From a virus (Duplodnaviria; Caudoviricetes): a stretch of 64,000 bases of DNA. Under the pieces are notes generated by a model. That model searched no databases. It had not been told where the DNA came from and saw nothing but the letters and a program-made list of their open reading frames with translations. This document shows positions 1 to 64,000 of the stretch, piece after piece; positions within the stretch are counted from its first letter, which is position 1, and each line of letters begins with the position of its first letter. Position numbers and translations under genes: made by a program. The DNA lies in the IMG/VR virus record IMGVR_UViG_3300034171_000062, positions 32,001 to 96,000 of that record; one strand, given 5' to 3'.

Positions 1-2
1 AC

Positions 3-2714
3 ATGACAACTCTCCGGAGGAAGGGGTTTATGGAGACAAATAAGACACAGCGCCGGGTCGACTTCGATTCGCGGGCTAAGCGCCAACACGCAGTGGTTAG
101 TAAGATCGTAACGGATAAAACACGCGCGCAAGGATACGACGAGGACGGCAATCGAAAACCGTTATCGCCCCCGCGCTCAATTCTAAACGCAGTGTCCGAC
201 CGCACCGCCAGTGTGACGCGCGACATCGAATCGATGGAGCAATTGCTTCCGGACATCGAGTTAGCCGCTCAGATTCTGGTCAGCAGCATTCTTTCACCCA
301 AAGACATGGGCGCGCCGAACCTCAATTTTACCTTTGCATCCTCATTTGAGAACGATGAATTGGGCGGTAAGTTGTTGAAGGTGATCAGTGAGTACTTCAC
401 AGACGACTATAGGATTAACGAGCAGCTGTCTGAAATCTTACACGACATTTTGTTTCGTAAAGGCTCTTATCCTCGGATGATTGTCCCCGAATCCAGTCTC
501 GATCAGATCATCAACGATCGCGGCCGGGTGTCGATGGAGTCATTAAGAGACCACGTCAACGCCGATGACATGTCCGTGTCCAATCTGGGTCTGCTGGGAG
601 ACATTGCCAAAGGGACTAAGAGTAACTCGGTCCCTGACAGCAAGTTGAGCATGGAGTCTTTGTTTGGTACGGTTCACGGTTCTGGTAGAACGGTGCCTAA
701 ATACACCAACATTCACAGCTACATTTCAGTCATCGATAACCCAGACGCCATCAAGATGCCTGGGGTCTATAAGAAGATCAGTCACGACAAAACCCAGTCC
801 ACGCTGGCCAGTCGCTTCATGACCCTGGAGGCTCGACGTAAAGACGAGAAGCAAAAGAACCAAAAGAAGCGCAATGCAGAAGCCAAAGAAAAGAACGTCG
901 ACTACGGGAAAACGGATCGCGACATAGAACGGAACATGGACAAAGGGCGGCAGCACAACCTGGAACCTGTGGTCGAGTTGCGAACCAAGTACAACACTGA
1001 CCGAGAGATGATTGGTCACCCGATGGTAGTACATCTGTCTACCGAAGCGGTCATTCCGGCCCACATTCCATCAAACCCGAAAGAGCACATCGGCTACTTT
1101 GTGTTGTTGGATCAGTTCGGCAATCCCATCAGCACTGCCACCGCGACGGATCATTACCGCGACCTGCAAGCCTCGTTCCAAAGCACTGGCTCTGAGAATC
1201 AGGTGTCTGCAGTACTGAAGGAACTGCGCGGTAACGCCGACATGGGTGACAACGGCGGGTCTACCGTTCAGTCCATACACGAAGCCACCACGGCGTTTGC
1301 TGACGTTATTGAGCGCAACCTGTTGGAGCGCATGCGCAAAGGCATGGGTCACGACTCTATTGAGCTGGCTCGGCCAAACGACGTCTATCAAATCATGCTC
1401 TGGCGCACCATGCAACGTAAGCACACACAGATGATGTATGTGCCCGCCGAATTGATGTCGTACATGGCGTTTTACTACAACAACCAAGGGGTGGGCAAGT
1501 CCCTACTTGAAGAGTCTCGGATCTTGGGTAGCATTCGAGTGATGTTGATGTTCGCCAACACCATGGCGTCTATTCGCAACTCCACGTCTCGCACGGAACT
1601 GGGCATTGAGTTGGACCCGAACGACACCGACCCCATGAGCACCATCGACATGGTTCGCGATGCGTTCATGCGGTCTCGGTCCGAGCTGTACCCCTTAGGG
1701 GAAGGCGACCCAGCTGCGGTGGTGAAGTATCTGCAGCAGTCGGGTGTCGACGTGGTGTACTCGGGGCACCCGGGACTACCCGAGATGAAAGTGGAAACCA
1801 ACGAACGGTCCCCTAGCAAGGTACTGATGGATCGGGATCTGGAAGAGTCCCTGCGTCATCAACACATCATGTCCTTGGGTCTCTCGCCTGAGACGGTAGA
1901 TGCCAGCACTGGGGTTGAGTTTGCCACCACGTTGGTGAACTCCAGTCTCTTGTTGTCCAAACGGGTGGCGTTGTATCAGCGCGGGTTCGAAGACATGCAA
2001 AACGACTTTATCCGCAAATACACCGAGAACTCGGAGACGCTGATCACCAAGTTGATCGAGGTGATCGAAGAGCACGGCGAGTCGCCAGAGAAAGCCGAAC
2101 CCATGGTCGTGGTGGATGCATTCATCGCCTCGATGGAAGTGGAGTTGCCCAAACCCGATTCGGCGACTTTGGAGTCTCAGATGGACTCGTTCCGGTCTTA
2201 CAGCGATTCGTTGGATTTGGCGATGGACGCGTGGATCTCTGACGAGTTTGCTATCCTGGACGCGGAAGGCGACGTGGCACAGTACTTACGTGAGATGCGT
2301 TCCGCCGTAAAAGCTCACTACCTGCGGCGCTGGTTGCGTGAGAACAACGTCTTCCCAGAATTGGAGGAGATCACGGAACTGACGGAAGACGGAAGTCCGG
2401 TTTACGATTTCGCTGAGTCTCAGGGCAAACACATGGACGCCGTATTGAAGTCCATGCACACTTACCTCGAGAAGGCGAAAAAGGCGGCCACCACACGTAA
2501 TGAGAAGTTGGACAAGCAACAAGATGCGCTGGGCGAACACGCACCAGGTGCAGACGACAGCGGGTACGATGCCGATTCCGGCGATGATCTCGGAGCCGAT
2601 TCCGGCGGAGACGGGTTTGGCGACACGGGCAGCGACGCGGACGTGACCGACGACGCCTCTGGCGCGGATGGGGAGAGTGACGACGGGCTTGGTGACCTCC
2701 CCGAATTTACATAA
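3..2714 (+). CDS. phiKZ-like large virion protein, probable portal (gp129-like)
   Basis: 903 aa; N-terminal LLPDIELAAQILVSSILSPKDM segment recalls phiKZ-family portal proteins; acidic Gly/Asp tail; start may be at 3 or 30. Confidence 0.6.
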   Translation: MTTLRRKGFMETNKTQRRVDFDSRAKRQHAVVSKIVTDKTRAQGYDEDGNRKPLSPPRSILNAVSDRTASVTRDIESMEQLLPDIELAAQILVSSILSPKDMGAPNLNFTFASSFENDELGGKLLKVISEYFTDDYRINEQLSEILHDILFRKGSYPRMIVPESSLDQIINDRGRVSMESLRDHVNADDMSVSNLGLLGDIAKGTKSNSVPDSKLSMESLFGTVHGSGRTVPKYTNIHSYISVIDNPDAIKMPGVYKKISHDKTQSTLASRFMTLEARRKDEKQKNQKKRNAEAKEKNVDYGKTDRDIERNMDKGRQHNLEPVVELRTKYNTDREMIGHPMVVHLSTEAVIPAHIPSNPKEHIGYFVLLDQFGNPISTATATDHYRDLQASFQSTGSENQVSAVLKELRGNADMGDNGGSTVQSIHEATTAFADVIERNLLERMRKGMGHDSIELARPNDVYQIMLWRTMQRKHTQMMYVPAELMSYMAFYYNNQGVGKSLLEESRILGSIRVMLMFANTMASIRNSTSRTELGIELDPNDTDPMSTIDMVRDAFMRSRSELYPLGEGDPAAVVKYLQQSGVDVVYSGHPGLPEMKVETNERSPSKVLMDRDLEESLRHQHIMSLGLSPETVDASTGVEFATTLVNSSLLLSKRVALYQRGFEDMQNDFIRKYTENSETLITKLIEVIEEHGESPEKAEPMVVVDAFIASMEVELPKPDSATLESQMDSFRSYSDSLDLAMDAWISDEFAILDAEGDVAQYLREMRSAVKAHYLRRWLRENNVFPELEEITELTEDGSPVYDFAESQGKHMDAVLKSMHTYLEKAKKAATTRNEKLDKQQDALGEHAPGADDSGYDADSGDDLGADSGGDGFGDTGSDADVTDDASGADGESDDGLGDLPEFT

Positions 2715-2791
2715 CGCGTTAACATGAAAGGCACGGTCGAATGTTATGATCCTGCCTTTCTTTTCTCTTTTTCAGTAAGGAACACTCACCT

Positions 2792-3643
2792 ATGCGTAAT
2801 GTGACACGTACCGTGTACGGCGCGGCCATGCAAACCGCAATGTACATCGGCAAATCGTATCAAGTTCAGGAAAGCAGCACCCTGAATGAGAAGTTTGGCA
2901 TTGAAGTTAATGCTTTACCCAGTACCGAGGAACGACACGCCGTTCGGTACTTCTGTATTGGCAATGGCGGGCACCGAGCGATTGTAGGGGCAGAAGGTCT
3001 GTCTTATACAACCCCGAACCACCACGAAGCCACAGACGCCGCTTGTTTCAATCACCTGCCATTTGTGCTTCGGGAAGTCACCGACGACCTCAGTGGTGAG
3101 GTTCGATCTAAGTACGCTCTGCGTCGAGAAGAGAACCACAATGGTCGACAGTACTTTGCTTACTACGGCAAACGTCTGGAACTGGACTCGGTCGAAGTCA
3201 ACATGCAAAAGACCTCAGTCGATGGCAACAACCAATCGTCCGAGCCGTTTGTGCCAACGTCGGCCAACTTGAACCCAGAACCCATGGCAGGAACCGATGA
3301 AGAAAGCAACGTCATCGAAGCCTCTGGCGAATACGTGTCTGGCAGCGCGGTGGTCACCATTGACTTCACGGCGCTGGACGCCGAAGAACTGCGCAGCGTG
3401 GCGTTGATTCTGTACGGCGATGAGAAGTACGCGGTGATCTCTGAGATCGCTTTAGTTGGCGGTGTAGACAGAGTGGCCACAGGTCCAGGTCCGGGCAACA
3501 ACACCATCAACTATAATGAAGTCATTGCGGCTCAGGTCACAACCTTCATTGCGTCCTACTATCAATTGGACATGCAGAACAACGGCTTCACCTTCACCGC
3601 AGACGTGGGTGTCACCGAACCTCTGTACGCCATCAGCGAGTAA
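2792..3643 (+). CDS. phiKZ-like conserved virion structural protein
   Basis: TLNEKF...YFCIGNGGH...HLPFVLR motifs recall a phiKZ-family structural protein; AAGGA RBS. Confidence 0.65.
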   Translation: MRNVTRTVYGAAMQTAMYIGKSYQVQESSTLNEKFGIEVNALPSTEERHAVRYFCIGNGGHRAIVGAEGLSYTTPNHHEATDAACFNHLPFVLREVTDDLSGEVRSKYALRREENHNGRQYFAYYGKRLELDSVEVNMQKTSVDGNNQSSEPFVPTSANLNPEPMAGTDEESNVIEASGEYVSGSAVVTIDFTALDAEELRSVALILYGDEKYAVISEIALVGGVDRVATGPGPGNNTINYNEVIAAQVTTFIASYYQLDMQNNGFTFTADVGVTEPLYAISE

Positions 3644-3648
3644 TTACT

Positions 3649-4254
3649 ATGTTGATCGTACCTACTGGGGATGATCGGCTGCGCATCGTAAGTTTCGACC
3701 CGGGTACCGACACCTTAGGCAGCAGTGTTTTGGAGATCAATGTCCGAACACTTCAGTTGACGGTGTTGGATGCTCAAACGTTTGTCTCTCGCCGCCCTAT
3801 TCGTTACCGCCCAGAATACCAACGGGTGGAAGAAGTCTACGGAGATCGGTTGGCCCGACTGTCAAGTCATCGACACGCAGTCATTGGACATCTTGTACGC
3901 TGGCAACCACACACCGTGGCATGTGAGTCTCCGTTCATGGGGATGAGAGCACAAGCGTTTGAGGCCTTGATCGAATGTGTAAACGTAATACGATGGGCCG
4001 TGCACGATCACGACCCTACGGTACCCGTTGAAATGATCTCCCCACCACAAGCAAAGAAGACGGTGGGGGCGTCGTTTCGAGGTTCGGATAAGAACGACGT
4101 CCGACAGGGGGTGGAGAAACTGATCGACCAGTCGCAAGGGCAGATGACCTATCAAGCGTATCAACCCTTTCATACCCTGGACGAACACAGCATCGACGCC
4201 ATTGCCGTAGGGATTTGTCATTATCAGCAGTGGGTAGACATTCTCACCCACTGA
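3649..4254 (+). CDS. RuvC-like Holliday junction resolvase
   Basis: IVSFDPG (Asp), ACESPF (Glu) and DEHSIDAIAVG acidic catalytic pattern of the RuvC fold. Confidence 0.8.
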   Translation: MLIVPTGDDRLRIVSFDPGTDTLGSSVLEINVRTLQLTVLDAQTFVSRRPIRYRPEYQRVEEVYGDRLARLSSHRHAVIGHLVRWQPHTVACESPFMGMRAQAFEALIECVNVIRWAVHDHDPTVPVEMISPPQAKKTVGASFRGSDKNDVRQGVEKLIDQSQGQMTYQAYQPFHTLDEHSIDAIAVGICHYQQWVDILTH

Positions 4255-4276
4255 TTTATTAGACGGGGAAGAAGTC

Positions 4277-4912
4277 ATGTCCATCGGCAGTCTATTGGGT
4301 AAATTAAACCCCACCACAATTAAGAGTAAAATGTTGTTGGCGGCTGGGGTGGCTCTTCTCGTCTTCATTGTTTGGTTTGGCAGTAAGTGGGATTCGTGGA
4401 AGATCGAACGTCTTGAAAAAGAAAACATGAAGCTGGACGTTGAAAACCAATCGTCCAAACAAGCGGCCGAGGACGCCAAGTCCGTTCGGGTCATTGATGA
4501 AACCGCCGTTACTGGCACCTTAGACCGTCAGAAAGCGGCCGAGGCTAACAGCAACGTGATTCAGGAACAGGTGAGAAATGATGTACGCCGATTACAACAG
4601 AAACTGGTCGTTGAACAACGGGCCTTGGACCAGGCCCGGACGGACTTGGCGCTTTTGGAGCTCCGCCGATCTGACCTTGGACGACCCCAACAAATCCCGC
4701 CCGCGCCGGTGGCCATCGAAGGGATTGAGGCACCGTCTACCCGGGTGGTCGTCAAAACCATCGAGGTCTCCGTGGCAGCCGTTAACACTCGTGTTGCTCA
4801 GCGGGTTGTTGATGGCATGTGGGTCAACTACTGTGGTCAAGTACCGAACGATCGCGGTTGTCCCACCCTCAGCGTTGATCCGGGAAGTAACGCCGAGTCC
4901 CCCGCCAAATAA
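4277..4912 (+). CDS. i-spanin (Rz-like)
   Basis: Single N-terminal TM segment (LLAAGVALLVFIVWF), long coiled coil, C-terminal Cys pair; overlapped by a lipoprotein ORF. Confidence 0.65.
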   Translation: MSIGSLLGKLNPTTIKSKMLLAAGVALLVFIVWFGSKWDSWKIERLEKENMKLDVENQSSKQAAEDAKSVRVIDETAVTGTLDRQKAAEANSNVIQEQVRNDVRRLQQKLVVEQRALDQARTDLALLELRRSDLGRPQQIPPAPVAIEGIEAPSTRVVVKTIEVSVAAVNTRVAQRVVDGMWVNYCGQVPNDRGCPTLSVDPGSNAESPAK

Positions 4913-5105
4913 AGAAGCGTTTGTGGCCGCCGATGATGCGGAACGGCTTATCTTGATATCTGAGGCCTGGCACAAACAAACGGACAAAGTCCTGGTTGGT
5001 AACGAACAGACTCGTGGGTTGGCGGACTGGCGTGAGTCTATCTTGGACTATTACAAAGAAGACCCGGACGTTGAGGTGGTGAGTGGGGATGAGTTTAAGC
5101 GATGA
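4725..5105 (+). CDS. o-spanin (Rz1-like lipoprotein), overlapping the i-spanin in the +1 frame
   Basis: Lipobox LLMA-C after a hydrophobic stretch, then Pro-rich VVPPSALIREVTPSPPP; start (TTG 4725) uncertain. Confidence 0.65.
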   Translation: MRHRLPGWSSKPSRSPWQPLTLVLLSGLLMACGSTTVVKYRTIAVVPPSALIREVTPSPPPNKEAFVAADDAERLILISEAWHKQTDKVLVGNEQTRGLADWRESILDYYKEDPDVEVVSGDEFKR

Positions 5106-5110
5106 AACTG

Positions 5111-5140
5111 GGGGAGGGCTGACGTCCTCCCCTTATGCCG
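5111..5140 (+). terminator. hairpin followed by TTATGCCG
   Basis: GGGGAGGGC-TGAC-GTCCTCCCC-TTATGCCG just after the spanin stop. Confidence 0.7.
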
Positions 5141-5151
5141 TTGGTTGAATG

Positions 5152-5172
5152 AGATTTCAAGAATATATCATC
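5152..5172 (+). promoter_or_regulatory. putative phage early-type promoter
   Basis: AGATTTCAAGAATATATCATC resembles the AT-rich TATTAC-type early promoters of phiKZ-like phages; sits at the head of the small-gene region. Confidence 0.4.
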
Positions 5173-5268
5173 CACATGGACCCTTGCGTTCAACGGTCAA
5201 GCTATTATCTAGAACGGCATCTTTGGATGTTATGGATGGCACCTCACAAAATTCACAGGAGAAGAACC

Positions 5269-5613
5269 GTGAAGGTCGAGAAAACAATTAAGAAGATTCG
5301 CAAAGCCATTGACAAGATACCCGATGTCTCCCGCTGTGTGATAACCCTCATGCCAGAGACAGGTCACTTTAAAGTCGGCGCAAAAAATAAAGTGGCGTTT
5401 CGGTTCTTCCGCGATCAATTGGAAGGCGACGACGCCAAGGCCGTCAATCTGTGTTACGGCACTGGCGGTCGATTAGAGGTGGTCTTCTCAACCCATCGCA
5501 TTCAGTACATCCCGTACAGTGAAACCGGCAAACGCCTCCCCACCATTGTGCTGGAAGGTCCGGTCACGGAAATCGAAGACGCCCAAGACGAAAACTACGC
5601 ACTGCCCGCTTGA
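5269..5613 (+). CDS. hypothetical protein
   Basis: ORF; GTG start after AGGAG. Confidence 0.7.
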   Translation: MKVEKTIKKIRKAIDKIPDVSRCVITLMPETGHFKVGAKNKVAFRFFRDQLEGDDAKAVNLCYGTGGRLEVVFSTHRIQYIPYSETGKRLPTIVLEGPVTEIEDAQDENYALPA

Positions 5614-5694
5614 GGTGGAGATTAACATCTAGCGTAGAGATTGCTCTACGTTAGTCCCTGCCTTACTTATCTTAATGATTGGAGATTGTAGTCA

Positions 5695-6396
5695 ATGTGT
5701 CCTCAGTACGTTGAAGAATTCAAACCTACCCAAACATACCGACCCGTAACGCGTGAGGCCCGTTACATCAATCGGATCGTGTCTGGACAACACCTTTCCT
5801 TGGACCACGCCTTGTTCCTACCCTCATCCCTTGAGGCAATCCGGAGCATAGTCCACAACGAATCACACCGAGTGTATCTAGAAGCGGATCTTCGATTACT
5901 GACGGGAGAGTTACCCGCTAAGATTCCAGCTAACGTAGATCGACTGCTCCAGTTGTATCGCCGGATGCCCTTCTCGATGCTCGATCAGATCAGTGAGGGT
6001 GAACTGCATCGTCTGATCTTGGAGATGGACTCCGGGTTCTCTCCGAAGAAAGCCTCCGAAGCTCTGTGGGGTATGGAGATCATTGTAAGCGATCACGATC
6101 TACCTTTTGATCGATTGACCTGGGGATTGGATTGGTTACAGAAACACCACTATCTCCCTGAACGAGACCCCGACGAACTTTTGATTGAGGAAACCGGCAG
6201 CAACTGCGTCTTAATCCGCGGCATTGAAATTTTAGCAGAACGCATTTTGGTCAATCAAAACGGCAGTCATCACACCGGCCGCATTCAACAATTATCCCGG
6301 TGGCCCGGGGTGGAACACACAGTACTCGAATCCGACAGCTTCGGACCCCTTCGATGCGGGTTACTCACCAACAAAGGAACCATCTGTTATGGGTAA
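5695..6396 (+). CDS. hypothetical protein
   Basis: 233-aa ORF with GGAG RBS. Confidence 0.7.
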   Translation: MCPQYVEEFKPTQTYRPVTREARYINRIVSGQHLSLDHALFLPSSLEAIRSIVHNESHRVYLEADLRLLTGELPAKIPANVDRLLQLYRRMPFSMLDQISEGELHRLILEMDSGFSPKKASEALWGMEIIVSDHDLPFDRLTWGLDWLQKHHYLPERDPDELLIEETGSNCVLIRGIEILAERILVNQNGSHHTGRIQQLSRWPGVEHTVLESDSFGPLRCGLLTNKGTICYG

Positions 6397-6754
6397 GGAA
6401 ACAAGTATAGGCGTTGGGTGGACCCTACATGGCGATGGAACGACGCATCTGATTTCTCAACCGTCAGCCGCCGATATCGCTACGTTGAAAGAGATCGAGC
6501 CTTCGGAGGCTCGCATATACCTGATCGACGCAGTCGTCGACGGGAAACATTACTCCGACGTCATTGCAGTGGGTACCATGATCGTCCCTCACATCACTTC
6601 GATCGACAGTGACGGACTACTTCACCCAATCCTGCGATTGACTCTCAGTCCGTTCTATCCCACGGTCATTAGTTACATTACAGACTACTACGTCAGAACC
6701 TATAAGGTCAAAGCGTATCTGGTCAACCTGCACCGAATATATAACCTGAATTAA
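6389..6754 (+). CDS. hypothetical protein
   Basis: Overlaps the upstream stop; AAGGA RBS. Confidence 0.7.
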   Translation: MGKETSIGVGWTLHGDGTTHLISQPSAADIATLKEIEPSEARIYLIDAVVDGKHYSDVIAVGTMIVPHITSIDSDGLLHPILRLTLSPFYPTVISYITDYYVRTYKVKAYLVNLHRIYNLN

Positions 6755-6757
6755 CCC

Positions 6758-6790
6758 TAAAGGGAAGGCTTCGGTCTTCCCTTTATGCCG
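6758..6790 (+). terminator. hairpin (UUCG loop) followed by TTATGCCG
   Basis: TAAAGGGAAGGC-TTCG-GTCTTCCCTTTA-TGCCG. Confidence 0.75.
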
Positions 6791-6901
6791 AATACGCTCT
6801 GTGTATTATGTTATTTTGAATCCACTTGACCGATGTAATGATAGGGACGTGCGTCCCCCTGAATGCATCGCCCCTATCGCGCAACACCCAGGAGAGTAGT
6901 A

Positions 6902-7234
6902 ATGTCTGTGTCCACATTCATGCAGTTTGGTCTCGAGTCTGACATCGATGCCAAGGATGTAGGTCAACCTAAGTTTCGATTGGTTGAAAGGTTCCCGCAT
7001 GGAGAGACCCTTTGCGTGCTATTGGGGTCTTTGCATATGCCGCTTGAAGATGAGGCTACCGTTGAAGCCGTTGAGGCGTACGTTAACACCCAAACCTTAC
7101 GGGACACGTTGATCCTAGCGCTCAGCCGTCACTTTAACCGCCCTATCGCGACAGGGTCGATCTTTGAATACGTCCCCAGCGAAGCGGCGGCGTACCTCTT
7201 ACCCCCCGGTATTGAAAGGACCGCGAGAAGATGA
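6902..7234 (+). CDS. hypothetical protein
   Basis: ATG after GGAG; ATGA-coupled to the next gene. Confidence 0.6.
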   Translation: MSVSTFMQFGLESDIDAKDVGQPKFRLVERFPHGETLCVLLGSLHMPLEDEATVEAVEAYVNTQTLRDTLILALSRHFNRPIATGSIFEYVPSEAAAYLLPPGIERTARR

Positions 7235-7635
7235 TCCATGAAACCCTGATTCACCAACTCACTGTAAAAGCGCTGTGTAAGCGTATGGACTTGGGATCTA
7301 GAGAAGTCGATGTTCTGCTGCTGTTATACACCAGTAAAAGCCTCAGTACCCCCAGCATTCATCAGTTACTGGGTATCCGTAAGAGCGAGATCAACCGCCG
7401 TCTGGGTCCGAGACTAATAACGTTGGGTTGGCTGGCGTCCGAACAAGTCACCCACTCCAATAAACCCGGTTTGCCAACGAACCGTTGGTGGATACCAAAA
7501 GACAAACACGCAGATCTTGACGAGACGTTTCGTGAGATTCGTCGAGAGGTGATTTCGACCTTGGGTCTTACGTACAGCGAAGACCTACAATGGACCGCCC
7601 TATCGCCCGATGGCGGCGACAGCGGCTCCCCGTAA
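7231..7635 (+). CDS. winged helix-turn-helix protein (TrmB/MarR-like)
   Basis: LGSREVDVLLLL...LSTPSIHQLLGIRKSEINRRLGPRLITLGWL pattern. Confidence 0.6.
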   Translation: MIHETLIHQLTVKALCKRMDLGSREVDVLLLLYTSKSLSTPSIHQLLGIRKSEINRRLGPRLITLGWLASEQVTHSNKPGLPTNRWWIPKDKHADLDETFREIRREVISTLGLTYSEDLQWTALSPDGGDSGSP

Positions 7636-7743
7636 AACAAAAGGATACATAGATGACTACTCCACTAACCAAAGTTACCCGCCACAGCGAGCGACTGAGT
7701 AAAGAGTTGCAGATTACCGCCCCCAGACAGAGACGTTTATTGC

Positions 7744-8100
7744 ATGGATAATTCAGCCCAATTGAATCTGTTGTGGAACTTTCAACGCGACGGTCTCCGT
7801 CACGTGTATCTGGTGGTGGGCGATGAGGACGCTGGAACAGCGTTGCGACGATTTGAAGACGACACCAAGATTTCAGCGACCCTCGTGACCGTGCATCCCA
7901 AAACGCCTCAAGCGAGAATCGACAGCGCCGTGGCCGATCACGACTGTTGTGTCTTCTACCTTCGCAGTAACATCCCAGGGACCATGCGGCATCTTCGGTG
8001 TCTGTTGGAACAACACAAATATTCGACGGAACTTCTCGAGTGCATCAATAAAGTCTACCACATCGACAATTCACGGTACCGATACGCGCTGGCGGCCTGA
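7744..8100 (+). CDS. hypothetical protein
   Basis: ORF in a co-directional array. Confidence 0.55.
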   Translation: MDNSAQLNLLWNFQRDGLRHVYLVVGDEDAGTALRRFEDDTKISATLVTVHPKTPQARIDSAVADHDCCVFYLRSNIPGTMRHLRCLLEQHKYSTELLECINKVYHIDNSRYRYALAA

Positions 8101-8108
8101 GGTGAGTT

Positions 8109-8609
8109 ATGACTGAAACAAAGTCTCACGCGATTTCCGACGAAGAGATTCGAGACATTGCAGTGCAGGCCGGCTTCACTATGAGAGATCAAGAAGACGG
8201 TAGGTGCGATTTGAACCCATACGTCTACGACTTTGCGCGGAAGCTCATCCGGCGGGCGAAGAACATTCATGTCAAGTCCGAAACAACCGCGAAATCGATC
8301 TTAATCGTAAAGGTGGACAAACGGACGGGGGCCACAAAAGAGTACGAAGTCTCATCGTCCGTGATTGATGCTGCTCAACATTGGCTCTCGTCTTTGCAGC
8401 TGTCGAGCGACATGTCTTTGATTTCGGAACTGGGAGACACGCCGTACATGTTCGCTAAGGTACTCACCAACAACCTAGACGATCGACATGTATACATGCT
8501 AGTGAGAGGTAATGAGTTGAACGAAATGGGCGCGGCCATAAACGCACTCATTCACAAACGTTGGCCGAGTATGGAGGATGAAGTGCCCTCGCCATTTGAC
8601 GTAAATTAG
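8109..8609 (+). CDS. hypothetical phage protein
   Basis: GAGGTGA RBS; N-terminal LNPYVYDFAR motif recalled from other phage proteins. Confidence 0.7.
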   Translation: MTETKSHAISDEEIRDIAVQAGFTMRDQEDGRCDLNPYVYDFARKLIRRAKNIHVKSETTAKSILIVKVDKRTGATKEYEVSSSVIDAAQHWLSSLQLSSDMSLISELGDTPYMFAKVLTNNLDDRHVYMLVRGNELNEMGAAINALIHKRWPSMEDEVPSPFDVN

Positions 8610-8647
8610 GAACTACTCGACTCGGCATTAAAAGAAGGACTTTTATA

Positions 8648-9310
8648 ATGACCGATTTAATCACCATTAAAATACACGACGGGATTGGGGCCGGGTTAGT
8701 TCTACTCGACACACCTGAAACGTGTTGCTTAGTCTACGAACATCTTGCCAACACGTTTGGCGACGACCTAGTGATCATCGATCTTTCTAATTTACCCAAC
8801 CCATTGGAAATTGTACAAGGTCAAGCGCAGGCTCGAGATGTCCTCTTTTGTCTGAAGACGACCAATTTCCATCCAGGCGACATAACCGACGTTCAACGGT
8901 GGTTGTCTAATCACAACATCTCCAACGAGATCCTCACTTACTGCGGCGACCTGTGGGTCGTAGTGGATGTGGATTACTTAAACAACACTCACTTTGATAA
9001 TAAGGTAGTTAGCATGAATCAGACATCTGAAACCCCTGTAGAAAACGTTCGCCCTCGTGTACGCGTAGAGATCGCCGGTACGCGTTCTGGCTGCGGTAAG
9101 TCGTCGGTGGCGGCGTTGATTATTCAGGCGCTGCAAAAGGCTGGGTTCGATGACATCAAGGTGACTAGTCAAAGCGACAATATTAAAGAACAAGTATTGG
9201 CCGGTGTGGACATTGCTCGACTCGTTCCACTCCCGGGGATCGATGTCATCGATCGCTATGGCGATGTGGCGGCAGTGGAAGATGACGATGGCAATACATG
9301 GGGCGCGTAA
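8648..9310 (+). CDS. hypothetical protein with a C-terminal P-loop-like segment
   Basis: AAGGA RBS; EIAGTRSGCGKSS. Confidence 0.6.
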   Translation: MTDLITIKIHDGIGAGLVLLDTPETCCLVYEHLANTFGDDLVIIDLSNLPNPLEIVQGQAQARDVLFCLKTTNFHPGDITDVQRWLSNHNISNEILTYCGDLWVVVDVDYLNNTHFDNKVVSMNQTSETPVENVRPRVRVEIAGTRSGCGKSSVAALIIQALQKAGFDDIKVTSQSDNIKEQVLAGVDIARLVPLPGIDVIDRYGDVAAVEDDDGNTWGA

Positions 9311-9567
9311 TTCAGCCTTTGTGTCCACATTGTACACACAAGGTACGGGGACCCTCTCGTATATACGGTCAGTCGGCGTATTTCTGCACACACTGTCGGA
9401 GATACGGACCGTGGAAGAGTCGCGGTCGATGTCGAAGAGACAGTACCCTTCACCCGGTGACACATACTGACGTTGTAATGTTGTCTATGAGACCATAACT
9501 TGCGTGAGATTACGTTCAGACCCCTAAACATACATCAACTTACCCACACCTGAAAGAGGAGGTAGTA

Positions 9568-9867
9568 ATGCCGTGTTCATCGCAGAAACAACACGACCTA
9601 ATGGTCGCTGTCAGTAAAGACAAGGACCTGGCGGAGAAACTTAACGTCAAACAGGAAGTTGCCAAGGAGTTCATTAAGAAAGATGAAGAGGAGGGCCTGT
9701 GGCAAGCCGCGCCGGAACTCAATGAAATCGAAGTCGAGTCCTTAACGTTAGAAGCTGTAACGGAACAGGAATTGATATCGAAGGAGATGCGAGACGACGC
9801 CAAGGAGGCACCAATGTTTCGCATGGAAGATCGCTTCGTAGAAGCGGGCGATGGGGGGGCCGAGTAA
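9568..9867 (+). CDS. small conserved-type phage protein
   Basis: Strong AGGAGG RBS; MPxxSxKQ...VAKEF motif. Confidence 0.7.
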   Translation: MPCSSQKQHDLMVAVSKDKDLAEKLNVKQEVAKEFIKKDEEEGLWQAAPELNEIEVESLTLEAVTEQELISKEMRDDAKEAPMFRMEDRFVEAGDGGAE

Positions 9868-9967
9868 GGCTCTACTCTATCGTGTTAACCCCCACTTTGA
9901 CCGTTGATGGTTCCACACCCAACCCTAATGGAAGTTGACGGTCGATCGATTGAGGAGACATGGAAGT

Positions 9968-10435
9968 ATGGACAAGACAGTACACACCGTGTTCGATTTT
10001 CGAACTGCACTTATGCGTTCACCTGGCAGTTGTCAAATACTTCTGCGGACTGGAGACAAAGGTTTTCAGATCATGCACATGGTTGAAGTCAACCGCGGTG
10101 GACATCCGTCCATAATCCTTGAAGCAATCGGGGTCCCAGATGACCTAGTGTCGCTGGCCACTCTTTCGCCCGGAAACCGTTTTCGTTTTCAAGAAATGCT
10201 TGAAGACGATTTGGAAGTCGTGCAGGTGGACGTAGAACCGGATCACGAACTGATCATGGAAATCCGTCACGTCAGAGAAGGTTGGCATGGCCGCGTTGGC
10301 CTGATGACTGGTGCTGTAGATTGGGACATAGGGCGATACTACGACACACGTGTATTGCCAATGCGCCGCGGTGAAGACCGTGGCCTAAGACCACCAACCG
10401 GTGATCCTATCCCCGAGCGACGCGCTGGACGTTAA
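9968..10435 (+). CDS. hypothetical protein
   Basis: GAGGAG RBS; followed by a terminator. Confidence 0.65.
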   Translation: MDKTVHTVFDFRTALMRSPGSCQILLRTGDKGFQIMHMVEVNRGGHPSIILEAIGVPDDLVSLATLSPGNRFRFQEMLEDDLEVVQVDVEPDHELIMEIRHVREGWHGRVGLMTGAVDWDIGRYYDTRVLPMRRGEDRGLRPPTGDPIPERRAGR

Positions 10436-10450
10436 TCCATCTGGAAATGC

Positions 10451-10477
10451 GGGGAGGGTAACACCTCCCCATTTTTT
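10451..10477 (+). terminator. intrinsic terminator
   Basis: GGGGAGG/CCTCCCC stem plus ATTTTTT. Confidence 0.7.
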
Positions 10478-10512
10478 CGACTCAAACCGTAAAATCATAA
10501 GGAAAGCCTGTA

Positions 10513-10968
10513 ATGTCTGCGATCGTTGAACCCGCAACTGAGACCAGTACGTATGGCACCGCCCCTCCTAAGACCTCGGTAAATAAACCCATTCTCTCAT
10601 GCGACTTCGATGGTGTGATCCACAGTTACACCACTGGATGGCATGGCGCTGATGTGGTGGCCGATGGTCCAGTCGATGGCGCCATGCGATTTTTAACCGA
10701 TGCCTCTGATAAGTTTGAAATCAATATCTATTCTTCCCGTTCCGGACAACCCGGCGGCGTGGCAGCCATGTACGACTACATTGCTGAACACCTACGTCGA
10801 TATTGGGTTGACATGCCAGCCGTTGGCGATAAGGTATTGTCGAAACTCAAGTTTCCTACCGATAAACCCTCGGCCATGGTGATGTTGGACGACCGAGCGG
10901 TGACCTTCACCGGCGTTTTCCCAGAGGTTGACGACCTGTTGGACTTCAAACCCTGGAACAAACGCTAA
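10513..10968 (+). CDS. HAD-superfamily phosphatase-like protein
   Basis: Motif I CDFDGVIHSY, motif II YSSR, KP, motif IV LDDRA. Confidence 0.8.
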   Translation: MSAIVEPATETSTYGTAPPKTSVNKPILSCDFDGVIHSYTTGWHGADVVADGPVDGAMRFLTDASDKFEINIYSSRSGQPGGVAAMYDYIAEHLRRYWVDMPAVGDKVLSKLKFPTDKPSAMVMLDDRAVTFTGVFPEVDDLLDFKPWNKR

Positions 10969-10980
10969 CGAGGTGAAGTT

Positions 10981-11376
10981 ATGGACGGCGCCGTGGCTAT
11001 TATAGTGAGTATGTTGGGGTTGGGGTTAATGGCAGTGTTATTCTGTCAGTATAACCTTAACCAAGCAAAACAACGTCAGCGATTTAAGGACGAGGCTCGG
11101 TTTTATCGAAAGGTTACTGAAACCCTCCAGAACTCGAATTGCCTTAGTCAACTCGATTTGGGGCGGATCGTTCTGGAGGATGTGGCCCGACGACAAAACC
11201 CCACCCTCACTCAAGTGGAGCTCGAGCACCTCTCACGCATAATCAACGGTCATCTCAAGACGATGCAGCGAGTAGACTCTATGTTAAGTGATTACCGGGC
11301 CCGTCGTCGTCGCCCTACGTGCAGTACCGACACTATGCTTGAGACCGCCGAAAATGGACACAGAAAACTTCACTGA
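10981..11376 (+). CDS. membrane-anchored hypothetical protein
   Basis: N-terminal hydrophobic helix; GAGGTG RBS. Confidence 0.65.
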   Translation: MDGAVAIIVSMLGLGLMAVLFCQYNLNQAKQRQRFKDEARFYRKVTETLQNSNCLSQLDLGRIVLEDVARRQNPTLTQVELEHLSRIINGHLKTMQRVDSMLSDYRARRRRPTCSTDTMLETAENGHRKLH

Positions 11377-11707
11377 CTGGACGTTAAGGGTTAATCTAGA
11401 GTTGCTCTTGACTTACAGTAACCTTGCATCGACCATCGCCAAGGCCCTTGAGCGCATCACTGAGACGCACGACGATCACACGGTGGTCCACGTGCATGTT
11501 GATGACGGATGCATGCCTGAGGCGTTTGCTAAGTCCCATCGTGAGGAACTGATCTATCTTCCCTCGACAGTTGGGTTACATAAGACGACGAGTCCCACAT
11601 GCACCACCATCGTCTCCATTGCTTTAGCCGTACGGTTTATTGACTCCGATAGTCATCGCCAGTTGCGGCGGGTGGACATATTCCTCACCCCCGTGAAACG
11701 CACCTGA
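11354..11707 (+). CDS. hypothetical protein
   Basis: ORF in array; start uncertain. Confidence 0.55.
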   Translation: MDTENFTDWTLRVNLELLLTYSNLASTIAKALERITETHDDHTVVHVHVDDGCMPEAFAKSHREELIYLPSTVGLHKTTSPTCTTIVSIALAVRFIDSDSHRQLRRVDIFLTPVKRT

Positions 11708-11718
11708 AAGGAACCCCC

Positions 11719-12111
11719 ATGAATTCTGCTGTACTCACCAATGACCTCAGTATGGACCGTCTATCAAAGCGATTGGTATTGAATCGCCGAACTGTGCAGG
11801 TACTGATGCTTATGTCGCTGTATGGTGAGTTGACCACGGGAGACATAGCCAGCATGTTGGACGTGTCTGTTAAGACTCTGCGGGACCGGCATTTACCTCG
11901 TTTAGTGGATCATCACTGGATACGCGGTGAACGTTTAGTTTCCAATGGTCCGGCCACCGAACGCTGGAAGATGGGTGTGGTTCAACGTAAACGTGCAGAA
12001 GTGTTTTACAACGCTGCTGAACGCGATGTGTTAGCCCGACTGCAGAAGTTTAAACACCTACATCATCCAATAGATCCCAACCGAACGGTGAAACTGGGGA
12101 CTATGGATTAA
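11719..12111 (+). CDS. winged helix-turn-helix protein
   Basis: GELTTGDIASMLDVSVKTLRDRHLPRLVDHHWI; resembles 7231..7635. Confidence 0.65.
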   Translation: MNSAVLTNDLSMDRLSKRLVLNRRTVQVLMLMSLYGELTTGDIASMLDVSVKTLRDRHLPRLVDHHWIRGERLVSNGPATERWKMGVVQRKRAEVFYNAAERDVLARLQKFKHLHHPIDPNRTVKLGTMD

Positions 12112-12122
12112 CCGATCAATTT

Positions 12123-12150
12123 AGGTCCGCACTCTGCGGGCCTTTATGCC
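12123..12150 (+). terminator. hairpin followed by TTATGCC
   Basis: AGGTCCGCA-CTC-TGCGGGCCT-TTATGCC. Confidence 0.55.
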
Positions 12151-12164
12151 CAACGGAGAACGCT

Positions 12165-12560
12165 ATGGACACCAATATGACCGAGAAGACCCCCTTACAA
12201 CTATTGAACGAGGCCAAGGTTGCGTACCTTAAGGTACATGGCACCACGCAAGAAGCCATCGATTCGATCGAGTCCATCTTTACAATGACCGAGACTACCT
12301 TGAACCTGTTTCGCATGGACGTGGACTTGGCTTCCGGTTCGGATTACACGGTGTACGTCGACGTATCCCCGGCCATGACCCCTACTGAACTGCGCTTGAA
12401 GGCGTACCGAAAGCTGTTAATTGACGAGTTCGATTACGCACCGGAAGACGTAGACACCATTGCCCAGGCGTTTGACAACGACGCCCTGGCGGTGGCGCAT
12501 TTTAAGGGACTCATCAACAGTCACACAGGAGTCCACACTCGATCGATCCCCAACCTCTAA
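12165..12560 (+). CDS. hypothetical protein
   Basis: GGAG RBS. Confidence 0.65.
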   Translation: MDTNMTEKTPLQLLNEAKVAYLKVHGTTQEAIDSIESIFTMTETTLNLFRMDVDLASGSDYTVYVDVSPAMTPTELRLKAYRKLLIDEFDYAPEDVDTIAQAFDNDALAVAHFKGLINSHTGVHTRSIPNL

Positions 12561-14591
<2,031 letters not shown>

Positions 14592-14601
14592 GGAGAGTAT
14601 C

Positions 14602-15021
14602 ATGAACAGCACCGATTTGAAACACGCGTGCATCCAACTGAGTCGAGTGTTATTAGAAAGCCTGCCCGCTAACGAAGACGCAATGATCCAACGCGTAGTG
14701 AACTCAAACGCAGCACTTACGTTGCGACGCGTGGAACAACCTAAAATTGAGGTGACCTGCAACCAATCTGTGAGTGGAGGGAACAGTTACCCGATGGAAC
14801 TGACGATTGGCGGCATGACCGTGGGACTGTCCATCGTCACCAATTACGATCGAGTCAATAACAGCTGGAATCGGTTTGTGGAGATCGTTCCTATGTATGT
14901 AACTCGCGGCGGACGCACACACTGGTGGGTGTTTGAAACAGATCCCTTGATTGTGGCCTTACTCACCAACCACCTAATCACCTTACGACTGGCCCTACTG
15001 GGCGATGGAGAATCCTCATGA
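14602..15021 (+). CDS. hypothetical protein
   Basis: AAGGAG RBS. Confidence 0.7.
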   Translation: MNSTDLKHACIQLSRVLLESLPANEDAMIQRVVNSNAALTLRRVEQPKIEVTCNQSVSGGNSYPMELTIGGMTVGLSIVTNYDRVNNSWNRFVEIVPMYVTRGGRTHWWVFETDPLIVALLTNHLITLRLALLGDGESS

Positions 15022-15131
15022 GCGATCATGTACAATGCGATGGCTGTTTTGAAGTGAAAGACAAACAAGAAGTGAAAGACAACGGAGGGCGTTGTCCCGA
15101 ATGCGGCAGTAAGGAAAACCGCCCAACTTAA
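15018..15131 (+). CDS. 37-aa zinc-ribbon microprotein (absent from the ORF track)
   Basis: MSDHVQCDGCFEVKDKQEVKDNGGRCPECGSKENRPT; GGAG RBS; ATGA overlap. Confidence 0.65.
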   Translation: MSDHVQCDGCFEVKDKQEVKDNGGRCPECGSKENRPT

Positions 15132-15148
15132 ATCGAGTGGACTTGTTT

Positions 15149-16129
15149 ATGAAAAAGGTAACCACACGTCGCCACGACGACGATCTGGTTCGGACTGAAT
15201 CCGTGGGCGAACACGTCATTAATTACCACCGTCGGTCAATAGGTGCTGTGGTGGTCGAGGTGCCCAGTTACGTACGGCGCATCGACTGCAATGGAACTGA
15301 AGGGTGGCAGTGTGTGTTCAAGCGATTGGATACACCGTACTTCTCTGCGTTTGAGAACGACCGAGGCGACCTAGAACTCGCGTTGACCAAGATCACACGT
15401 CGATTAAAGAACTACCTCGTCCAGACACCAAATCTCAGGCGCTGTCGACTCATGGATTCCGACGACCGGCGGGTGACCCACTTGAAGACGGGGCACGCGA
15501 ACATCACGGTGGCGTGGGTTTTGCGCCGTCGAACCGATCGTCACCGGCCTTTATTCTATCTAAATATCCTCACAAGGAAGACCCAGCCATCTGGAAGAGC
15601 CACAAATCAAACGTTGTATGTCTGCAGTGAAGACACCTTCGACTACGCTAAGTTACGCCACCGATTGCAGGCGGCGATCCTCTCTCGTCGATTTTACTAC
15701 TTGACTCACCTCGATACCGGGTTCCTGGCCCCGAAACCCAAGGCCAACTGGAGTCTCCCCAACATCACCGAACAGCAATTAAAGGAGGATTTGATATCAA
15801 CTAAGACCCGCATGACTGATACGATGTCGAAGGCCATCAACGACTATGTCCCAACCAGCCTTTGCACCAAACCCATAATCCACTCGTTTCGAAAGACCCG
15901 AATTGTCTGGAGATCCGCGGAGGTAAATGGGCAGACGTTGTGGGTGCCAGATTTCATTGAGCAGGTAGGCGACACCTGGGAGGCACTTTGGACCCTGATC
16001 ACTGGAGCAGTCTACGGCGATACGTTGGATCATGACGGTGACGCGCACGACGCTCTGCGCACATTGGTCTGTTGGTGCTTTGAAGCTCAAGCTACGTCTA
16101 TATCTCCATCGATCCACCCAAGTAATTAG
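15149..16129 (+). CDS. hypothetical protein, possibly DNA-binding
   Basis: Basic ~325-aa ORF; VPSYVRRID...GWQ segment faintly AP2-like. Confidence 0.6.
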   Translation: MKKVTTRRHDDDLVRTESVGEHVINYHRRSIGAVVVEVPSYVRRIDCNGTEGWQCVFKRLDTPYFSAFENDRGDLELALTKITRRLKNYLVQTPNLRRCRLMDSDDRRVTHLKTGHANITVAWVLRRRTDRHRPLFYLNILTRKTQPSGRATNQTLYVCSEDTFDYAKLRHRLQAAILSRRFYYLTHLDTGFLAPKPKANWSLPNITEQQLKEDLISTKTRMTDTMSKAINDYVPTSLCTKPIIHSFRKTRIVWRSAEVNGQTLWVPDFIEQVGDTWEALWTLITGAVYGDTLDHDGDAHDALRTLVCWCFEAQATSISPSIHPSN

Positions 16130-16167
16130 GACCCAACCCTCGCACGGACGCGATTCAACTAAGAGGA

Positions 16168-17151
16168 ATGTCTATCATGACACAATTCAACCCCCCACGT
16201 AAGCAAGCATCGCTCACTCTCGCCACTGCCTGTTTAAACATGGCCGCCGACACCATCTACAACGTTGGACTAGGTCCAGACGTCCCATCTCCCCTGACCC
16301 CGGAGATCATCAGTCATCCGAAACGAAAGTTCAGCTTTAGCACCAACATCAAACCCAAATCGTTTCTTCTGCTTGGGCGAGTACTCGACGCGCTCGGTAT
16401 CGAAGGGCGTAAACGCCTTGCTAAGTACCGGACTTCCACAACGGGGTACAATCCGTTTGAGATCGTAGAGAACACCGCCGCGCATTGGTCCATGATTGTC
16501 GACGTCCCTCAGAATCCCGACGATGACGACGACGCTCAGACGATGCGGTCTCTGGTGCTTCATTGTACGACGCCCCCTCGCGACGCCCTCGGTAAACGCA
16601 CCGCCGGAGCTGGACTGGCTTACGACGTTGCTCACAGTCGCGATCGATTTCCAAAAATAAAGGCCCGTGACACTCAGTCCATGAAGTTGACTGTAGAACA
16701 ACTGCGTCTGGGTTATTCGGCGTATCTGACCTGGGCTAATTTTTACATGATGCACTCGGTCGATCTTGCAACCGTGGGCCCACGCCATTCGAAGTTTGAA
16801 TTGTCGTGGGTCTTAGGGGGGCTTGGATCTGCGTCACTGTCCTCGCTGATCGATGCGTACAACTCGGTGGATCGAGCGAGACGTACGGAGGGGGTGTTGT
16901 TAGAGACAGGGTTGTACGAGTTCACGATGTCGCCTGACGTACTTAAGAACATCTGGGGAAGAGACGACGATCATCGCTGGACGTTGGTTAAGTACAACCC
17001 ATACGGCGTCGACTACGCCATTGAATATGACCCGATGGGCCCGTTGTGGTCTCCTAAAGAAACCATCCGCCGCCGCTGTGAAAACAGCAAACGGTATCAC
17101 GACGCCTATGAACGGCTGCTCGTCGCTGCCATCGAAGTAGAAAGCGAGTAA
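16168..17151 (+). CDS. hypothetical protein
   Basis: 327-aa ORF followed by a terminator. Confidence 0.7.
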   Translation: MSIMTQFNPPRKQASLTLATACLNMAADTIYNVGLGPDVPSPLTPEIISHPKRKFSFSTNIKPKSFLLLGRVLDALGIEGRKRLAKYRTSTTGYNPFEIVENTAAHWSMIVDVPQNPDDDDDAQTMRSLVLHCTTPPRDALGKRTAGAGLAYDVAHSRDRFPKIKARDTQSMKLTVEQLRLGYSAYLTWANFYMMHSVDLATVGPRHSKFELSWVLGGLGSASLSSLIDAYNSVDRARRTEGVLLETGLYEFTMSPDVLKNIWGRDDDHRWTLVKYNPYGVDYAIEYDPMGPLWSPKETIRRRCENSKRYHDAYERLLVAAIEVESE

Positions 17152-17155
17152 CCAT

Positions 17156-17189
17156 AGAGGAGGGCTTCGGTCCTCCTCTTTATTTTTTT
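17156..17189 (+). terminator. intrinsic terminator
   Basis: AGAGGAGGGC-TTCG-GTCCTCCTCT plus T-tract. Confidence 0.85.
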
Positions 17190-17312
17190 GCTGTGGACGT
17201 CTTTGGACCCGTGTGGACTAATAGGGACATCTGTCCAAAATTAAAGACTACAGAACAGAAAACTTACATGACAGCAGTCGAAACATAATAGCGGTTAAGG
17301 AGAAATGGTGAC

Positions 17313-18335
17313 ATGTTTAACACAAACTCAGATCAATACGACATCCAGGTTATAACGGTCGATCCTTCCGATTGGTCAGTAAAGCGGGTGGGGGTTTACG
17401 CCAATGTCGCGGACGCCATAGCTAACCATCCGAGCAGTGATGGATTAGGCGATTGGTTAGAGGGCGGGATCAGCGATGTTAACTTTGATGACATACCTGA
17501 GTATCACGCCATTGAGTTGATACGAGGTCCAGAGGATACCGTGATGTATCTGGCTATGAAGGGGACTCGCCAAGATCGGTTTAATAAGGCGATGATTGAG
17601 GCAGTTGAGCATCGCAAGGACAATCCCAAACGAACCAAGATCGACCTGGCGGCGGACGTGCATCGATATCTAGATTACCTTATTGATGACTTCATACATT
17701 TGACGGGATACAAGAACCGAGACATTCTTTATCAGATGGTCTCATTCTTATTGCTGAGGTTGGGTGAAGGCTCCATTCCTTCCGACGGATCTGACAACAT
17801 CCCTCCGTTCCTACTCATTCCCTCCGTGTCTAAGTCGGACAACGACTACGAACGACAACATGGGCGTCGGGCGTATGAAGACGAACTCACGGTGGCGTGC
17901 AGTCAATACGACATTCTCTCCCACATGTTACCTAAGTTGTTAGACGGTCACCCAAAGGACTTTACCGAGCAGACCCCCTTGGATCTGGACCACAGTGAAA
18001 CGAGAGCGTGGTTAAAGAAAGATTGGGAGGAGGTCATCCGGAACAAGATCTGTAAGTGTTTTAAGGAAACCATTATCACACCGGAAGAGGCCAAGACGTT
18101 ACCTATGGACGAGGTACTCACTCGACTGTTTCAGTACGCCTACCCCGACCCGGTGTCAATTGGTTTGGCTAACTGGGCAGTGGTTATGGACATCGCCCAC
18201 GATCTTCAAGTAGACATTCCAACACTTATTCGTAAGGGTGCCGTACGCCGCCACCAAGATCCAAATAGCGGGTGGAGTAAAGGAACCTTAGTTGAGGACA
18301 TCGAAGATACTTTTAAAGACGAATATTGCCGATAG
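17313..18335 (+). CDS. hypothetical protein
   Basis: 340-aa ORF; AAGGAG upstream. Confidence 0.7.
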   Translation: MFNTNSDQYDIQVITVDPSDWSVKRVGVYANVADAIANHPSSDGLGDWLEGGISDVNFDDIPEYHAIELIRGPEDTVMYLAMKGTRQDRFNKAMIEAVEHRKDNPKRTKIDLAADVHRYLDYLIDDFIHLTGYKNRDILYQMVSFLLLRLGEGSIPSDGSDNIPPFLLIPSVSKSDNDYERQHGRRAYEDELTVACSQYDILSHMLPKLLDGHPKDFTEQTPLDLDHSETRAWLKKDWEEVIRNKICKCFKETIITPEEAKTLPMDEVLTRLFQYAYPDPVSIGLANWAVVMDIAHDLQVDIPTLIRKGAVRRHQDPNSGWSKGTLVEDIEDTFKDEYCR

Positions 18336-18349
18336 AGCAACACATTAGT

Positions 18350-18376
18350 TAGGGGAGTGAAAGCTCCTCTATTTTT
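18350..18376 (+). terminator. intrinsic terminator
   Basis: TAGGGGAG/CTCCTCTA stem plus TTTTT. Confidence 0.6.
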
Positions 18377-18446
18377 GTCTATTCCACTAAAACACAAACC
18401 TATATCACAGAGATGACATACCAACGTAATCTTTAGGAGCACAAAT

Positions 18447-18701
18447 ATGATCAATGAAATACAAGCCGTTAAGAACACCATTGGCAGCATTCGCCACGCC
18501 CAGACTCAAACCGACGAAGCCTTGGCTGAGATCCAAACGCTGGGCGAACTCTGTAACGCAGAAGCCACGGCCCTCTATCGGAAATATAAGAACGACGTAA
18601 TCACCTATGTCGATTACAATACCCAACTGGACGCAGTGATTGAATATCAAAAAGAGGAAGGCGATCACATAGAGCGGCGTCACGCCGAGCGGACTCGTTA
18701 A
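18447..18701 (+). CDS. hypothetical helical protein
   Basis: AGGAG RBS. Confidence 0.7.
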   Translation: MINEIQAVKNTIGSIRHAQTQTDEALAEIQTLGELCNAEATALYRKYKNDVITYVDYNTQLDAVIEYQKEEGDHIERRHAERTR

Positions 18702-18759
18702 TACATAACTGTCACACGATCTTTGCATTACCCATAACCTATATCTAGGAGACACCACA

Positions 18760-19062
18760 ATGTCCTGTAAGAACGTATTCGCTGTACTTCAAGTAACCCC
18801 AGTCCAACTGGCCATCGTTTCACACAGCGTCCCTGAGGGGACTTCAATGGGTCTTCCACAGGGGTTGACTGACCGTTGGCGTGTAGTTGATCTCGATTCG
18901 GTGGTTGAACAAGAAGACGGGGCTCTGTTGGAGTTCGTAGGACTCAACGAAGCCGTTGCGTATCAGAACCTCTGGCTAGAAAGCGGCATCATCCAACGGT
19001 CTCTCTTATCGCGCACTTATGACCTAATCGGGGAATCGTCTCATGACCGCAACAGTCAGTAA
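18760..19062 (+). CDS. hypothetical protein
   Basis: AGGAG RBS. Confidence 0.7.
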   Translation: MSCKNVFAVLQVTPVQLAIVSHSVPEGTSMGLPQGLTDRWRVVDLDSVVEQEDGALLEFVGLNEAVAYQNLWLESGIIQRSLLSRTYDLIGESSHDRNSQ

Positions 19063-19423
19063 ACCTCAACCCAAGTCTCGTGTTCGGTCCAAAGCGGAAT
19101 TTGTTCGATTACTGTGGAGTAGTCCTCAAGCCGACTTCGTGGCGACCTTGCCCAAAGTACCGTCGTTCATCGTAATTGAGCGAGATAAGAACAATCTCAT
19201 GTTGGTGCCGTGGACTGACGCCCTGACGAGTTCGTCTATCCCAGCGTGGATTTGGTGGCCGTGTTATTTTAGCGACCGAGATTCTGTGCAGCAGATTCGG
19301 TCCATGTCCTATCCCACCATCGAACCTAACTTTCAGGTCATTGATCTAGACGACCTGAAGGAGATCCGGGATCGTTATTTAGAAGACCTTCGAACGACTC
19401 AACACACTAGGCCGTTCACGTAA
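19043..19423 (+). CDS. hypothetical protein
   Basis: GGGGA RBS; overlaps the upstream gene. Confidence 0.65.
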   Translation: MTATVSKPQPKSRVRSKAEFVRLLWSSPQADFVATLPKVPSFIVIERDKNNLMLVPWTDALTSSSIPAWIWWPCYFSDRDSVQQIRSMSYPTIEPNFQVIDLDDLKEIRDRYLEDLRTTQHTRPFT

Positions 19424-19490
19424 TCTTTAGAAGAATTGCAAGACTTCACCCACACTCAACAATCTAACCTCTATTGATAAGGAATTTAAC

Positions 19491-20036
19491 ATGACCGATC
19501 ACACCAATAAAGACGACACGATGATCAACGTCGGTCACCAGTTGGTTGAACTAAATGTTTCCATACAAGATCTGATCGATAAAACCGGTCTGTCGCCCGC
19601 TCAGTTTTATCGCGACTTCCGCGAGGAGTTCGGATGTACGCCCACTGAGCATAGAGAAAGGACTCGACAGGAAAAGAAAGACCGTGAAGAGAAGATTGTC
19701 CGTGAAGAGACCTTCAATTTCATGGTGAGTCTCCAACAGGCCGCGAACACCCCACACATCACGAATCAACATCACCAACGTCCAGTCAATTCGGAGTTGA
19801 TGGTGCCTTTGATTGTGAATGGACAATTCGGGTTCACGGCGTACGTTGTGACGATCTCAGGGAAGTGCCCAACTTCCGACGGCGTTGAGTTTCTGCGAAG
19901 CGAATACCGCGACATGTTCAACGCCATGGTGGTGGACACACTCATGCCCTATTTCCACGGAAAGGTGAACATAGCGTACCTTCAAACCCTTAACTCAGGA
20001 CCAATGGTCCAACGCCCATACGGAGCGTGGCAGTAA
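19491..20036 (+). CDS. AraC-like HTH-containing protein
   Basis: SIQDLIDKTGLSPAQFYRDFREEFGCTPTEHR matches the first AraC HTH. Confidence 0.65.
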   Translation: MTDHTNKDDTMINVGHQLVELNVSIQDLIDKTGLSPAQFYRDFREEFGCTPTEHRERTRQEKKDREEKIVREETFNFMVSLQQAANTPHITNQHHQRPVNSELMVPLIVNGQFGFTAYVVTISGKCPTSDGVEFLRSEYRDMFNAMVVDTLMPYFHGKVNIAYLQTLNSGPMVQRPYGAWQ

Positions 20037-20133
20037 AGAGTCGATTGACCCTGCCAGGCGAAGTACAACAACGCATTGAATGAATAATTCACTAAATAAA
20101 TACCCCCCCCCCATAACCTTTAAGGAATCTACT

Positions 20134-20304
20134 ATGTTTGACTTTATCAGCAACGCTGGCGTATCCAACAGTTTTTACATGGCATCGGTGTTCGTTCTTT
20201 GGGCAGGCGTAGACTACGTCATCGTCAAAGCAATTGACGCCCGCAAAGCCAAGAAAGAAGAAGCTGCTCGCTTTGTAAACCGTAAACCTTCCATCATCTA
20301 TTAA
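20134..20304 (+). CDS. small single-TM protein
   Basis: AAGGA RBS; hydrophobic segment and basic tail. Confidence 0.6.
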   Translation: MFDFISNAGVSNSFYMASVFVLWAGVDYVIVKAIDARKAKKEEAARFVNRKPSIIY

Positions 20305-20314
20305 GGAAACCTTT

Positions 20315-20734
20315 ATGCATCAAGTTCAGTTATTCGCTTACGCCATCTCCGCCTACATCGATCGCAACGGATTACCACACACCCCTCGCATCGTTGTGTC
20401 TCATGACTTGCATACCCTGATTACACAAGCCACGTCTTTACTGACCGACTTGATGGACGACATCACTGGGGACGAACACGACGAGATCAACGTCGCTGGA
20501 ATGTTGATGACGCACTACCACGACATGGAACCGATGGTCACCAAGGACGTCTTCCAGGACCTCGATGAAGACGAGACCTACGAGAATGCTCCCAAGTTCT
20601 ACGTCGCGATCGGAGTGGACGAAGACGAATTGGAAGACTTGTTGATTGCCGAAGTTGGAGCTGTCGACGACGAAGATGAAGACGAGTACCTCGAAGAAGA
20701 CGGGGAACTCGAAGAAGACAACGAAGAACTGTAA
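20315..20734 (+). CDS. highly acidic hypothetical protein
   Basis: Asp/Glu-rich throughout; poly-acidic C-terminus. Confidence 0.75.
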   Translation: MHQVQLFAYAISAYIDRNGLPHTPRIVVSHDLHTLITQATSLLTDLMDDITGDEHDEINVAGMLMTHYHDMEPMVTKDVFQDLDEDETYENAPKFYVAIGVDEDELEDLLIAEVGAVDDEDEDEYLEEDGELEEDNEEL

Positions 20735-20745
20735 GTGCAATAATC

Positions 20746-20770
20746 GGTGAGGCACTGCCTCACCTTTTTT
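20746..20770 (+). terminator. intrinsic terminator
   Basis: GGTGAGGC/GCCTCACC stem plus TTTTTT. Confidence 0.8.
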
Positions 20771-20810
20771 CCCCCACTTAAACGTAACCTTTAACGATGG
20801 GACATCAATC

Positions 20811-21968
20811 ATGACACCCACTAAACCTAGCAATTCCTTTTGGATCGCCCAGGTGGCGTTGGATTCAGCGTTCGGCGCGGTATCGATCTCGCCAGAAGAC
20901 CGACAAAACTTCATCGATGAGTATGGCCGTACCCCAGAAGAGTTTCAAATTCGGTACATTCATCCTGACATCGACAACCCCCGGATGGATCGGGGACAGT
21001 ATTTCGTTCAGTTTCAACCGGGGGCGACACATTTCTCGGGCGGTAAACATTTCTCCCAACAGTTAGATCTTCTGTCGATGACATTAATCGACGTCGTTAT
21101 GATTACGGCGGGCGGTAAGCGCACGGAAGCCTTAACGGTGAGTTATGAAGATACCGATCGCCCCCGCACCCACCGCGTTAAGTTACTCGACCAAAGTGGG
21201 TCCTTAGTGGCTTACGTTTCATACGCCAATGTCGCGATCAAACTCACTGAGTCCGATCTACCCAACGATGACTGGACCATCTCAATGACGGTTCAAACCG
21301 TCGACGTAGCCTACACTGACGCTGCCCATCGTGATAACCCAACCAACCAACCCAAGGAACATCGCCTCATGAAACCCGACTCTATGAAGAAATCGTCGAT
21401 CGCCAAACACCCTGAAGTCACCGCCACTACAACCGCCCCTGGCAGCTGGCACCATTTGTTACCGGTGTTGATCTTGGGCAAAACCGCCCTTGAGGTGGAC
21501 CTGATGGATTGTTCGGAAGAAGAGATCAGCAAGTTGCGTAACGAATGGTTCTGGCTGGATGCGCGTAACACGAAGCTTCCCCGGACGCCGATCAGTCTGA
21601 CCATGGCTCTGGATAGTCAGGACCGACTGATCGACATGGCCAAGAGTTTTATCGGCGTTTACGTGTACCATTCGAAAGGACGTCCCATTACCTCCCACCT
21701 ACCTATCCGAGATACCGACGATCTCGCCATGACGTTGCTGTTAGACGGCAGTTTCTGGGAAGAGGTGAGTGTGGAGTACCCCTCAGTCATTGAGGAATGG
21801 TTGTATGGCCCAGACAAAGACGACCATCGGGTGGTAAAAGACGTCCACACCGCGTTACTGATGCAGAAGCACTTTAGCATGATCGATGGCGTGGAACCTG
21901 CTGTCGAACCGATCCCTGCGCCGCGTAAGTCGCGTGGTAAAGGAAAGGTACCTAAGCCCACTAAGTAA
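20811..21968 (+). CDS. hypothetical protein
   Basis: 385-aa ORF. Confidence 0.7.
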   Translation: MTPTKPSNSFWIAQVALDSAFGAVSISPEDRQNFIDEYGRTPEEFQIRYIHPDIDNPRMDRGQYFVQFQPGATHFSGGKHFSQQLDLLSMTLIDVVMITAGGKRTEALTVSYEDTDRPRTHRVKLLDQSGSLVAYVSYANVAIKLTESDLPNDDWTISMTVQTVDVAYTDAAHRDNPTNQPKEHRLMKPDSMKKSSIAKHPEVTATTTAPGSWHHLLPVLILGKTALEVDLMDCSEEEISKLRNEWFWLDARNTKLPRTPISLTMALDSQDRLIDMAKSFIGVYVYHSKGRPITSHLPIRDTDDLAMTLLLDGSFWEEVSVEYPSVIEEWLYGPDKDDHRVVKDVHTALLMQKHFSMIDGVEPAVEPIPAPRKSRGKGKVPKPTK

Positions 21969-22127
21969 CACCCCACCGCATACGGATCTGTTATTTTGTA
22001 CAGGCTCGTATGTATCTATTGACCTAATCGGCGGCTCGGGAGTGATCCCGCAGTGGGACTTCAGTGCCCACTGAATGCTCTGCCCTTATGCCGCTTCTAT
22101 TCCATAACCTATATTCAAGAGACTACC

Positions 22128-22661
22128 ATGATCAACACCCCATCCACGTCTGCTGACCTTGTTGCCCAACAGTTAGTCGACACCGACTTGACTATAACAG
22201 AGATCTGTTCGACGTTGTCAATCGACGATACCCCACTTCTCAAACAAGAATTTAAAACCAAATACGGCACCACCTATGAGGCATATCGGAACCATCTTAG
22301 ACTTTGGTTTAAGCCTCGTACGGCGGAGAACCTAGCCAAGCCAAAGGAGAAATTTCCCTGGCGTGGGACCGACACGTCGGACGATGACCTCGCTCGTCAC
22401 CTCTCCACTGTGGTCTCACATCTCGAAACGAGCGATATCTCGGTTCAGGCGATGTTTAAGCAATTTCCGTTTTCCAATAGTCTTAGGTTACGGATGGCCT
22501 TTAAAACCAAATACGGCACCACCTATGCCGCCTACCGGAAGCAGCGTCGTCCGGAGTTTAACCTAACGAAGACCACTGTTTCCGATGGTCTTGCCGAAAC
22601 GAATCGACTTCTAAAACAGATTCTAGAACAACTAAAAGCAAACTCACCCCATAGTCTTTAA
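22128..22661 (+). CDS. protein with duplicated AraC-like HTH units
   Basis: Two copies of (I/V)...FKTKYGTTYxAYR, resembling the AraC C-terminal HTH signature. Confidence 0.6.
   Translation: MINTPSTSADLVAQQLVDTDLTITEICSTLSIDDTPLLKQEFKTKYGTTYEAYRNHLRLWFKPRTAENLAKPKEKFPWRGTDTSDDDLARHLSTVVSHLETSDISVQAMFKQFPFSNSLRLRMAFKTKYGTTYAAYRKQRRPEFNLTKTTVSDGLAETNRLLKQILEQLKANSPHSL
22251..22527 (+). repeat. 28-bp perfect direct repeat (22251-22278 and 22500-22527)
   Basis: TTTAAAACCAAATACGGCACCACCTATG occurs twice. Confidence 0.9.
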
Positions 22662-22671
22662 AGGTTGCCCT

Positions 22672-23124
22672 ATGTTGAATCCGGTGTATGCAGACGCTAT
22701 CGTTGAAAACATGTCATGTACCATGCTACACCTGTATGGTAGCACCTTGTCCGAATACCCGAACGTTTTAAAGCAAGCGGTGGAAACTCTGGCACGTCAG
22801 GACATGCGTTACGTTTACAAGAAAGGAGAAAAGGTTTGGGTTGGCGATGCGGCCATTGCGACCGACTTCCAGATTGACGTTATGGAATCCGACATTGCAG
22901 AGGTGGTGGACCCGTCTCTGCCGCCAACGCCTCCTGGAGTGGAGTTGGATACTCACACATACACCATCGAGGACGTGGTTCTCAATGTCTCGGACGAACG
23001 CAGCACGGTCCCCTGTCGCGTGGAGATCGTGGTGGTAGACTACGAAGCCGACGACGCTAAGAAAGATACCGAGGACTTGAAGTATGAACGGACCATTCAA
23101 TTGGTGTTCTACGTGTTAAAATGA
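22672..23124 (+). CDS. hypothetical protein
   Basis: AAGGT RBS; acidic. Confidence 0.7.
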   Translation: MLNPVYADAIVENMSCTMLHLYGSTLSEYPNVLKQAVETLARQDMRYVYKKGEKVWVGDAAIATDFQIDVMESDIAEVVDPSLPPTPPGVELDTHTYTIEDVVLNVSDERSTVPCRVEIVVVDYEADDAKKDTEDLKYERTIQLVFYVLK

Positions 23125-23134
23125 GGAGAGCTGG

Positions 23135-23542
23135 ATGAACAATCAAAAGGACGGTTGGAGCAACGTGATAACCCGGGTAGAAAAACAGAAGAGTAATGAA
23201 GCGTTTCTTAGAGAATTGGCTAAGCGTGTCAATTACCCTATCGCCACGAGGTCTGTCAACGCCTTAGCTGCTGGAGGCGTTGACACCGAAGAGAAATTAC
23301 TTAAGCTTACTGAGTACGACTTACGTAGAGCTCCCAATGTGGGCGACCTAACGGTACAGGACATTACGGAACTTCAACGATTACTGACCGGCGAGATTGA
23401 TTTGAGAAACTGCCTCCTTCGTGGATTAAGTGACATTTCTACTATGGTAAAAGATGCCCCTGCCGATAATGTTCTCGCCCTGGAGGTCAAAGCCAAAGTC
23501 AATAAAGTCCTCAGGGACTATACGAAGCACAATAACTTGTAA
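23135..23542 (+). CDS. RNA polymerase alpha-CTD-like protein
   Basis: TRSVNALAAGGVDTEEKLLKLTEYDLRRAPNVGDLTVQDI compared with alpha-CTD [40 protein letters not shown]. Confidence 0.7.
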   Translation: MNNQKDGWSNVITRVEKQKSNEAFLRELAKRVNYPIATRSVNALAAGGVDTEEKLLKLTEYDLRRAPNVGDLTVQDITELQRLLTGEIDLRNCLLRGLSDISTMVKDAPADNVLALEVKAKVNKVLRDYTKHNNL

Positions 23543-23552
23543 GGAGTCGATC

Positions 23553-24662
23553 ATGTCCAAGATCTGGCGTCTTCAACGCATCCGAGACGAATTGCTCTTG
23601 GATTTGATCAACCATCCAAACATCACCATCGATGAATTGGTCAACCGATACAACACGTCTAAGACTAAGTTGTACGAATACTTCAGAGAGGAGTATGACA
23701 CCACCCCTGGGCGGTGGCGTAAGACGTATTGGCGGGGTGTACATTGGGCGGCTCGGTTCTATCGCAGTGCGTTTGTGGTGTCAGTGTGCAGTGACTTCCA
23801 AGACCAGCGGGTCACCGACGAGTGCTACATCGACCGTCTGTTTCACGTCGAAGACACACCCATGACCTACTCGGTGGTGCAGGTGGAAGCGCGTATTGGG
23901 GATCGGTCCTACGCGTTTTCAACCAACCAACGCATCCAAGTCGACGAGTGGAGCAACATCCACTCCACCCAAGGCAATTACACTTTGTCAATCCGTCTCA
24001 AGCGGGGCGGGCAGCGACCTATGGTCACGGCGTTCCTTAGTCTGGGGAGTCACCACGGTGGGCAGATATCGATGCCGTACGAGTTGACGGTGACGGTGTT
24101 AACACGGTTGGTGGGGTACGACAACAGCGTACTGTCTTCGCCTCCGGAGACGCTACCCGTCCCAGAACCCTTAACCATGGTCCCAATGACCTCAGGTGCC
24201 GACTTCGACCTGGCCACTCGATCGGTGTACCTCTTACATCTGGGTCGACAGATTCTGTTACTAGGGATGTACGAGGCGGTGAGTCTGGCGGCGGTCAAAC
24301 GACTCAACTCTCGATGGCAAGGTGTGCCTCTGAACAACGCCCTACGTCGAAAGTTGAGGACGGCGTTTCATACGGGAGAGTACATAGAGATATCCCTTAG
24401 AGAAGCCTTAGAGATGCAGGACCGGGTGGTGACCGTCATGAACCAATACGACGGCATACCTGTATGCTTGTTTGAGATTAACAATACTCGGTATCTGGTG
24501 TCCTTGGAAGAACAACCAGACTTAAGTGATTTGGCGGTGCTGTATCCGTATTTGGAATCCGCGCCCACCAGAGTAGCCAAAGAGACAGTCAGAGAAGTGG
24601 CTCGCTCGCACGGAGCGGTTTGTGCGTCATTACAAGACTTAACCAACGTCATGCGGACATAG
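23553..24662 (+). CDS. protein with an N-terminal AraC-like HTH
   Basis: ITIDELVNRYNTSKTKLYEYFREEYDTTPGRWRK; AAGGAG RBS. Confidence 0.6.
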   Translation: MSKIWRLQRIRDELLLDLINHPNITIDELVNRYNTSKTKLYEYFREEYDTTPGRWRKTYWRGVHWAARFYRSAFVVSVCSDFQDQRVTDECYIDRLFHVEDTPMTYSVVQVEARIGDRSYAFSTNQRIQVDEWSNIHSTQGNYTLSIRLKRGGQRPMVTAFLSLGSHHGGQISMPYELTVTVLTRLVGYDNSVLSSPPETLPVPEPLTMVPMTSGADFDLATRSVYLLHLGRQILLLGMYEAVSLAAVKRLNSRWQGVPLNNALRRKLRTAFHTGEYIEISLREALEMQDRVVTVMNQYDGIPVCLFEINNTRYLVSLEEQPDLSDLAVLYPYLESAPTRVAKETVREVARSHGAVCASLQDLTNVMRT

Positions 24663-24694
24663 AGGAGGGGCATCGGCCCCTCCTCTTATTTTTT
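24657..24694. terminator. probable bidirectional terminator at the strand switch
   Basis: AGAGGAGGGGC-ATCG-GCCCCTCCTCT with a T-tract, between convergent genes. Confidence 0.85.
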
Positions 24695-24696
24695 GT

Positions 24697-24927
24697 CTAA
24701 GCCGTCGGATCAACGCGCACGTCGTACGCTGCCCCACGTTTGATGGGCACCACCTCCCCTGGGTAAGCTGCGCCACACAATAGCGGTCCGGCCAAGTAGA
24801 TGATGCTGGGTACCAACTTGGGGTCTACGTTTGCTAATTTACACAACCCTTCGTACGTCAGGTCTTTGGAGCGGTCAACTAAGACCTCTTTATTGTTCAC
24901 GGTGATGGCTACGGTATTTTTTGTCAC
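24697..24927 (-). CDS. ubiquitin-like (Multi_ubiq-type beta-grasp) small protein
   Basis: TVAITVNN..V...LTYEGLCKLA...IIY..GP..G...PGEVVPIKRG..YDV follows the recalled multi-ubiquitin domain pattern. Confidence 0.55.
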   Translation of the reverse strand: MTKNTVAITVNNKEVLVDRSKDLTYEGLCKLANVDPKLVPSIIYLAGPLLCGAAYPGEVVPIKRGAAYDVRVDPTA

Positions 24928-24930
24928 GAT

Positions 24931-25731
24931 TTATACCGCCTTCTGTCGGGCGTAGGCTTCCGCCATTTTCCCATGGTAATTGTGCTTCTCGTAAGACGGA
25001 CCATTGTATCCCCGAGCAAACTTGGCCCAGTCCTTTTCAACCAACGCAGCCAGTAGGGAACTGTCGGCAAGAATGAACCGTACAAAAGCGTCTAGATGCT
25101 GTCCTTCGTCGATGGACATCTTCTCCACGTAGTCCTGCACCGACGGATACCCCAACCGCTTCCAATGGAATCCCATGATTTGGTATCGCCCGTAAGACGC
25201 CGATTCCAACGCCGCCTCTATGTTCAACTCCATGGCTTTATTCAGACGGGTCCACTCGTGTTTGCCCCCACGGTAACCGCCCCAGGAACTGTTCACCAAG
25301 TCCGGCCGACCCTTACGCCCCAACTCGGCGGCCAAGGGCAGATCGGCGGCCAGTAACCGACGGTTCATGATGTGGCGTTCGTACAAGATCTTTGGCATGC
25401 CTTCTTCAAAGAACCCCCCGCCTTGGCTTTCCACCTCCGATACGGCTTTGATGGCAGCGACTTCCACCCCCAACTTGCCGGCGGCTTGCACGATGTGTTG
25501 TTCCGTCAGCTGCCACGTGTCGACGCGATTGCCTTCCAATTCTTCCCAGGTCCGTTTCCCAGCGACCCCGTCGGCCAATAGCCCATTGGTCTTCTGAAAC
25601 TTGGCCAGTGCTTTGTGGGTACCTGTCCCGAAGATGCCGTCGGCCTCCCCTCGAAGATACCCCTTTTCTTTCAGTAATCGTTGGAGCGATTTGACGGTCT
25701 CGCCACGGCTCCCCAATCTGATCATTCGCAT
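24931..25731 (-). CDS. endolysin: PG_binding_1 plus DUF3380 N-acetylmuramidase
   Basis: GSRGETVKSLQRLL...ADGIFG...FQ..NGL.ADGVAG; AVSEVES.G.GF, ILYERH, SYGRYQIMGFHW, FARGYNG. Confidence 0.92.
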   Translation of the reverse strand: MRMIRLGSRGETVKSLQRLLKEKGYLRGEADGIFGTGTHKALAKFQKTNGLLADGVAGKRTWEELEGNRVDTWQLTEQHIVQAAGKLGVEVAAIKAVSEVESQGGGFFEEGMPKILYERHIMNRRLLAADLPLAAELGRKGRPDLVNSSWGGYRGGKHEWTRLNKAMELNIEAALESASYGRYQIMGFHWKRLGYPSVQDYVEKMSIDEGQHLDAFVRFILADSSLLAALVEKDWAKFARGYNGPSYEKHNYHGKMAEAYARQKAV

Positions 25732-25752
25732 AAAAACTTCCTGTATTCAGAG

Positions 25753-26361
25753 TTACCAAGAAAATGTGAGTTCGGCGCAGTTACTGACGCCGTTCAACGT
25801 GACGTTATCTAGTACTTCGTGATATCCGTTACCTTCCCCAAGACCAACGCGACCCACTAAGATGTAGCTGCTTCGAGTGGTCCAATTTAACTTAGCCGTC
25901 GAGCCCCCACAGTACTTTATCCGAGCGACCATATCTGCTGTGTAATTTTCGGCGGCGTGACTGGCCACGATGACGATCACCGCGCCGTCGGCCAACCGAT
26001 CGATGCCGTCGACGAACGCCTGCTGCTGTTGGTCGGCCACATTGACGTCCCAGGTGTCGTATTGTGGGAGGTGAATCGACTTACTCCGGTCGACGTTCAG
26101 TGACCCCGCAAAATTAACTGAATTGTCCCAATCTCCAGCAGATTCGTCCCAAATAAAGAATGTCCACGCCCGCGGCATATTCGGTGAGATGCCCATTCCA
26201 TACTCTTCAACTCGGGCTGGCGGTACATAACTATCTTGGGGATAGGGTTTGGCTCTCACGGTAAATTGACGCGGTCGTCTATAAATAACCTGATTATTTA
26301 GAACCATACGAAGAACATCATCTCCTCCGGCGGTTATTCGTTTAGCTGCCGTTAGTTTCAT
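25753..26361 (-). CDS. ILEI/PANDER (GG-lectin-like) domain protein
   Basis: YDT...AFVDGIDRLADGAVIVIVAS...GG...RSSYILVGRVG pattern. Confidence 0.65.
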   Translation of the reverse strand: MKLTAAKRITAGGDDVLRMVLNNQVIYRRPRQFTVRAKPYPQDSYVPPARVEEYGMGISPNMPRAWTFFIWDESAGDWDNSVNFAGSLNVDRSKSIHLPQYDTWDVNVADQQQQAFVDGIDRLADGAVIVIVASHAAENYTADMVARIKYCGGSTAKLNWTTRSSYILVGRVGLGEGNGYHEVLDNVTLNGVSNCAELTFSW

Positions 26362-26372
26362 GAGAGAGGTCC

Positions 26373-26630
26373 TTAGTCGGCCACGACGATGTACAATACG
26401 CCAGGTAGAGGACTGGCCGGGTAGTTAGACTCGGTTACTTTAACGATTGACGTGAAGTCGGTCGACTGCACACTACCGTCTACTTTGGCTTTTAGTGGTG
26501 ATGTGAAGTCGTTTTCACTCAAGCCTTTTCCGGTGACCTTATCGACTTTTGCCGAGAGCATTGATTTTATTTCTGTAAACACCGCATCCACTGCGTTCTT
26601 TGCTGCAAGACTCGCCTCTGATATGCCCAT
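26373..26630 (-). CDS. small fibre-associated protein
   Basis: KVDKVTGKGLSENDF repeat shared with fibre 30303..32663; C-terminal PGVLYIV. Confidence 0.65.
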   Translation of the reverse strand: MGISEASLAAKNAVDAVFTEIKSMLSAKVDKVTGKGLSENDFTSPLKAKVDGSVQSTDFTSIVKVTESNYPASPLPGVLYIVVAD

Positions 26631-26638
26631 ATCCTCAC

Positions 26639-27394
26639 CTATCGTTTAAAGAGTTTTTCGCCCATCCAGCCGACGGGGTCCCACCGGTGAAACCGAACCG
26701 CGCCGGGTTTGGCATGGTGACTGCCGTGCCAGCAATCGCCTAGAATGAAGGGAAACATAAAGACGCTGTCGTGGGGGGAGTCTGTCTCGACCTTACCCCA
26801 ATTATGGCCCCAAGTGTTGGCTAAGGACTGAAGTTGCCACGTCAGCGCCACCGGCGCCCACACTAAAGCCAAGGCCCATTCGAGAGGGAAGAGTAGGATG
26901 GACCCAAAGAACACAGGGGCATAGATGTGCCAGTAATGAGTGTGGAACCAAACGTGCCACTTTGACCGCAGTAAGCGCCCTGCGTGACGCCCACTGACGG
27001 TGCGAAACGTGTACCCGAGCAGTTGAACCGACAGCCAATGACTGCGCGCTGGGCTGTGTGGGTCCTTAGCCTCTCCCTGATGCTTGTGGTGGGCGTTGTG
27101 TGTCGCCACCCATCCGAGACTACTGCCCTGAAGCGACAGTCCACCTACGAGGGTTAAGGCGACTTCTACGGCCTTTGGTACCGTCACTGCGTTGTGGGTC
27201 AGAACCCGGTGGTACATAAAACTGATGCCCAGTTGACTGATGCCATACCCCAACAATAACGATATTCCTAACAACCCCCACTCGCCCCGCACTATCAAGA
27301 CCACCACCGCTGCGTGACACAATAGAACCATGCCATAGTGACACAGTCGGTTTGCAGGTAGGACCTCTATATTCAACCGTTGTAAAGTACTCAT
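26639..27394 (-). CDS. membrane fatty-acid desaturase (Delta9/DesC-like), copy 5
   Basis: His boxes HRVLTH, HNAHH, HGSHH; DPHSP; TM helices. Confidence 0.9.
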   Translation of the reverse strand: MSTLQRLNIEVLPANRLCHYGMVLLCHAAVVVLIVRGEWGLLGISLLLGYGISQLGISFMYHRVLTHNAVTVPKAVEVALTLVGGLSLQGSSLGWVATHNAHHKHQGEAKDPHSPARSHWLSVQLLGYTFRTVSGRHAGRLLRSKWHVWFHTHYWHIYAPVFFGSILLFPLEWALALVWAPVALTWQLQSLANTWGHNWGKVETDSPHDSVFMFPFILGDCWHGSHHAKPGAVRFHRWDPVGWMGEKLFKR

Positions 27395-27423
27395 GTTCGT
27401 TACCTCCTTCGCCCTTTTTAACG

Positions 27424-28320
27424 TTACAACGAGGCAACATCGTACATTGTTTCAAAGGCTTTATCGAAATCGCCGAAACGATCGAGTTGGCGTTTAGCGT
27501 TGTGTTTGACTTGCGCGTAAAACTCAGGGTCCAAGTGGTCGGCCACTGGAGTGGCTACGTTGCAGTACAATCGATACGGCATCTGAATGAACAGTCGATC
27601 TATGCCCCCCACGTCTTCCCACGGTGGCTTCGGTGAGGAGAAGTTTACGATCCGTGCCTGACGCATCCGTACTTGATGTCGCATGCATTGAGTCGAACTG
27701 AACACCTTGTGGAGCGCACTTTCCACCTTGACGTTGATGTGGCCAGGCAATAAACCTTTCTTAACCCCAGACAAGACACGATTCAGGTAGTGTTTAGGCA
27801 TCCCCCGATCCAAACAATCGACCCGTAGGTAGTTCGAATAGAAGTCGGCGCAATCGACGCTGTCTCGTAAGACAGGCAAGTTAAAGACCACGACGCCTAA
27901 GGAGAAGTAGCTGCGCGAGCGCATGTACCGATCTAGATGGTCCGGGTCCAGCCGCGGATACCCGTCATTAAACCGAGACAGTTCAAACGGCCGGTCGGGA
28001 CGAATGACCAGGGCCTGGTCGCCTAATTTGGCTTGCGCTATGTCAACGATCGGCCCGTTACACACGGTACTCGGGTCCAACAACAACAGCGACTGAACTT
28101 CAGGGTCGTTCAAAGCGTAGTTTACAACCGCCACCGCATCGGCGTCGTCTACTTCGACGTATCGAAGTTTGTCGTACACGGACTCTAACTTCTTCCGCGT
28201 GAGGGCGTCGTCGTAAAACACCGTCAACACCCAAGTAGGATTTTCTTTGCGGTAGCTGTATAAGGAGACAATGGCTTGATTAAGTCTGTCCCAAGGTACG
28301 GCGAATCCAACGATGTCCAT
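27424..28320 (-). CDS. GT8-like glycosyltransferase (DxD apparently degenerate)
   Basis: AIVSLYS..., LLLLDPS, YFSLGVVVFNL, KPPW match the GT8 layout; GGAGGT RBS. Confidence 0.65.
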   Translation of the reverse strand: MDIVGFAVPWDRLNQAIVSLYSYRKENPTWVLTVFYDDALTRKKLESVYDKLRYVEVDDADAVAVVNYALNDPEVQSLLLLDPSTVCNGPIVDIAQAKLGDQALVIRPDRPFELSRFNDGYPRLDPDHLDRYMRSRSYFSLGVVVFNLPVLRDSVDCADFYSNYLRVDCLDRGMPKHYLNRVLSGVKKGLLPGHINVKVESALHKVFSSTQCMRHQVRMRQARIVNFSSPKPPWEDVGGIDRLFIQMPYRLYCNVATPVADHLDPEFYAQVKHNAKRQLDRFGDFDKAFETMYDVASL

Positions 28321-28331
28321 AGTACCTCCCA

Positions 28332-28625
28332 TTAAAACGTGCGTTCTCGCAGTTGGTTGCTGACCGATTCTTCGTAGTTTGGGTAATGGTCCGCTGTGAC
28401 TACTGGATTGGGACCTTGTTCGATCAGTGCCCGCAACTGAGGCGTCATGTGTTCGTTCTCAGGGGGTACGGGTTGGAGTTTTAGGATTTCTTCCCGCATC
28501 AACGTAAGGTCCATCCGAGGGTTGTCTACAATGGCTTGTGGTAATGGGTGGCTGGTTTTAACCCAGCCCCAATCCACCAAAACCGTACGACTGGTCAAAT
28601 TCAGTTCTTTCACTTTGAAGTTCAT
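28332..28625 (-). CDS. hypothetical protein
   Basis: Coupled ORF within the operon. Confidence 0.6.
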   Translation of the reverse strand: MNFKVKELNLTSRTVLVDWGWVKTSHPLPQAIVDNPRMDLTLMREEILKLQPVPPENEHMTPQLRALIEQGPNPVVTADHYPNYEESVSNQLRERTF

Positions 28626-29505
28626 ACGAGGCTCCGAGGTCTAACCCCGTGGGGGTACGATAATGGGTGCGATGGAGGTCATCCATCACGGTTAAGATTT
28701 GATCCAACTTACTGGGGGCGTCGTGCAACCAGAACACCCCGCTGTAGGGACTGGCCAGCAGTCGACATAAGGCCTGGTGGGGATCGGGCTGAATCCGAAC
28801 AATCTCATAAAGTTGCCGGTAAATGTGGCGGTTCACTACTTCATGGTCGGCATCAATAAGACCCACCGGTTTCTTCATCAACTTACCCAACAGTCCCAAC
28901 TCGCTGGCCGAGGTGCAATACACGGTCTCAGCGCGTTGGAGTAACTCGTGACCACTGACGTGATTGCTGTACACCGCCCCCGGAAAACTCTCTTCAATCC
29001 GAATCAACCAATCGTTCAAGGTGATGGGGTGCGGTTTGATCTTAGCGCCGGCTTTGTACAGGCGATAGACAAACGCCCAATCGACGCTGTGTTCCAGTAG
29101 ATTAGACCCTGGCAAAAACACCACCGCCGGAATGGGGTGAGACTCCAAAGACCGAATGAGACGGTACTTATCCATCCCCTTGACCAATGCGGTTCTAGGG
29201 TCGATGGGTGTCACAGTTTGGTCGGTAACGCCTTGGACGACCATCTCATATCTGAGTAAGTCGTCACACGGGGTAATCAACAAGGCGTGTGAAAAAATCT
29301 CAGTGTAGTGGATGCTTTTATACTCAGGGTCTTTGTTGTAATAGATGTCGTATAAGACCTGCTTGTCCGTTTTCCGTTCCAACTGATGGCTGAGTTTAGT
29401 CAACTTATCCATCTGGCCGGCCCGACCCACCGTGCCCGACTTATGCAGTTGGGTATACCCATCCCCCAATCGATCAGAGGCGCTGTCGAACTCTAGGTCG
29501 TTCAT
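28558..29505 (-). CDS. KpsS/KpsC(Capsule_synth)-like glycosyltransferase-fold protein
   Basis: KIKPHP...ELLQRAETVYCTSASELGLLGKLMKKPV resembles the KxHP and S..G.EA...KPV motifs. Confidence 0.5.
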   Translation of the reverse strand: MNDLEFDSASDRLGDGYTQLHKSGTVGRAGQMDKLTKLSHQLERKTDKQVLYDIYYNKDPEYKSIHYTEIFSHALLITPCDDLLRYEMVVQGVTDQTVTPIDPRTALVKGMDKYRLIRSLESHPIPAVVFLPGSNLLEHSVDWAFVYRLYKAGAKIKPHPITLNDWLIRIEESFPGAVYSNHVSGHELLQRAETVYCTSASELGLLGKLMKKPVGLIDADHEVVNRHIYRQLYEIVRIQPDPHQALCRLLASPYSGVFWLHDAPSKLDQILTVMDDLHRTHYRTPTGLDLGASYELQSERTEFDQSYGFGGLGLG

Positions 29506-29507
29506 AC

Positions 29508-29759
29508 TCAATCTCCCTCGTGGACTTCCTCCGTCGAGGGGAGGAGACCAAGTCTTGCTAACTCGTCTTGAACCCGCGCTTCAATACGAGCGTTCATCGT
29601 CGCATCGAGTTGTTGCAGGGTGGATTCCAAACGGTTATCAAAATTCGTAAGGTGTTCCAGGAACACGTCGGTCAAGGTTTCCAACTTACGCATCGCTTGG
29701 TTTAACTGTTCCTCTAGAGGATTCTTGACTTCGTCATCGGCGGTCATATTGACTCCCAT
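29508..29759 (-). CDS. small coiled-coil protein
   Basis: Heptad-like; translationally coupled; alternative start at 29747. Confidence 0.65.
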   Translation of the reverse strand: MGVNMTADDEVKNPLEEQLNQAMRKLETLTDVFLEHLTNFDNRLESTLQQLDATMNARIEARVQDELARLGLLPSTEEVHEGD

Positions 29760-30259
29760 TAGTAATATATCGTGGTGGTGATGGCGCTGTTGATCGTGGT
29801 GGTGATGGTCACATTTTGGCTGGACGTTGTTGTTGTATTTTTAGTTGCCGCAGTAGAGTGTCCGGTGGTATGGCTGGTGTTCCGAGTGGAATTCACGGTG
29901 GTGGTGTAACTCGTGACGTACCCCCCTTTGTATTCTCCCGTGTTGTGAGAGGTAGTCCGACTGACGCCTTGAACCAACGTGCTGTACGTAGTCGTGTAGT
30001 TTGTTGTGATCGACCACCCGGTCACGGTTGTTTTAGAAACCGCGGTTGAAACCGTGGTGGTTACCGACACAGGCGCGGTGGTGTTGATGATTCTTTGATA
30101 CGCAATCCCAGGCAACATACTGAAACGTATCGGGGGAGCACTCGGCAACGCCGGATGCCCACGACCCAATAACGACGACATGCGGTTGCTTGATAAGGTT
30201 CCCTGGAATTCGGTCACCACATCCGCGAAGGAAATTGGGGACGCTGCCGGTAGGGCCAT
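29759..30259 (-). CDS. Thr-rich putative tail-tip adhesin
   Basis: N-terminal MALP...ISF...EF...IRFS module like fibre-tip attachment domains; 39 Thr in the last ~107 aa. Confidence 0.6.
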   Translation of the reverse strand: MALPAASPISFADVVTEFQGTLSSNRMSSLLGRGHPALPSAPPIRFSMLPGIAYQRIINTTAPVSVTTTVSTAVSKTTVTGWSITTNYTTTYSTLVQGVSRTTSHNTGEYKGGYVTSYTTTVNSTRNTSHTTGHSTAATKNTTTTSSQNVTITTTINSAITTTIYY

Positions 30260-30302
30260 CGTTCTCTCCTATGATAAGAGACATCCGTGTCTATTGATGA
30301 CA

Positions 30303-32663
30303 TTACTGGCGAGTGCGAAGTACCTGGACCAGTTCGTCAATCTCCCCCCGCATGGAGGCCACCTCACTCCGAACCTCGTCCAGCTCAACGCATTTCTCCT
30401 TAAAGCTTTGCGTGAGCAGTGCGATAAAGTCGACGTAGGCCAAACTCAATTTACCGTCTTCTCGGGTTCTCAGTAGTTCTGGGAACACCCCCGCCGCTTC
30501 GTGAGCTAAGAACCCAAAGCGTATCTTCTTATCGGGGTCGTCTTTAAGGACGTACCGACGGGGTAAGAGTTGCCGGTAACGATCGCTGATTTCAGACACG
30601 TGTTCGATGGCGTCTTTCAGAGACTCGTCTGAGGCGTAGATGAAATCGTTTGCGGTGATCTCTCCAACGACGGTGCTATTACCCGCCTTGGTTACATAAC
30701 TCGCGTCGTGATCGCCAGCCGCCACGTGGTCGTACATGGCTTTGGCTTGCAGAGTCTTTACCATGGATTGATCGTTTCTTGCGGCGGTCGACTCTGGATT
30801 GGTTTCAGCTCCAGAGTCGATTCCATCCAACTTCGTCCGATCGGCGGCTGACATAGCGCCAGCGGCATCGACCGTGGCGGCTGGCACCTCGACGCTGTCC
30901 CCAGTGCTGGAAATGAGAGTAACGCTGCTTACCGCGGTTGAGTAAGACAGGTCGGTACCAACGTTGACCTGAGCGCCAGCGGATACGCCGTTCAACTTAG
31001 ACTTATCGTCGGCTGTCATGACGCCAGCCAAACTGACGGTGGCAGACCCCAAGGTCACATCACCGCCGGTGGAGGAAGACACCGTGACGTCGGTACTCGC
31101 GCGGGTCACCCCTAGATTGGTGGCGACGTTCGCTTGGGCCCCTTCGCCAATTCCATCCAACTTCGTCCGGTCGCCAATCCCCATAAACCCAGCGTTGGTG
31201 CTGGTACTAATCGGGACGGCGACGTTCCCACCCGTGCTGGATTGCAGGGCTCGACTGTTGCCAGTGCCGGTTAATGACAGGTCCGTGCCCACGTTAACTT
31301 CCGCGCCAGCAGCGACGCTGTTCAACTTTATTTTGTCGGTCGAACTGAGTAGACCGGCCGTGTTGGTTGTGGCACCTGGCAGTACCGCATTGCTGCCGTT
31401 GGTGTTGGTGATGGTGATGCTGGTGGTGGACAGAGTACGGTCCAAATTGGTGGCGACGTTCACCTGAGCGCCTGCTTCCATCCCTACTAACTTATCAAAC
31501 TGCTGCGTGGTCATCAGTCCGGCGGTCGACGTGCTGGCCGGTGGAAGACCGACGTTGGCCCCGGTCGACGATTGAAGGGTGCGGTTGTTGCCTGACCCCC
31601 CTAACGACAGATTGGTGGCGACGTTCGCTTGAGCCCCGGCCTGCACGCCACTTAACTTACTCTTCTCAGCGGTGGTGTAATCCTCACTGGACAGCCCTTT
31701 CCCGGATACTTTATCGACCTTAGTGTCCAAAGTCGCATCCAGCTGTGTCTGGGTGTAATATCGAGCGTCGTGATCGCCACTGAGGGCGTGGTCTCTCAGA
31801 GCTTTAGCCTGAAGTACCACGGTGGTGCTGCTGTTGTTCCGCGCTGCCGTGGTCTCTGGGTTGACTTCCGCGTCCGTTTCAATGCCGTTCAACTTTCCAA
31901 GCAGACTCGGACTCATCAAACCGGCGTCTGAGGCGGTCACCACCGCCAACGTCACTCCGGTGCCGTTGCTATTGAGGATCACGTATTCAGTGGCGGTGCG
32001 GTCGAACGTCAAGTTTGAGGGGACGTTGACGTCGGCCCCGGCCGCAATACCGTTCAACTTAGACAACAAGGCGTCGGTCAGGTCGTTCTCCGACAGACCT
32101 TTGCCCGTCACCTTATCGACCTTCCCTGCTAACGCCGACCCAAGGCCTGCAATGGAGGCGATGGTCAGATTCTCTAGAGTGTCTCGGTTCACCTTAATGA
32201 AATCAACGATCTCTTGAATCTCGTCGAGGGTGCCGTCATCGCTGTTGATCAGGGCGTTGATCGCATCCACCGCGTCCTTAAGAACCTTACCCTGCGCCGC
32301 ACTCAAGGGCGCATCGGCGGTGTTGCTGGTCAGGTCGTTAACGATGGTCGCTATGTCGATCTTTAACCCAAGTGCCTGATCCAGCTGTGTTTGGGTGTAA
32401 TATCGAGCGTCGTGATCGCCACTGAGGGTGTGATCGTAGATCCCTTTGGCGGTGAGCAGTTGACCAACGCTGTTTACGTTACGTGCTGAGGTGACGGCGT
32501 TGGGTATCTCACTTAGACCCACTTGCACTTTGGTGACACCGTGTGGATTATCAACTCGACCAAAGTGAGTGTCCGTGCGCCCAAAGAGTCCGTCTAACCG
32601 TTCTTTGAGCACGGTGAACATCGATTCGATGGACGACCGTAGTTGCTTATCTGATTCAGACAT
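30303..32663 (-). CDS. repeat-rich tail fibre with C-terminal intramolecular chaperone (Peptidase_S74)
   Basis: NPHGVTK and AGLM...DKxKLDG repeats; SDESLK...FGFLAHE...FPEL...LAY chaperone signature. Confidence 0.88.
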   Translation of the reverse strand: MSESDKQLRSSIESMFTVLKERLDGLFGRTDTHFGRVDNPHGVTKVQVGLSEIPNAVTSARNVNSVGQLLTAKGIYDHTLSGDHDARYYTQTQLDQALGLKIDIATIVNDLTSNTADAPLSAAQGKVLKDAVDAINALINSDDGTLDEIQEIVDFIKVNRDTLENLTIASIAGLGSALAGKVDKVTGKGLSENDLTDALLSKLNGIAAGADVNVPSNLTFDRTATEYVILNSNGTGVTLAVVTASDAGLMSPSLLGKLNGIETDAEVNPETTAARNNSSTTVVLQAKALRDHALSGDHDARYYTQTQLDATLDTKVDKVSGKGLSSEDYTTAEKSKLSGVQAGAQANVATNLSLGGSGNNRTLQSSTGANVGLPPASTSTAGLMTTQQFDKLVGMEAGAQVNVATNLDRTLSTTSITITNTNGSNAVLPGATTNTAGLLSSTDKIKLNSVAAGAEVNVGTDLSLTGTGNSRALQSSTGGNVAVPISTSTNAGFMGIGDRTKLDGIGEGAQANVATNLGVTRASTDVTVSSSTGGDVTLGSATVSLAGVMTADDKSKLNGVSAGAQVNVGTDLSYSTAVSSVTLISSTGDSVEVPAATVDAAGAMSAADRTKLDGIDSGAETNPESTAARNDQSMVKTLQAKAMYDHVAAGDHDASYVTKAGNSTVVGEITANDFIYASDESLKDAIEHVSEISDRYRQLLPRRYVLKDDPDKKIRFGFLAHEAAGVFPELLRTREDGKLSLAYVDFIALLTQSFKEKCVELDEVRSEVASMRGEIDELVQVLRTRQ
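31737..32428. repeat. 50-bp near-perfect repeat in the fibre gene (31737-31786 and 32379-32428)
   Basis: One mismatch; encodes LSGDHDARYYTQTQLD. Confidence 0.85.
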
Positions 32664-32683
32664 GATGGTAATTCCCCGTACCC

Positions 32684-32730
32684 AAAAAATAATAAGACGA
32701 GGGCTCCCCGGTTACAGGATGCCCTCGTCT
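32684..32730 (-). terminator. terminator-like hairpin
   Basis: AGACGAGGGC/GCCCTCGTCT stem with a T-rich tail on the - strand. Confidence 0.65.
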
Positions 32731-32754
32731 GGAATCCGAACGTTGCGCTATACC

Positions 32755-33012
32755 TTAATCCTGAGCGGCGGTGGCGTTGATCTTAGTCCCAGACCACTTC
32801 TCGTAAATCTCTTTTACAGCGGTGACGTCTTTGGTGTTGTTCAGAGCGTTGTCGATCAGTTTGATGATCTTATCGTCGATTTCATTGTCGGTCTTCGCCG
32901 CCAACTTCACCAAGTGATCTACAATGATGCGCTTTACCGCTGCGGTCCCCAAAAGACTCAGAAGCATGGTGCCAATGGTGCTGAGGATGGATGTCTTTTT
33001 CTGTTCGCTCAT
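32755..33012 (-). CDS. small membrane-associated phage protein
   Basis: Hydrophobic N-terminal helix; AAKTDNEIDDKI motif. Confidence 0.7.
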   Translation of the reverse strand: MSEQKKTSILSTIGTMLLSLLGTAAVKRIIVDHLVKLAAKTDNEIDDKIIKLIDNALNNTKDVTAVKEIYEKWSGTKINATAAQD

Positions 33013-33080
33013 GATACTACTCCCGGTCTATGAAAAGAAACACTGTCATATCATTTCCATGGCTTCCGCCTATACCGAGG

Positions 33081-33110
33081 CGGAATAAAAGGAGACCCGA
33101 AGGTCTCCTA
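33081..33110 (-). terminator. intrinsic terminator ending the desaturase run
   Basis: AGGAGACC-TTCG-GGTCTCCT-TTTATTCCG (- strand). Confidence 0.8.
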
Positions 33111-33920
33111 GGATTTTGTTCCTTGGCGGAGGAGTTCTTGTAGGTCTTTTGGGCGGTCCGGTTGCGGGCGTCTTCGAATCAGTTGAATGAACCACGCAGC
33201 AAAGTCCACCTCGTACCAACGCTCACTGATGTTCCAGCGACTGGGGTCGGCGTGGTGGTTGTTGTGCCAACCGTCACCAACCGTGACTATGTTCACCAAC
33301 CAGCTGTTGCGGCTGTCGTCGTCCGTCTCGTGGTTGCGGTAGCCCCACGTGTGACCGAAGGTGTTAAAGAACCCTTTGACGTGAAACAGCAACGCGGCAG
33401 GGATCGCATATAAGAACAGCGCTGCCTTCCAGTCAACCGCCCACAGTCCAAACGCATACGCTGCCAATATAGGTACGTAGTACTTATGGGTTAATTGATA
33501 CCCACGCGCGCGCACTTCCCGTTTGGCCACTCTTGGGTCAAGAAAGACCTTGCGTTCCATCCATTCGCCGAACCAAGCTTCTCGCCAACCCTGAACAGTA
33601 GGGCTGTGTGAGTCCCGGTTGGTGTCTGCGTACTTGTGGTGTGTGCGGTGTACCAATAGGTTCATCAGTGGTGAAGCGATGGTGCACAGCATACCACACG
33701 TCACTAGAAGGTACCGCCAAGCGGGAGATGTCTCAAACGAGCGGTGGGCTTCCAGTCGATGATACCCCACAGTTACCCCAAAGAACCCGTACACAAAGTA
33801 CGCTAAAAGCATCCACCCCAACCAGTCCCACGTGCCGTGGTAGATAGCCCAGGCGAGTCCTACGGTTGCGGTGAACTGGAGCGCGATCTGCCAGTACTTC
33901 AGCTGCACGTGTGGCTTCAT
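33108..33920 (-). CDS. Delta9-type fatty-acid desaturase, copy 4
   Basis: HRLEAH, HRTHH, GDGWHNNHH. Confidence 0.93.
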   Translation of the reverse strand: MKPHVQLKYWQIALQFTATVGLAWAIYHGTWDWLGWMLLAYFVYGFFGVTVGYHRLEAHRSFETSPAWRYLLVTCGMLCTIASPLMNLLVHRTHHKYADTNRDSHSPTVQGWREAWFGEWMERKVFLDPRVAKREVRARGYQLTHKYYVPILAAYAFGLWAVDWKAALFLYAIPAALLFHVKGFFNTFGHTWGYRNHETDDDSRNSWLVNIVTVGDGWHNNHHADPSRWNISERWYEVDFAAWFIQLIRRRPQPDRPKDLQELLRQGTKS

Positions 33921-34678
33921 GATGTCCTCGGTTTACGGATCAGACGAATGATGACGGCGGGCAAATCCACTTCCCACCATTTATCCCAGTTGTTCCAATC
34001 GTTTGGACGTTGATGGTGGTTGTTGTGATACCCTTCTCCGACAAACAGCCACGCCACCAGTAGCGAATTGGTGGAGGCATCGTCGACGTCGTGGTTGCGG
34101 TATCCGCCGGTGTGGCACCAGGCCGAGGCAAACCCAAAGATCACCCACATCAAGGCACTGGGAAGTGCGTACGCAAACAAGAACAGACGCCAATCGATCA
34201 CCAGGAGAATCAACGCGGTGCCGTAGACGATCTTGAAATAGTTGCGGTGAAAGAATTGAACGTCCTTCTCTCGAGCCAAGTCCCGGATGGATCTGGGTGA
34301 GCACTTCTTCAGATTCCACCCAATAGACAACCAGGCTCGGTAGAACCCCAACAACCGAGGGCTGTGTGGGTCGCCGTCTGTGTCTGGATACATGTGATGC
34401 GTACGGTGCACCATGGTCCAGGTAATAGGCGATCCTAATGACATCATCGAACCACAGTACAACAAGAACCAGCGGATGGGTGTGTAGGTCTCATAACTGC
34501 GATGGGCCACGTATCGGTGAAAGCCGACCGAGTTCCCAAAGACGCTGAGGGTCACGTACACCCCCAGGGTCCACCACAACCACTGCCACTGACCGAACGC
34601 AGTCAGATACGCAATGGCAACCCCTCCGAAGAGGGCGTTAAAAAGATTGAGGCAGTCTAATCTGCGCGCTTCAGTCAT
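33917..34678 (-). CDS. Delta9-type fatty-acid desaturase, copy 3
   Basis: HRYVAH, HRTHH, GEGYHNNHH. Confidence 0.93.
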   Translation of the reverse strand: MTEARRLDCLNLFNALFGGVAIAYLTAFGQWQWLWWTLGVYVTLSVFGNSVGFHRYVAHRSYETYTPIRWFLLYCGSMMSLGSPITWTMVHRTHHMYPDTDGDPHSPRLLGFYRAWLSIGWNLKKCSPRSIRDLAREKDVQFFHRNYFKIVYGTALILLVIDWRLFLFAYALPSALMWVIFGFASAWCHTGGYRNHDVDDASTNSLLVAWLFVGEGYHNNHHQRPNDWNNWDKWWEVDLPAVIIRLIRKPRTS

Positions 34679-34687
34679 GATGGTCTC

Positions 34688-35482
34688 CTACGTCTTGAAT
34701 CGTGGCAACGGATGGTGGCGGTGGTGAATGAGTTTGATGACCTGCGCCGGGATGTCCCACTCCCACCAATTTACCCGAGTGTTCCACCGAGACGGGTGCG
34801 CGTGGTGGTTGTTGTGCCAGCCTTCGCCCATGGTGATCAGGTTCGCGATCCAACTGTTGCGACTGGTGTCGCCCTTGAGATCAAACGTCCGATAGCCGTG
34901 TAGGTGAGGGATGACGATGATGCCGCAGGCGCTGTGCAGCGACAGCACCGCCGGAATCGCATAGACAAAAACCACGCCTTGCCACCCAAGAGTAGCAAAC
35001 AGCGCCACGTTCCACACCGCAATGACGTGGAAGTAGTATTTGTGGGTCCATTTGTAGAACGGGTCTTTACGCAACCGCTTGGAGACTTGCCCGGCTTTCT
35101 TAAACCCTGAGGTGTTCCAAGCCCCAAACCACGCGCGTAAGACCCCAATGCGCTGAGGGCTGTGTGGGTCGTGTTCGTCGTCGGTGTGTATGTGGTGGAT
35201 GCGGTGCACGATCGTCCATGCCATGGGTGACCCCACGGTGGTGACAATGCCACAGAACATCAACACCGCTTCAATGGGTCGGTAGGTCTTAAAGGCCCCA
35301 TGGGCTAAGAACCGATGGAACCCAACGTCGATGCCTAAGATCCCTGTGACCCAATACGTCAGCCAGGCGGTCAGCAACCACAGCCACTGTCCTTCCATCA
35401 CCGCCCAGACGCCCACTGGGATCGCCACGGCGTGCGTCAGTATCTGGAGTAGGCGAACCCCCACGTTGTGCGTTAACTTCAC
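34688..35482 (-). CDS. Delta9-type fatty-acid desaturase, copy 2
   Basis: HRFLAH, HRIHH, GEGWHNNHH. Confidence 0.93.
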   Translation of the reverse strand: MKLTHNVGVRLLQILTHAVAIPVGVWAVMEGQWLWLLTAWLTYWVTGILGIDVGFHRFLAHGAFKTYRPIEAVLMFCGIVTTVGSPMAWTIVHRIHHIHTDDEHDPHSPQRIGVLRAWFGAWNTSGFKKAGQVSKRLRKDPFYKWTHKYYFHVIAVWNVALFATLGWQGVVFVYAIPAVLSLHSACGIIVIPHLHGYRTFDLKGDTSRNSWIANLITMGEGWHNNHHAHPSRWNTRVNWWEWDIPAQVIKLIHHRHHPLPRFKT

Positions 35483-35487
35483 GGTAA

Positions 35488-36246
35488 TTACCCTCTTCGT
35501 TTAATAACCCAAATGAACCAAGCCGTAGGATCGAGTTCCCACCACTTGTGCTGAAAACTGTACCGCCCAGGGTAAGCATGGTGGTTGTTGTGCCAGCCGT
35601 CGCCCACGGTTAAAATATGGGTGACCAGACTGTTCTTAGAATGGTCTTTGGTCTCGTAGTTCCGATAGCCCCATTGATGTGCAAAGATCCCCAACACGTA
35701 GGCGATTAAGAACGCATGCAACGCCGCGGGGAGCACGTACCCCGCCAACACCAAGTCCAACCCACCGAGGACGTAGAGACCCACCACCGCTAACGCGTGT
35801 ATGTAGAAATACCACCGATCCATAAACACCATGATCGGATCTTTCAGCACGTCCTTCATCGCTACCCGACGCCCGTCGTGTTCGAGGTGGTACAGGCAGA
35901 ACAACGCTTTCCAATGCCCCACGACTCGATGGCAATGGGGGTCTTTCTCCGTGTCCGAGTATCGGTGGTGGGCGCGGTGTATCCAGGCCCAACTGATCGG
36001 ACTGCCCGTCAAACACAGCACGCTGAGTATCCCCATTACGAACTCCACCGGGGGGTAGGTCTCATAACTGCGGTGAGAAACCAAGCGGTGCAGATAAGCG
36101 TTGAACCCCACGAGTTGTTGAACGCAGTACACAGCCAATGTTACCCACAGTAAGTCCGGGCGCTCCCAGAGAAGGTAAGCCGTCGCAGGAAAGAACGCCG
36201 CCCAAACGTAGAGTCGGTAGACGTTCATCCGAGGGGTACTATACAT
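35488..36246 (-). CDS. Delta9-type fatty-acid desaturase, copy 1
   Basis: HRLVSH, HRAHH, GDGWHNNHH; start overlaps the ketosynthase stop. Confidence 0.93.
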   Translation of the reverse strand: MYSTPRMNVYRLYVWAAFFPATAYLLWERPDLLWVTLAVYCVQQLVGFNAYLHRLVSHRSYETYPPVEFVMGILSVLCLTGSPISWAWIHRAHHRYSDTEKDPHCHRVVGHWKALFCLYHLEHDGRRVAMKDVLKDPIMVFMDRWYFYIHALAVVGLYVLGGLDLVLAGYVLPAALHAFLIAYVLGIFAHQWGYRNYETKDHSKNSLVTHILTVGDGWHNNHHAYPGRYSFQHKWWELDPTAWFIWVIKRRG

Positions 36247-37456
36247 AGCGAGAAACTCCCAGTACGCAGTTGAGCCCACCAAAACCAAACGCGTTTTTGA
36301 CAAACGCCGTCATGGGTTTTCGAATGGGGGCCTTAGGTAAGTTGATGGGGGGCAAGTCTGGATCGTATTCCAAGTTGCCGTGTGAAACAATGAAACCTTC
36401 TTGCATCATGTACAGACACAGGATCAATTCAACGATGCCACTGGCTGTGACGCTGTGGCCGAGGAGCCGTTTAAGAGCCACCACAGGCACGTCTTTAGAT
36501 CTCTCGCACTCGGCCAACACTTTGGCTTCTATAGCGTCGCCTTTGAGCGTAGAGGTCGCGTGAGCAGAGATAAAGTCCGGACAGATGCCATACCGATGCC
36601 ATAGGGTGTCTAAGACCGACGATAATGAGGCCAGTCCACCTTCGCCGGTGGGGTTGGTTAGGTCGTGTCCATCGGAGTAATCGGCGTACTCCAACGCGAT
36701 GCCGTAGTTGCGTTGCTGGGTCTCGGGGCGTTTAAAATACGCGGCCCTGGATTCCAAGATCACACACCCGGCGCCTTCGCCGACGGTGAAGCCTGCTCGG
36801 TGCGGTGAGAAGGGGACCGAGGCGTGCTCCAAGTTCGGCCCGCGATACAACGCCCGCATGGCATCGAACCCTCCGACAATTTCTTGTAAGACCTTCTCAA
36901 CGCTGACGCAAATGACAACGTCGGCCCGACCTAACTCAATCAGGTCCATGCCCTGAGTCACCACACGGAGGCCGCTGGCACAGGCGTGTTGTACGGTGTG
37001 GATTGGTCCCTTAATCCCCAGAAGGGTGGCTAGAGGACCCGTCACAGCCGTAGGGAGTGACTTTAAGAGATCGAAGGGCGAACTGCGTTTGTCTGGGTTC
37101 ATTAACGACGCATGAGCGTCCATCCCAGTGGCCCCAAACGCTGAAACCAACGCCACCCTCGGCCCTGTCTCCGAATCCCGACACACGGCCTCAGGATCGT
37201 ATCCGGCGTCTTTTAACGCTTTGCGGATAACGTAGTAAGAGAGGTTCAAGGCGTCGTTAGCAATACTCCGGGGGATGTCTGGCGCTAAGAATTGGGTATT
37301 CTCAATGCAAGGTGCGACGGAGGTGGCCTTGACGTGGGGCCAAAGTTCGATCAACGGTTGTATAGTCACGCGTTCCATCTTCAACGCTGAAACGATCTCT
37401 GAATGGTCGGTCCCATACGGTGAGAGAGAGCCGATGCCGGTAATGATTGCAGACAT
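36239..37456 (-). CDS. beta-ketoacyl-ACP synthase (FabB/FabF family)
   Basis: ITGIG, HACASG (catalytic Cys), GEGAG, AHATST..GD, KRLLGHS, NAFGFGG. Confidence 0.92.
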   Translation of the reverse strand: MSAIITGIGSLSPYGTDHSEIVSALKMERVTIQPLIELWPHVKATSVAPCIENTQFLAPDIPRSIANDALNLSYYVIRKALKDAGYDPEAVCRDSETGPRVALVSAFGATGMDAHASLMNPDKRSSPFDLLKSLPTAVTGPLATLLGIKGPIHTVQHACASGLRVVTQGMDLIELGRADVVICVSVEKVLQEIVGGFDAMRALYRGPNLEHASVPFSPHRAGFTVGEGAGCVILESRAAYFKRPETQQRNYGIALEYADYSDGHDLTNPTGEGGLASLSSVLDTLWHRYGICPDFISAHATSTLKGDAIEAKVLAECERSKDVPVVALKRLLGHSVTASGIVELILCLYMMQEGFIVSHGNLEYDPDLPPINLPKAPIRKPMTAFVKNAFGFGGLNCVLGVSRYV

Positions 37457-37527
37457 GGCGATGTCCTGTGTAAATGTGGGTTTGAATCGATATATGTGAG
37501 ACCAGGGTGCACAATTACGTTGGACCA

Positions 37528-37565
37528 TAAGGCAACCGCAGCCCGATTGGACCACCGTTGCCTTA
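37528..37565 (-). terminator. hairpin between the oxygenase block and the ketosynthase
   Basis: TAAGGCAAC...GTTGCCTTA-TGG stem; no T-tract. Confidence 0.4.
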
Positions 37566-37572
37566 AGTAAGA

Positions 37573-38097
37573 TCACTCTAAAAAGTCGATGATCAATAAG
37601 CCCAGTTGGGACCCATTACTGCCCCCCACTAAGGTGAGAAACTTTCCACTCAGTCGAACGATCTCTTTCACGCCCACCGACTCGTCGTTGATCAGCACGT
37701 CGTTCTCCGCCACCGCCAAGTACCCGGTCTGGGTCAACTCGTAGGTCTCCCCCGGTGCCAGCACTATCTTCTCAGCGGTGATGACGCGGTGTTTGGCGTT
37801 GCCGGTGCTCAAACAAAAGCCAACGGTGCCGTCTTCCAGCGCTTCCACTTCGGCCCACCGAGGGTTGGCCTTTGTAGGCACGGGGTCCGAGGCCCACAGA
37901 GTGTACTCGTTAAACGTGTTGCGGGTATGGGTACCGCCTTGCACAATAAACCGAGCTTCTTTAACGGGGATGAAATCGTCGGCCATGGTTTCTTGGTAGT
38001 CGGGTTTTCTACCTAGAATGAACTTCTCACCTTTGTCCACGTAGAACCAGGCGCAGGCTACGCCTTCGTCTTTTAGTCGATGCACTCGAGTTCGCAT
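37573..38097 (-). CDS. hypothetical beta-rich (possibly cupin-like) protein
   Basis: AAGGA RBS; part of the cluster operon. Confidence 0.65.
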   Translation of the reverse strand: MRTRVHRLKDEGVACAWFYVDKGEKFILGRKPDYQETMADDFIPVKEARFIVQGGTHTRNTFNEYTLWASDPVPTKANPRWAEVEALEDGTVGFCLSTGNAKHRVITAEKIVLAPGETYELTQTGYLAVAENDVLINDESVGVKEIVRLSGKFLTLVGGSNGSQLGLLIIDFLE

Positions 38098-38107
38098 GTC
38101 TTCGTCC

Positions 38108-38662
38108 TTACTCTTTAAGGTAAACGTCAATGGGAATGGCCAAACGCAACCCAACGCGATGTTCCTGCACGTAGTGTTGCAAGTACGACGGAAAGATCAG
38201 CAGCCCTCCCCGCTCGGGCTTGTGCTTGTACGTTCGGAAGTGGTTGTTGATCACGTCGTGTGGGTACCCACGAGAAGCCAATCCGCGAGGGTCTACCATA
38301 GACAGGTACCCTTCTTCGCCTTCCAAGTAATACAACGCTGAGACGTGAGCACCGCTGTGGTGGTGGAGTGGACTGCCGTGACCGTCACTGCTGTTGCGTA
38401 CCCAGGCTTGCCAATTGTCGATCAGGGGTTCGTAGTTAAACTGATCCCACGCGTACTGCATCATCAAAGGCACCACGTTCTCCGCAATGAACTTCTTGAG
38501 GTTGGGGTACTGAGGTAAGTGCAGATTGCGCGTTTCATCGATGTGCTGCCCGTCCAACTGCCTCGGTTGCATCATCGCCTCGTACACTAGGGCGTCGTGG
38601 TTCTCGGCAACAACCGTATCGGCGCGAAGGACGACTGGCCAAGGGTGAATGTCGATGGGCAT
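38108..38662 (-). CDS. 2OG-Fe(II) oxygenase (TIGR02466-like)
   Basis: AWV...HxH..., SALYYL, DPRG, LLIFPSYLQHYV, R.AI. Confidence 0.85.
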   Translation of the reverse strand: MPIDIHPWPVVLRADTVVAENHDALVYEAMMQPRQLDGQHIDETRNLHLPQYPNLKKFIAENVVPLMMQYAWDQFNYEPLIDNWQAWVRNSSDGHGSPLHHHSGAHVSALYYLEGEEGYLSMVDPRGLASRGYPHDVINNHFRTYKHKPERGGLLIFPSYLQHYVQEHRVGLRLAIPIDVYLKE

Positions 38663-38671
38663 GGAAACTCC

Positions 38672-39238
38672 TTATGTCGGTTCTTGCAGATAGATATCCA
38701 CTGGGATAGACACCCGCATGTCTTTGTCGTGACCGTCGACGTAGTGTTGCAAGTACGACGGAAAGATCACCAAGAGACCTTCTTTGGGGACCTCGCTAAA
38801 CAGATTGAAATGGTCGTTGCGCACCTGCGTTGGATACCCTCGACACGCCGACCCACGAGGATCGACCAAGTTGATCGCGCCACCGGAACACGCCATAGGG
38901 TAATAGATAGCGGACAACACCGACCCACTGTGTTCGTGCAACTTCATTCCTTGGCCGTCGGTGGTGACCCGGACCCAGGCGTTGTACGTGTACTGGACAG
39001 CGTCCAACCCCCAGCAGTCGTTAAGGTAAGCGAGCATCCTCGGAAGGATGTGCTCGTTGAGAAACGCGTTGGTCTGTGGGAAGTCAGTGTCCGTGACCGT
39101 GTTCTCATCCAGATCGAGGTTGTCAAAGTTACGGTTGGTTAAGCGCATCAGAGACTCGGTCACCAGGACCTCATTGTCCACGTCCTCTAACACGCTGCGC
39201 CTAACTACTGTTCGCCAAGGTTCGATGTCTTGAAACAT
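38672..39238 (-). CDS. 2OG-Fe(II) oxygenase (TIGR02466-like), paralog
   Basis: HEH, SAIYY, DPRG, LVIFPSYLQHYV, RVSI. Confidence 0.85.
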   Translation of the reverse strand: MFQDIEPWRTVVRRSVLEDVDNEVLVTESLMRLTNRNFDNLDLDENTVTDTDFPQTNAFLNEHILPRMLAYLNDCWGLDAVQYTYNAWVRVTTDGQGMKLHEHSGSVLSAIYYPMACSGGAINLVDPRGSACRGYPTQVRNDHFNLFSEVPKEGLLVIFPSYLQHYVDGHDKDMRVSIPVDIYLQEPT

Positions 39239-39657
39239 TCTGCCTCCGCCATGCACTCGGCTCGAAAATACGCAACGGTGTAGTCAACCCACTGGCCCGT
39301 TAAAGGAATGTTTTCCACCCCCCCAAAGGTATCAAGGATGGCGTCGTACGTGGTTGGGTCTTGTGAGTAAGGCACGAAATATTCGTCGTTGCCGTACAGC
39401 AGATCCGGGTCGTCCAACACCTCGAAGAACGCTTCGTTGAAGTGCTCCCACAAGAGACGCGCGTAGATCAACGCCACCGCATACGACTTCGCCGGATAGA
39501 CCAACACGTCTTGAGGGTCGGTGAAGTAAGCCACGGCCGGCACCACTAAGTCGTCGTGGTCCACCACGATGTCAAAGTTCTCCAACGCGTCCGTGTGTTC
39601 GGGCGTCATCAGGTGATACAGTTGCTGGTTGAGTTTCCAGGTTTTTTTGTGACTCAT
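39205..39657 (-). CDS. hypothetical cluster protein
   Basis: ATGA-coupled to a radical SAM gene; YPAKSY motif. Confidence 0.7.
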   Translation of the reverse strand: MSHKKTWKLNQQLYHLMTPEHTDALENFDIVVDHDDLVVPAVAYFTDPQDVLVYPAKSYAVALIYARLLWEHFNEAFFEVLDDPDLLYGNDEYFVPYSQDPTTYDAILDTFGGVENIPLTGQWVDYTVAYFRAECMAEAECFKTSNLGEQ

Positions 39658-40742
39658 GCGCTCCGCCTCACCCAATTAAATTCACTTCTCAAGTCGCGGG
39701 CGGTGGAAATGCACCGATCGGCCTTGGTGATCTCCATCACTTTCTGCACGCCCCGTACCGCGCACTTGGCAACGAACTCACAGCCGCCACAGACGCCGTT
39801 GGACTGGGCTAACGTGATACACTCGAACATAGACGCTTCTTCTTGAGTAAAGATGTTCTCGAAGGTCCAGGGTCCGGCAACCCGATGTTCCGGTTCGAAT
39901 GAGGAAAACGCTTCTACGATGAACGGGGGGACAAACATCTCTCCGTTGCGATACACCACGTCCCAATCCTCACCCTCGTTGGTTTGCAGTTCCACAATTT
40001 CAAAGTGCTCGCCCTTCTCGTTGGCCGCGATGCGAGACTGAACCAGTAAGTGGTTCAAGTGGTGGAGGCTGGTTAGAAACCGATCCCGATTGGCTGGGTC
40101 TCGCAAACTTTCACGCCCATGGGGTAAAATGATGTCACTGTGGCTGGTGGGATGAAGATCGATGCGGTACGCCCGGGTCATGATGTCACTGGTCATGGTA
40201 AACCCACGTTTGGCGTCGTTGGCTATCGACTCTTCAAAGTTCATCACGCTGTAGACCCGAGTGATCTTCACCGTCTTCAAACAACTTTCAAAATACGCCA
40301 CCCGTTTGCAAAGCTTATCGACGTAGGACGGGTTGTCGATGTGTCTTACTTCAAAGGGCACGGTAAACTTCAACAACCCATTGGGAATCATCGCCTCCAT
40401 CTGTTGGGCCAGCTTTTGATAAATGAGGGGGTTGGGATCAAGGAACGCGCAGTTCAAAGTCGTCTTCATGAACCGCCGGGCAATGGACAAAACTCTGGGG
40501 TGTTCCAGAACGGCGTCTCTATTGTCAGAACTCAAAATGTCCGTGGGTCCTATGATGAAGTTGAGCATCTCCAGTTCTGCCACCTCGAAGCTGTCAAGCA
40601 TAGCGTCGATCCGGTCAAATTCTTCTTCAGTAGGAAGAACGTTGTCTTCTTTCTCCACCATACAGCCAGAGCAGTTGTGACGACATCCGGAGGCGATCTC
40701 CATAGTGAAGTCGATTAACTTATTGATTTGGGATATGTGCAT
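39654..40742 (-). CDS. radical SAM-like protein (atypical; no GGE motif)
   Basis: CRHNCSGC (Cx3Cx2C); GPTD in place of GGE; C-terminal CGGCEFVAKC. Confidence 0.75.
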   Translation of the reverse strand: MHISQINKLIDFTMEIASGCRHNCSGCMVEKEDNVLPTEEEFDRIDAMLDSFEVAELEMLNFIIGPTDILSSDNRDAVLEHPRVLSIARRFMKTTLNCAFLDPNPLIYQKLAQQMEAMIPNGLLKFTVPFEVRHIDNPSYVDKLCKRVAYFESCLKTVKITRVYSVMNFEESIANDAKRGFTMTSDIMTRAYRIDLHPTSHSDIILPHGRESLRDPANRDRFLTSLHHLNHLLVQSRIAANEKGEHFEIVELQTNEGEDWDVVYRNGEMFVPPFIVEAFSSFEPEHRVAGPWTFENIFTQEEASMFECITLAQSNGVCGGCEFVAKCAVRGVQKVMEITKADRCISTARDLRSEFNWVRRSA

Positions 40743-40746
40743 GTGC

Positions 40747-41802
40747 TCACCAGTTGCATTTGTGACCGAGTTTGCCAAGTATGGATAAACACCGATCCGT
40801 CTCCAGTAATCGCTGAACACGGTGAACGCCCCGCGTAGCACATTTACTGACAAATCGACATCCGGAACAGTCATTAGACTGCGACGCGCGCGTAATCGAT
40901 TCGAAGAAGGTGTCTTGATCCGAACGTTGTATTGAATCCAATGTCCAAGGCTTCTCAAATTTAAAGTCGGGGTGGAAGACAGCAATCGGACTGTTAATAA
41001 ACGGTGCGATGTAAAGATCCCCATTCCGATAGGCCAAATGGTAGTCGGCCCCAACGTGAGCGCTCAAGTCGTCGACTGTGAACTCGTATCCGGCGTCCAC
41101 TTGATTGGCAAAGGTTTGGTTCTGTTTTAAGATGGCGCGCAAGAACTCATCGCGATCTTCCTTTACGCTGAGATCCCGGCGGCCGTAGTGAAACACGAAC
41201 GTGGTGGTGTCCGATTTCTCAAACAACTCGATGTGTCGGGTGGCGTAAAGAACCTCTTCATTGATCAGGCCGTTATCAAGCATGGACTCGGTCATGTTGA
41301 CGATGGCCGTCACGCTGGCGATTGTGACTGTTTCTAAGTGTTGATTGAGCCAAGCAATCCGCCCTCGGAGTTTCTCCAAGTAGGCGACGTTGCGGTGGTG
41401 TTTCAATTCAACGGGCACCAAGAACTCTACGTTCAGACCGGGCATAAACGCGTCCAACTCTTTAGCGAATTCCACGTAAGCATCGGCCTTGGGATTCAAG
41501 AACGAACAGTTAAAGACCACCGATTTAAACCCAGTAACTAGATCCCGTATGATGGGATGAGTCAATACGTCGGTCCGGTTGCTGGCCGACATGACGTCCA
41601 CCGGCGCAAACTCCATCCACGACATCTCCCACCCGCGCTCACGCACGTCGTCCACCACGTCCCGTAAGGCGTGGAGGTCGTCTTCGGTGTATGGGGTTAC
41701 ACCTGTGGTGTTAACGCTGCACCCTGAACACCCGTAGTCGCAGTCTTTCAGTAGTTCCAGTGCCAGGTTACCAATGTTGTCCCCTCGGATCATAATCGTC
41801 AT
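40747..41802 (-). CDS. radical SAM-like protein (atypical; paralog of the previous gene)
   Basis: CDYGCSGC; APVD in place of GGE; C-terminal CSGCRFVSKC. Confidence 0.75.
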   Translation of the reverse strand: MTIMIRGDNIGNLALELLKDCDYGCSGCSVNTTGVTPYTEDDLHALRDVVDDVRERGWEMSWMEFAPVDVMSASNRTDVLTHPIIRDLVTGFKSVVFNCSFLNPKADAYVEFAKELDAFMPGLNVEFLVPVELKHHRNVAYLEKLRGRIAWLNQHLETVTIASVTAIVNMTESMLDNGLINEEVLYATRHIELFEKSDTTTFVFHYGRRDLSVKEDRDEFLRAILKQNQTFANQVDAGYEFTVDDLSAHVGADYHLAYRNGDLYIAPFINSPIAVFHPDFKFEKPWTLDSIQRSDQDTFFESITRASQSNDCSGCRFVSKCATRGVHRVQRLLETDRCLSILGKLGHKCNW

Positions 41803-42743
41803 TGTGTCTCAGCCCATTGCAATAAGTGAATGAACCCGTTGCACGACTGGTCGGTACTCTGCACGTCTCTCAGGTGTTCTGACAGACACCGTCCAAAATA
41901 CGTACAGCCGCTGCAACCTGATGTCAGTACCCTCGTCTTCTCAGTGTCACACCACGCAAAATACGCGTCGATGCTGTCCATCTCCAAGAAGAACTCGTTG
42001 TCCGCCTCATCGAACTCCAACACGCCAAACTGGCCGCTGGGGGTGATGTACACATGGTCGTCGGAAAACGCGTTGCGCTGGCCAGACAGACTCTCTTGAA
42101 TCTGCTGAGCGTTGACGAATTCAAACTTCATCTCAGACTGACGTTCGTACAATTGCTTAATGAACGCCTCGTACTCCGGGTATCCTACCGGCAACTGATT
42201 GGCCTGATTCGGACTGTAGGGCTTGATCTCCACCGAACTGAGATTGGCCAGAAGATTCAATGTCCCAACAATCTCATCGGGGGTCTTTGCTAGAACCTCT
42301 GGGGTGGCCAAGATCAGAATCGAGAACTCCCGCTCCATCTTTAACATCTGTTGAAAGACGTGTTCGTGTCTCTCGCGTGCATCGAAGTCGTAGCTGACTG
42401 ACAAGTACCAGTCCGGGTCGTGCATCACAGCGTTGTTCACAGACAGATTGGTGATGATGTTCAGATCGTCGATCCCGCGGGCGTGGAGACCTTCTTTTAA
42501 TTCGTTGATGTACTCCGAAGGCAACAGCAACGGTTCGCCTCCGTAGAGGTCCACCATACCCACGGGTCTATGTGCCAGCACCTCATCCACACGTTCAAAC
42601 AACCGTGTCAGCGACAGACGTTTCTTGTCTGCCAGTTGCACTGGAGTCAAGTAACAGAAGTTGCATCGGAAGTTGCAGTAGTACGAAGGATTTACCGACA
42701 AATTGATCGGTTGATCAGTCGACGTTAACGAGTGTAAGTTCAT
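41799..42743 (-). CDS. radical SAM protein
   Basis: CNFRCNFC, YGGEP, TNL, C-terminal CSGCTYFGRC. Confidence 0.9.
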   Translation of the reverse strand: MNLHSLTSTDQPINLSVNPSYYCNFRCNFCYLTPVQLADKKRLSLTRLFERVDEVLAHRPVGMVDLYGGEPLLLPSEYINELKEGLHARGIDDLNIITNLSVNNAVMHDPDWYLSVSYDFDARERHEHVFQQMLKMEREFSILILATPEVLAKTPDEIVGTLNLLANLSSVEIKPYSPNQANQLPVGYPEYEAFIKQLYERQSEMKFEFVNAQQIQESLSGQRNAFSDDHVYITPSGQFGVLEFDEADNEFFLEMDSIDAYFAWCDTEKTRVLTSGCSGCTYFGRCLSEHLRDVQSTDQSCNGFIHLLQWAETQ

Positions 42744-43812
42744 CGATACTCTCATCCACATAGGGGGTTGGGATCAAGATCCCGGTTAATCCGTTGGCTT
42801 CGATGAGGTCGGGGGCCAGTGCTTTCATCTTGCGACAGTGTTCTTCGACGCGGCCGGTCTTCTTGGCGTCTCGGATGCTCTTCTTACAGCCGTTGCAAAT
42901 GGAGAACATGGGACAGAAGTAACAGTCCTGCTTTAAACTGTCCAACTCAAACACCTGAAGTGGGAGTTGCTTCTTACCCGTCATTTCTTCTTCGAAGTTG
43001 ATCGGGTATTCCCCATCGTCACCAAAGGAACCGCAGGAGTAATAGTCCCCACTCGGCTGCATGGCCCGGATGCCAGAGTCGCACGTGCGCTTCAAAGGAC
43101 ACGTGGTAGCACCACCCGCTAGGGCAACGGTCATTTGTTGTGTGCCGTGTTCCCACTCAGTCAGTCCTCGGCGATGGAGGTCCAGATAGACTTCGTACAT
43201 GTCCGCTACCAAGAAGTGCTGACCTTCATTGCCCATGGTGCCTTTCTTGGTTTGAACAACCGGCCCGGAGGCGTTGGCGTAGTTCAGCTTACACGACACA
43301 CCCATGGCCTTGGCCAACTCTACGGTTTTCACCGCTTCATGGCGATTACTCTCATCGACGACGGCGATGAACGTGGGGCGGTATCCTACGTGCTCTAACA
43401 TGGTGTCTGAGACGGCCCAGAACTCGTCTTCGGTGAACGGGGTATAATCCCCCTTCAATCGTTTCTCACCGTACTGGAAGCTCGTAGCGACGCCCACACG
43501 AGGGTGATTGAACAGAGGCGCCCACTTCCCCGGTTTCTTGTAGAACGGCCAGAGATTGGAGGTCAGTGAGATGCTGGTGTTTTCCATCTTCAACTCGTCC
43601 AACATCTCAATCAAGGCCCAGTAATACGCCGGTGGCATCATTAACGGGTCGCCGCCGTTGACGATGATGGTGTTGGTTTCCGGGAAACGTTCCAAGAACC
43701 GACGTATATCGACCAACTCCAGAATGTCGTTGCTGTCCTCGGCGATGTTTGTGCTGGAACAGAACGTGCATTTAAAGTTGCATTTCTCCGTGGGTTTGAT
43801 TATGAGATCAAT
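42715..43812 (-). CDS. radical SAM/SPASM protein with apparent ATT start
   Basis: Frame extends past the track start to IDLIIKPTEKCNFKCTFC; GGDP; C-terminal CYFCPMFSICNGC; AGGAGG 8 nt before ATT. Confidence 0.88.
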   Translation of the reverse strand: MDLIIKPTEKCNFKCTFCSSTNIAEDSNDILELVDIRRFLERFPETNTIIVNGGDPLMMPPAYYWALIEMLDELKMENTSISLTSNLWPFYKKPGKWAPLFNHPRVGVATSFQYGEKRLKGDYTPFTEDEFWAVSDTMLEHVGYRPTFIAVVDESNRHEAVKTVELAKAMGVSCKLNYANASGPVVQTKKGTMGNEGQHFLVADMYEVYLDLHRRGLTEWEHGTQQMTVALAGGATTCPLKRTCDSGIRAMQPSGDYYSCGSFGDDGEYPINFEEEMTGKKQLPLQVFELDSLKQDCYFCPMFSICNGCKKSIRDAKKTGRVEEHCRKMKALAPDLIEANGLTGILIPTPYVDESIDELTLVNVD

Positions 43813-43841
43813 CTTACTACCCTCCTAGCCCGGAGGCTCGT

Positions 43842-44900
43842 TTAAACGTTCAGTGTGGGTATGCGTTGAGCGGCACCATCGCTGACGGCGTCGATGTATC
43901 GATGGGTGGCTTTGTACACACACTCATCCATTTCGTCTCGGTGGCGATACGCGTGTTGCATGAAGCACCCCAACTCACAGCGTTGAAAGTACTCGCACGT
44001 CAAGCACCCATATTTCTCCATGAAGTGTTCTTCAATGCCCCGATTGCTCTGCGGATCGATGGGCACTTCGTAGATCTCTTCGGCAATCTTTGGGTCGATG
44101 AGGTTACCGCACCCACAGGTAGTGCCGTCTTCCAAAATCAACTTACTGGATCGACACGACAAACTACTGGACTTGCGTTCCATCCACCCAGCGATCGGTT
44201 CGCAGTTTGGGTAGTTATCGATCAAAAACGTAAACAACTTGAACAGATCCAAATCGCCTGGGGCGGCTGGAGTAACTTCATCGGGCATCAGGTAATCGAA
44301 ATAGATCTTAAACCCAGCGCCATAGACCCATTTAAAGAACGCGTCCTGATCTCTTAGGAAGTGATCGATGTTCTGCTTGGTTGCGACTAGACAGACGCTT
44401 CTAATGATTCTGGGTCCGAAGTATTCTAAGTTGGCTTTAAACGCTTCAAACTGCTTGCGGTTAAAGCGACCTTTGGGATCGTAGGACGTCGTGAACGTCG
44501 TGGGAATGCCCGCCGTTGCGCACTCTTCAATGAACAGACTCAATTGAGTTCGATCGTCCGTCACCAGGTTGGTCACCCAGTTAAGCGTGACTCGGATGTT
44601 ATTCAAGCGTGCGTGGGCTACGATCGCTTGTGCCAGTTTTACGTACGCCGCGCGCATCGTGGGAGTAAAGACCTCCGGCGCGAAGACCTCCCCACCCATG
44701 ATGTTAAACACCACAACCGACTTGGTCTCCTTGTCCAGAAGCTTCACCACCGCGGGCAATTTCCCCAGTATATCGTCCACGCCTACTAAGGAGTCGTGGT
44801 CCTGCCAGCAGAAACTGCACGACAGGTTACAGTACTCGAACAGGTGTATCGTGTATTCCTGTTCGGGGTCTCGCTTGCTGTTCAATAAGAGATCGGTCAT
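43842..44900 (-). CDS. radical SAM/SPASM protein
   Basis: CNLSCSFC, MGGE, C-terminal CLTCEYFQRCELGC. Confidence 0.9.
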   Translation of the reverse strand: MTDLLLNSKRDPEQEYTIHLFEYCNLSCSFCWQDHDSLVGVDDILGKLPAVVKLLDKETKSVVVFNIMGGEVFAPEVFTPTMRAAYVKLAQAIVAHARLNNIRVTLNWVTNLVTDDRTQLSLFIEECATAGIPTTFTTSYDPKGRFNRKQFEAFKANLEYFGPRIIRSVCLVATKQNIDHFLRDQDAFFKWVYGAGFKIYFDYLMPDEVTPAAPGDLDLFKLFTFLIDNYPNCEPIAGWMERKSSSLSCRSSKLILEDGTTCGCGNLIDPKIAEEIYEVPIDPQSNRGIEEHFMEKYGCLTCEYFQRCELGCFMQHAYRHRDEMDECVYKATHRYIDAVSDGAAQRIPTLNV

Positions 44901-45910
44901 AGTTCGAACCCTTTACACGCCTCCGACTTCAATCCCACCGCCCAATGGATGACGTGGACTTTTAACTTGTCCATGTCGGCCCAATCTAGGTAGTCGGTGT
45001 GTTCGTTGCTGGCACGTATCATGGAAATGAAAAGATCGGTTGCTTCGCCATCCTCAATCGGGTCGACGCTGCTGATGATCCTTAGTTTGGCCCGTTCGGC
45101 TTCGATTTGCAGTTTCTCGATCTGAGGTTCCTGATCCAGATACAAGGCAAAGTCCCGACACAGCGCGTCTTGAGTGGGTTGTTTCATCCGCGTGATCCGA
45201 AGCGTCAGATTGGGGTCGGTCAAGAAATTGAACCCAGGTACCTTACGCAGTAAATTCACCTCGCCGACGTGCTGGCTGGCGTCGTATCCGTACTTCTTCT
45301 GCATGTGGGCTGAGAAGAACAAAGACACCAGATTACGCTGAATTTCATGCACGTGATTGATCGTCGACCGTAACGCAAACATACGTACGTCCTCGGCGAT
45401 GCTTACGCGCTTGTTGCCTGAAAGATAGTCCAACAACTTATACTCCAGAGAGAGCTTCTCTGGAATGTCGCGCACCACCGTCCGAAGGTCGGCGTCGCCT
45501 TCGAGGTTGGCGTAATCTGAAACCATCTCTTTAACGACTTCCCCTTTAGGTAACGCCACGCCCTGAGTATTCAATGCCACCAGTTCCAGTCCCAATAGGG
45601 TTTGTACTTGACTCAGAGTGGCGTTGGGGAAAATGGCTTTCAGCCACTTACTGATCAACTTACCGTAAGACTCAAGACTGGTGTAGATAACGATCTTCTT
45701 GTCCCCTACGCCTTTATACTGCGTGAGTAACTTAGTGAAACCGGTGGCCACAAACTCATCTTCGTCAGCGGTCAGTCCCATTAGGATAGGACCAGCAAGT
45801 TCTCGCTCGTCGTAGTTCTCAGCCATAACCTTGGAGGCCAGGTAGAACGCATGTTTTTCCGATTTGATGCTATCCACGGCTAGGTAGATGCGATTAAACA
45901 AATGATACAT
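44897..45910 (-). CDS. hypothetical cluster protein
   Basis: 337 aa; coupled at both ends. Confidence 0.75.
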   Translation of the reverse strand: MYHLFNRIYLAVDSIKSEKHAFYLASKVMAENYDERELAGPILMGLTADEDEFVATGFTKLLTQYKGVGDKKIVIYTSLESYGKLISKWLKAIFPNATLSQVQTLLGLELVALNTQGVALPKGEVVKEMVSDYANLEGDADLRTVVRDIPEKLSLEYKLLDYLSGNKRVSIAEDVRMFALRSTINHVHEIQRNLVSLFFSAHMQKKYGYDASQHVGEVNLLRKVPGFNFLTDPNLTLRITRMKQPTQDALCRDFALYLDQEPQIEKLQIEAERAKLRIISSVDPIEDGEATDLFISMIRASNEHTDYLDWADMDKLKVHVIHWAVGLKSEACKGFEL

Positions 45911-46635
45911 TACGTTTCCTCGATGGCTATTTCGTCGTTCTTTAAAGCGACGAGCGCGTCTTCGAACTCTTCGTTCGTAAGCATCTCATCGTCCACCATA
46001 GACACCAGAAGAACGTGTAAGTCGTTCTCTGGAATGGCCCAAAACGAAAACAGGTTCTTACTTTTGAACATGTAGTCGTTAAAGTACTTGGTGTAATTCC
46101 GCACCAGGCCGTCGTTTACCACTTCCATGGCGATAGGAAACAACGGATTGTCAAACAGATTGACAAAGTTGATGCCTTTGGTGTCTGCCGTGTCGTCGAC
46201 TGGGTAGTTGTTGACCAGCGCTTGCAGGGCGTCGTCTTGAATGGTTGTCATCATGTACAAACTCATGGAGTCGATCAACGACAGCCACTTGCCCAATATA
46301 CCGAGTCGGTCTTTAATCCATTTGTCGGTCACCCAATTGCACACACCCAATCCCTTGATGTGGAGCATTACTTCCAACACCATGGTTTCCAACTTCTTAC
46401 ATTTCAGTAAGGTGGGTAGGTTCAAATACGCGTCCAACACCTCCAAGGCGTCCTCACCCAAAAAGGTGACTTCAACCGGTAGGTCTAGGTTACTTAAGTA
46501 GATCAGGGCTTGCAGTGGGTTTACTCGATCCTTCGAGGCCGACAGGTCGATCTCCAAAGAGACCTCTGGATCGCCGATGATCTCCCGAAGGGTGGCGACG
46601 GGAATGGGGACGGTGGTTTGGACTACAGTACTCAT
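45910..46635 (-). CDS. hypothetical cluster protein
   Basis: TAATG-coupled; AGAGGA RBS. Confidence 0.75.
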   Translation of the reverse strand: MSTVVQTTVPIPVATLREIIGDPEVSLEIDLSASKDRVNPLQALIYLSNLDLPVEVTFLGEDALEVLDAYLNLPTLLKCKKLETMVLEVMLHIKGLGVCNWVTDKWIKDRLGILGKWLSLIDSMSLYMMTTIQDDALQALVNNYPVDDTADTKGINFVNLFDNPLFPIAMEVVNDGLVRNYTKYFNDYMFKSKNLFSFWAIPENDLHVLLVSMVDDEMLTNEEFEDALVALKNDEIAIEET

Positions 46636-47192
46636 TAACGACGTCCTCTTGAGTTGTGACAGCTGTCGTGACATTGGGCGTGACAGATGTCGCGCGCTAA
46701 CGTGTGGGTGGTGTTCACTCGGGCGTAGTTATAATACGCATTGCGTAACCGTTCAATGAACCCGTCCGCGCCCGCCCGATCGATGGCGTAGCCGTCGTCC
46801 ACCGTGCCCGCAGCTTGGGCTGGGATGTTGATTTCCTGGGCGGCGGTTAGATTGGCGATGGTCGTGGTGTCGTATATCACTCTATACCCATTGCCTGACG
46901 ACCACCCAGTCCGGTTCTGACGGATATAAATGCGTGTCCGGCGGATGCGGGAGTAGTTCTTCATATACGCATGCAGGGTAGCGCGCATGGTGTCGGCATC
47001 CAATACCCCACCCGGACCTTCAATCGCCGCGTAGGGCGGCAATGAGTAGTATCCGCTGGTAGTGCCCCCAAACCATCCGTACAGGGAATTTGCTGGGTAG
47101 TTGTTGGTGCCCCAGGATATCCCACTGCGGGACAGGGCACTTACCCTTTCACTGAATTTTAAGTAGACGTCTGCTGTCTTGATCTCGGCCAT
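46635..47192 (-). CDS. candidate modified substrate / virion protein ending in CHAQCHDSCHNSRGRR
   Basis: 185 aa; Gly/aromatic-rich body; all three Cys in the terminal (CHxx)3 motif; flanked by rSAM genes. Confidence 0.75.
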   Translation of the reverse strand: MAEIKTADVYLKFSERVSALSRSGISWGTNNYPANSLYGWFGGTTSGYYSLPPYAAIEGPGGVLDADTMRATLHAYMKNYSRIRRTRIYIRQNRTGWSSGNGYRVIYDTTTIANLTAAQEINIPAQAAGTVDDGYAIDRAGADGFIERLRNAYYNYARVNTTHTLARDICHAQCHDSCHNSRGRR

Positions 47193-47238
47193 GTCAAGGT
47201 TCCTATAAGTTTAAATGTCCATACGATCTAACGATCCT

Positions 47239-48297
47239 TTATCCCACGTTAAGTACCGGAATGATATCCGTCTCTCCGTATTTAAAGTGAGATAGGAGCA
47301 ATCTCAATCCAGGACACGAGTTGCCCTGCCAAATCAGTCGATGGCAGTCCCCGCCACAGACATCGAATAAGTGACAACTTAAGCAGTTGGGGTTAACGTC
47401 CAGTTCGTCGACAATGCGTTCCGTACGACCGTCGCTTAAAAGGAACTCTTCCAAATTGTCGTCCAAGGTCCCGTTCGATTCCACCTTGGCGCCGTTGGCA
47501 CACCCGCCGATGTTTCCTGCGCCGTCTACCGTAAACAAGTTCTGTTCGCACGTGCGGCAGTTGGTGTCTACGTTATACTGGTTGGTTTCGAACTTAGTCT
47601 CTATGGTTTCCAACGTGCCGATGGTGAAGTTGGGTTTCAGACGTTTGTACGCGAAGTACAAATCGTAGTAAAACTTATCCACCGCCCGATTGTCTGGGAA
47701 CATATGGGGGTTGTCCACCGCGTTGCCGTCGGAAGTTAGACGTTCGATGGCCACGTCCGTCACCCCAAACGTCCCCCACAACTTGATCAACTCATCGACG
47801 TTGTACGTAAGAGTCTGATCGGTGACGGTCACAAACATCTTAATGGTGATGTTCATGTCTCGCAGAGTCTTCAAGTTCCCAAGCCACTGTTGATACATCC
47901 GCTCGGTCTTAAATCGATACACTGGGTCCCAACTCGTACCGACGTGACTCCCCATCACTTTGATGAAAAAGTTCGTGTGTTCATCGGTCAACTTATATAT
48001 GAGATTGGTGGTGGCGCCGATTGAGATGTCGTCCCAGCGTTCTTCGCCCACCAGACGTTTGACCGTTAAGGCAAAGTCCCAATGTTCGTGAATAGGACGT
48101 AAGAAAGGCTCGCCCCCATGTAACTCCAAATGTAAATGTTCGTCGTTGAACTGCTGAGCCAACTCACTGACCCACCCAGCAACCTTCTGAGTATCCCAAG
48201 CAGTCTTCGCCCCCTTCGACCCTGAGGTAAAGCAGTGATCGCAATCCAGATTACAAGTGTCCGTTGGTTTGATGTACACTACCTTCATAACTGCCAC
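47239..48297 (-). CDS. radical SAM/SPASM protein
   Basis: YIKPTDTCNLDCDHC, LHGGEP, CRTC...GC...CLSCHLFDVCGGDC...C. Confidence 0.92.
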   Translation of the reverse strand: MAVMKVVYIKPTDTCNLDCDHCFTSGSKGAKTAWDTQKVAGWVSELAQQFNDEHLHLELHGGEPFLRPIHEHWDFALTVKRLVGEERWDDISIGATTNLIYKLTDEHTNFFIKVMGSHVGTSWDPVYRFKTERMYQQWLGNLKTLRDMNITIKMFVTVTDQTLTYNVDELIKLWGTFGVTDVAIERLTSDGNAVDNPHMFPDNRAVDKFYYDLYFAYKRLKPNFTIGTLETIETKFETNQYNVDTNCRTCEQNLFTVDGAGNIGGCANGAKVESNGTLDDNLEEFLLSDGRTERIVDELDVNPNCLSCHLFDVCGGDCHRLIWQGNSCPGLRLLLSHFKYGETDIIPVLNVG

Positions 48298-48770
48298 CGG
48301 TCTTCTAAGAATTGTTCGTTACCAAAACTGATCATGATCGATTCGAATTCGTTTGTAGCACGATGCATAACGCCCGCCGGAATCCACACCGTTGGGTTGT
48401 ATATCGGATCGAGGGTGATGACCTCCCCACCAATTTCAATCGTCTTTTTACCGTAAACGCATTTCAGTAGAATGTCGTACGGGTCTTCATGCAACCTAAA
48501 GCTAGGCGCGCCAGCCACCGCCCAAAACAGATGTGCGTTGCACGGACCGTCGTGACCGGTTTCCTTCTTTATCCGAACCGTCTCCAACTGCACCTCTCGG
48601 AACACCCGTTCCAACTCTTCCACCTTGATGGTCTTTAAGGAACCGTCGAACGCCTCAGCCACTGAGCTTATCGGGCGAATGTGGTGGTCGGTGTCGATGC
48701 GAGAGACCAAACTTTCCTCGTACAGATCCGGCAGCGTCAGCAGCATTTCAATGCGGTCTTTAAAATCCAT
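48285..48770 (-). CDS. JmjC/cupin-type Fe(II)/2OG hydroxylase
   Basis: NAHLF...SFRLHEDPYD (HxD)...GKK...WIPAGVMH; GAGGAG RBS. Confidence 0.8.
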   Translation of the reverse strand: MDFKDRIEMLLTLPDLYEESLVSRIDTDHHIRPISSVAEAFDGSLKTIKVEELERVFREVQLETVRIKKETGHDGPCNAHLFWAVAGAPSFRLHEDPYDILLKCVYGKKTIEIGGEVITLDPIYNPTVWIPAGVMHRATNEFESIMISFGNEQFLEDRWQL

Positions 48771-48791
48771 GGCGGGTCTCCTCAGTAATCT

Positions 48792-48795
48792 CATA
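48792..48795 (-). promoter_or_regulatory. putative TATG late promoter heading the modification cluster
   Basis: TATG lies between the upstream terminator and the RBS, as in phiKZ late promoters; a short motif, so weak evidence. Confidence 0.4.
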
Positions 48796-48822
48796 CCTTG
48801 AGCCGTCGAAGTATCGCTTTAC

Positions 48823-48854
48823 ACGGAAAAAGAGAGGACCCGAAGGTCCTCTCT
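48823..48854 (-). terminator. intrinsic terminator
   Basis: AGAGAGGACC-TTCG-GGTCCTCTCT-TTTTCCG (- strand). Confidence 0.85.
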
Positions 48855-48856
48855 AT

Positions 48857-48869
48857 GGGGGGGGGGGGG
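48857..48869. repeat. G13 homopolymer
   Basis: 13 consecutive G between the fibre stop codon and the terminator. Confidence 0.9.
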
Positions 48870-48872
48870 AGT

Positions 48873-50516
48873 TTACTGCCACTGAGGTGGCCATACCACG
48901 CGCCAGGCGCCACTGACGAACGCGTGCAACTGACCGCCCACTTCCCGAAGGGAGAGCGATTCTGCCACGTTCTTTTGCACATACTCAGTTAGCACGTTGG
49001 TCAAACGCCCACTGACGTAAGATTCGACTAAGGCCGGGGTCATGTACCGATCGATGGCGGTGCCTGAGACGGCTTCTGTCTCATTGGCGACCGGGAAGTT
49101 CTCCACCAGACCTAACCCGGTCTGCTCCTTCGTAACCGCGTGGGGGTTGGTCTTGTCGTTAACGTGCGCAGTTAACTGATCCCCTGCAATCTTCTCGATG
49201 GCTTCTCTAACCCGCATGGGCGTCATGTACCGAGTGTTGCTGGCGCCCGATTCTGCTTCGGCTGTATCGGCTATCTGTAGGTTCTCAACGCTACCTAAGC
49301 CCACCTGCGCCTTACTGACGTTGTGGGGGTTGTTAATGGCGTTAACGTGCGCATTAAACGCCTGCCCGACTAACTCGTCGATGGCAGACGCCACCACCGT
49401 GGGCGACATGTATCGATCGCCACGCGTGGCTTCACGCCCGTCGGCCTCATCCGCCATTGGGTAGTTTTGCACGGCCGACAATCCGACCTGAGCCTTAGTG
49501 ACGTTGTGTGGGTTCGACTCGTCATTGATGTGGGCCTGCATCCGATCGCCAAAGAGAGTCTGTACTCCGGCCTTCATGGTAGCTGGGGTAACGAATCGAT
49601 TGGTGGCCGATCCGGCCTCCGCTTCCTCGACAGTCGCATCCGGATAGTTAGACACCGACCCCAACCCGGCCTGCGCCTTGGTCACGTTGTGGGGGTTGTC
49701 GGTTCTCGCCGTATGGGCGTTGAACGGAAGAGTGGCCTGTTCGTTAATTGCCTGAGCCACTCGAAGTGCCGTCATGAACCGAGCGTTGGACGTTCCGTCT
49801 CGTGCCTCTAATTCCGTCGCGGTGCGGTAGTTATCAAGTAACCCGAGTCCCACCTGAGCCTTAGTGACTACGTGTGGGTTGTCAGTACGGGCTTCGTGAC
49901 TGTGCAGTTCGTCGCGTACTTCTTCCGCCCGTACCAACGCTTTCTGATACCGGTCTTCGATCATCGCCTTGAGTTCGTCGTGAGACGCGATGTCGCCGTA
50001 CAGAACGGCCTGCCGGATGCCGTTCAACGCCTCGACTACAAATTCAAACCCATACAGGTCGCCCAAGTCATGAAGGTGCTTGGAGGGGGGGAATGCATCG
50101 GGCCGCCCCAAAAGATCGCCCCACATGACCTCACGTTCATCCAGGTTCAAATTCTCGATGAGGTCGATGATAACCTGAGTGATGTTCGCGTAGTCCCCAC
50201 CCAATACTTGGTAGTTGATGGACAGCTCGTTGGACACCTCAGGATCGGTGACGATGAGGCCGGCACATACTTCTTTACCTGACCGTTCTGACGGATCGGC
50301 GTAGTACATGATCGGAATGTACTGATCGTTCGGAACCAGTATTTCGCCGGTGTCGGCGTCGGTGACCACCAACGACTCGGTAAAAAACGCCCCGTAACGA
50401 GGAACCGCCGCGCGGTTGATGCCCGGTTCCAATGTGTGTAGTTCGCCTAAGATATTATTCTCAGGCGCCGTCCCTGTCAAATCCAGGGGATACTTTATGA
50501 CGTAGTTCTCGCTCAT
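48873..50516 (-). CDS. phiKZ-like tail fibre/baseplate protein with NPH repeats
   Basis: N-terminal YPLDLTG...N.I.GE.H domain; five H...NPHxV(T/S)KxQxGLG-type repeats. Confidence 0.85.
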   Translation of the reverse strand: MSENYVIKYPLDLTGTAPENNILGELHTLEPGINRAAVPRYGAFFTESLVVTDADTGEILVPNDQYIPIMYYADPSERSGKEVCAGLIVTDPEVSNELSINYQVLGGDYANITQVIIDLIENLNLDEREVMWGDLLGRPDAFPPSKHLHDLGDLYGFEFVVEALNGIRQAVLYGDIASHDELKAMIEDRYQKALVRAEEVRDELHSHEARTDNPHVVTKAQVGLGLLDNYRTATELEARDGTSNARFMTALRVAQAINEQATLPFNAHTARTDNPHNVTKAQAGLGSVSNYPDATVEEAEAGSATNRFVTPATMKAGVQTLFGDRMQAHINDESNPHNVTKAQVGLSAVQNYPMADEADGREATRGDRYMSPTVVASAIDELVGQAFNAHVNAINNPHNVSKAQVGLGSVENLQIADTAEAESGASNTRYMTPMRVREAIEKIAGDQLTAHVNDKTNPHAVTKEQTGLGLVENFPVANETEAVSGTAIDRYMTPALVESYVSGRLTNVLTEYVQKNVAESLSLREVGGQLHAFVSGAWRVVWPPQWQ

Positions 50517-50543
50517 GGCAGTAACCTTTTAAACGTTCGGAAG

Positions 50544-50984
50544 TCAGGGGGTCTTGGCATCGTTAAAGCAAGGCGCCTCACCGGAGTAGTCTGCGATGCG
50601 ACGTTCCAGACGGTCGTCGGCTGAGATCTGCCGCTTCTTGTTGTATCGTCGCCATCCCATAACACGCACGGCCCAGTACATCAATAAAGCGATGTGTGAC
50701 GGCACCCCTTCCTCTAACATTGCTCTATGAAACAACGCGTCGGCTACGGCACGAGAGACCGACGTACCGGAATAGAGAAAGTCGTGTAACAACGCGGACC
50801 AACGGGCCCACCCTTTAAATAGTGAAAACAACACTGGGACGTGCGGAACGCTGTCCAAGTCGGTGACCAAACCTCGCGGTATGGTAAACCCATAACAATC
50901 CCAGTCTTCATTCACTACCCAAAAATGTCGGGTAGGCAAAGGACTAAGGGACGGCAGTTTTAAATGCTCTTTAACCTCGGACAT
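50544..50984 (-). CDS. DUF1353-family protein
   Basis: TIPRGLVTDLDSVP...ALLHDFLY...ADALF..AM. Confidence 0.85.
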   Translation of the reverse strand: MSEVKEHLKLPSLSPLPTRHFWVVNEDWDCYGFTIPRGLVTDLDSVPHVPVLFSLFKGWARWSALLHDFLYSGTSVSRAVADALFHRAMLEEGVPSHIALLMYWAVRVMGWRRYNKKRQISADDRLERRIADYSGEAPCFNDAKTP

Positions 50985-51079
50985 ACGGCGTCCCTTGTTC
51001 TATTCAATATTGAATTATCGGTGGTACTCATAAAGATATCGCCGAGCCCAGGACCTTAGTCGAGGGATCGGGCGACGTC

Positions 51080-51658
51080 TTAAACATTTGGGTCGTTCGG
51101 CGTACCGCGCAAAACTTCTAAGTCGGCAATGATGGATGTGTAGGTTGTCTCTAAATCTGAAATCAGGGCGACGCGTAGAGCTTGCTTACCCAACAGTCGG
51201 ATGTTTCGAATCGCTAACACAATGCTTTTATACCCAGCTATCTGAGTTTCTATGTCGTTCACCACCCAAGTCAGAGTTTCGCCGGTAACTTGCTGCCACA
51301 CGGAGATTTCGGGTGGGACGGCGTTTGGATCGGCGCCCGCGCTTTGCCAAGACAACAGAACTTCTTCAACCTGTTTGTACTCCAAGTCAATGGTGTTTGA
51401 ACCCACTTCTAGATGCGATTGACGGATGTCGTCAGCGTACTCGTCAACCTTTAAGATAAGGGCATTTCGGCTGGTGTGCCAGATTCCGGGGGCGCGCTCG
51501 AGAATGGCGTCAACTTCTGGTTGGGTGAGTTCGACCATATCGGGGTCGAGTACTTCGGTAGCACTGTACGCAATCTCTTGACTCAACTCGTTGCGAACGA
51601 TTAACCTTACGTTGCCTCGGTAGTCTGAGGTGTTGGTCATAACGTATTTAACAAACAC
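51080..51658 (-). CDS. tail-fibre-associated hypothetical protein (possible chaperone)
   Basis: Position after fibre genes; helical C-terminal half. Confidence 0.6.
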   Translation of the reverse strand: MFVKYVMTNTSDYRGNVRLIVRNELSQEIAYSATEVLDPDMVELTQPEVDAILERAPGIWHTSRNALILKVDEYADDIRQSHLEVGSNTIDLEYKQVEEVLLSWQSAGADPNAVPPEISVWQQVTGETLTWVVNDIETQIAGYKSIVLAIRNIRLLGKQALRVALISDLETTYTSIIADLEVLRGTPNDPNV

Positions 51659-51676
51659 GAGGTAGCCTCACTTAAC

Positions 51677-52156
51677 TTACGCGGTTGACCCTTTCAAATA
51701 CTTAAGGGTGACGATCGCCTGGAAATCGGTGCGGTCACTTTCAGTAGCCACCATGATCTCGGTGTCGTTCATCCAGATGGCAATTTGATCGGTGGTGGAT
51801 TTGCCTTTTTTCTTCCAGGTGATCGAACTGGTGTGGGGGAGGGGTAACGTAAGGCCCGTCGAGGTTTGAAACACGAACGAATTGCCAGTATCGATCCAAC
51901 GCTCTCCCACCATACTCCACTCACCGACGATGTTCGACGGTATGATCAACGCCTTAGTGGTAGTGTCCGGTAAGGTACCGAAGTTGAGTATCACACCCCA
52001 CATCTCACGGCCGTCTATGATTGCGCCGGTGAAGTATGGCGTATTATAATCGGTTGCGTTCAGGCGGGAAGTTTTAATTTTACTTTGGATTTGAGCGGCA
52101 AATTCTTGAATCGATTGGTCTACTGCTGCTACTTGCACATCAAACCGACTGGGCAT
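51677..52156 (-). CDS. tail-fibre-associated protein
   Basis: YFTG..IDGR.....NFGTLP...TLKYLK resembles fibre-tip modules. Confidence 0.6.
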   Translation of the reverse strand: MPSRFDVQVAAVDQSIQEFAAQIQSKIKTSRLNATDYNTPYFTGAIIDGREMWGVILNFGTLPDTTTKALIIPSNIVGEWSMVGERWIDTGNSFVFQTSTGLTLPLPHTSSITWKKKGKSTTDQIAIWMNDTEIMVATESDRTDFQAIVTLKYLKGSTA

Positions 52157-52172
52157 AATTGCCTCCGACGTT

Positions 52173-52201
52173 AAAAACGGAGGGACGTTAGTCCCTCCGT
52201 T
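52173..52201 (-). terminator. intrinsic terminator
   Basis: AACGGAGGGAC/GTCCCTCCGTT stem plus T-tract on the - strand. Confidence 0.75.
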
Positions 52202-52229
52202 GTCTTCGCACTTCAGTTACTGCCGTTTA

Positions 52230-53381
52230 TTACGACGCTTGAAGACTTGCCAGAGCGTCGGTGAATGCGGTTTCCAGAGACGTCAACGCAGCCGCTGTAT
52301 CGACTTCCATTGCATCACGAACCCCTTTCACGCCTGCTGGAGTTACAAACAGGTTGGTGGCGGTACCAGTGACGGTTTCAGGAACCGTCGCAGTTGCAAA
52401 GTTATCAACCGAACCAAGACCAACGTCAGCTGCTGTGACCGCATCGATCGCGGCAATGGCAGCATCGATGTCAGCTTGAGTAGCTTTGGCATCGATCTGT
52501 GACTGAAGGCCAGACGCGACAGCGTCCGTGTGTGCCTTGGTCAGAGCCGGCGTCATGTACTTATCAGTCACCAGACCGGCAACCGCTTCTGGGCTGGTGG
52601 CAACTGCGTAGTTAGCAACGTTACCAAGACCAACGCTTGCGGAAGTCAGGGCAGCAACGGCCGCATCGATGTCGTCTTGATCAGCTTTAGCGCCGATCTG
52701 AGCAGTCAGTCCGTCGATGATGTCTGGGTTGTTTTCCAGAGCCGCCGCCAGTTCAGCGATGGTGTCCAGAGTAGCCGGGGCAGAACCAACCTTCTGGCTC
52801 CAGAACGCATCCATAACGTGCCACAGAACCTGAGTGGTCATGAACTTGTCGGCAGTTACAACACGAACGACCAGCTTGTCGCCAACGGTAGCGCCAGTGG
52901 TCAGGGTGACTGTGTCGCTGGGGACGTCGATGGTGTAGTTAGCATCGCTGATGCGGTTGTCGTTCAGTTCAACGTAAACAACGGCACCGTCTTCCAGTTC
53001 CAGAGTCGCTGCGTTATCATCAACGCCGGAGAACGCCGTCTGACCTTCAGTAGCGGTGTACAGGAAGCCGATACCCGCCGCTTCAAGTTCAGTCGCTGAC
53101 GCGAAGTTGTCAACCATATCCAGACCAACCTGAGCGGCAGTAACGCCGTGCGGGTTGTCAGTACGAGCAATGTGAAGGTCCAGGGAGTCTTGAACGTTTT
53201 GAACGGTCAGACCGGTGGTACCCGCAATCAGTTCAACCACTTCGTTGAGAGTCAGACCCTCAAGTTTGCCGGAGTTGGTCGCATAGTCAGCGCTGGAGGC
53301 GCTCTGAAGCTGAGTTTTCAGTTCGGCGGCAAATGCGAGAATCGCATTACGAACCGCAGTATTTTGAGTATCGTACGACAT
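52230..53381 (-). CDS. tail fibre-like protein
   Basis: NPHGVTAAQVGL repeat, YTATEGQTAF beta module, APATLDTIAELAAAL motif. Confidence 0.8.
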   Translation of the reverse strand: MSYDTQNTAVRNAILAFAAELKTQLQSASSADYATNSGKLEGLTLNEVVELIAGTTGLTVQNVQDSLDLHIARTDNPHGVTAAQVGLDMVDNFASATELEAAGIGFLYTATEGQTAFSGVDDNAATLELEDGAVVYVELNDNRISDANYTIDVPSDTVTLTTGATVGDKLVVRVVTADKFMTTQVLWHVMDAFWSQKVGSAPATLDTIAELAAALENNPDIIDGLTAQIGAKADQDDIDAAVAALTSASVGLGNVANYAVATSPEAVAGLVTDKYMTPALTKAHTDAVASGLQSQIDAKATQADIDAAIAAIDAVTAADVGLGSVDNFATATVPETVTGTATNLFVTPAGVKGVRDAMEVDTAAALTSLETAFTDALASLQAS

Positions 53382-53510
53382 AAGGAGTTGACCTTTAAGT
53401 TCGTGTTAATGTGAAACCAGTTACGAAGCGTACTGTGCCATGGCATTCGTCGGATCGACACTGGAACAGATGTGTCTTCCATAGCATGTGTAGTTTTTTA
53501 TGCGTTCATA

Positions 53511-54200
53511 TTAGGCGACCGATATAGAATCAATGATTCGCTTTTGAACCTGGGGATTTCTGAAGTCGTTTACTGCACTGCCAAGTAGCGTGCGACCGTC
53601 CGAATAGACGTGAGGACTTCTGATGTAGCGGTCCTTATAGTCCAAGTCATACAGCACATCGCCACGAGTATTCAAAATGTTACCTCGATACCGAACTTCA
53701 GCCAAGACGTCACGCAGTTCCCAGGAGTCGTCTTTATCGATGACTCGCACGTGATGTACGTTGTATACCACCAACATCGAATCGTCGTCAAGATTGTATC
53801 GACGTGTGGCGGTATTGAGATCCATCATTCGAGTGTGGGCGTTGCTTCGATTTCTTGACGCTTCGCCCTTTAGTACCACGGCGTAAAAATGTCGACGGAT
53901 GCGAGTGAGTAGTTCCCCGACGTCGATCTCCAAAGTCCCGGCGGTGAAGCTAAACGTCCGTTCGCCGGTAAATGGTGACTGGTACGATTTACTGCGGTCT
54001 TCCCAGTCTTTCGCTGCCGAAGGTTGCACACCACCTTCAACAAAACTGATGTCGTAGGTAATCACACGCATCCGCACAGGCGGGGGCGCCGAATAGATCC
54101 GAATGTTCACTGGCTTTACATACGCCACGATCGACTCGGTCTGTCTGGCGCTGAACCCAGAACACAGGAACACCCCGGATAGGGCGTTGCTCATAGCCAT
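53511..54200 (-). CDS. hypothetical protein
   Basis: 229-aa ORF; AGGAG RBS. Confidence 0.7.
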   Translation of the reverse strand: MAMSNALSGVFLCSGFSARQTESIVAYVKPVNIRIYSAPPPVRMRVITYDISFVEGGVQPSAAKDWEDRSKSYQSPFTGERTFSFTAGTLEIDVGELLTRIRRHFYAVVLKGEASRNRSNAHTRMMDLNTATRRYNLDDDSMLVVYNVHHVRVIDKDDSWELRDVLAEVRYRGNILNTRGDVLYDLDYKDRYIRSPHVYSDGRTLLGSAVNDFRNPQVQKRIIDSISVA

Positions 54201-54256
54201 CTCCTAATTAATGCCAGTTAAAGCACGGGCAGAAAACACTGCCCGTTTGAGTACGA

Positions 54257-57112
54257 TCAATCGATGGACAAGTACAACTCGCCGCTGTCGCCACCGGTCA
54301 ACCAACCGCCTTCCCCAGAACCGATGCTCCAGAGAAGTACATCCGCTGGGGTGGTGGGTACTGCCGACCAGAAACGTCCTCCATCTACGCTTCTAAGTAG
54401 CCGATTGTCTAACGTCAGTGCTACCCACAGGTTGTATTTATCGACGACCAGTTCTTTGATCTGTCGGATGTGTTCGATCTGTTGCCATGCGCCGTTGGCG
54501 GCACTGTATCGGTGATGGAGACCGCCTGTTTCAACCGCGACTATGTGTCCGTTGAAGTCCACTTCCACGTGATCGATCTGTTCCGTGTTAGGCACGCCGT
54601 TAACCAACGCTTCGGTTCCAAGGCCCGACCACACGTACAGACCGCTGGCGGTCGCAAGATACACTTCCTGGGATTGGGTCAGCGCGGCGTCTGAGATAGT
54701 AGGCAACGTACTGAGATCAACCGGAGTTTCCCAGGTCGCACCGCCGTCGTTACTTTCTACCAGACCCGTAGCTCCAACGACCACCACATACGAGGCGCCG
54801 ATGTTGTCTACTGACGTGACGGATTGACCGAACGCCGTTACTGGCGTCCAGTTGATACCGCCGTCGGTCGTGCGATACACGTCGCCATCGATCGTTACAA
54901 AGACCCACGTTAATCCCGTTAAGTATCGAACAAACGCAATGTCTTTCGTAACCCCTGAGGTGACTGGGGTCCAGTTCACGCCGTTATCGGTACTGTACCC
55001 CATGAGCCCATTCGACCCAACCGCGATCCACCGATTACTTGGGCCGCCGTCTAGATCGAAAATCCGATCCGTGGTCTGCGTGAAGATCCCGTTCACCGAC
55101 CCTTCTTGCAACTTAATAACGTTTCCTCCGTTTAACGCCCACATACCGTCTTCGAACGAGGTGGTGAGGTTATTGGTAAGGACGGTTATTTGTTGATTGG
55201 TGACGTACGTATCGCCAGCGATGGTTTCAATACTTGAAACAATCTCATCTCGGGTCAGACCGTCCAACTTCTGAGAGTCGACTGCAACGCCATCGACGTC
55301 CAACTTCTGAAGAAGGAATGCCTCAATCTCGTCTCGAGCGTATCCGTTCAAGAGGTCGATGGTGACGTTGTGGGGGTTGTTTTGATCGATTACGTGATCG
55401 GTCAAAATAGTGTCTTGATCCGTTTGGGTGGTCTCCAACGTGTTCAAACGGTTAGACAAGTTACCGTAGTTCCCTGTGATGTACGAGTCAATCGCCCATT
55501 TGGCGCCCTGAGGGGTGATGAACCGATCGCTCCGAGTGCCCCCACGCGCATCGGGTTCAAGGGCGGTTGCGAAATTGTCAACGTTGCTCAATCCTAGCTG
55601 AGCCTTGGTCACCTGATGGGGGTTGTCGATGCGGTTCACATGCGCCGATAAATCCGATCCCACCCCAGCGGCGATGTAGTCTGCGACAACTTTCGGAGTG
55701 ACGTAGTGAGACGGCGACGTTCCCAAGGTCATAACTGGAGCCGTAGCAACTGGGTAATTACTTACCTTATCCAGACCCACCTGAGCCTTAGTCACGTTGT
55801 GTGGGTTGTTGGTATCGGCTGGGTGTTCCCCCAACGTCCCGCCAACCAACTCATTGACGGTAAGGCGCACCCCGTAAGGCGTCATGTACCGATCCAAGGC
55901 GGTGGCCGCCTTAGCTTCTTCTTCTGAAGCAACTGCAAAGTTCTGCACGGCCGCCAGACCCACTTGACCTTTAGTCACCTGATGGGGGTTGTTACGATCC
56001 GACACGTGGTCGCCCAACGGACCCGTGACCATCTCGTTGATCAACAGTTTGGTGTGGTACGGCGACATGAAGTAATCCGCCGAGTTACCAGCTTCTGCGA
56101 CCACAACCGTTGCCATGGGTAAGTTCGGCACGGCCGCCAAACCCACTTGCGCCTTGGTAACAAGATGAGGGTTGTCTTGGCGTTGCAAGTGTTCCGCCAC
56201 GCCGACCCCAACCTTCTCTTCCAACAAACTAACCACGTTCGCCGGGGTCATGTAGTGACTGGTGCTGACGCCTTCTCTAGCCGTGGCATTGTCTGCCGGC
56301 GGGTAGTCTGCGACTTGACTCAATCCCACTTGCGCCTTACTGACGTTGTGGGGGTTTTCCAGATCGTCTCGATGCTGACGAAACTCGTCCCCTATTTGAA
56401 ACGCTATAGCGCTCCGCACTCGCGCCGGGGTCATGTAACGGGTGTTGAGCGTACCCTCATTGCCTTCGTTGATGCTGGCTATGGGGTAGTTCTGCAACAG
56501 AGACAATCCGACCTGAGTCTTGGTCACGTTGTGTGGGTTCGACTCGTCATTGATGTGTTGGGTAACAACGTTCGTCCCAGCCCCACCGTCTTCGATGGCT
56601 TGACGAACACCTTCAAGACTGTCAACGACTTCTGACGCGCCAACTAAGTCCACCAAATCCCACTCGTGATCGATGACTGGGAAGGTGGCCGGTTGTTCAA
56701 CAACTTGTTCCCACGTAGTGATGCGTGGGTTGTTCATGACGTCGGCCAGCATCTCTGCGGCTTTCTCTTCGTTGATCGTCCAAGGTCCGCCAAGGGTGTT
56801 GTACGTAACTTCCAGTACCCCGGTCAACTGACGGTCGTAGATAGAGATTGCCCCATACACCGGTCGTGCGGTCGCCCTCGATGCCCCTAGGAACTGATAC
56901 CCTAGAACAAAATCAATGCCATCGATGAGTTCTCTACCACTGGGCCAGTGGCGTATGGTTAGGTTTTCTTTGAAGAATGGCCCAGCCAGAGGCACCACGA
57001 AGTAAAAATCCGTGTAGTCCGGTGGGTTGATCGTGTGACGTTCATTGATGATGCGATTACTGCTCACCTGACCCGTAGGATCAAACGGATAAGCATACTG
57101 TTGTTCACTCAT
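54257..57112 (-). CDS. phiKZ-like tail fibre with NPH repeats and C-terminal Asp-box beta-propeller
   Basis: YPFDPTG N-domain; seven NPH repeats; S/TxDxGxxW boxes (STDNGVNW, TTDGGINW, SNDGGATW, SVDGGRFW). Confidence 0.85.
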   Translation of the reverse strand: MSEQQYAYPFDPTGQVSSNRIINERHTINPPDYTDFYFVVPLAGPFFKENLTIRHWPSGRELIDGIDFVLGYQFLGASRATARPVYGAISIYDRQLTGVLEVTYNTLGGPWTINEEKAAEMLADVMNNPRITTWEQVVEQPATFPVIDHEWDLVDLVGASEVVDSLEGVRQAIEDGGAGTNVVTQHINDESNPHNVTKTQVGLSLLQNYPIASINEGNEGTLNTRYMTPARVRSAIAFQIGDEFRQHRDDLENPHNVSKAQVGLSQVADYPPADNATAREGVSTSHYMTPANVVSLLEEKVGVGVAEHLQRQDNPHLVTKAQVGLAAVPNLPMATVVVAEAGNSADYFMSPYHTKLLINEMVTGPLGDHVSDRNNPHQVTKGQVGLAAVQNFAVASEEEAKAATALDRYMTPYGVRLTVNELVGGTLGEHPADTNNPHNVTKAQVGLDKVSNYPVATAPVMTLGTSPSHYVTPKVVADYIAAGVGSDLSAHVNRIDNPHQVTKAQLGLSNVDNFATALEPDARGGTRSDRFITPQGAKWAIDSYITGNYGNLSNRLNTLETTQTDQDTILTDHVIDQNNPHNVTIDLLNGYARDEIEAFLLQKLDVDGVAVDSQKLDGLTRDEIVSSIETIAGDTYVTNQQITVLTNNLTTSFEDGMWALNGGNVIKLQEGSVNGIFTQTTDRIFDLDGGPSNRWIAVGSNGLMGYSTDNGVNWTPVTSGVTKDIAFVRYLTGLTWVFVTIDGDVYRTTDGGINWTPVTAFGQSVTSVDNIGASYVVVVGATGLVESNDGGATWETPVDLSTLPTISDAALTQSQEVYLATASGLYVWSGLGTEALVNGVPNTEQIDHVEVDFNGHIVAVETGGLHHRYSAANGAWQQIEHIRQIKELVVDKYNLWVALTLDNRLLRSVDGGRFWSAVPTTPADVLLWSIGSGEGGWLTGGDSGELYLSID

Positions 57113-57229
57113 GTGACGATCCTTTGATTAAAAGGAGTGAAATCCTATAGAGAGCTTCTATATTTACCATATCATTTAACCGACGGTCCACGGCCTCCCG
57201 TGACTGAGACCCATCGAAGGAGAGATTCC

Positions 57230-58474
57230 ATGCGGTATACGTACGTTCAAGCCATTGCTAAACCTAAGGCACGTGGGAGTCGTTGGATTGAGGTGGACCT
57301 TCAACACACCCAACTTCAAGTCCTGTTAAGTGACTACCATTCCGCCCAGATCGAGTTGGCTCACCCCACCCTTTCGAGCGAACAGTACCTGACGTTGGAT
57401 GCCATCCGTGAACGGGTCACCGACCAGTCACTTACGTTCGACGAATGGTTAGATACCTTAGGCGATGCCAGTCTTCCCACGGTGCTTGGTAAGCCTCAGT
57501 TGAAAACCGTCACCGTAGATCACCGCGACGGCTGGATGTCTGGGTTCAACGTAGAACCCACGAGGATGGGCTCGCACCCAGACAACGATTGGGCGGCCGA
57601 ACATGAAGTCGACCTCCTTCTTACGCGGCCCGATACAGATTATCGTAAACTTTATGACAACTGTCTGGTGACGGTCAATGGGTTGGTGCGGCAAACCTCA
57701 TACAGCGAACAGGGTCTCTACGTCGTAAACGGCGCTCAAGCCAAGGTCGGCAGTTCGGAAACCAACCTCTCCCTCACCGATTTTTCGAAACTTGGGGGAC
57801 TTGAGTTTGTTAACCTGACTAAAGAGATGCTCTACCGTCCTCAGGAGGCCGCCAAGCACTATCAGTACGCTCACCTGAACCTTGGGGTAGACACCGAGAA
57901 CCGGACCGTACTGTTGGTCTTAGGGGGGTACCTACACATCCTAGACAATCTATACAAAGAGATAGGAAACGGGTTGATTCAGATCGACTTCAACAATTAT
58001 CCCATGATCCAACGGTATTACGACTCGCGCAGTCTGATGAACGTGGCGTTACTCGACGCTCAGTTGGAGTCCTTCGAACAAAACGAGTCGCAACGAGTGG
58101 TGAGTGAGTTGTTGCGCAGTGAAACCACGATAGAGAACTTCCTGGACCTGCCAGAGAGTTTTGCCGTGGTGGTCAATACGCCGAACTTGTACGTGGAGAG
58201 GCATCAGGTAGAGAGATCCGGACTGCCTGGAATCTTCTTTTGGCACGACGTTCCTAGGTGGCCTTTATTGTGCCAACGTGGGAAGTTAAAAGAATACTGG
58301 GCGCAAGACGACGACGGCAAGTGGGTCATCAGTTGTGAAAGCAATCTGGTGCCAAACTACCAGTTCGAACACACGCATTACGAAACCCTGGTCAGTGTTA
58401 CTGATCATAAGGTACCGAGCAATCCGTACTACGCGGATCGAGGGTACTTGTTGGAGATCGGTAAAGACCTGTAA
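57230..58474 (+). CDS. phiKZ-like virion structural protein
   Basis: AAGGAG RBS; CLVTVNG and LVLGGYLH motifs; divergent from the fibre gene. Confidence 0.65.
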   Translation: MRYTYVQAIAKPKARGSRWIEVDLQHTQLQVLLSDYHSAQIELAHPTLSSEQYLTLDAIRERVTDQSLTFDEWLDTLGDASLPTVLGKPQLKTVTVDHRDGWMSGFNVEPTRMGSHPDNDWAAEHEVDLLLTRPDTDYRKLYDNCLVTVNGLVRQTSYSEQGLYVVNGAQAKVGSSETNLSLTDFSKLGGLEFVNLTKEMLYRPQEAAKHYQYAHLNLGVDTENRTVLLVLGGYLHILDNLYKEIGNGLIQIDFNNYPMIQRYYDSRSLMNVALLDAQLESFEQNESQRVVSELLRSETTIENFLDLPESFAVVVNTPNLYVERHQVERSGLPGIFFWHDVPRWPLLCQRGKLKEYWAQDDDGKWVISCESNLVPNYQFEHTHYETLVSVTDHKVPSNPYYADRGYLLEIGKDL

Positions 58475-58494
58475 CGCATTTGAAGAGGTGGTGG

Positions 58495-58704
58495 ATGTCC
58501 CTTTCCAAACTGACCAAACTCAGAGACGCCTACGCCGACAAAGTTAAGGCCCATCAGGACGCTACTCAAAGTAACGATAAAACCTCAATGACTAAAGCAA
58601 AGCGGACGATGAAGGCCGCGGGCAAGTCTTATCTCAAGGCCATATATGCAGCGGCAGAAACGCACTCCAAGACAGACGTCTGGGACGTCATACTGCCTGG
58701 GTAA
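58495..58704 (+). CDS. small helical protein
   Basis: GAGGTG RBS. Confidence 0.6.
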   Translation: MSLSKLTKLRDAYADKVKAHQDATQSNDKTSMTKAKRTMKAAGKSYLKAIYAAAETHSKTDVWDVILPG

Positions 58705-58729
58705 TCCGAAGTAACGCATAGGCAACGCG

Positions 58730-58768
58730 AAAATAAGGAGGGACCCATGGGTCCCTCCGTTTATGTCG
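58730..58768. terminator. probable bidirectional terminator
   Basis: GGAGGGACCC/GGGTCCCTCC stem between convergent genes; TTATGTCG on the + side. Confidence 0.8.
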
Positions 58769-58811
58769 TTTCGTTAAAATGGAAAAGACCGATCGCCTTC
58801 CGCATATTCGG

Positions 58812-59816
58812 TTAGGTGAAGTTAGGTAGGTTCCCGGCCGATAGTGCTGAGTTGTTAGCAAAGCTGGCACTGTTGGTCACACTAGCAACGTTCCAGGCAC
58901 TTAGGTTCTGAGCCATGAGAGTGGCGGAGAGGAACATGTAGCTCATATTTGTTACGCTACTGACGTTCCAGGAATACAACGGTTGGTTGAAAACAGCAAC
59001 TGCGTTGAACATACCACTCATATTCGTCACACCACCGACGTTCCAACTGTTGAGGGGCTGGTTGAATACCGAGGCTATACCAAACATGTAATACATGCTA
59101 ACAACGTTACTCACATCCCAATGATCGATGTTGCTGTTGAAGTCGTCTGCATAGTAGAACATTTGATTACAGGTAGCTCCCGGTAAGAAGGTGGGGCCGT
59201 CACTGGCTGAGATGACAAACCCGCGCCGGTACGCAAACATAAAGTCAGCTGAAGCAAACTCTACCACACCCCACTGCATGACGTCTTTGATCTGACGCCG
59301 ACTTTCGGCTAAGGGGTTAGTAAAGCCGTTGATCGTACCATGTACTTCTACCGTGTATTGGCCTGGAGACGTATAATCGTGACTGGCAGCGCCCGTATAC
59401 GACTGGATGCTGCTGCCGTCTCCCCAATCAACCTCAACGGCACTGCCCGTAGCAAAGGCCAGAATCACGTTGGTAGCGCCTGCCGTCGTCCCTTCCGTAT
59501 CGATCAACAACTTCAGTCCGGCACCAAACAACTTACCGGTCGTTAGGATGGTCGCGATGTCATCCCGCACCAAGGCGTTCATACGCGCTGGGTTGGAGAA
59601 GAGTTGGTCGTCGTTCGTCACGTTGGGGTCGTCTTGTTTGACCCGGCCGAGTAAGACGGCGTACTCATCGCCCTTAGTTATGGCCAACGCTTTAGCGGCG
59701 TCTAGGTCGCCTTGGGTAGCGGTAGTGGCGTGGAAGTCAAAGACTGCCTGTTTGTAGTCGTTGACCGCATTGTTCATCTCAATGCGTTTCAAGTCTAAAT
59801 CCGAAAGAGTGGCCAT
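58812..59816 (-). CDS. PKD-like plus DUF285 (BspA-like repeat) surface protein
   Basis: VDWGDG...HDY..PGQYTV; repeated FNQPLxSWNVSxVTNMSxMF. Confidence 0.85.
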   Translation of the reverse strand: MATLSDLDLKRIEMNNAVNDYKQAVFDFHATTATQGDLDAAKALAITKGDEYAVLLGRVKQDDPNVTNDDQLFSNPARMNALVRDDIATILTTGKLFGAGLKLLIDTEGTTAGATNVILAFATGSAVEVDWGDGSSIQSYTGAASHDYTSPGQYTVEVHGTINGFTNPLAESRRQIKDVMQWGVVEFASADFMFAYRRGFVISASDGPTFLPGATCNQMFYYADDFNSNIDHWDVSNVVSMYYMFGIASVFNQPLNSWNVGGVTNMSGMFNAVAVFNQPLYSWNVSSVTNMSYMFLSATLMAQNLSAWNVASVTNSASFANNSALSAGNLPNFT

Positions 59817-59863
59817 AGCGTCGTCCGTAGGTAATGATATTTGTGTGTGTCATAAAATAGAGG

Positions 59864-59891
59864 CGACATAAGGGGAGGCCGTAGCCTCCCC
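59864..59891 (-). terminator. hairpin followed by TTATGTCG
   Basis: GGGGAGGC-TACG-GCCTCCCC-TTATGTCG (- strand). Confidence 0.7.
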
Positions 59892-59897
59892 AGCGAA

Positions 59898-60650
59898 TCA
59901 AATCGTGGGACGGGGGGGTATAACAAAGGTCGACTGAAAGTGATCGATGTACCATTTCCAATTCAGACCGATGAAAATCATGTCCCAAGTTTCAGTAATG
60001 GCGAGTCCCTGGGCGTTGGGGTCGGTGTTATCAAACATGGCGTTGACGGCAACGTCTGAGATAGCATCGGCGTATTTGGCCAGCAGACCGTTCAGCTTAC
60101 CCAAATCGCTGTCCCAAGCGGTGTTAACTACGTCGGGGTCCTCTTCCAAACGAGCGCTGCTGGCCAACGTGGGTTCCGGCGTGGCCATTGGGTCCTCGGC
60201 GATGTAGTCGTCGTAGTACGCCAGGGGGCGACCCACCACCGTTTCAATGAACCCGTTCATCACAAAGATCGATTTGGCGTTACTTTGATGGATAGTGCTG
60301 ACGTTGCCTGCCCCATGGCCGTAATGGACCGAGAGAAAGCCGTACAAGCCCGCTACGACGTCTTTAAGCTTTTGCTTGGACAATGGGGCATGTTTCACAT
60401 AACCCATCAGAGCAGCGTTGTAGGTCTCCCAGTAGGGGGTGTACTCTACGACCCCAGGTTGATCGGGTTGTTCCGACCTCTCGTACGTGTAGGCTTCCAT
60501 GGCCAAGAGTTTGTGGTAGAACGGAACGTCGTAAGCACCAACGTCTGGGGCTATGACGGATTGGGTGTGAGGTATGGTCAGACCCAGGGATTGCAGTTCG
60601 GCTCTAAGGTCCTCATCGGCAATGTCTTCATAGGGAATCGTAGCGGCCAT
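59898..60650 (-). CDS. hypothetical acidic protein
   Basis: AGGAG RBS; directly after PAAR. Confidence 0.7.
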   Translation of the reverse strand: MAATIPYEDIADEDLRAELQSLGLTIPHTQSVIAPDVGAYDVPFYHKLLAMEAYTYERSEQPDQPGVVEYTPYWETYNAALMGYVKHAPLSKQKLKDVVAGLYGFLSVHYGHGAGNVSTIHQSNAKSIFVMNGFIETVVGRPLAYYDDYIAEDPMATPEPTLASSARLEEDPDVVNTAWDSDLGKLNGLLAKYADAISDVAVNAMFDNTDPNAQGLAITETWDMIFIGLNWKWYIDHFQSTFVIPPRPTI

Positions 60651-60651
60651 C

Positions 60652-60957
60652 TCAGTCTCCTGCAGTTGAATCGGGTGAACCGGTAGTTAGAATGTAAGAC
60701 CCTCCAGGAAGGAGACCCACATCCCCTACTCGATGTATGCCTTGTCCTTCGGCTTGGGAGGTGGTGGACGTGGTGGCCACAATGCTGGTGTGCCCGCACG
60801 ACGACAGTCCCAAACTGAGTTTGGTGGTCACCGGGCGACCGTTGGCACCTACGGATTGGGCGCCTGTGATCATCACGGTGACTATGCTGAGGGTACTTGG
60901 GTGGGCTGAACAAAACCCAACGCCAATGTCACCGACCCGACCGTTTGCTTTACTCAT
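60652..60957 (-). CDS. PAAR-like spike tip protein
   Basis: RVGD...C..H...TGA..V..NGRP...CGH...HRVGD...TGSP. Confidence 0.8.
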   Translation of the reverse strand: MSKANGRVGDIGVGFCSAHPSTLSIVTVMITGAQSVGANGRPVTTKLSLGLSSCGHTSIVATTSTTSQAEGQGIHRVGDVGLLPGGSYILTTGSPDSTAGD

Positions 60958-60971
60958 GAGTAAGCTCCATC

Positions 60972-62648
60972 TTAAGCGTAGTAATTAATCAACCCAGGTT
61001 CGTAGTTTCCGTTAAGCATGGTCAACAGCTGTCCGCGTTGATTCGCTTTACTGGGGTCGAAGCTGATGTGGAGCCAGATGGAGTTACCGTGTTCAAAGAT
61101 CAACTGATCACACGGCAGATTGTCGGCGATCCATTCTGCGATCTCCAGATACTTTTGACTAGACCATCCAGCGCCTTGGATGTCTACTGCCATGCCGCGT
61201 ACGTGTTGACTGGTCCCTGTACCAACTCGGAAACATGAGTTGATCGTGAACTCACCCACCTCGTCTTCCAACGGTTGTAGGATTTTCTCTACGAGGGCCT
61301 GCATGTTGAACACGATGTCCTGAGAAGACAGACCGTTTTGAGCCACCACCGGATGAGAGAACGTGGCGTTCAGAGACAGATCTCCGATCGTGAAGTTCGA
61401 GGTCCCCAATTTCAGACTGTAGTCAACCTTTACACCGATCTCAGTAGTAGCCGTTACATCACCCGTCGGTTTCTCAGTAGACTGTCGATTCGAGGACGCA
61501 ATCGGTTTGCCCGTGTACCCAGTTGGCTTGGCGTCGTCTGGATAGAACGACGGGGTTGATCCGATCTCACTCTGTTCGTCCAAGGCGGCGTAACGACCCG
61601 CTTTGACTCGAACCGTTTCTGTGGCCTTGATGCCGTATTCGCGAGTTAATGAGATTGTATTGTCTGGACCCTCGACAACAACTTCCTTCTTAACGGTGCC
61701 GCCGATAGGAACTTTGGTACCGTCCTTAATCGACCCTGGGTCTACAGGACCGGCCATCCCCGCTTGGAAGTTAACCCCCACACCATCGAAGGCAACGGCG
61801 CCGTCTGAGAAGGTAGTGTGGCCACCCACGTGATACTGACCGGCCATGCCTGCAACAAATTCTGTCTTATTGCCCATGACACTGACGTTCCAGTTACCCA
61901 TGACCATTTGATTCAGATTGCCTTCGACAAACATGGTGGTGTCGCCACCAGATGAGATCTGCATCGTGTTGTCGCTGCGGACTCTGACCTGATCCTTGGC
62001 GTACCCGTATAAAGAGGTTTTGTTTAGGGTCACTTCGGTCAGGTCTTTGTTGATGGCCTGAAGTACCGTCTTCGTCGAATCCAGAGTGAGCGTGTTGCCT
62101 ACCTGATCGGTAATGAAGAACTTACCCGCGGCAGTGTCTAACTGTAGCGTGTATTCAAACGGCTCGCCGTTCGCTTGGGTGGTGTGTAGGGTAATGTGCT
62201 TACCGTGGGTGGACACCTCTAACGAATACATGTTCTCGGCCAGATTCAATTCGGCCGCTTCGTCTGGAGTGGCGCTCCACGCATAAATGACGGTCTCCAA
62301 GCGGCGCAGATCGTCGTCTATGCCCATGGGAGTCCAGTAGTATTGATCCACGTCGGCGTATTGCCAGATCAATAAGTGTTCCCCACGTCGGACGTCTGGA
62401 GAGGTCGCCCGATTGGTGCCGTAGGGCAACCAGTTGGCAGTAAGGGTGCTGGAGGTGTTGATCTTAACGGTGTATTGTCGATCGTTTTTATCAACACCGG
62501 ACAACTCCACTTCATCGAGCGACTCTCGGATTTCTCCGTCTGCCGCTGGCATCATCTCCACCGGATAGATGGGCAATTGATGACTGTCTAGTGCTTTGTT
62601 TTCTGCGGCGACTCCGATTGAGACGACGCGCAGTTTGGATTCAAACAT
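60972..62648 (-). CDS. baseplate central spike fused to a C-terminal Peptidase_M15 domain
   Basis: OB-like N-domain (ANWLP..NR.TSPDVRRGE); VxGN beta-helix repeats; C-terminal INSCFR...SQHxxxxxxD...WLH. Confidence 0.82.
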   Translation of the reverse strand: MFESKLRVVSIGVAAENKALDSHQLPIYPVEMMPAADGEIRESLDEVELSGVDKNDRQYTVKINTSSTLTANWLPYGTNRATSPDVRRGEHLLIWQYADVDQYYWTPMGIDDDLRRLETVIYAWSATPDEAAELNLAENMYSLEVSTHGKHITLHTTQANGEPFEYTLQLDTAAGKFFITDQVGNTLTLDSTKTVLQAINKDLTEVTLNKTSLYGYAKDQVRVRSDNTMQISSGGDTTMFVEGNLNQMVMGNWNVSVMGNKTEFVAGMAGQYHVGGHTTFSDGAVAFDGVGVNFQAGMAGPVDPGSIKDGTKVPIGGTVKKEVVVEGPDNTISLTREYGIKATETVRVKAGRYAALDEQSEIGSTPSFYPDDAKPTGYTGKPIASSNRQSTEKPTGDVTATTEIGVKVDYSLKLGTSNFTIGDLSLNATFSHPVVAQNGLSSQDIVFNMQALVEKILQPLEDEVGEFTINSCFRVGTGTSQHVRGMAVDIQGAGWSSQKYLEIAEWIADNLPCDQLIFEHGNSIWLHISFDPSKANQRGQLLTMLNGNYEPGLINYYA

Positions 62649-62741
62649 GTCACCACTCCTAAATGTTTCTTTCATTACATTAACGGGTTACAGTATGGAA
62701 TAAGACACAACACCGCCACCTTCAGGATTCGAGTGAGCGCT

Positions 62742-64000
62742 ATGTATATCAAAAAGCTAACGCTAGAAGGCTATAAACGCATTCTATTGAGCGACATAAA
62801 ATCGTTAACAATTACGATGGATAATCCCTACCAAGTTATTCTTGGCACCAACGGTAGCGGAAAAAGCTCTTTACTTCGGGAACTGTCTCCCTTACCGGGT
62901 GACCCGAAAGACTACCTCAAGGGCGGTCGAAAAGAAATCCACATAGAACACCACGACATTCAATATATTCTTTCGTCTACGTACAATGGGGCCAAACACC
63001 ACCACTCATTTCTCCAAGGCGGCGAAGAAAAGAACGACGGTGGAACCATCACAGTTCAAAAGGAACTGGTGAAGCAAGCGTTCGGCATCAACGAAGAGAT
63101 GCACAACCTTGTGACCGGTAAGTTGAAGTTGACCAACATGTCGCCTTCCAAACGTCGGGAAATGATCACCTTGATGTCCGATACCGACCTTACCTACGCC
63201 ATGGGCGTCTATAAGAAGCTGGCAACCATTACCCGTGACAACCAAGGGACCGTCAAACACTTGAAGAATCGGATTGCTCGGGAAACCGATAAGCTCCGAT
63301 CCATTGAAACCCACGACGACTTGGAAGGGAGCGTTAAGAAGCTGCAAGAAGAGTTGACGGTCCTTATGGAACACCGCCGGCCAGACCTTCCTCCACATCA
63401 AGACGTAGGACGCCGTTTACAAGCGACTCTCGATGAGGCAGCTCGACTTGCGGAGAAGATCCTGACACATCCCTACCGTGAAGGTGATGTGCACTACGGG
63501 TCACTGGAGGCGCTCTCAGAGGACGTGCAGGAAAAGCGCGGGGAACTGAAGAGTAAGCAAGACCTACTGTCTCACCACGCCAAACAACACCAAGAGTTGG
63601 AATCGGTGGTTGGGTCCTTGTCTGAGAACGGGGTGGGTAATCTGAGCGAGTTGACCGATAAGGCCGAGAAGTTGAAAACTCGGATCTCTGGGATACGTCA
63701 AAAGATCGGCGAGTTCCAGTTCGAGGGCGACTTAACGGATCTGGAAAGCGATGCTCAGTCCATCAAGATACAGTTAGTGGACGTCCTCAGTTCGCTACCA
63801 GACAACGGAGAGCGTCAGTTTTCCAAGTCTAAGTTGGAAGTCGTCGAGACTCGCTTGACTCAACTGCGCTCGGAAGGCGATGCCAATCGATCCAAACAGC
63901 GCCGTGCCGATAAAGAGATCGACCACATCCTCAGCACAAAAGAAAACACCTGCCCTAAGTGCAGTTACATTTGGCGGGATGGTGTGTCTGAAGGTGACGT
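62742..64000 (+). CDS. SbcC/Rad50-like SMC ATPase (partial, runs off the window)
   Basis: MYIKKLTLEGYKR...ILGTNGSGKSS Walker A, long coiled coil, CPKC zinc hook near the window end. Confidence 0.88.
   Translation, partial: MYIKKLTLEGYKRILLSDIKSLTITMDNPYQVILGTNGSGKSSLLRELSPLPGDPKDYLKGGRKEIHIEHHDIQYILSSTYNGAKHHHSFLQGGEEKNDGGTITVQKELVKQAFGINEEMHNLVTGKLKLTNMSPSKRREMITLMSDTDLTYAMGVYKKLATITRDNQGTVKHLKNRIARETDKLRSIETHDDLEGSVKKLQEELTVLMEHRRPDLPPHQDVGRRLQATLDEAARLAEKILTHPYREGDVHYGSLEALSEDVQEKRGELKSKQDLLSHHAKQHQELESVVGSLSENGVGNLSELTDKAEKLKTRISGIRQKIGEFQFEGDLTDLESDAQSIKIQLVDVLSSLPDNGERQFSKSKLEVVETRLTQLRSEGDANRSKQRRADKEIDHILSTKENTCPKCSYIWRDGVSEGD

Follow-up and report, generated by a model that had tools for sequence, protein, structure and literature searches.

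What is the role of a small protein whose gene stands among radical SAM (rSAM) enzyme genes and whose C-terminus is a repeat of cysteine and histidine residues? We addressed this question for protein A, which is encoded in a 64,000-nucleotide stretch of a Caudoviricetes genome (IMG/VR record IMGVR_UViG_3300034171_000062, positions 32,001 to 96,000; hereafter the window). Maturation by rSAM enzymes is known for peptides and a few cellular proteins, namely sulfatases, QhpC and, recently, the antiphage effector HxsA. Our literature search found no description of rSAM maturation of a virus particle protein and no paper on protein A, its motif or the function of its rSAM cluster. Here, we propose, with a probability of roughly 0.55, that protein A associates with the virion and that the rSAM/SPASM enzymes of its operon mature its disordered tail.

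Overall features of protein A

Protein A is the 185-residue product of an open reading frame with an ATG start (Table 1). Its C-terminus is ICHAQCHDSCHNSRGRR, and the translation ends in ...ARDICHAQCHDSCHNSRGRR*. The initial annotation placed all three cysteine residues in a terminal Cys-His repeat, and the translation confirms this placement (Cys170, Cys174 and Cys178). The same annotation described the body as adhesin-like and rich in Gly, Tyr and Trp. This description holds only in part, with Gly, Tyr and Trp contents of 9.2%, 8.1% and 1.6%, and the AlphaFold2 model does not exhibit an adhesin-like fold. The body is predicted to form a compact alpha/beta domain (pLDDT 82), and the tail (pLDDT <50) is predicted to be disordered and exposed, with a weak helical tendency at residues 172–175.

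Table 1. Positions of protein A, its tail and the surrounding module in the window
Feature	Position	Strand	Basis
Protein A	46635..47192	(-)	ORF and translation; predicted compact alpha/beta body and disordered C-terminal tail (AlphaFold2 model)
Tail, C170–R185	46638..46685	(-)	(C-H-x-x)3-R-G-R-R; family consensus vCHaSCHsSCHxSRGRR
R1, rSAM/SPASM enzyme	47239..48297	(-)	PF04055, 30 bits; phrog_1802, 1e-53; TIGR04085, 28.4 bits
Cupin/JmjC-like small oxygenase heading the module	48285..48794	(-)	JmjC_2, weak; Cupin_2 on homologues
B, 241-residue orphan, TAATG-coupled to A	45910..46635	(-)	phrog_20767, 2e-38
C, 337-residue orphan, poorly conserved	44897..45910	(-)	Found in 87/91 loci
R2, rSAM/SPASM orthogroup 2	43842..44900	(-)	phrog_1802, 5e-44; fixed R1-R2-R3-R4 order
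R3, rSAM/SPASM orthogroup 3	42715..43841	(-)	phrog_1802, 2e-38; orthogroup order
R4, rSAM orthogroup 4	41799..42761	(-)	PF04055, 33.6 bits; phrog_1802, 4e-42; orthogroup order
R5 and R6, divergent rSAM-like pair	39654..41802	(-)	phrog_31457; R5 40747–41802, R6 about 39654–40742 (likely start)
x, 156-residue orphan closing the rSAM block	39205..39675	(-)	Homologues in 68/91 loci, fixed position
Two 2OG-Fe(II) oxygenases (PF13759)	38108..39256	(-)	E-values 3e-15 and 4e-14

The protein A family comprises 719 representative clusters, and the bodies of its members share only ~30% identity. The family alignment (A1) contains the invariant motifs SWGTN..P and FGGTT.G in addition to the tail. No convincing fold match to the protein A model was obtained from Foldseek searches of the PDB, wide VIA-align searches or the ESM atlas (best Z, 5.0), and all Foldseek E-values for the A and B models exceeded 0.05. 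In BFVD, the only fold matches were members of the family itself and three larger Myoviridae proteins. When profiles of A, B and C were searched against PDB sequences, none of them gave a hit, and protein A matched no NCBIfam model. The 12-kb region had no megablast match among the phages of the collection, and a tblastn search with a distant family member (P0022) was likewise negative.

Conservation of the C-terminal tail

Does the tail reflect selection on the protein or constraints on the underlying nucleotides? The tail stands at the extreme C-terminus of all 63 first-round homologues, and (C-H-x-S/N)3-R-x-R-R ends 185 of the 202 homologues that were retrieved by a profile search. The Cys and His residues and the final R-x-R-R are invariant among these 185 canonical tails. 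This motif is far beyond chance. Alternatively, it might have arisen by chance or as a by-product of a 12-nt TGTCAC repeat combined with the downstream ribosome-binding site. In the window, TGTCAC does appear three times, and the Arg-Gly codons supply an AGAGGA sequence 8–13 nt before the ATG of the next gene, which overlaps the end of the protein A gene in a TAATG at position 46635. These codons can thus double as a ribosome-binding site, a caveat that had been raised at the outset. However, Arg, Gly, Cys and His are each spelled by many synonymous codons in 77 distinct homologous tails, and a Shine-Dalgarno-like string is present in only 49 of the 77. Therefore, the tail is conserved at the protein level; selection acts on its protein sequence and not on the downstream ribosome-binding site. 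Conservation across lineages with such divergent bodies also stands against nucleotide constraints. The codon variation and the retention of the tail in 185 of 202 homologues refute this origin, to which we assign next to no probability.

The tail is both portable and expandable. Rare variants contain two, four or 13 repeats, and the same tail is found on Gly_rich_2-fused bodies and on unrelated bodies. When the tail was sought as a short peptide on its own, only fragments of 68–100 residues at the ends of short contigs were retrieved.

The protein A gene had also been credited with an upstream TATG of its own. The tetramer is present at 47220–47223, 31 nt upstream of the ATG. TATG has a density of 2.4 per kb, which corresponds to approximately one chance occurrence per ten 46-nt gaps, and the gap between R1 and A in other phages amounts to only a few bases. 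Thus, the TATG is not established as a promoter, and this role was rejected because its occurrence does not rise above chance. Few other genes in the window have a TATG upstream.

Organization of the rSAM module

We examined a first set of 91 loci, followed by 10 contigs from metagenomes, MAGs and isolates and by Sinorhizobium phage Phosso. All 91 first-set loci contain rSAM genes, which fall into four orthogroups in a fixed order, and the arrangement cupin-R1-A-B-C-R2-R3-R4-x-2OG oxygenases is kept in nearly all of them. The rSAM genes adjoin A in each of the 10 later contigs, Phosso has the same A–rSAM module, and loci of variant architecture also have rSAM genes beside A. R1 lies directly upstream of A in nearly all loci. 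In the window, A was correctly annotated as lying between rSAM genes, with R1 upstream and R2 downstream past the two orphans B and C. The motif without rSAM neighbors, which the initial annotation had named as evidence against its proposal, was seen in no locus examined. In isolate phages, a tblastn search with R1 identified 15 records, and a tail-bearing protein A is adjacent in each (15/15); RP31, which has other rSAM genes, was matched by neither R1 nor the RSL2 A protein. The module is carried by phiKZ-like chimalliviruses, Rak2-like phages and uncultured marine and soil myoviruses, and its carriers include cultivable phages that infect Pseudomonas, Ralstonia, Burkholderia, Agrobacterium and Sinorhizobium. 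Within this fixed rSAM/SPASM operon, a hyper-conserved Cys/His tail is found on a single conserved non-enzyme, protein A.

R1 scores above the cutoffs of the radical SAM (PF04055, 29.5 bits) and SPASM (TIGR04085, 27 bits) models. In an alignment of 27 orthologues (A4), 11 Cys residues are invariant: C15, C19 and C22 of the CxxxCxxC motif, and eight in the SPASM region (C247, C250, C266, C305, C308, C314, C318 and C328). The GGEP motif (G61–P64) is also invariant. As judged from these residues, R1 possesses the full set of predicted SPASM cluster ligands. The best family and PDB matches of R1 are peptide- or protein-modifying enzymes (PapB, DynA, AmcB, YhhB, anSME, HxsB, CteB and YydG); PapB is its top NCBIfam match, CteB is among its top PDB matches, and anSME, CteB and YydG are its nearest solved relatives. 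In R3, the CxxxCxxC motif (in-frame CNFKCTFC) precedes the first ATG, GTG or TTG, which indicates that translation begins further upstream or at a non-canonical codon. R5 and R6 are found in a subset of loci only and are accessory to the core.

The cupin gene occupies the first position in 83 of 91 loci. With a JmjC_2 match below the cutoff (16.8 versus 22 bits), the cupin is only a putative hydroxylase of His, the JmjC target cited in the initial annotation. Homologues of the 2OG oxygenases are found at the module end in 69 of 91 loci. Oxygen-dependent cupin and 2OG enzymes thereby share an operon with oxygen-sensitive rSAM enzymes, an observation that counts against enzymatic maturation of the tail. 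B is encoded in 90 of 91 loci; its AlphaFold2 model (pLDDT 87) displays no known fold in Foldseek searches of the PDB or wide VIA-align searches (best Z, 4.7), and B has no invariant catalytic-type residues. Tyr9 is the sole invariant residue in the alignment of C (A3), which has no Pfam, NCBIfam or PDB match, and x has no Pfam match. ESM-atlas feature searches with B and C produced no lead above the threshold; those below it were LRR/FNIP, HopA1 and a 'pseudo-rSAM' row with a TM of 0.34. The hhalign probabilities were below 4% for B and C against rSAM families, each other and A, and for x against oxygenases. Complex prediction for A and B returned a score of 0.00 in a run without controls and weighs neither way.

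The C-terminal position of the tail beside a SPASM enzyme is reminiscent of MftA/MftC and PqqA/PqqE, in which a C-terminal core is located beside the enzyme. Protein A might accordingly be a scaffold from which C-terminal residues are excised to produce a small cofactor or natural product of the PQQ, mycofactocin or pearlin type, and the ketosynthase (KAS) and desaturases encoded downstream in the window and two relatives might decorate this product. However, KAS and desaturases are present in only these 3 of 91 loci, and Pfam and NCBIfam profiles recognized no peptidase, protease or amidase in the conserved operon core. The conserved folded body, the presence of a homologue in virions and a conservation that extends to the very last amino acid are also at odds with excision, and we consider it improbable.

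Detection of a protein A homologue in virions

Is protein A a component of the phage particle? The evidence comes from a published table for one homologue, gp170 of phage Atu_ph07, and not from the phage of the window. This homologue was identified by an exact molecular weight match (31.89 kDa), and gp176 and gp177 confirm the numbering. In the virion mass spectrometry table, gp170 is represented by eight unique peptides (35% coverage), and the virion list contains none of the Atu_ph07 homologues of its operon neighbors B, C, R1 and the cupin. PEG was the only purification applied to the virions, and some of the 131 listed proteins are plainly non-structural. Moreover, gp170 is most abundant in the top gel band (band 1), whereas other proteins of ~30 kDa peak in bands 7–8. 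Because the gel was run without reductant, the high-mass species may represent plain disulfides of unmodified Cys residues.

The initial annotation envisaged a RiPP-like core fused to a virion protein. The virion part of this proposal is supported by gp170 and the absence of its operon neighbors from the proteome, but the sense of a RiPP precursor is not, given that the body is predicted to be folded and no protease is recognizable.

The virion data also bear on a cytoplasmic role, in which protein A would be a helper rather than a substrate, namely a dedicated carrier of Fe-S clusters or sulfur for the loading or repair of the many [4Fe-4S] sites in the four to six rSAM/SPASM proteins during infection. 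Its CxxxCxxxC spacing resembles cluster-binding motifs, it is always co-encoded with the enzymes, and many clusters would be needed, as R1 alone has 11 invariant Cys residues. However, the homologue is robustly detected in virions from which the enzymes are absent, and the tail is fused to fiber-type Gly_rich_2 domains and lies after giant fiber genes. Profile and fold searches revealed no similarity of protein A to A-type, Nfu or Isc carriers, and a carrier would leave the R-x-R-R end and the Ser positions without a role. We therefore regard this function as very improbable.

The main rival to enzymatic maturation is an unmodified, metal-binding tail; a metal site had also been put forward in the initial annotation. 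Tails with three Cys and three His residues are classic metal ligands. The tail could ligate Zn, Fe or Cu with its i/i+4 spacing, possibly at an oligomer axis, and thereby lock or stabilize a virion protein. In the phage T4 gp37 fiber tip, His-x-His iron sites are located inside a metal-stabilized trimeric beta-structure, and no dedicated enzymes are involved. Like gp37, protein A would present metal-ligand residues in a repeated pattern as part of the phage adsorption apparatus, but it has no sequence or fold similarity to gp37, and its repeats reside in a terminal disordered tail. The operon enzymes could instead act on neighboring fiber proteins or on a small molecule. The Cys/His composition and regular spacing, the virion association of gp170 and its SDS-stable or non-reduced high-mass species, the location of A among fiber and baseplate genes and the weak helical tendency of the tail are all consistent with metal binding. 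However, metal binding does not explain the strict adjacency of R1 and A with their 15/15 co-occurrence, the four SPASM maturase orthogroups that accompany A in every lineage, the invariance of Ser/Asn in position 4 of the repeat or that of the terminal R-x-R-R. The expansion to 13 repeats, although compatible with metal binding, is more typical of repeat substrates. Overall, we judge a purely metal-binding tail to be unlikely. A c-type heme site (C-x-x-C-H) was rejected on the basis of the C-x3-C-H spacing of the tail, and inspection by eye found no signal-like hydrophobic segment at the N-terminus.

Comparison with known maturation systems

The module shares features with several rSAM systems. 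HXS is an antiphage system that consists of the HxsA effector, the rSAM maturases HxsB and HxsC, and HxsD (TIGR03976–03979; PMC13128918). HxsA is a ~214-residue protein with HxS repeats that is matured by the rSAM enzymes (Li et al. 2026, PMC13128918). The phage module likewise combines a protein-sized candidate substrate, tandem H-x-S units followed by basic residues, at least two dedicated rSAM enzymes and a small helper protein, and its tail can be written as C-[H-x-S]-C-[H-x-S]-C-[H-x-S]-RGRR with one H-x-S/N triad per repeat. The three triads, each with an invariant Cys before the His, resemble HxsA at the motif level only. Unlike HXS, the phage tail has a period of 4 rather than 3 and a Cys before every His, protein A lacks a peptidoglycan-binding domain and, as judged by eye, a signal peptide, and the module is phage-encoded, has its candidate substrate in virions and includes four rSAM orthogroups and oxygenases. 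Protein A did not match the HxsA model TIGR03979 (cutoff, 121.65 bits); a genome-wide search with this model detected only the peptidoglycan-binding domain of an endolysin (25567–25701, 22.6 bits). R1 scored 38.7 bits against the HxsB model TIGR03978 (cutoff, 370).

The SPASM enzyme anSME modifies a Cys residue of a full-length protein, and the last phage repeat, C-H-x-S-R, has the Cys, the Ser at +3 and the Arg at +4 in common with the sulfatase sequence C-x-P-S-R. In contrast to sulfatases, protein A lacks a sulfatase domain, and three Cys residues and four enzymes are found instead of one of each. R1 scored 41.3 bits against TIGR03942 (cutoff, 349). A reading of the tail as the sulfatase motif C/S-x-P/A-x-R was set aside: the residue at Cys +2 in the last unit is Gly, Ser or Asn, with Ala in 5 of 185 tails and Pro in none.

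Thioether-forming rSAM/SPASM systems (PapA/PapB and SCIFF ranthipeptides, CteB sactipeptides and QhpC/QhpD) also place repeated Cys residues of fixed spacing beside SPASM maturases, and QhpC exemplifies a protein subunit that is cross-linked by an rSAM enzyme. The phage system differs from these systems in that its candidate substrate is a folded virion-associated protein with no leader, and no RRE or PqqD-like recognition domain is recognizable. The residue at Cys +4 is the next Cys or Arg, not an Asp or Glu acceptor, and the tail thus departs from the Cys-x3-Asp/Glu pattern. R1 scored 49.1 bits against the PapB model NF047865 (cutoff, 340).

The triceptide maturases FxsB, GrrM/OscB, YhhB and AmcB join an aromatic residue, which may be His, to the beta-carbon of the residue two positions on. 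The phage H-x-S/N units fit this pattern, and R1 weakly matches AmcB, YhhB, GrrM and FxsB, but all these scores are far below the cutoffs and the invariant phage Cys has no role in known triceptides. A tandem C-x-x-x repeat is also the target of the CXXX-repeat system (TIGR04115), to which only R4 shows a match (16.2 bits versus a cutoff of 350). The CXXX-repeat system acts on short peptides from bacteria, and its chemistry is, to our knowledge, uncharacterized. Since all rSAM matches to characterized maturase families fall far below the cutoffs, a chemistry cannot be transferred from any of them to the phage enzymes.

How does protein A compare with a RiPP precursor? It is encoded next to a maturase gene (R1) and has conserved core residues, the invariant Cys and His of the tail. 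However, with 185 residues, a predicted folded body and no recognizable peptidase, it does not conform to the classical short leader-core peptide.

Proposed function of the module

The near-invariant Cys-His tail and the constant company of rSAM genes suggest that protein A is probably an enzyme-modified virion protein. The variation in repeat number and the occurrence of the tail on other bodies represent a modularity that is typical of rSAM repeat substrates. We propose that protein A is a structural or accessory virion protein of jumbo phages and that its (Cys-His-x-Ser/Asn)3-Arg-Gly-Arg-Arg tail is the target of post-translational maturation. Four distinct rSAM/SPASM orthogroups, with R1 encoded directly upstream and R2–R4 downstream, would constitute the core enzymes, probably assisted by the cupin and one to three 2OG-Fe(II) oxygenases, and B, C and x may be non-catalytic helpers or enzymes of unknown type. 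The tail would thus be a RiPP-like repeat core with which a folded protein terminates, comparable to the arrangement in HxsA, sulfatases and QhpC. As the modification, we would first consider Cys thioethers of the sacti or ranthi type or C-C cross-links from His to Ser/Asn in the C-[H-x-S] units, followed by conversion of Cys to formylglycine in the last C-H-x-S-R unit in addition to His or Arg hydroxylation. In the virion, the matured tail may, for example, lock onto a tail or baseplate partner by a covalent or metal-mediated link.

In a more tentative extension, which we hold at somewhat less than even odds, unrelated jumbo-phage lineages would use a pathway of four rSAM/SPASM enzymes and Fe(II) oxygenases to generate a covalently rewired Cys-His-Ser repeat on a virion protein through a new C-H-x-S cross-link chemistry, with a role in tail or baseplate locking, envelope penetration or the countering of entry-blocking defenses such as HXS.

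Under this extension, protein A would be the first structural constituent of a virus particle to be matured by radical SAM enzymes. The module would also explain the 'unusual' clusters of six to eight radical SAM genes that are presented without function in jumbo-phage genome papers. It offers four new SPASM enzyme orthogroups together with a defined candidate substrate and may shed light on the assembly or arming of the adsorption apparatus in giant phages. Given its 719 clusters, strict organization and occurrence in cultivable phages, the module is directly testable. One locus presents a reduced arrangement: its tail has four repeats and lacks RGRR, and it retains only R1 and one more rSAM gene, whose best match is R3.

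Protein A and its C-terminal tail

Protein A is a 185-residue protein whose C-terminal Cys-His tail holds all of its cysteines (residues 170, 174 and 178; window positions 46638-46685). As the most economical reading, to which we assign a probability of roughly 55%, we propose that A is a virion-associated protein and that the radical SAM (rSAM)/SPASM enzymes encoded around it mature its exposed tail. The initial annotation described the body of A as rich in Gly, Tyr and Trp; Gly (9.2%) and Tyr (8.1%) are indeed moderately abundant, but Trp is not (1.6%). AlphaFold2, run with a 40-sequence alignment, predicts a compact alpha/beta fold for the body (mean pLDDT 82, pTM 0.76) and disorder for the final 10-15 residues (pLDDT about 50 and below). 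No structural relative of A outside its own family is found among the solved or predicted structures searched.

A word-indexed search returns 60 homologues of A (175-241 aa, identity down to 28%), in whose alignment only an N-terminal pair of blocks, SWGTN..P and FGGTT.G, and the extreme C-terminus, C-H-x2-C-H-x2-C-H-x-S-R-G-R-R, are invariant. The ending CH..CH..CH..R.RR is present in all 63 of the first-collected proteins, most of which lack any further Cys. When 1.84 billion representative sequences are searched exhaustively with the family profile, 719 proteins match at E<=0.001, 109 of them at E<=1e-30, and 185 of 202 retrieved members carry the canonical tail. Among these 185 tails, the Cys and His residues and the final R-x-R-R are invariant, and the fourth residue of a unit is mostly Ser and less often Asn, Ala or Gln.

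Does selection act on the peptide or on the underlying DNA? The stop codon of A shares bases with the start ATG of the gene that follows (TAATG at 46635), and the AGAGGA of the Arg-Gly codons lies at Shine-Dalgarno distance, as the initial annotation had cautioned. However, across 77 distinct homologous tails, each conserved residue is encoded by several synonymous codons (Arg by AGA, CGT, CGC, CGA and AGG; Gly by all four; Cys and His by both), and a Shine-Dalgarno-like string is present in only 49. Selection thus acts on the peptide, and this codon variation refutes the tail as an artefact of a DNA repeat or of the neighbour's ribosome-binding site.

The tail behaves as a module that is both portable and expandable. 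In a few members the unit number is not three: it is two in P0180, four in P0166, P0185 and P0212, where a different, Gly-rich ending follows, and thirteen (C-H-x-S) in P0156 and in L097. The latter is a 4.3-kb contig listed with a Dysosmobacter segnis isolate assembly, and in it A precedes the orphan proteins B and C and the rSAM proteins R2 and R3. The same tail is attached to an A domain that has a Gly_rich_2 domain as fusion partner or insertion (P0064 and P0066), to apparently different bodies (P0067 and P0068) and to ~300-aa proteins of two phages, Atu_ph07 of Agrobacterium and Phosso of Sinorhizobium. A tandem pair of tail-bearing proteins in contig L095 directly follows a 2859-aa fibre-like protein and precedes an R6-like rSAM. 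Such changes in repeat number and moves between bodies are seen in repeat-bearing substrates of rSAM maturases, and metal-binding tails are capable of the same.

Two further variants concern whole loci. In L101, A has four repeats, a GDGPG..GGV ending replaces R-G-R-R, and the only two rSAM genes are R1 and one best matching R3; on this single locus, it is possible that the tail ending co-varies with enzyme content. In three related marine viral contigs (L083, L084 and L085), the A gene is tandemly duplicated between the cupin-rSAM pair and B-C.

The gene module around A

The locus set comprises 80 IMG/VR loci collected by family profile, named phages and metagenome contigs, with ORFs classified by iterated HMMs built on the window's proteins. 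Both A and rSAM proteins occur in 91 of 91 loci (330-385 rSAM ORFs in total), B (241 aa, phrog_20767) in 90, C (337 aa) in 87, a cupin in 83, PF13759-type 2OG oxygenases in 69 and the orphan protein x in 68. The order cupin-R1-A-B-C-R-R-R-(R-R)-x-oxygenase(s), where R is any rSAM, is near-universal. Sorting the rSAM proteins by their best-matching paralogue in the window gives four orthogroups (R1 to R4) whose order is constant, and 42 loci contain exactly these and no more. The divergent rSAM-like pair R5 and R6 (phrog_31457), which Pfam Radical_SAM does not match, consists of extras confined to one clade and is therefore accessory to the R1-R4 core. For R6, a start near 40742 is more probable than the listed TTG at 41054. 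B is confidently folded (pLDDT 87) with no relative found among known structures, and the alignments of B and C contain no invariant catalytic-type residues; hhalign rules out either as a degenerate rSAM.

In all 10 further contigs (bacterial-MAG bins, the Dysosmobacter contig and variant-architecture loci), rSAM genes also lie beside A. Across the 91 loci and these 10 contigs, the tail motif is never found without rSAM neighbours, the finding that the initial annotation had named as refuting its interpretation. The main rival to our reading, which we consider less probable, is that A is a structural protein whose tail forms an unmodified Cys3His3 metal site; lesser rivals are that A serves the enzymes as an Fe-S or sulfur carrier, or that it is a scaffold for an excised cofactor.

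R1, the rSAM/SPASM enzyme upstream of A, clears the cut-offs of Pfam Radical_SAM and the NCBIfam SPASM domain. Its top family matches are all peptide or protein maturases (PapB, DynA, AmcB, YhhB, anSME, HxsB, DarE, GrrM and FxsB), and its scores fall far under the cut-offs of all these families, so that R1 is a member of none. Across 27 R1 orthologues, no variation is seen in CxxxCxxC, in GGEP or in a set of eight C-terminal Cys, and a profile search against PDB sequences returns anSME, CteB, ChlB and YydG. The cupin matches JmjC_2 below threshold only. In R3, the CxxxCxxC motif lies upstream of the first ATG/GTG/TTG, with an in-frame stop a few codons above it; either R3 starts at a non-canonical codon or the gene is mis-called.

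How might these enzymes act on the tail? The Cys thiol of each unit would be a candidate for a thioether and, in the last unit, C-H-x-S-R, the Cys for formylglycine. The H-x-S/N triad of each unit is of the type cross-linked in three-residue cyclophanes, and the His and Arg side chains are candidate targets for the oxygenases.

Isolate phages and virions

In a tblastn search of 50,697 phage records, R1 matches 15 (pPa_SNUABM_DT01, eleven RSL2/RSF1/FLC-group records, two Atu_ph07 records and Phosso), and a tail-bearing A gene immediately follows R1 in all 15. Phage RP31, which has other rSAM genes, has no tblastn match to R1 or to the RSL2 A protein.

In the virion protein list of Atu_ph07 (Supplementary Table S5, PMC6102473), gp170 is entered as a hypothetical protein; its mass is given as 31.89 kDa, and 8 unique peptides give 35% coverage. 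The computed mass of the A homologue AUZ94952.1 is exactly 31.89 kDa, and the mapping of accessions to gp numbers is borne out by exact mass matches for gp176 (66.07 kDa) and gp177 (21.66 kDa). The operon neighbours gp168 (C), gp169 (B), gp171 (R1) and gp172 (cupin) are absent from the list; the virions were PEG-purified only, and the list includes some non-structural proteins (PMC6102473). In the gel, gp170 is seen in bands 1-9 with its peak in band 1, the top band, whereas other ~30 kDa proteins peak in bands 7-8 (PMC6102473). The loading buffer contained no reductant (PMC6102473), and thus the high-mass species could be disulfide-linked via the tail Cys instead of enzymatically cross-linked.

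Relation to known systems

Functionally, the nearest precedent is the HXS antiphage system. There, two rSAM enzymes mature a ~214-aa protein that bears HxS repeats and carries a +8 Da change on an S-H-R-S-S motif (PMC13128918). However, A fails the HxsA model and R1 fails the HxsB model, so the resemblance is one of working principle and not of membership; the weak match of the HxsA model TIGR03979 in this genome is the PG-binding domain of the endolysin. Our literature search found no paper on the A protein, its motif or the module, and in jumbo-phage genome papers the rSAM genes receive no more than a mention, either for being unusual or under 'DNA repair / host metabolism'. The proposed pairing of rSAM maturase and repeat-bearing substrate is of a known kind, its setting in a virus particle would be new, and the module is testable in cultivable phages.

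Genomic surroundings

Coordinates of features in the window and in collected contigs
Feature	Location	Strand	Remarks
Endolysin	24931-25731	-	PG_binding_1 + N-acetylmuramidase
Fibre	30303-32663		S74 chaperone domain
Beta-ketoacyl synthase and four tandem fatty-acid desaturases	33108-37576	-	same strand, after oxygenases
R5 + R6	39654-41802	-	
R3 upstream stretch with CNFKCTFC	43717-43841	-	in frame, 5' of ORF 42715-43716
A gene	46635-47192	-	intact ORF, ATG start, 185 residues, C-terminus ...ARDICHAQCHDSCHNSRGRR then TAA
Hairpin	about 48826-48854	-	GC-rich, UUCG loop + T-run
Fibre-like proteins	48873-50516; 52230-53381	-	many N-P-H-x-V-T-K-A-Q-V-G-L-G type repeats
13-repeat member	L097 3-362 (also P0156)		modules CHxSCHxSCHSNV(P)V
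Tandem tail-bearing proteins	L095 9195-10030		137 + 140 aa; different body, canonical tail
Four-repeat A locus	L101 8317-15314		

The source viral record is 170.6 kb at an estimated completeness of 62%, which points to a jumbo-phage genome of some 275 kb, and the A gene lies between tail-fibre genes, with the two fibre-like proteins flanking the module. An upstream TATG, which the initial annotation had assigned to A, is present 31 nt 5' of the start codon, but we do not regard it as a promoter because the window's TATG density (2.4 per kb) would place one by chance in about one in ten gaps of such size, few other window genes have one and the R1-A gap is nearly absent in related phages. The hairpin between the tail-fibre gene and the cupin suggests that the module's own transcription unit probably begins at the cupin. 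The beta-ketoacyl synthase and desaturases are a clade-specific accessory addition and not core, given that homologues occur in only three and two of the 91 loci, respectively. The module is also present on contigs assigned to bacterial MAGs (L091, L092 and L094, binned as Bdellovibrionaceae, and L093 and L096), which are probably mis-binned phage contigs; three MAG-assigned contigs have the rearranged order o-C-R1-R6-A-R1-B-R6-R2-R3-R4-x (o, 2OG oxygenase).
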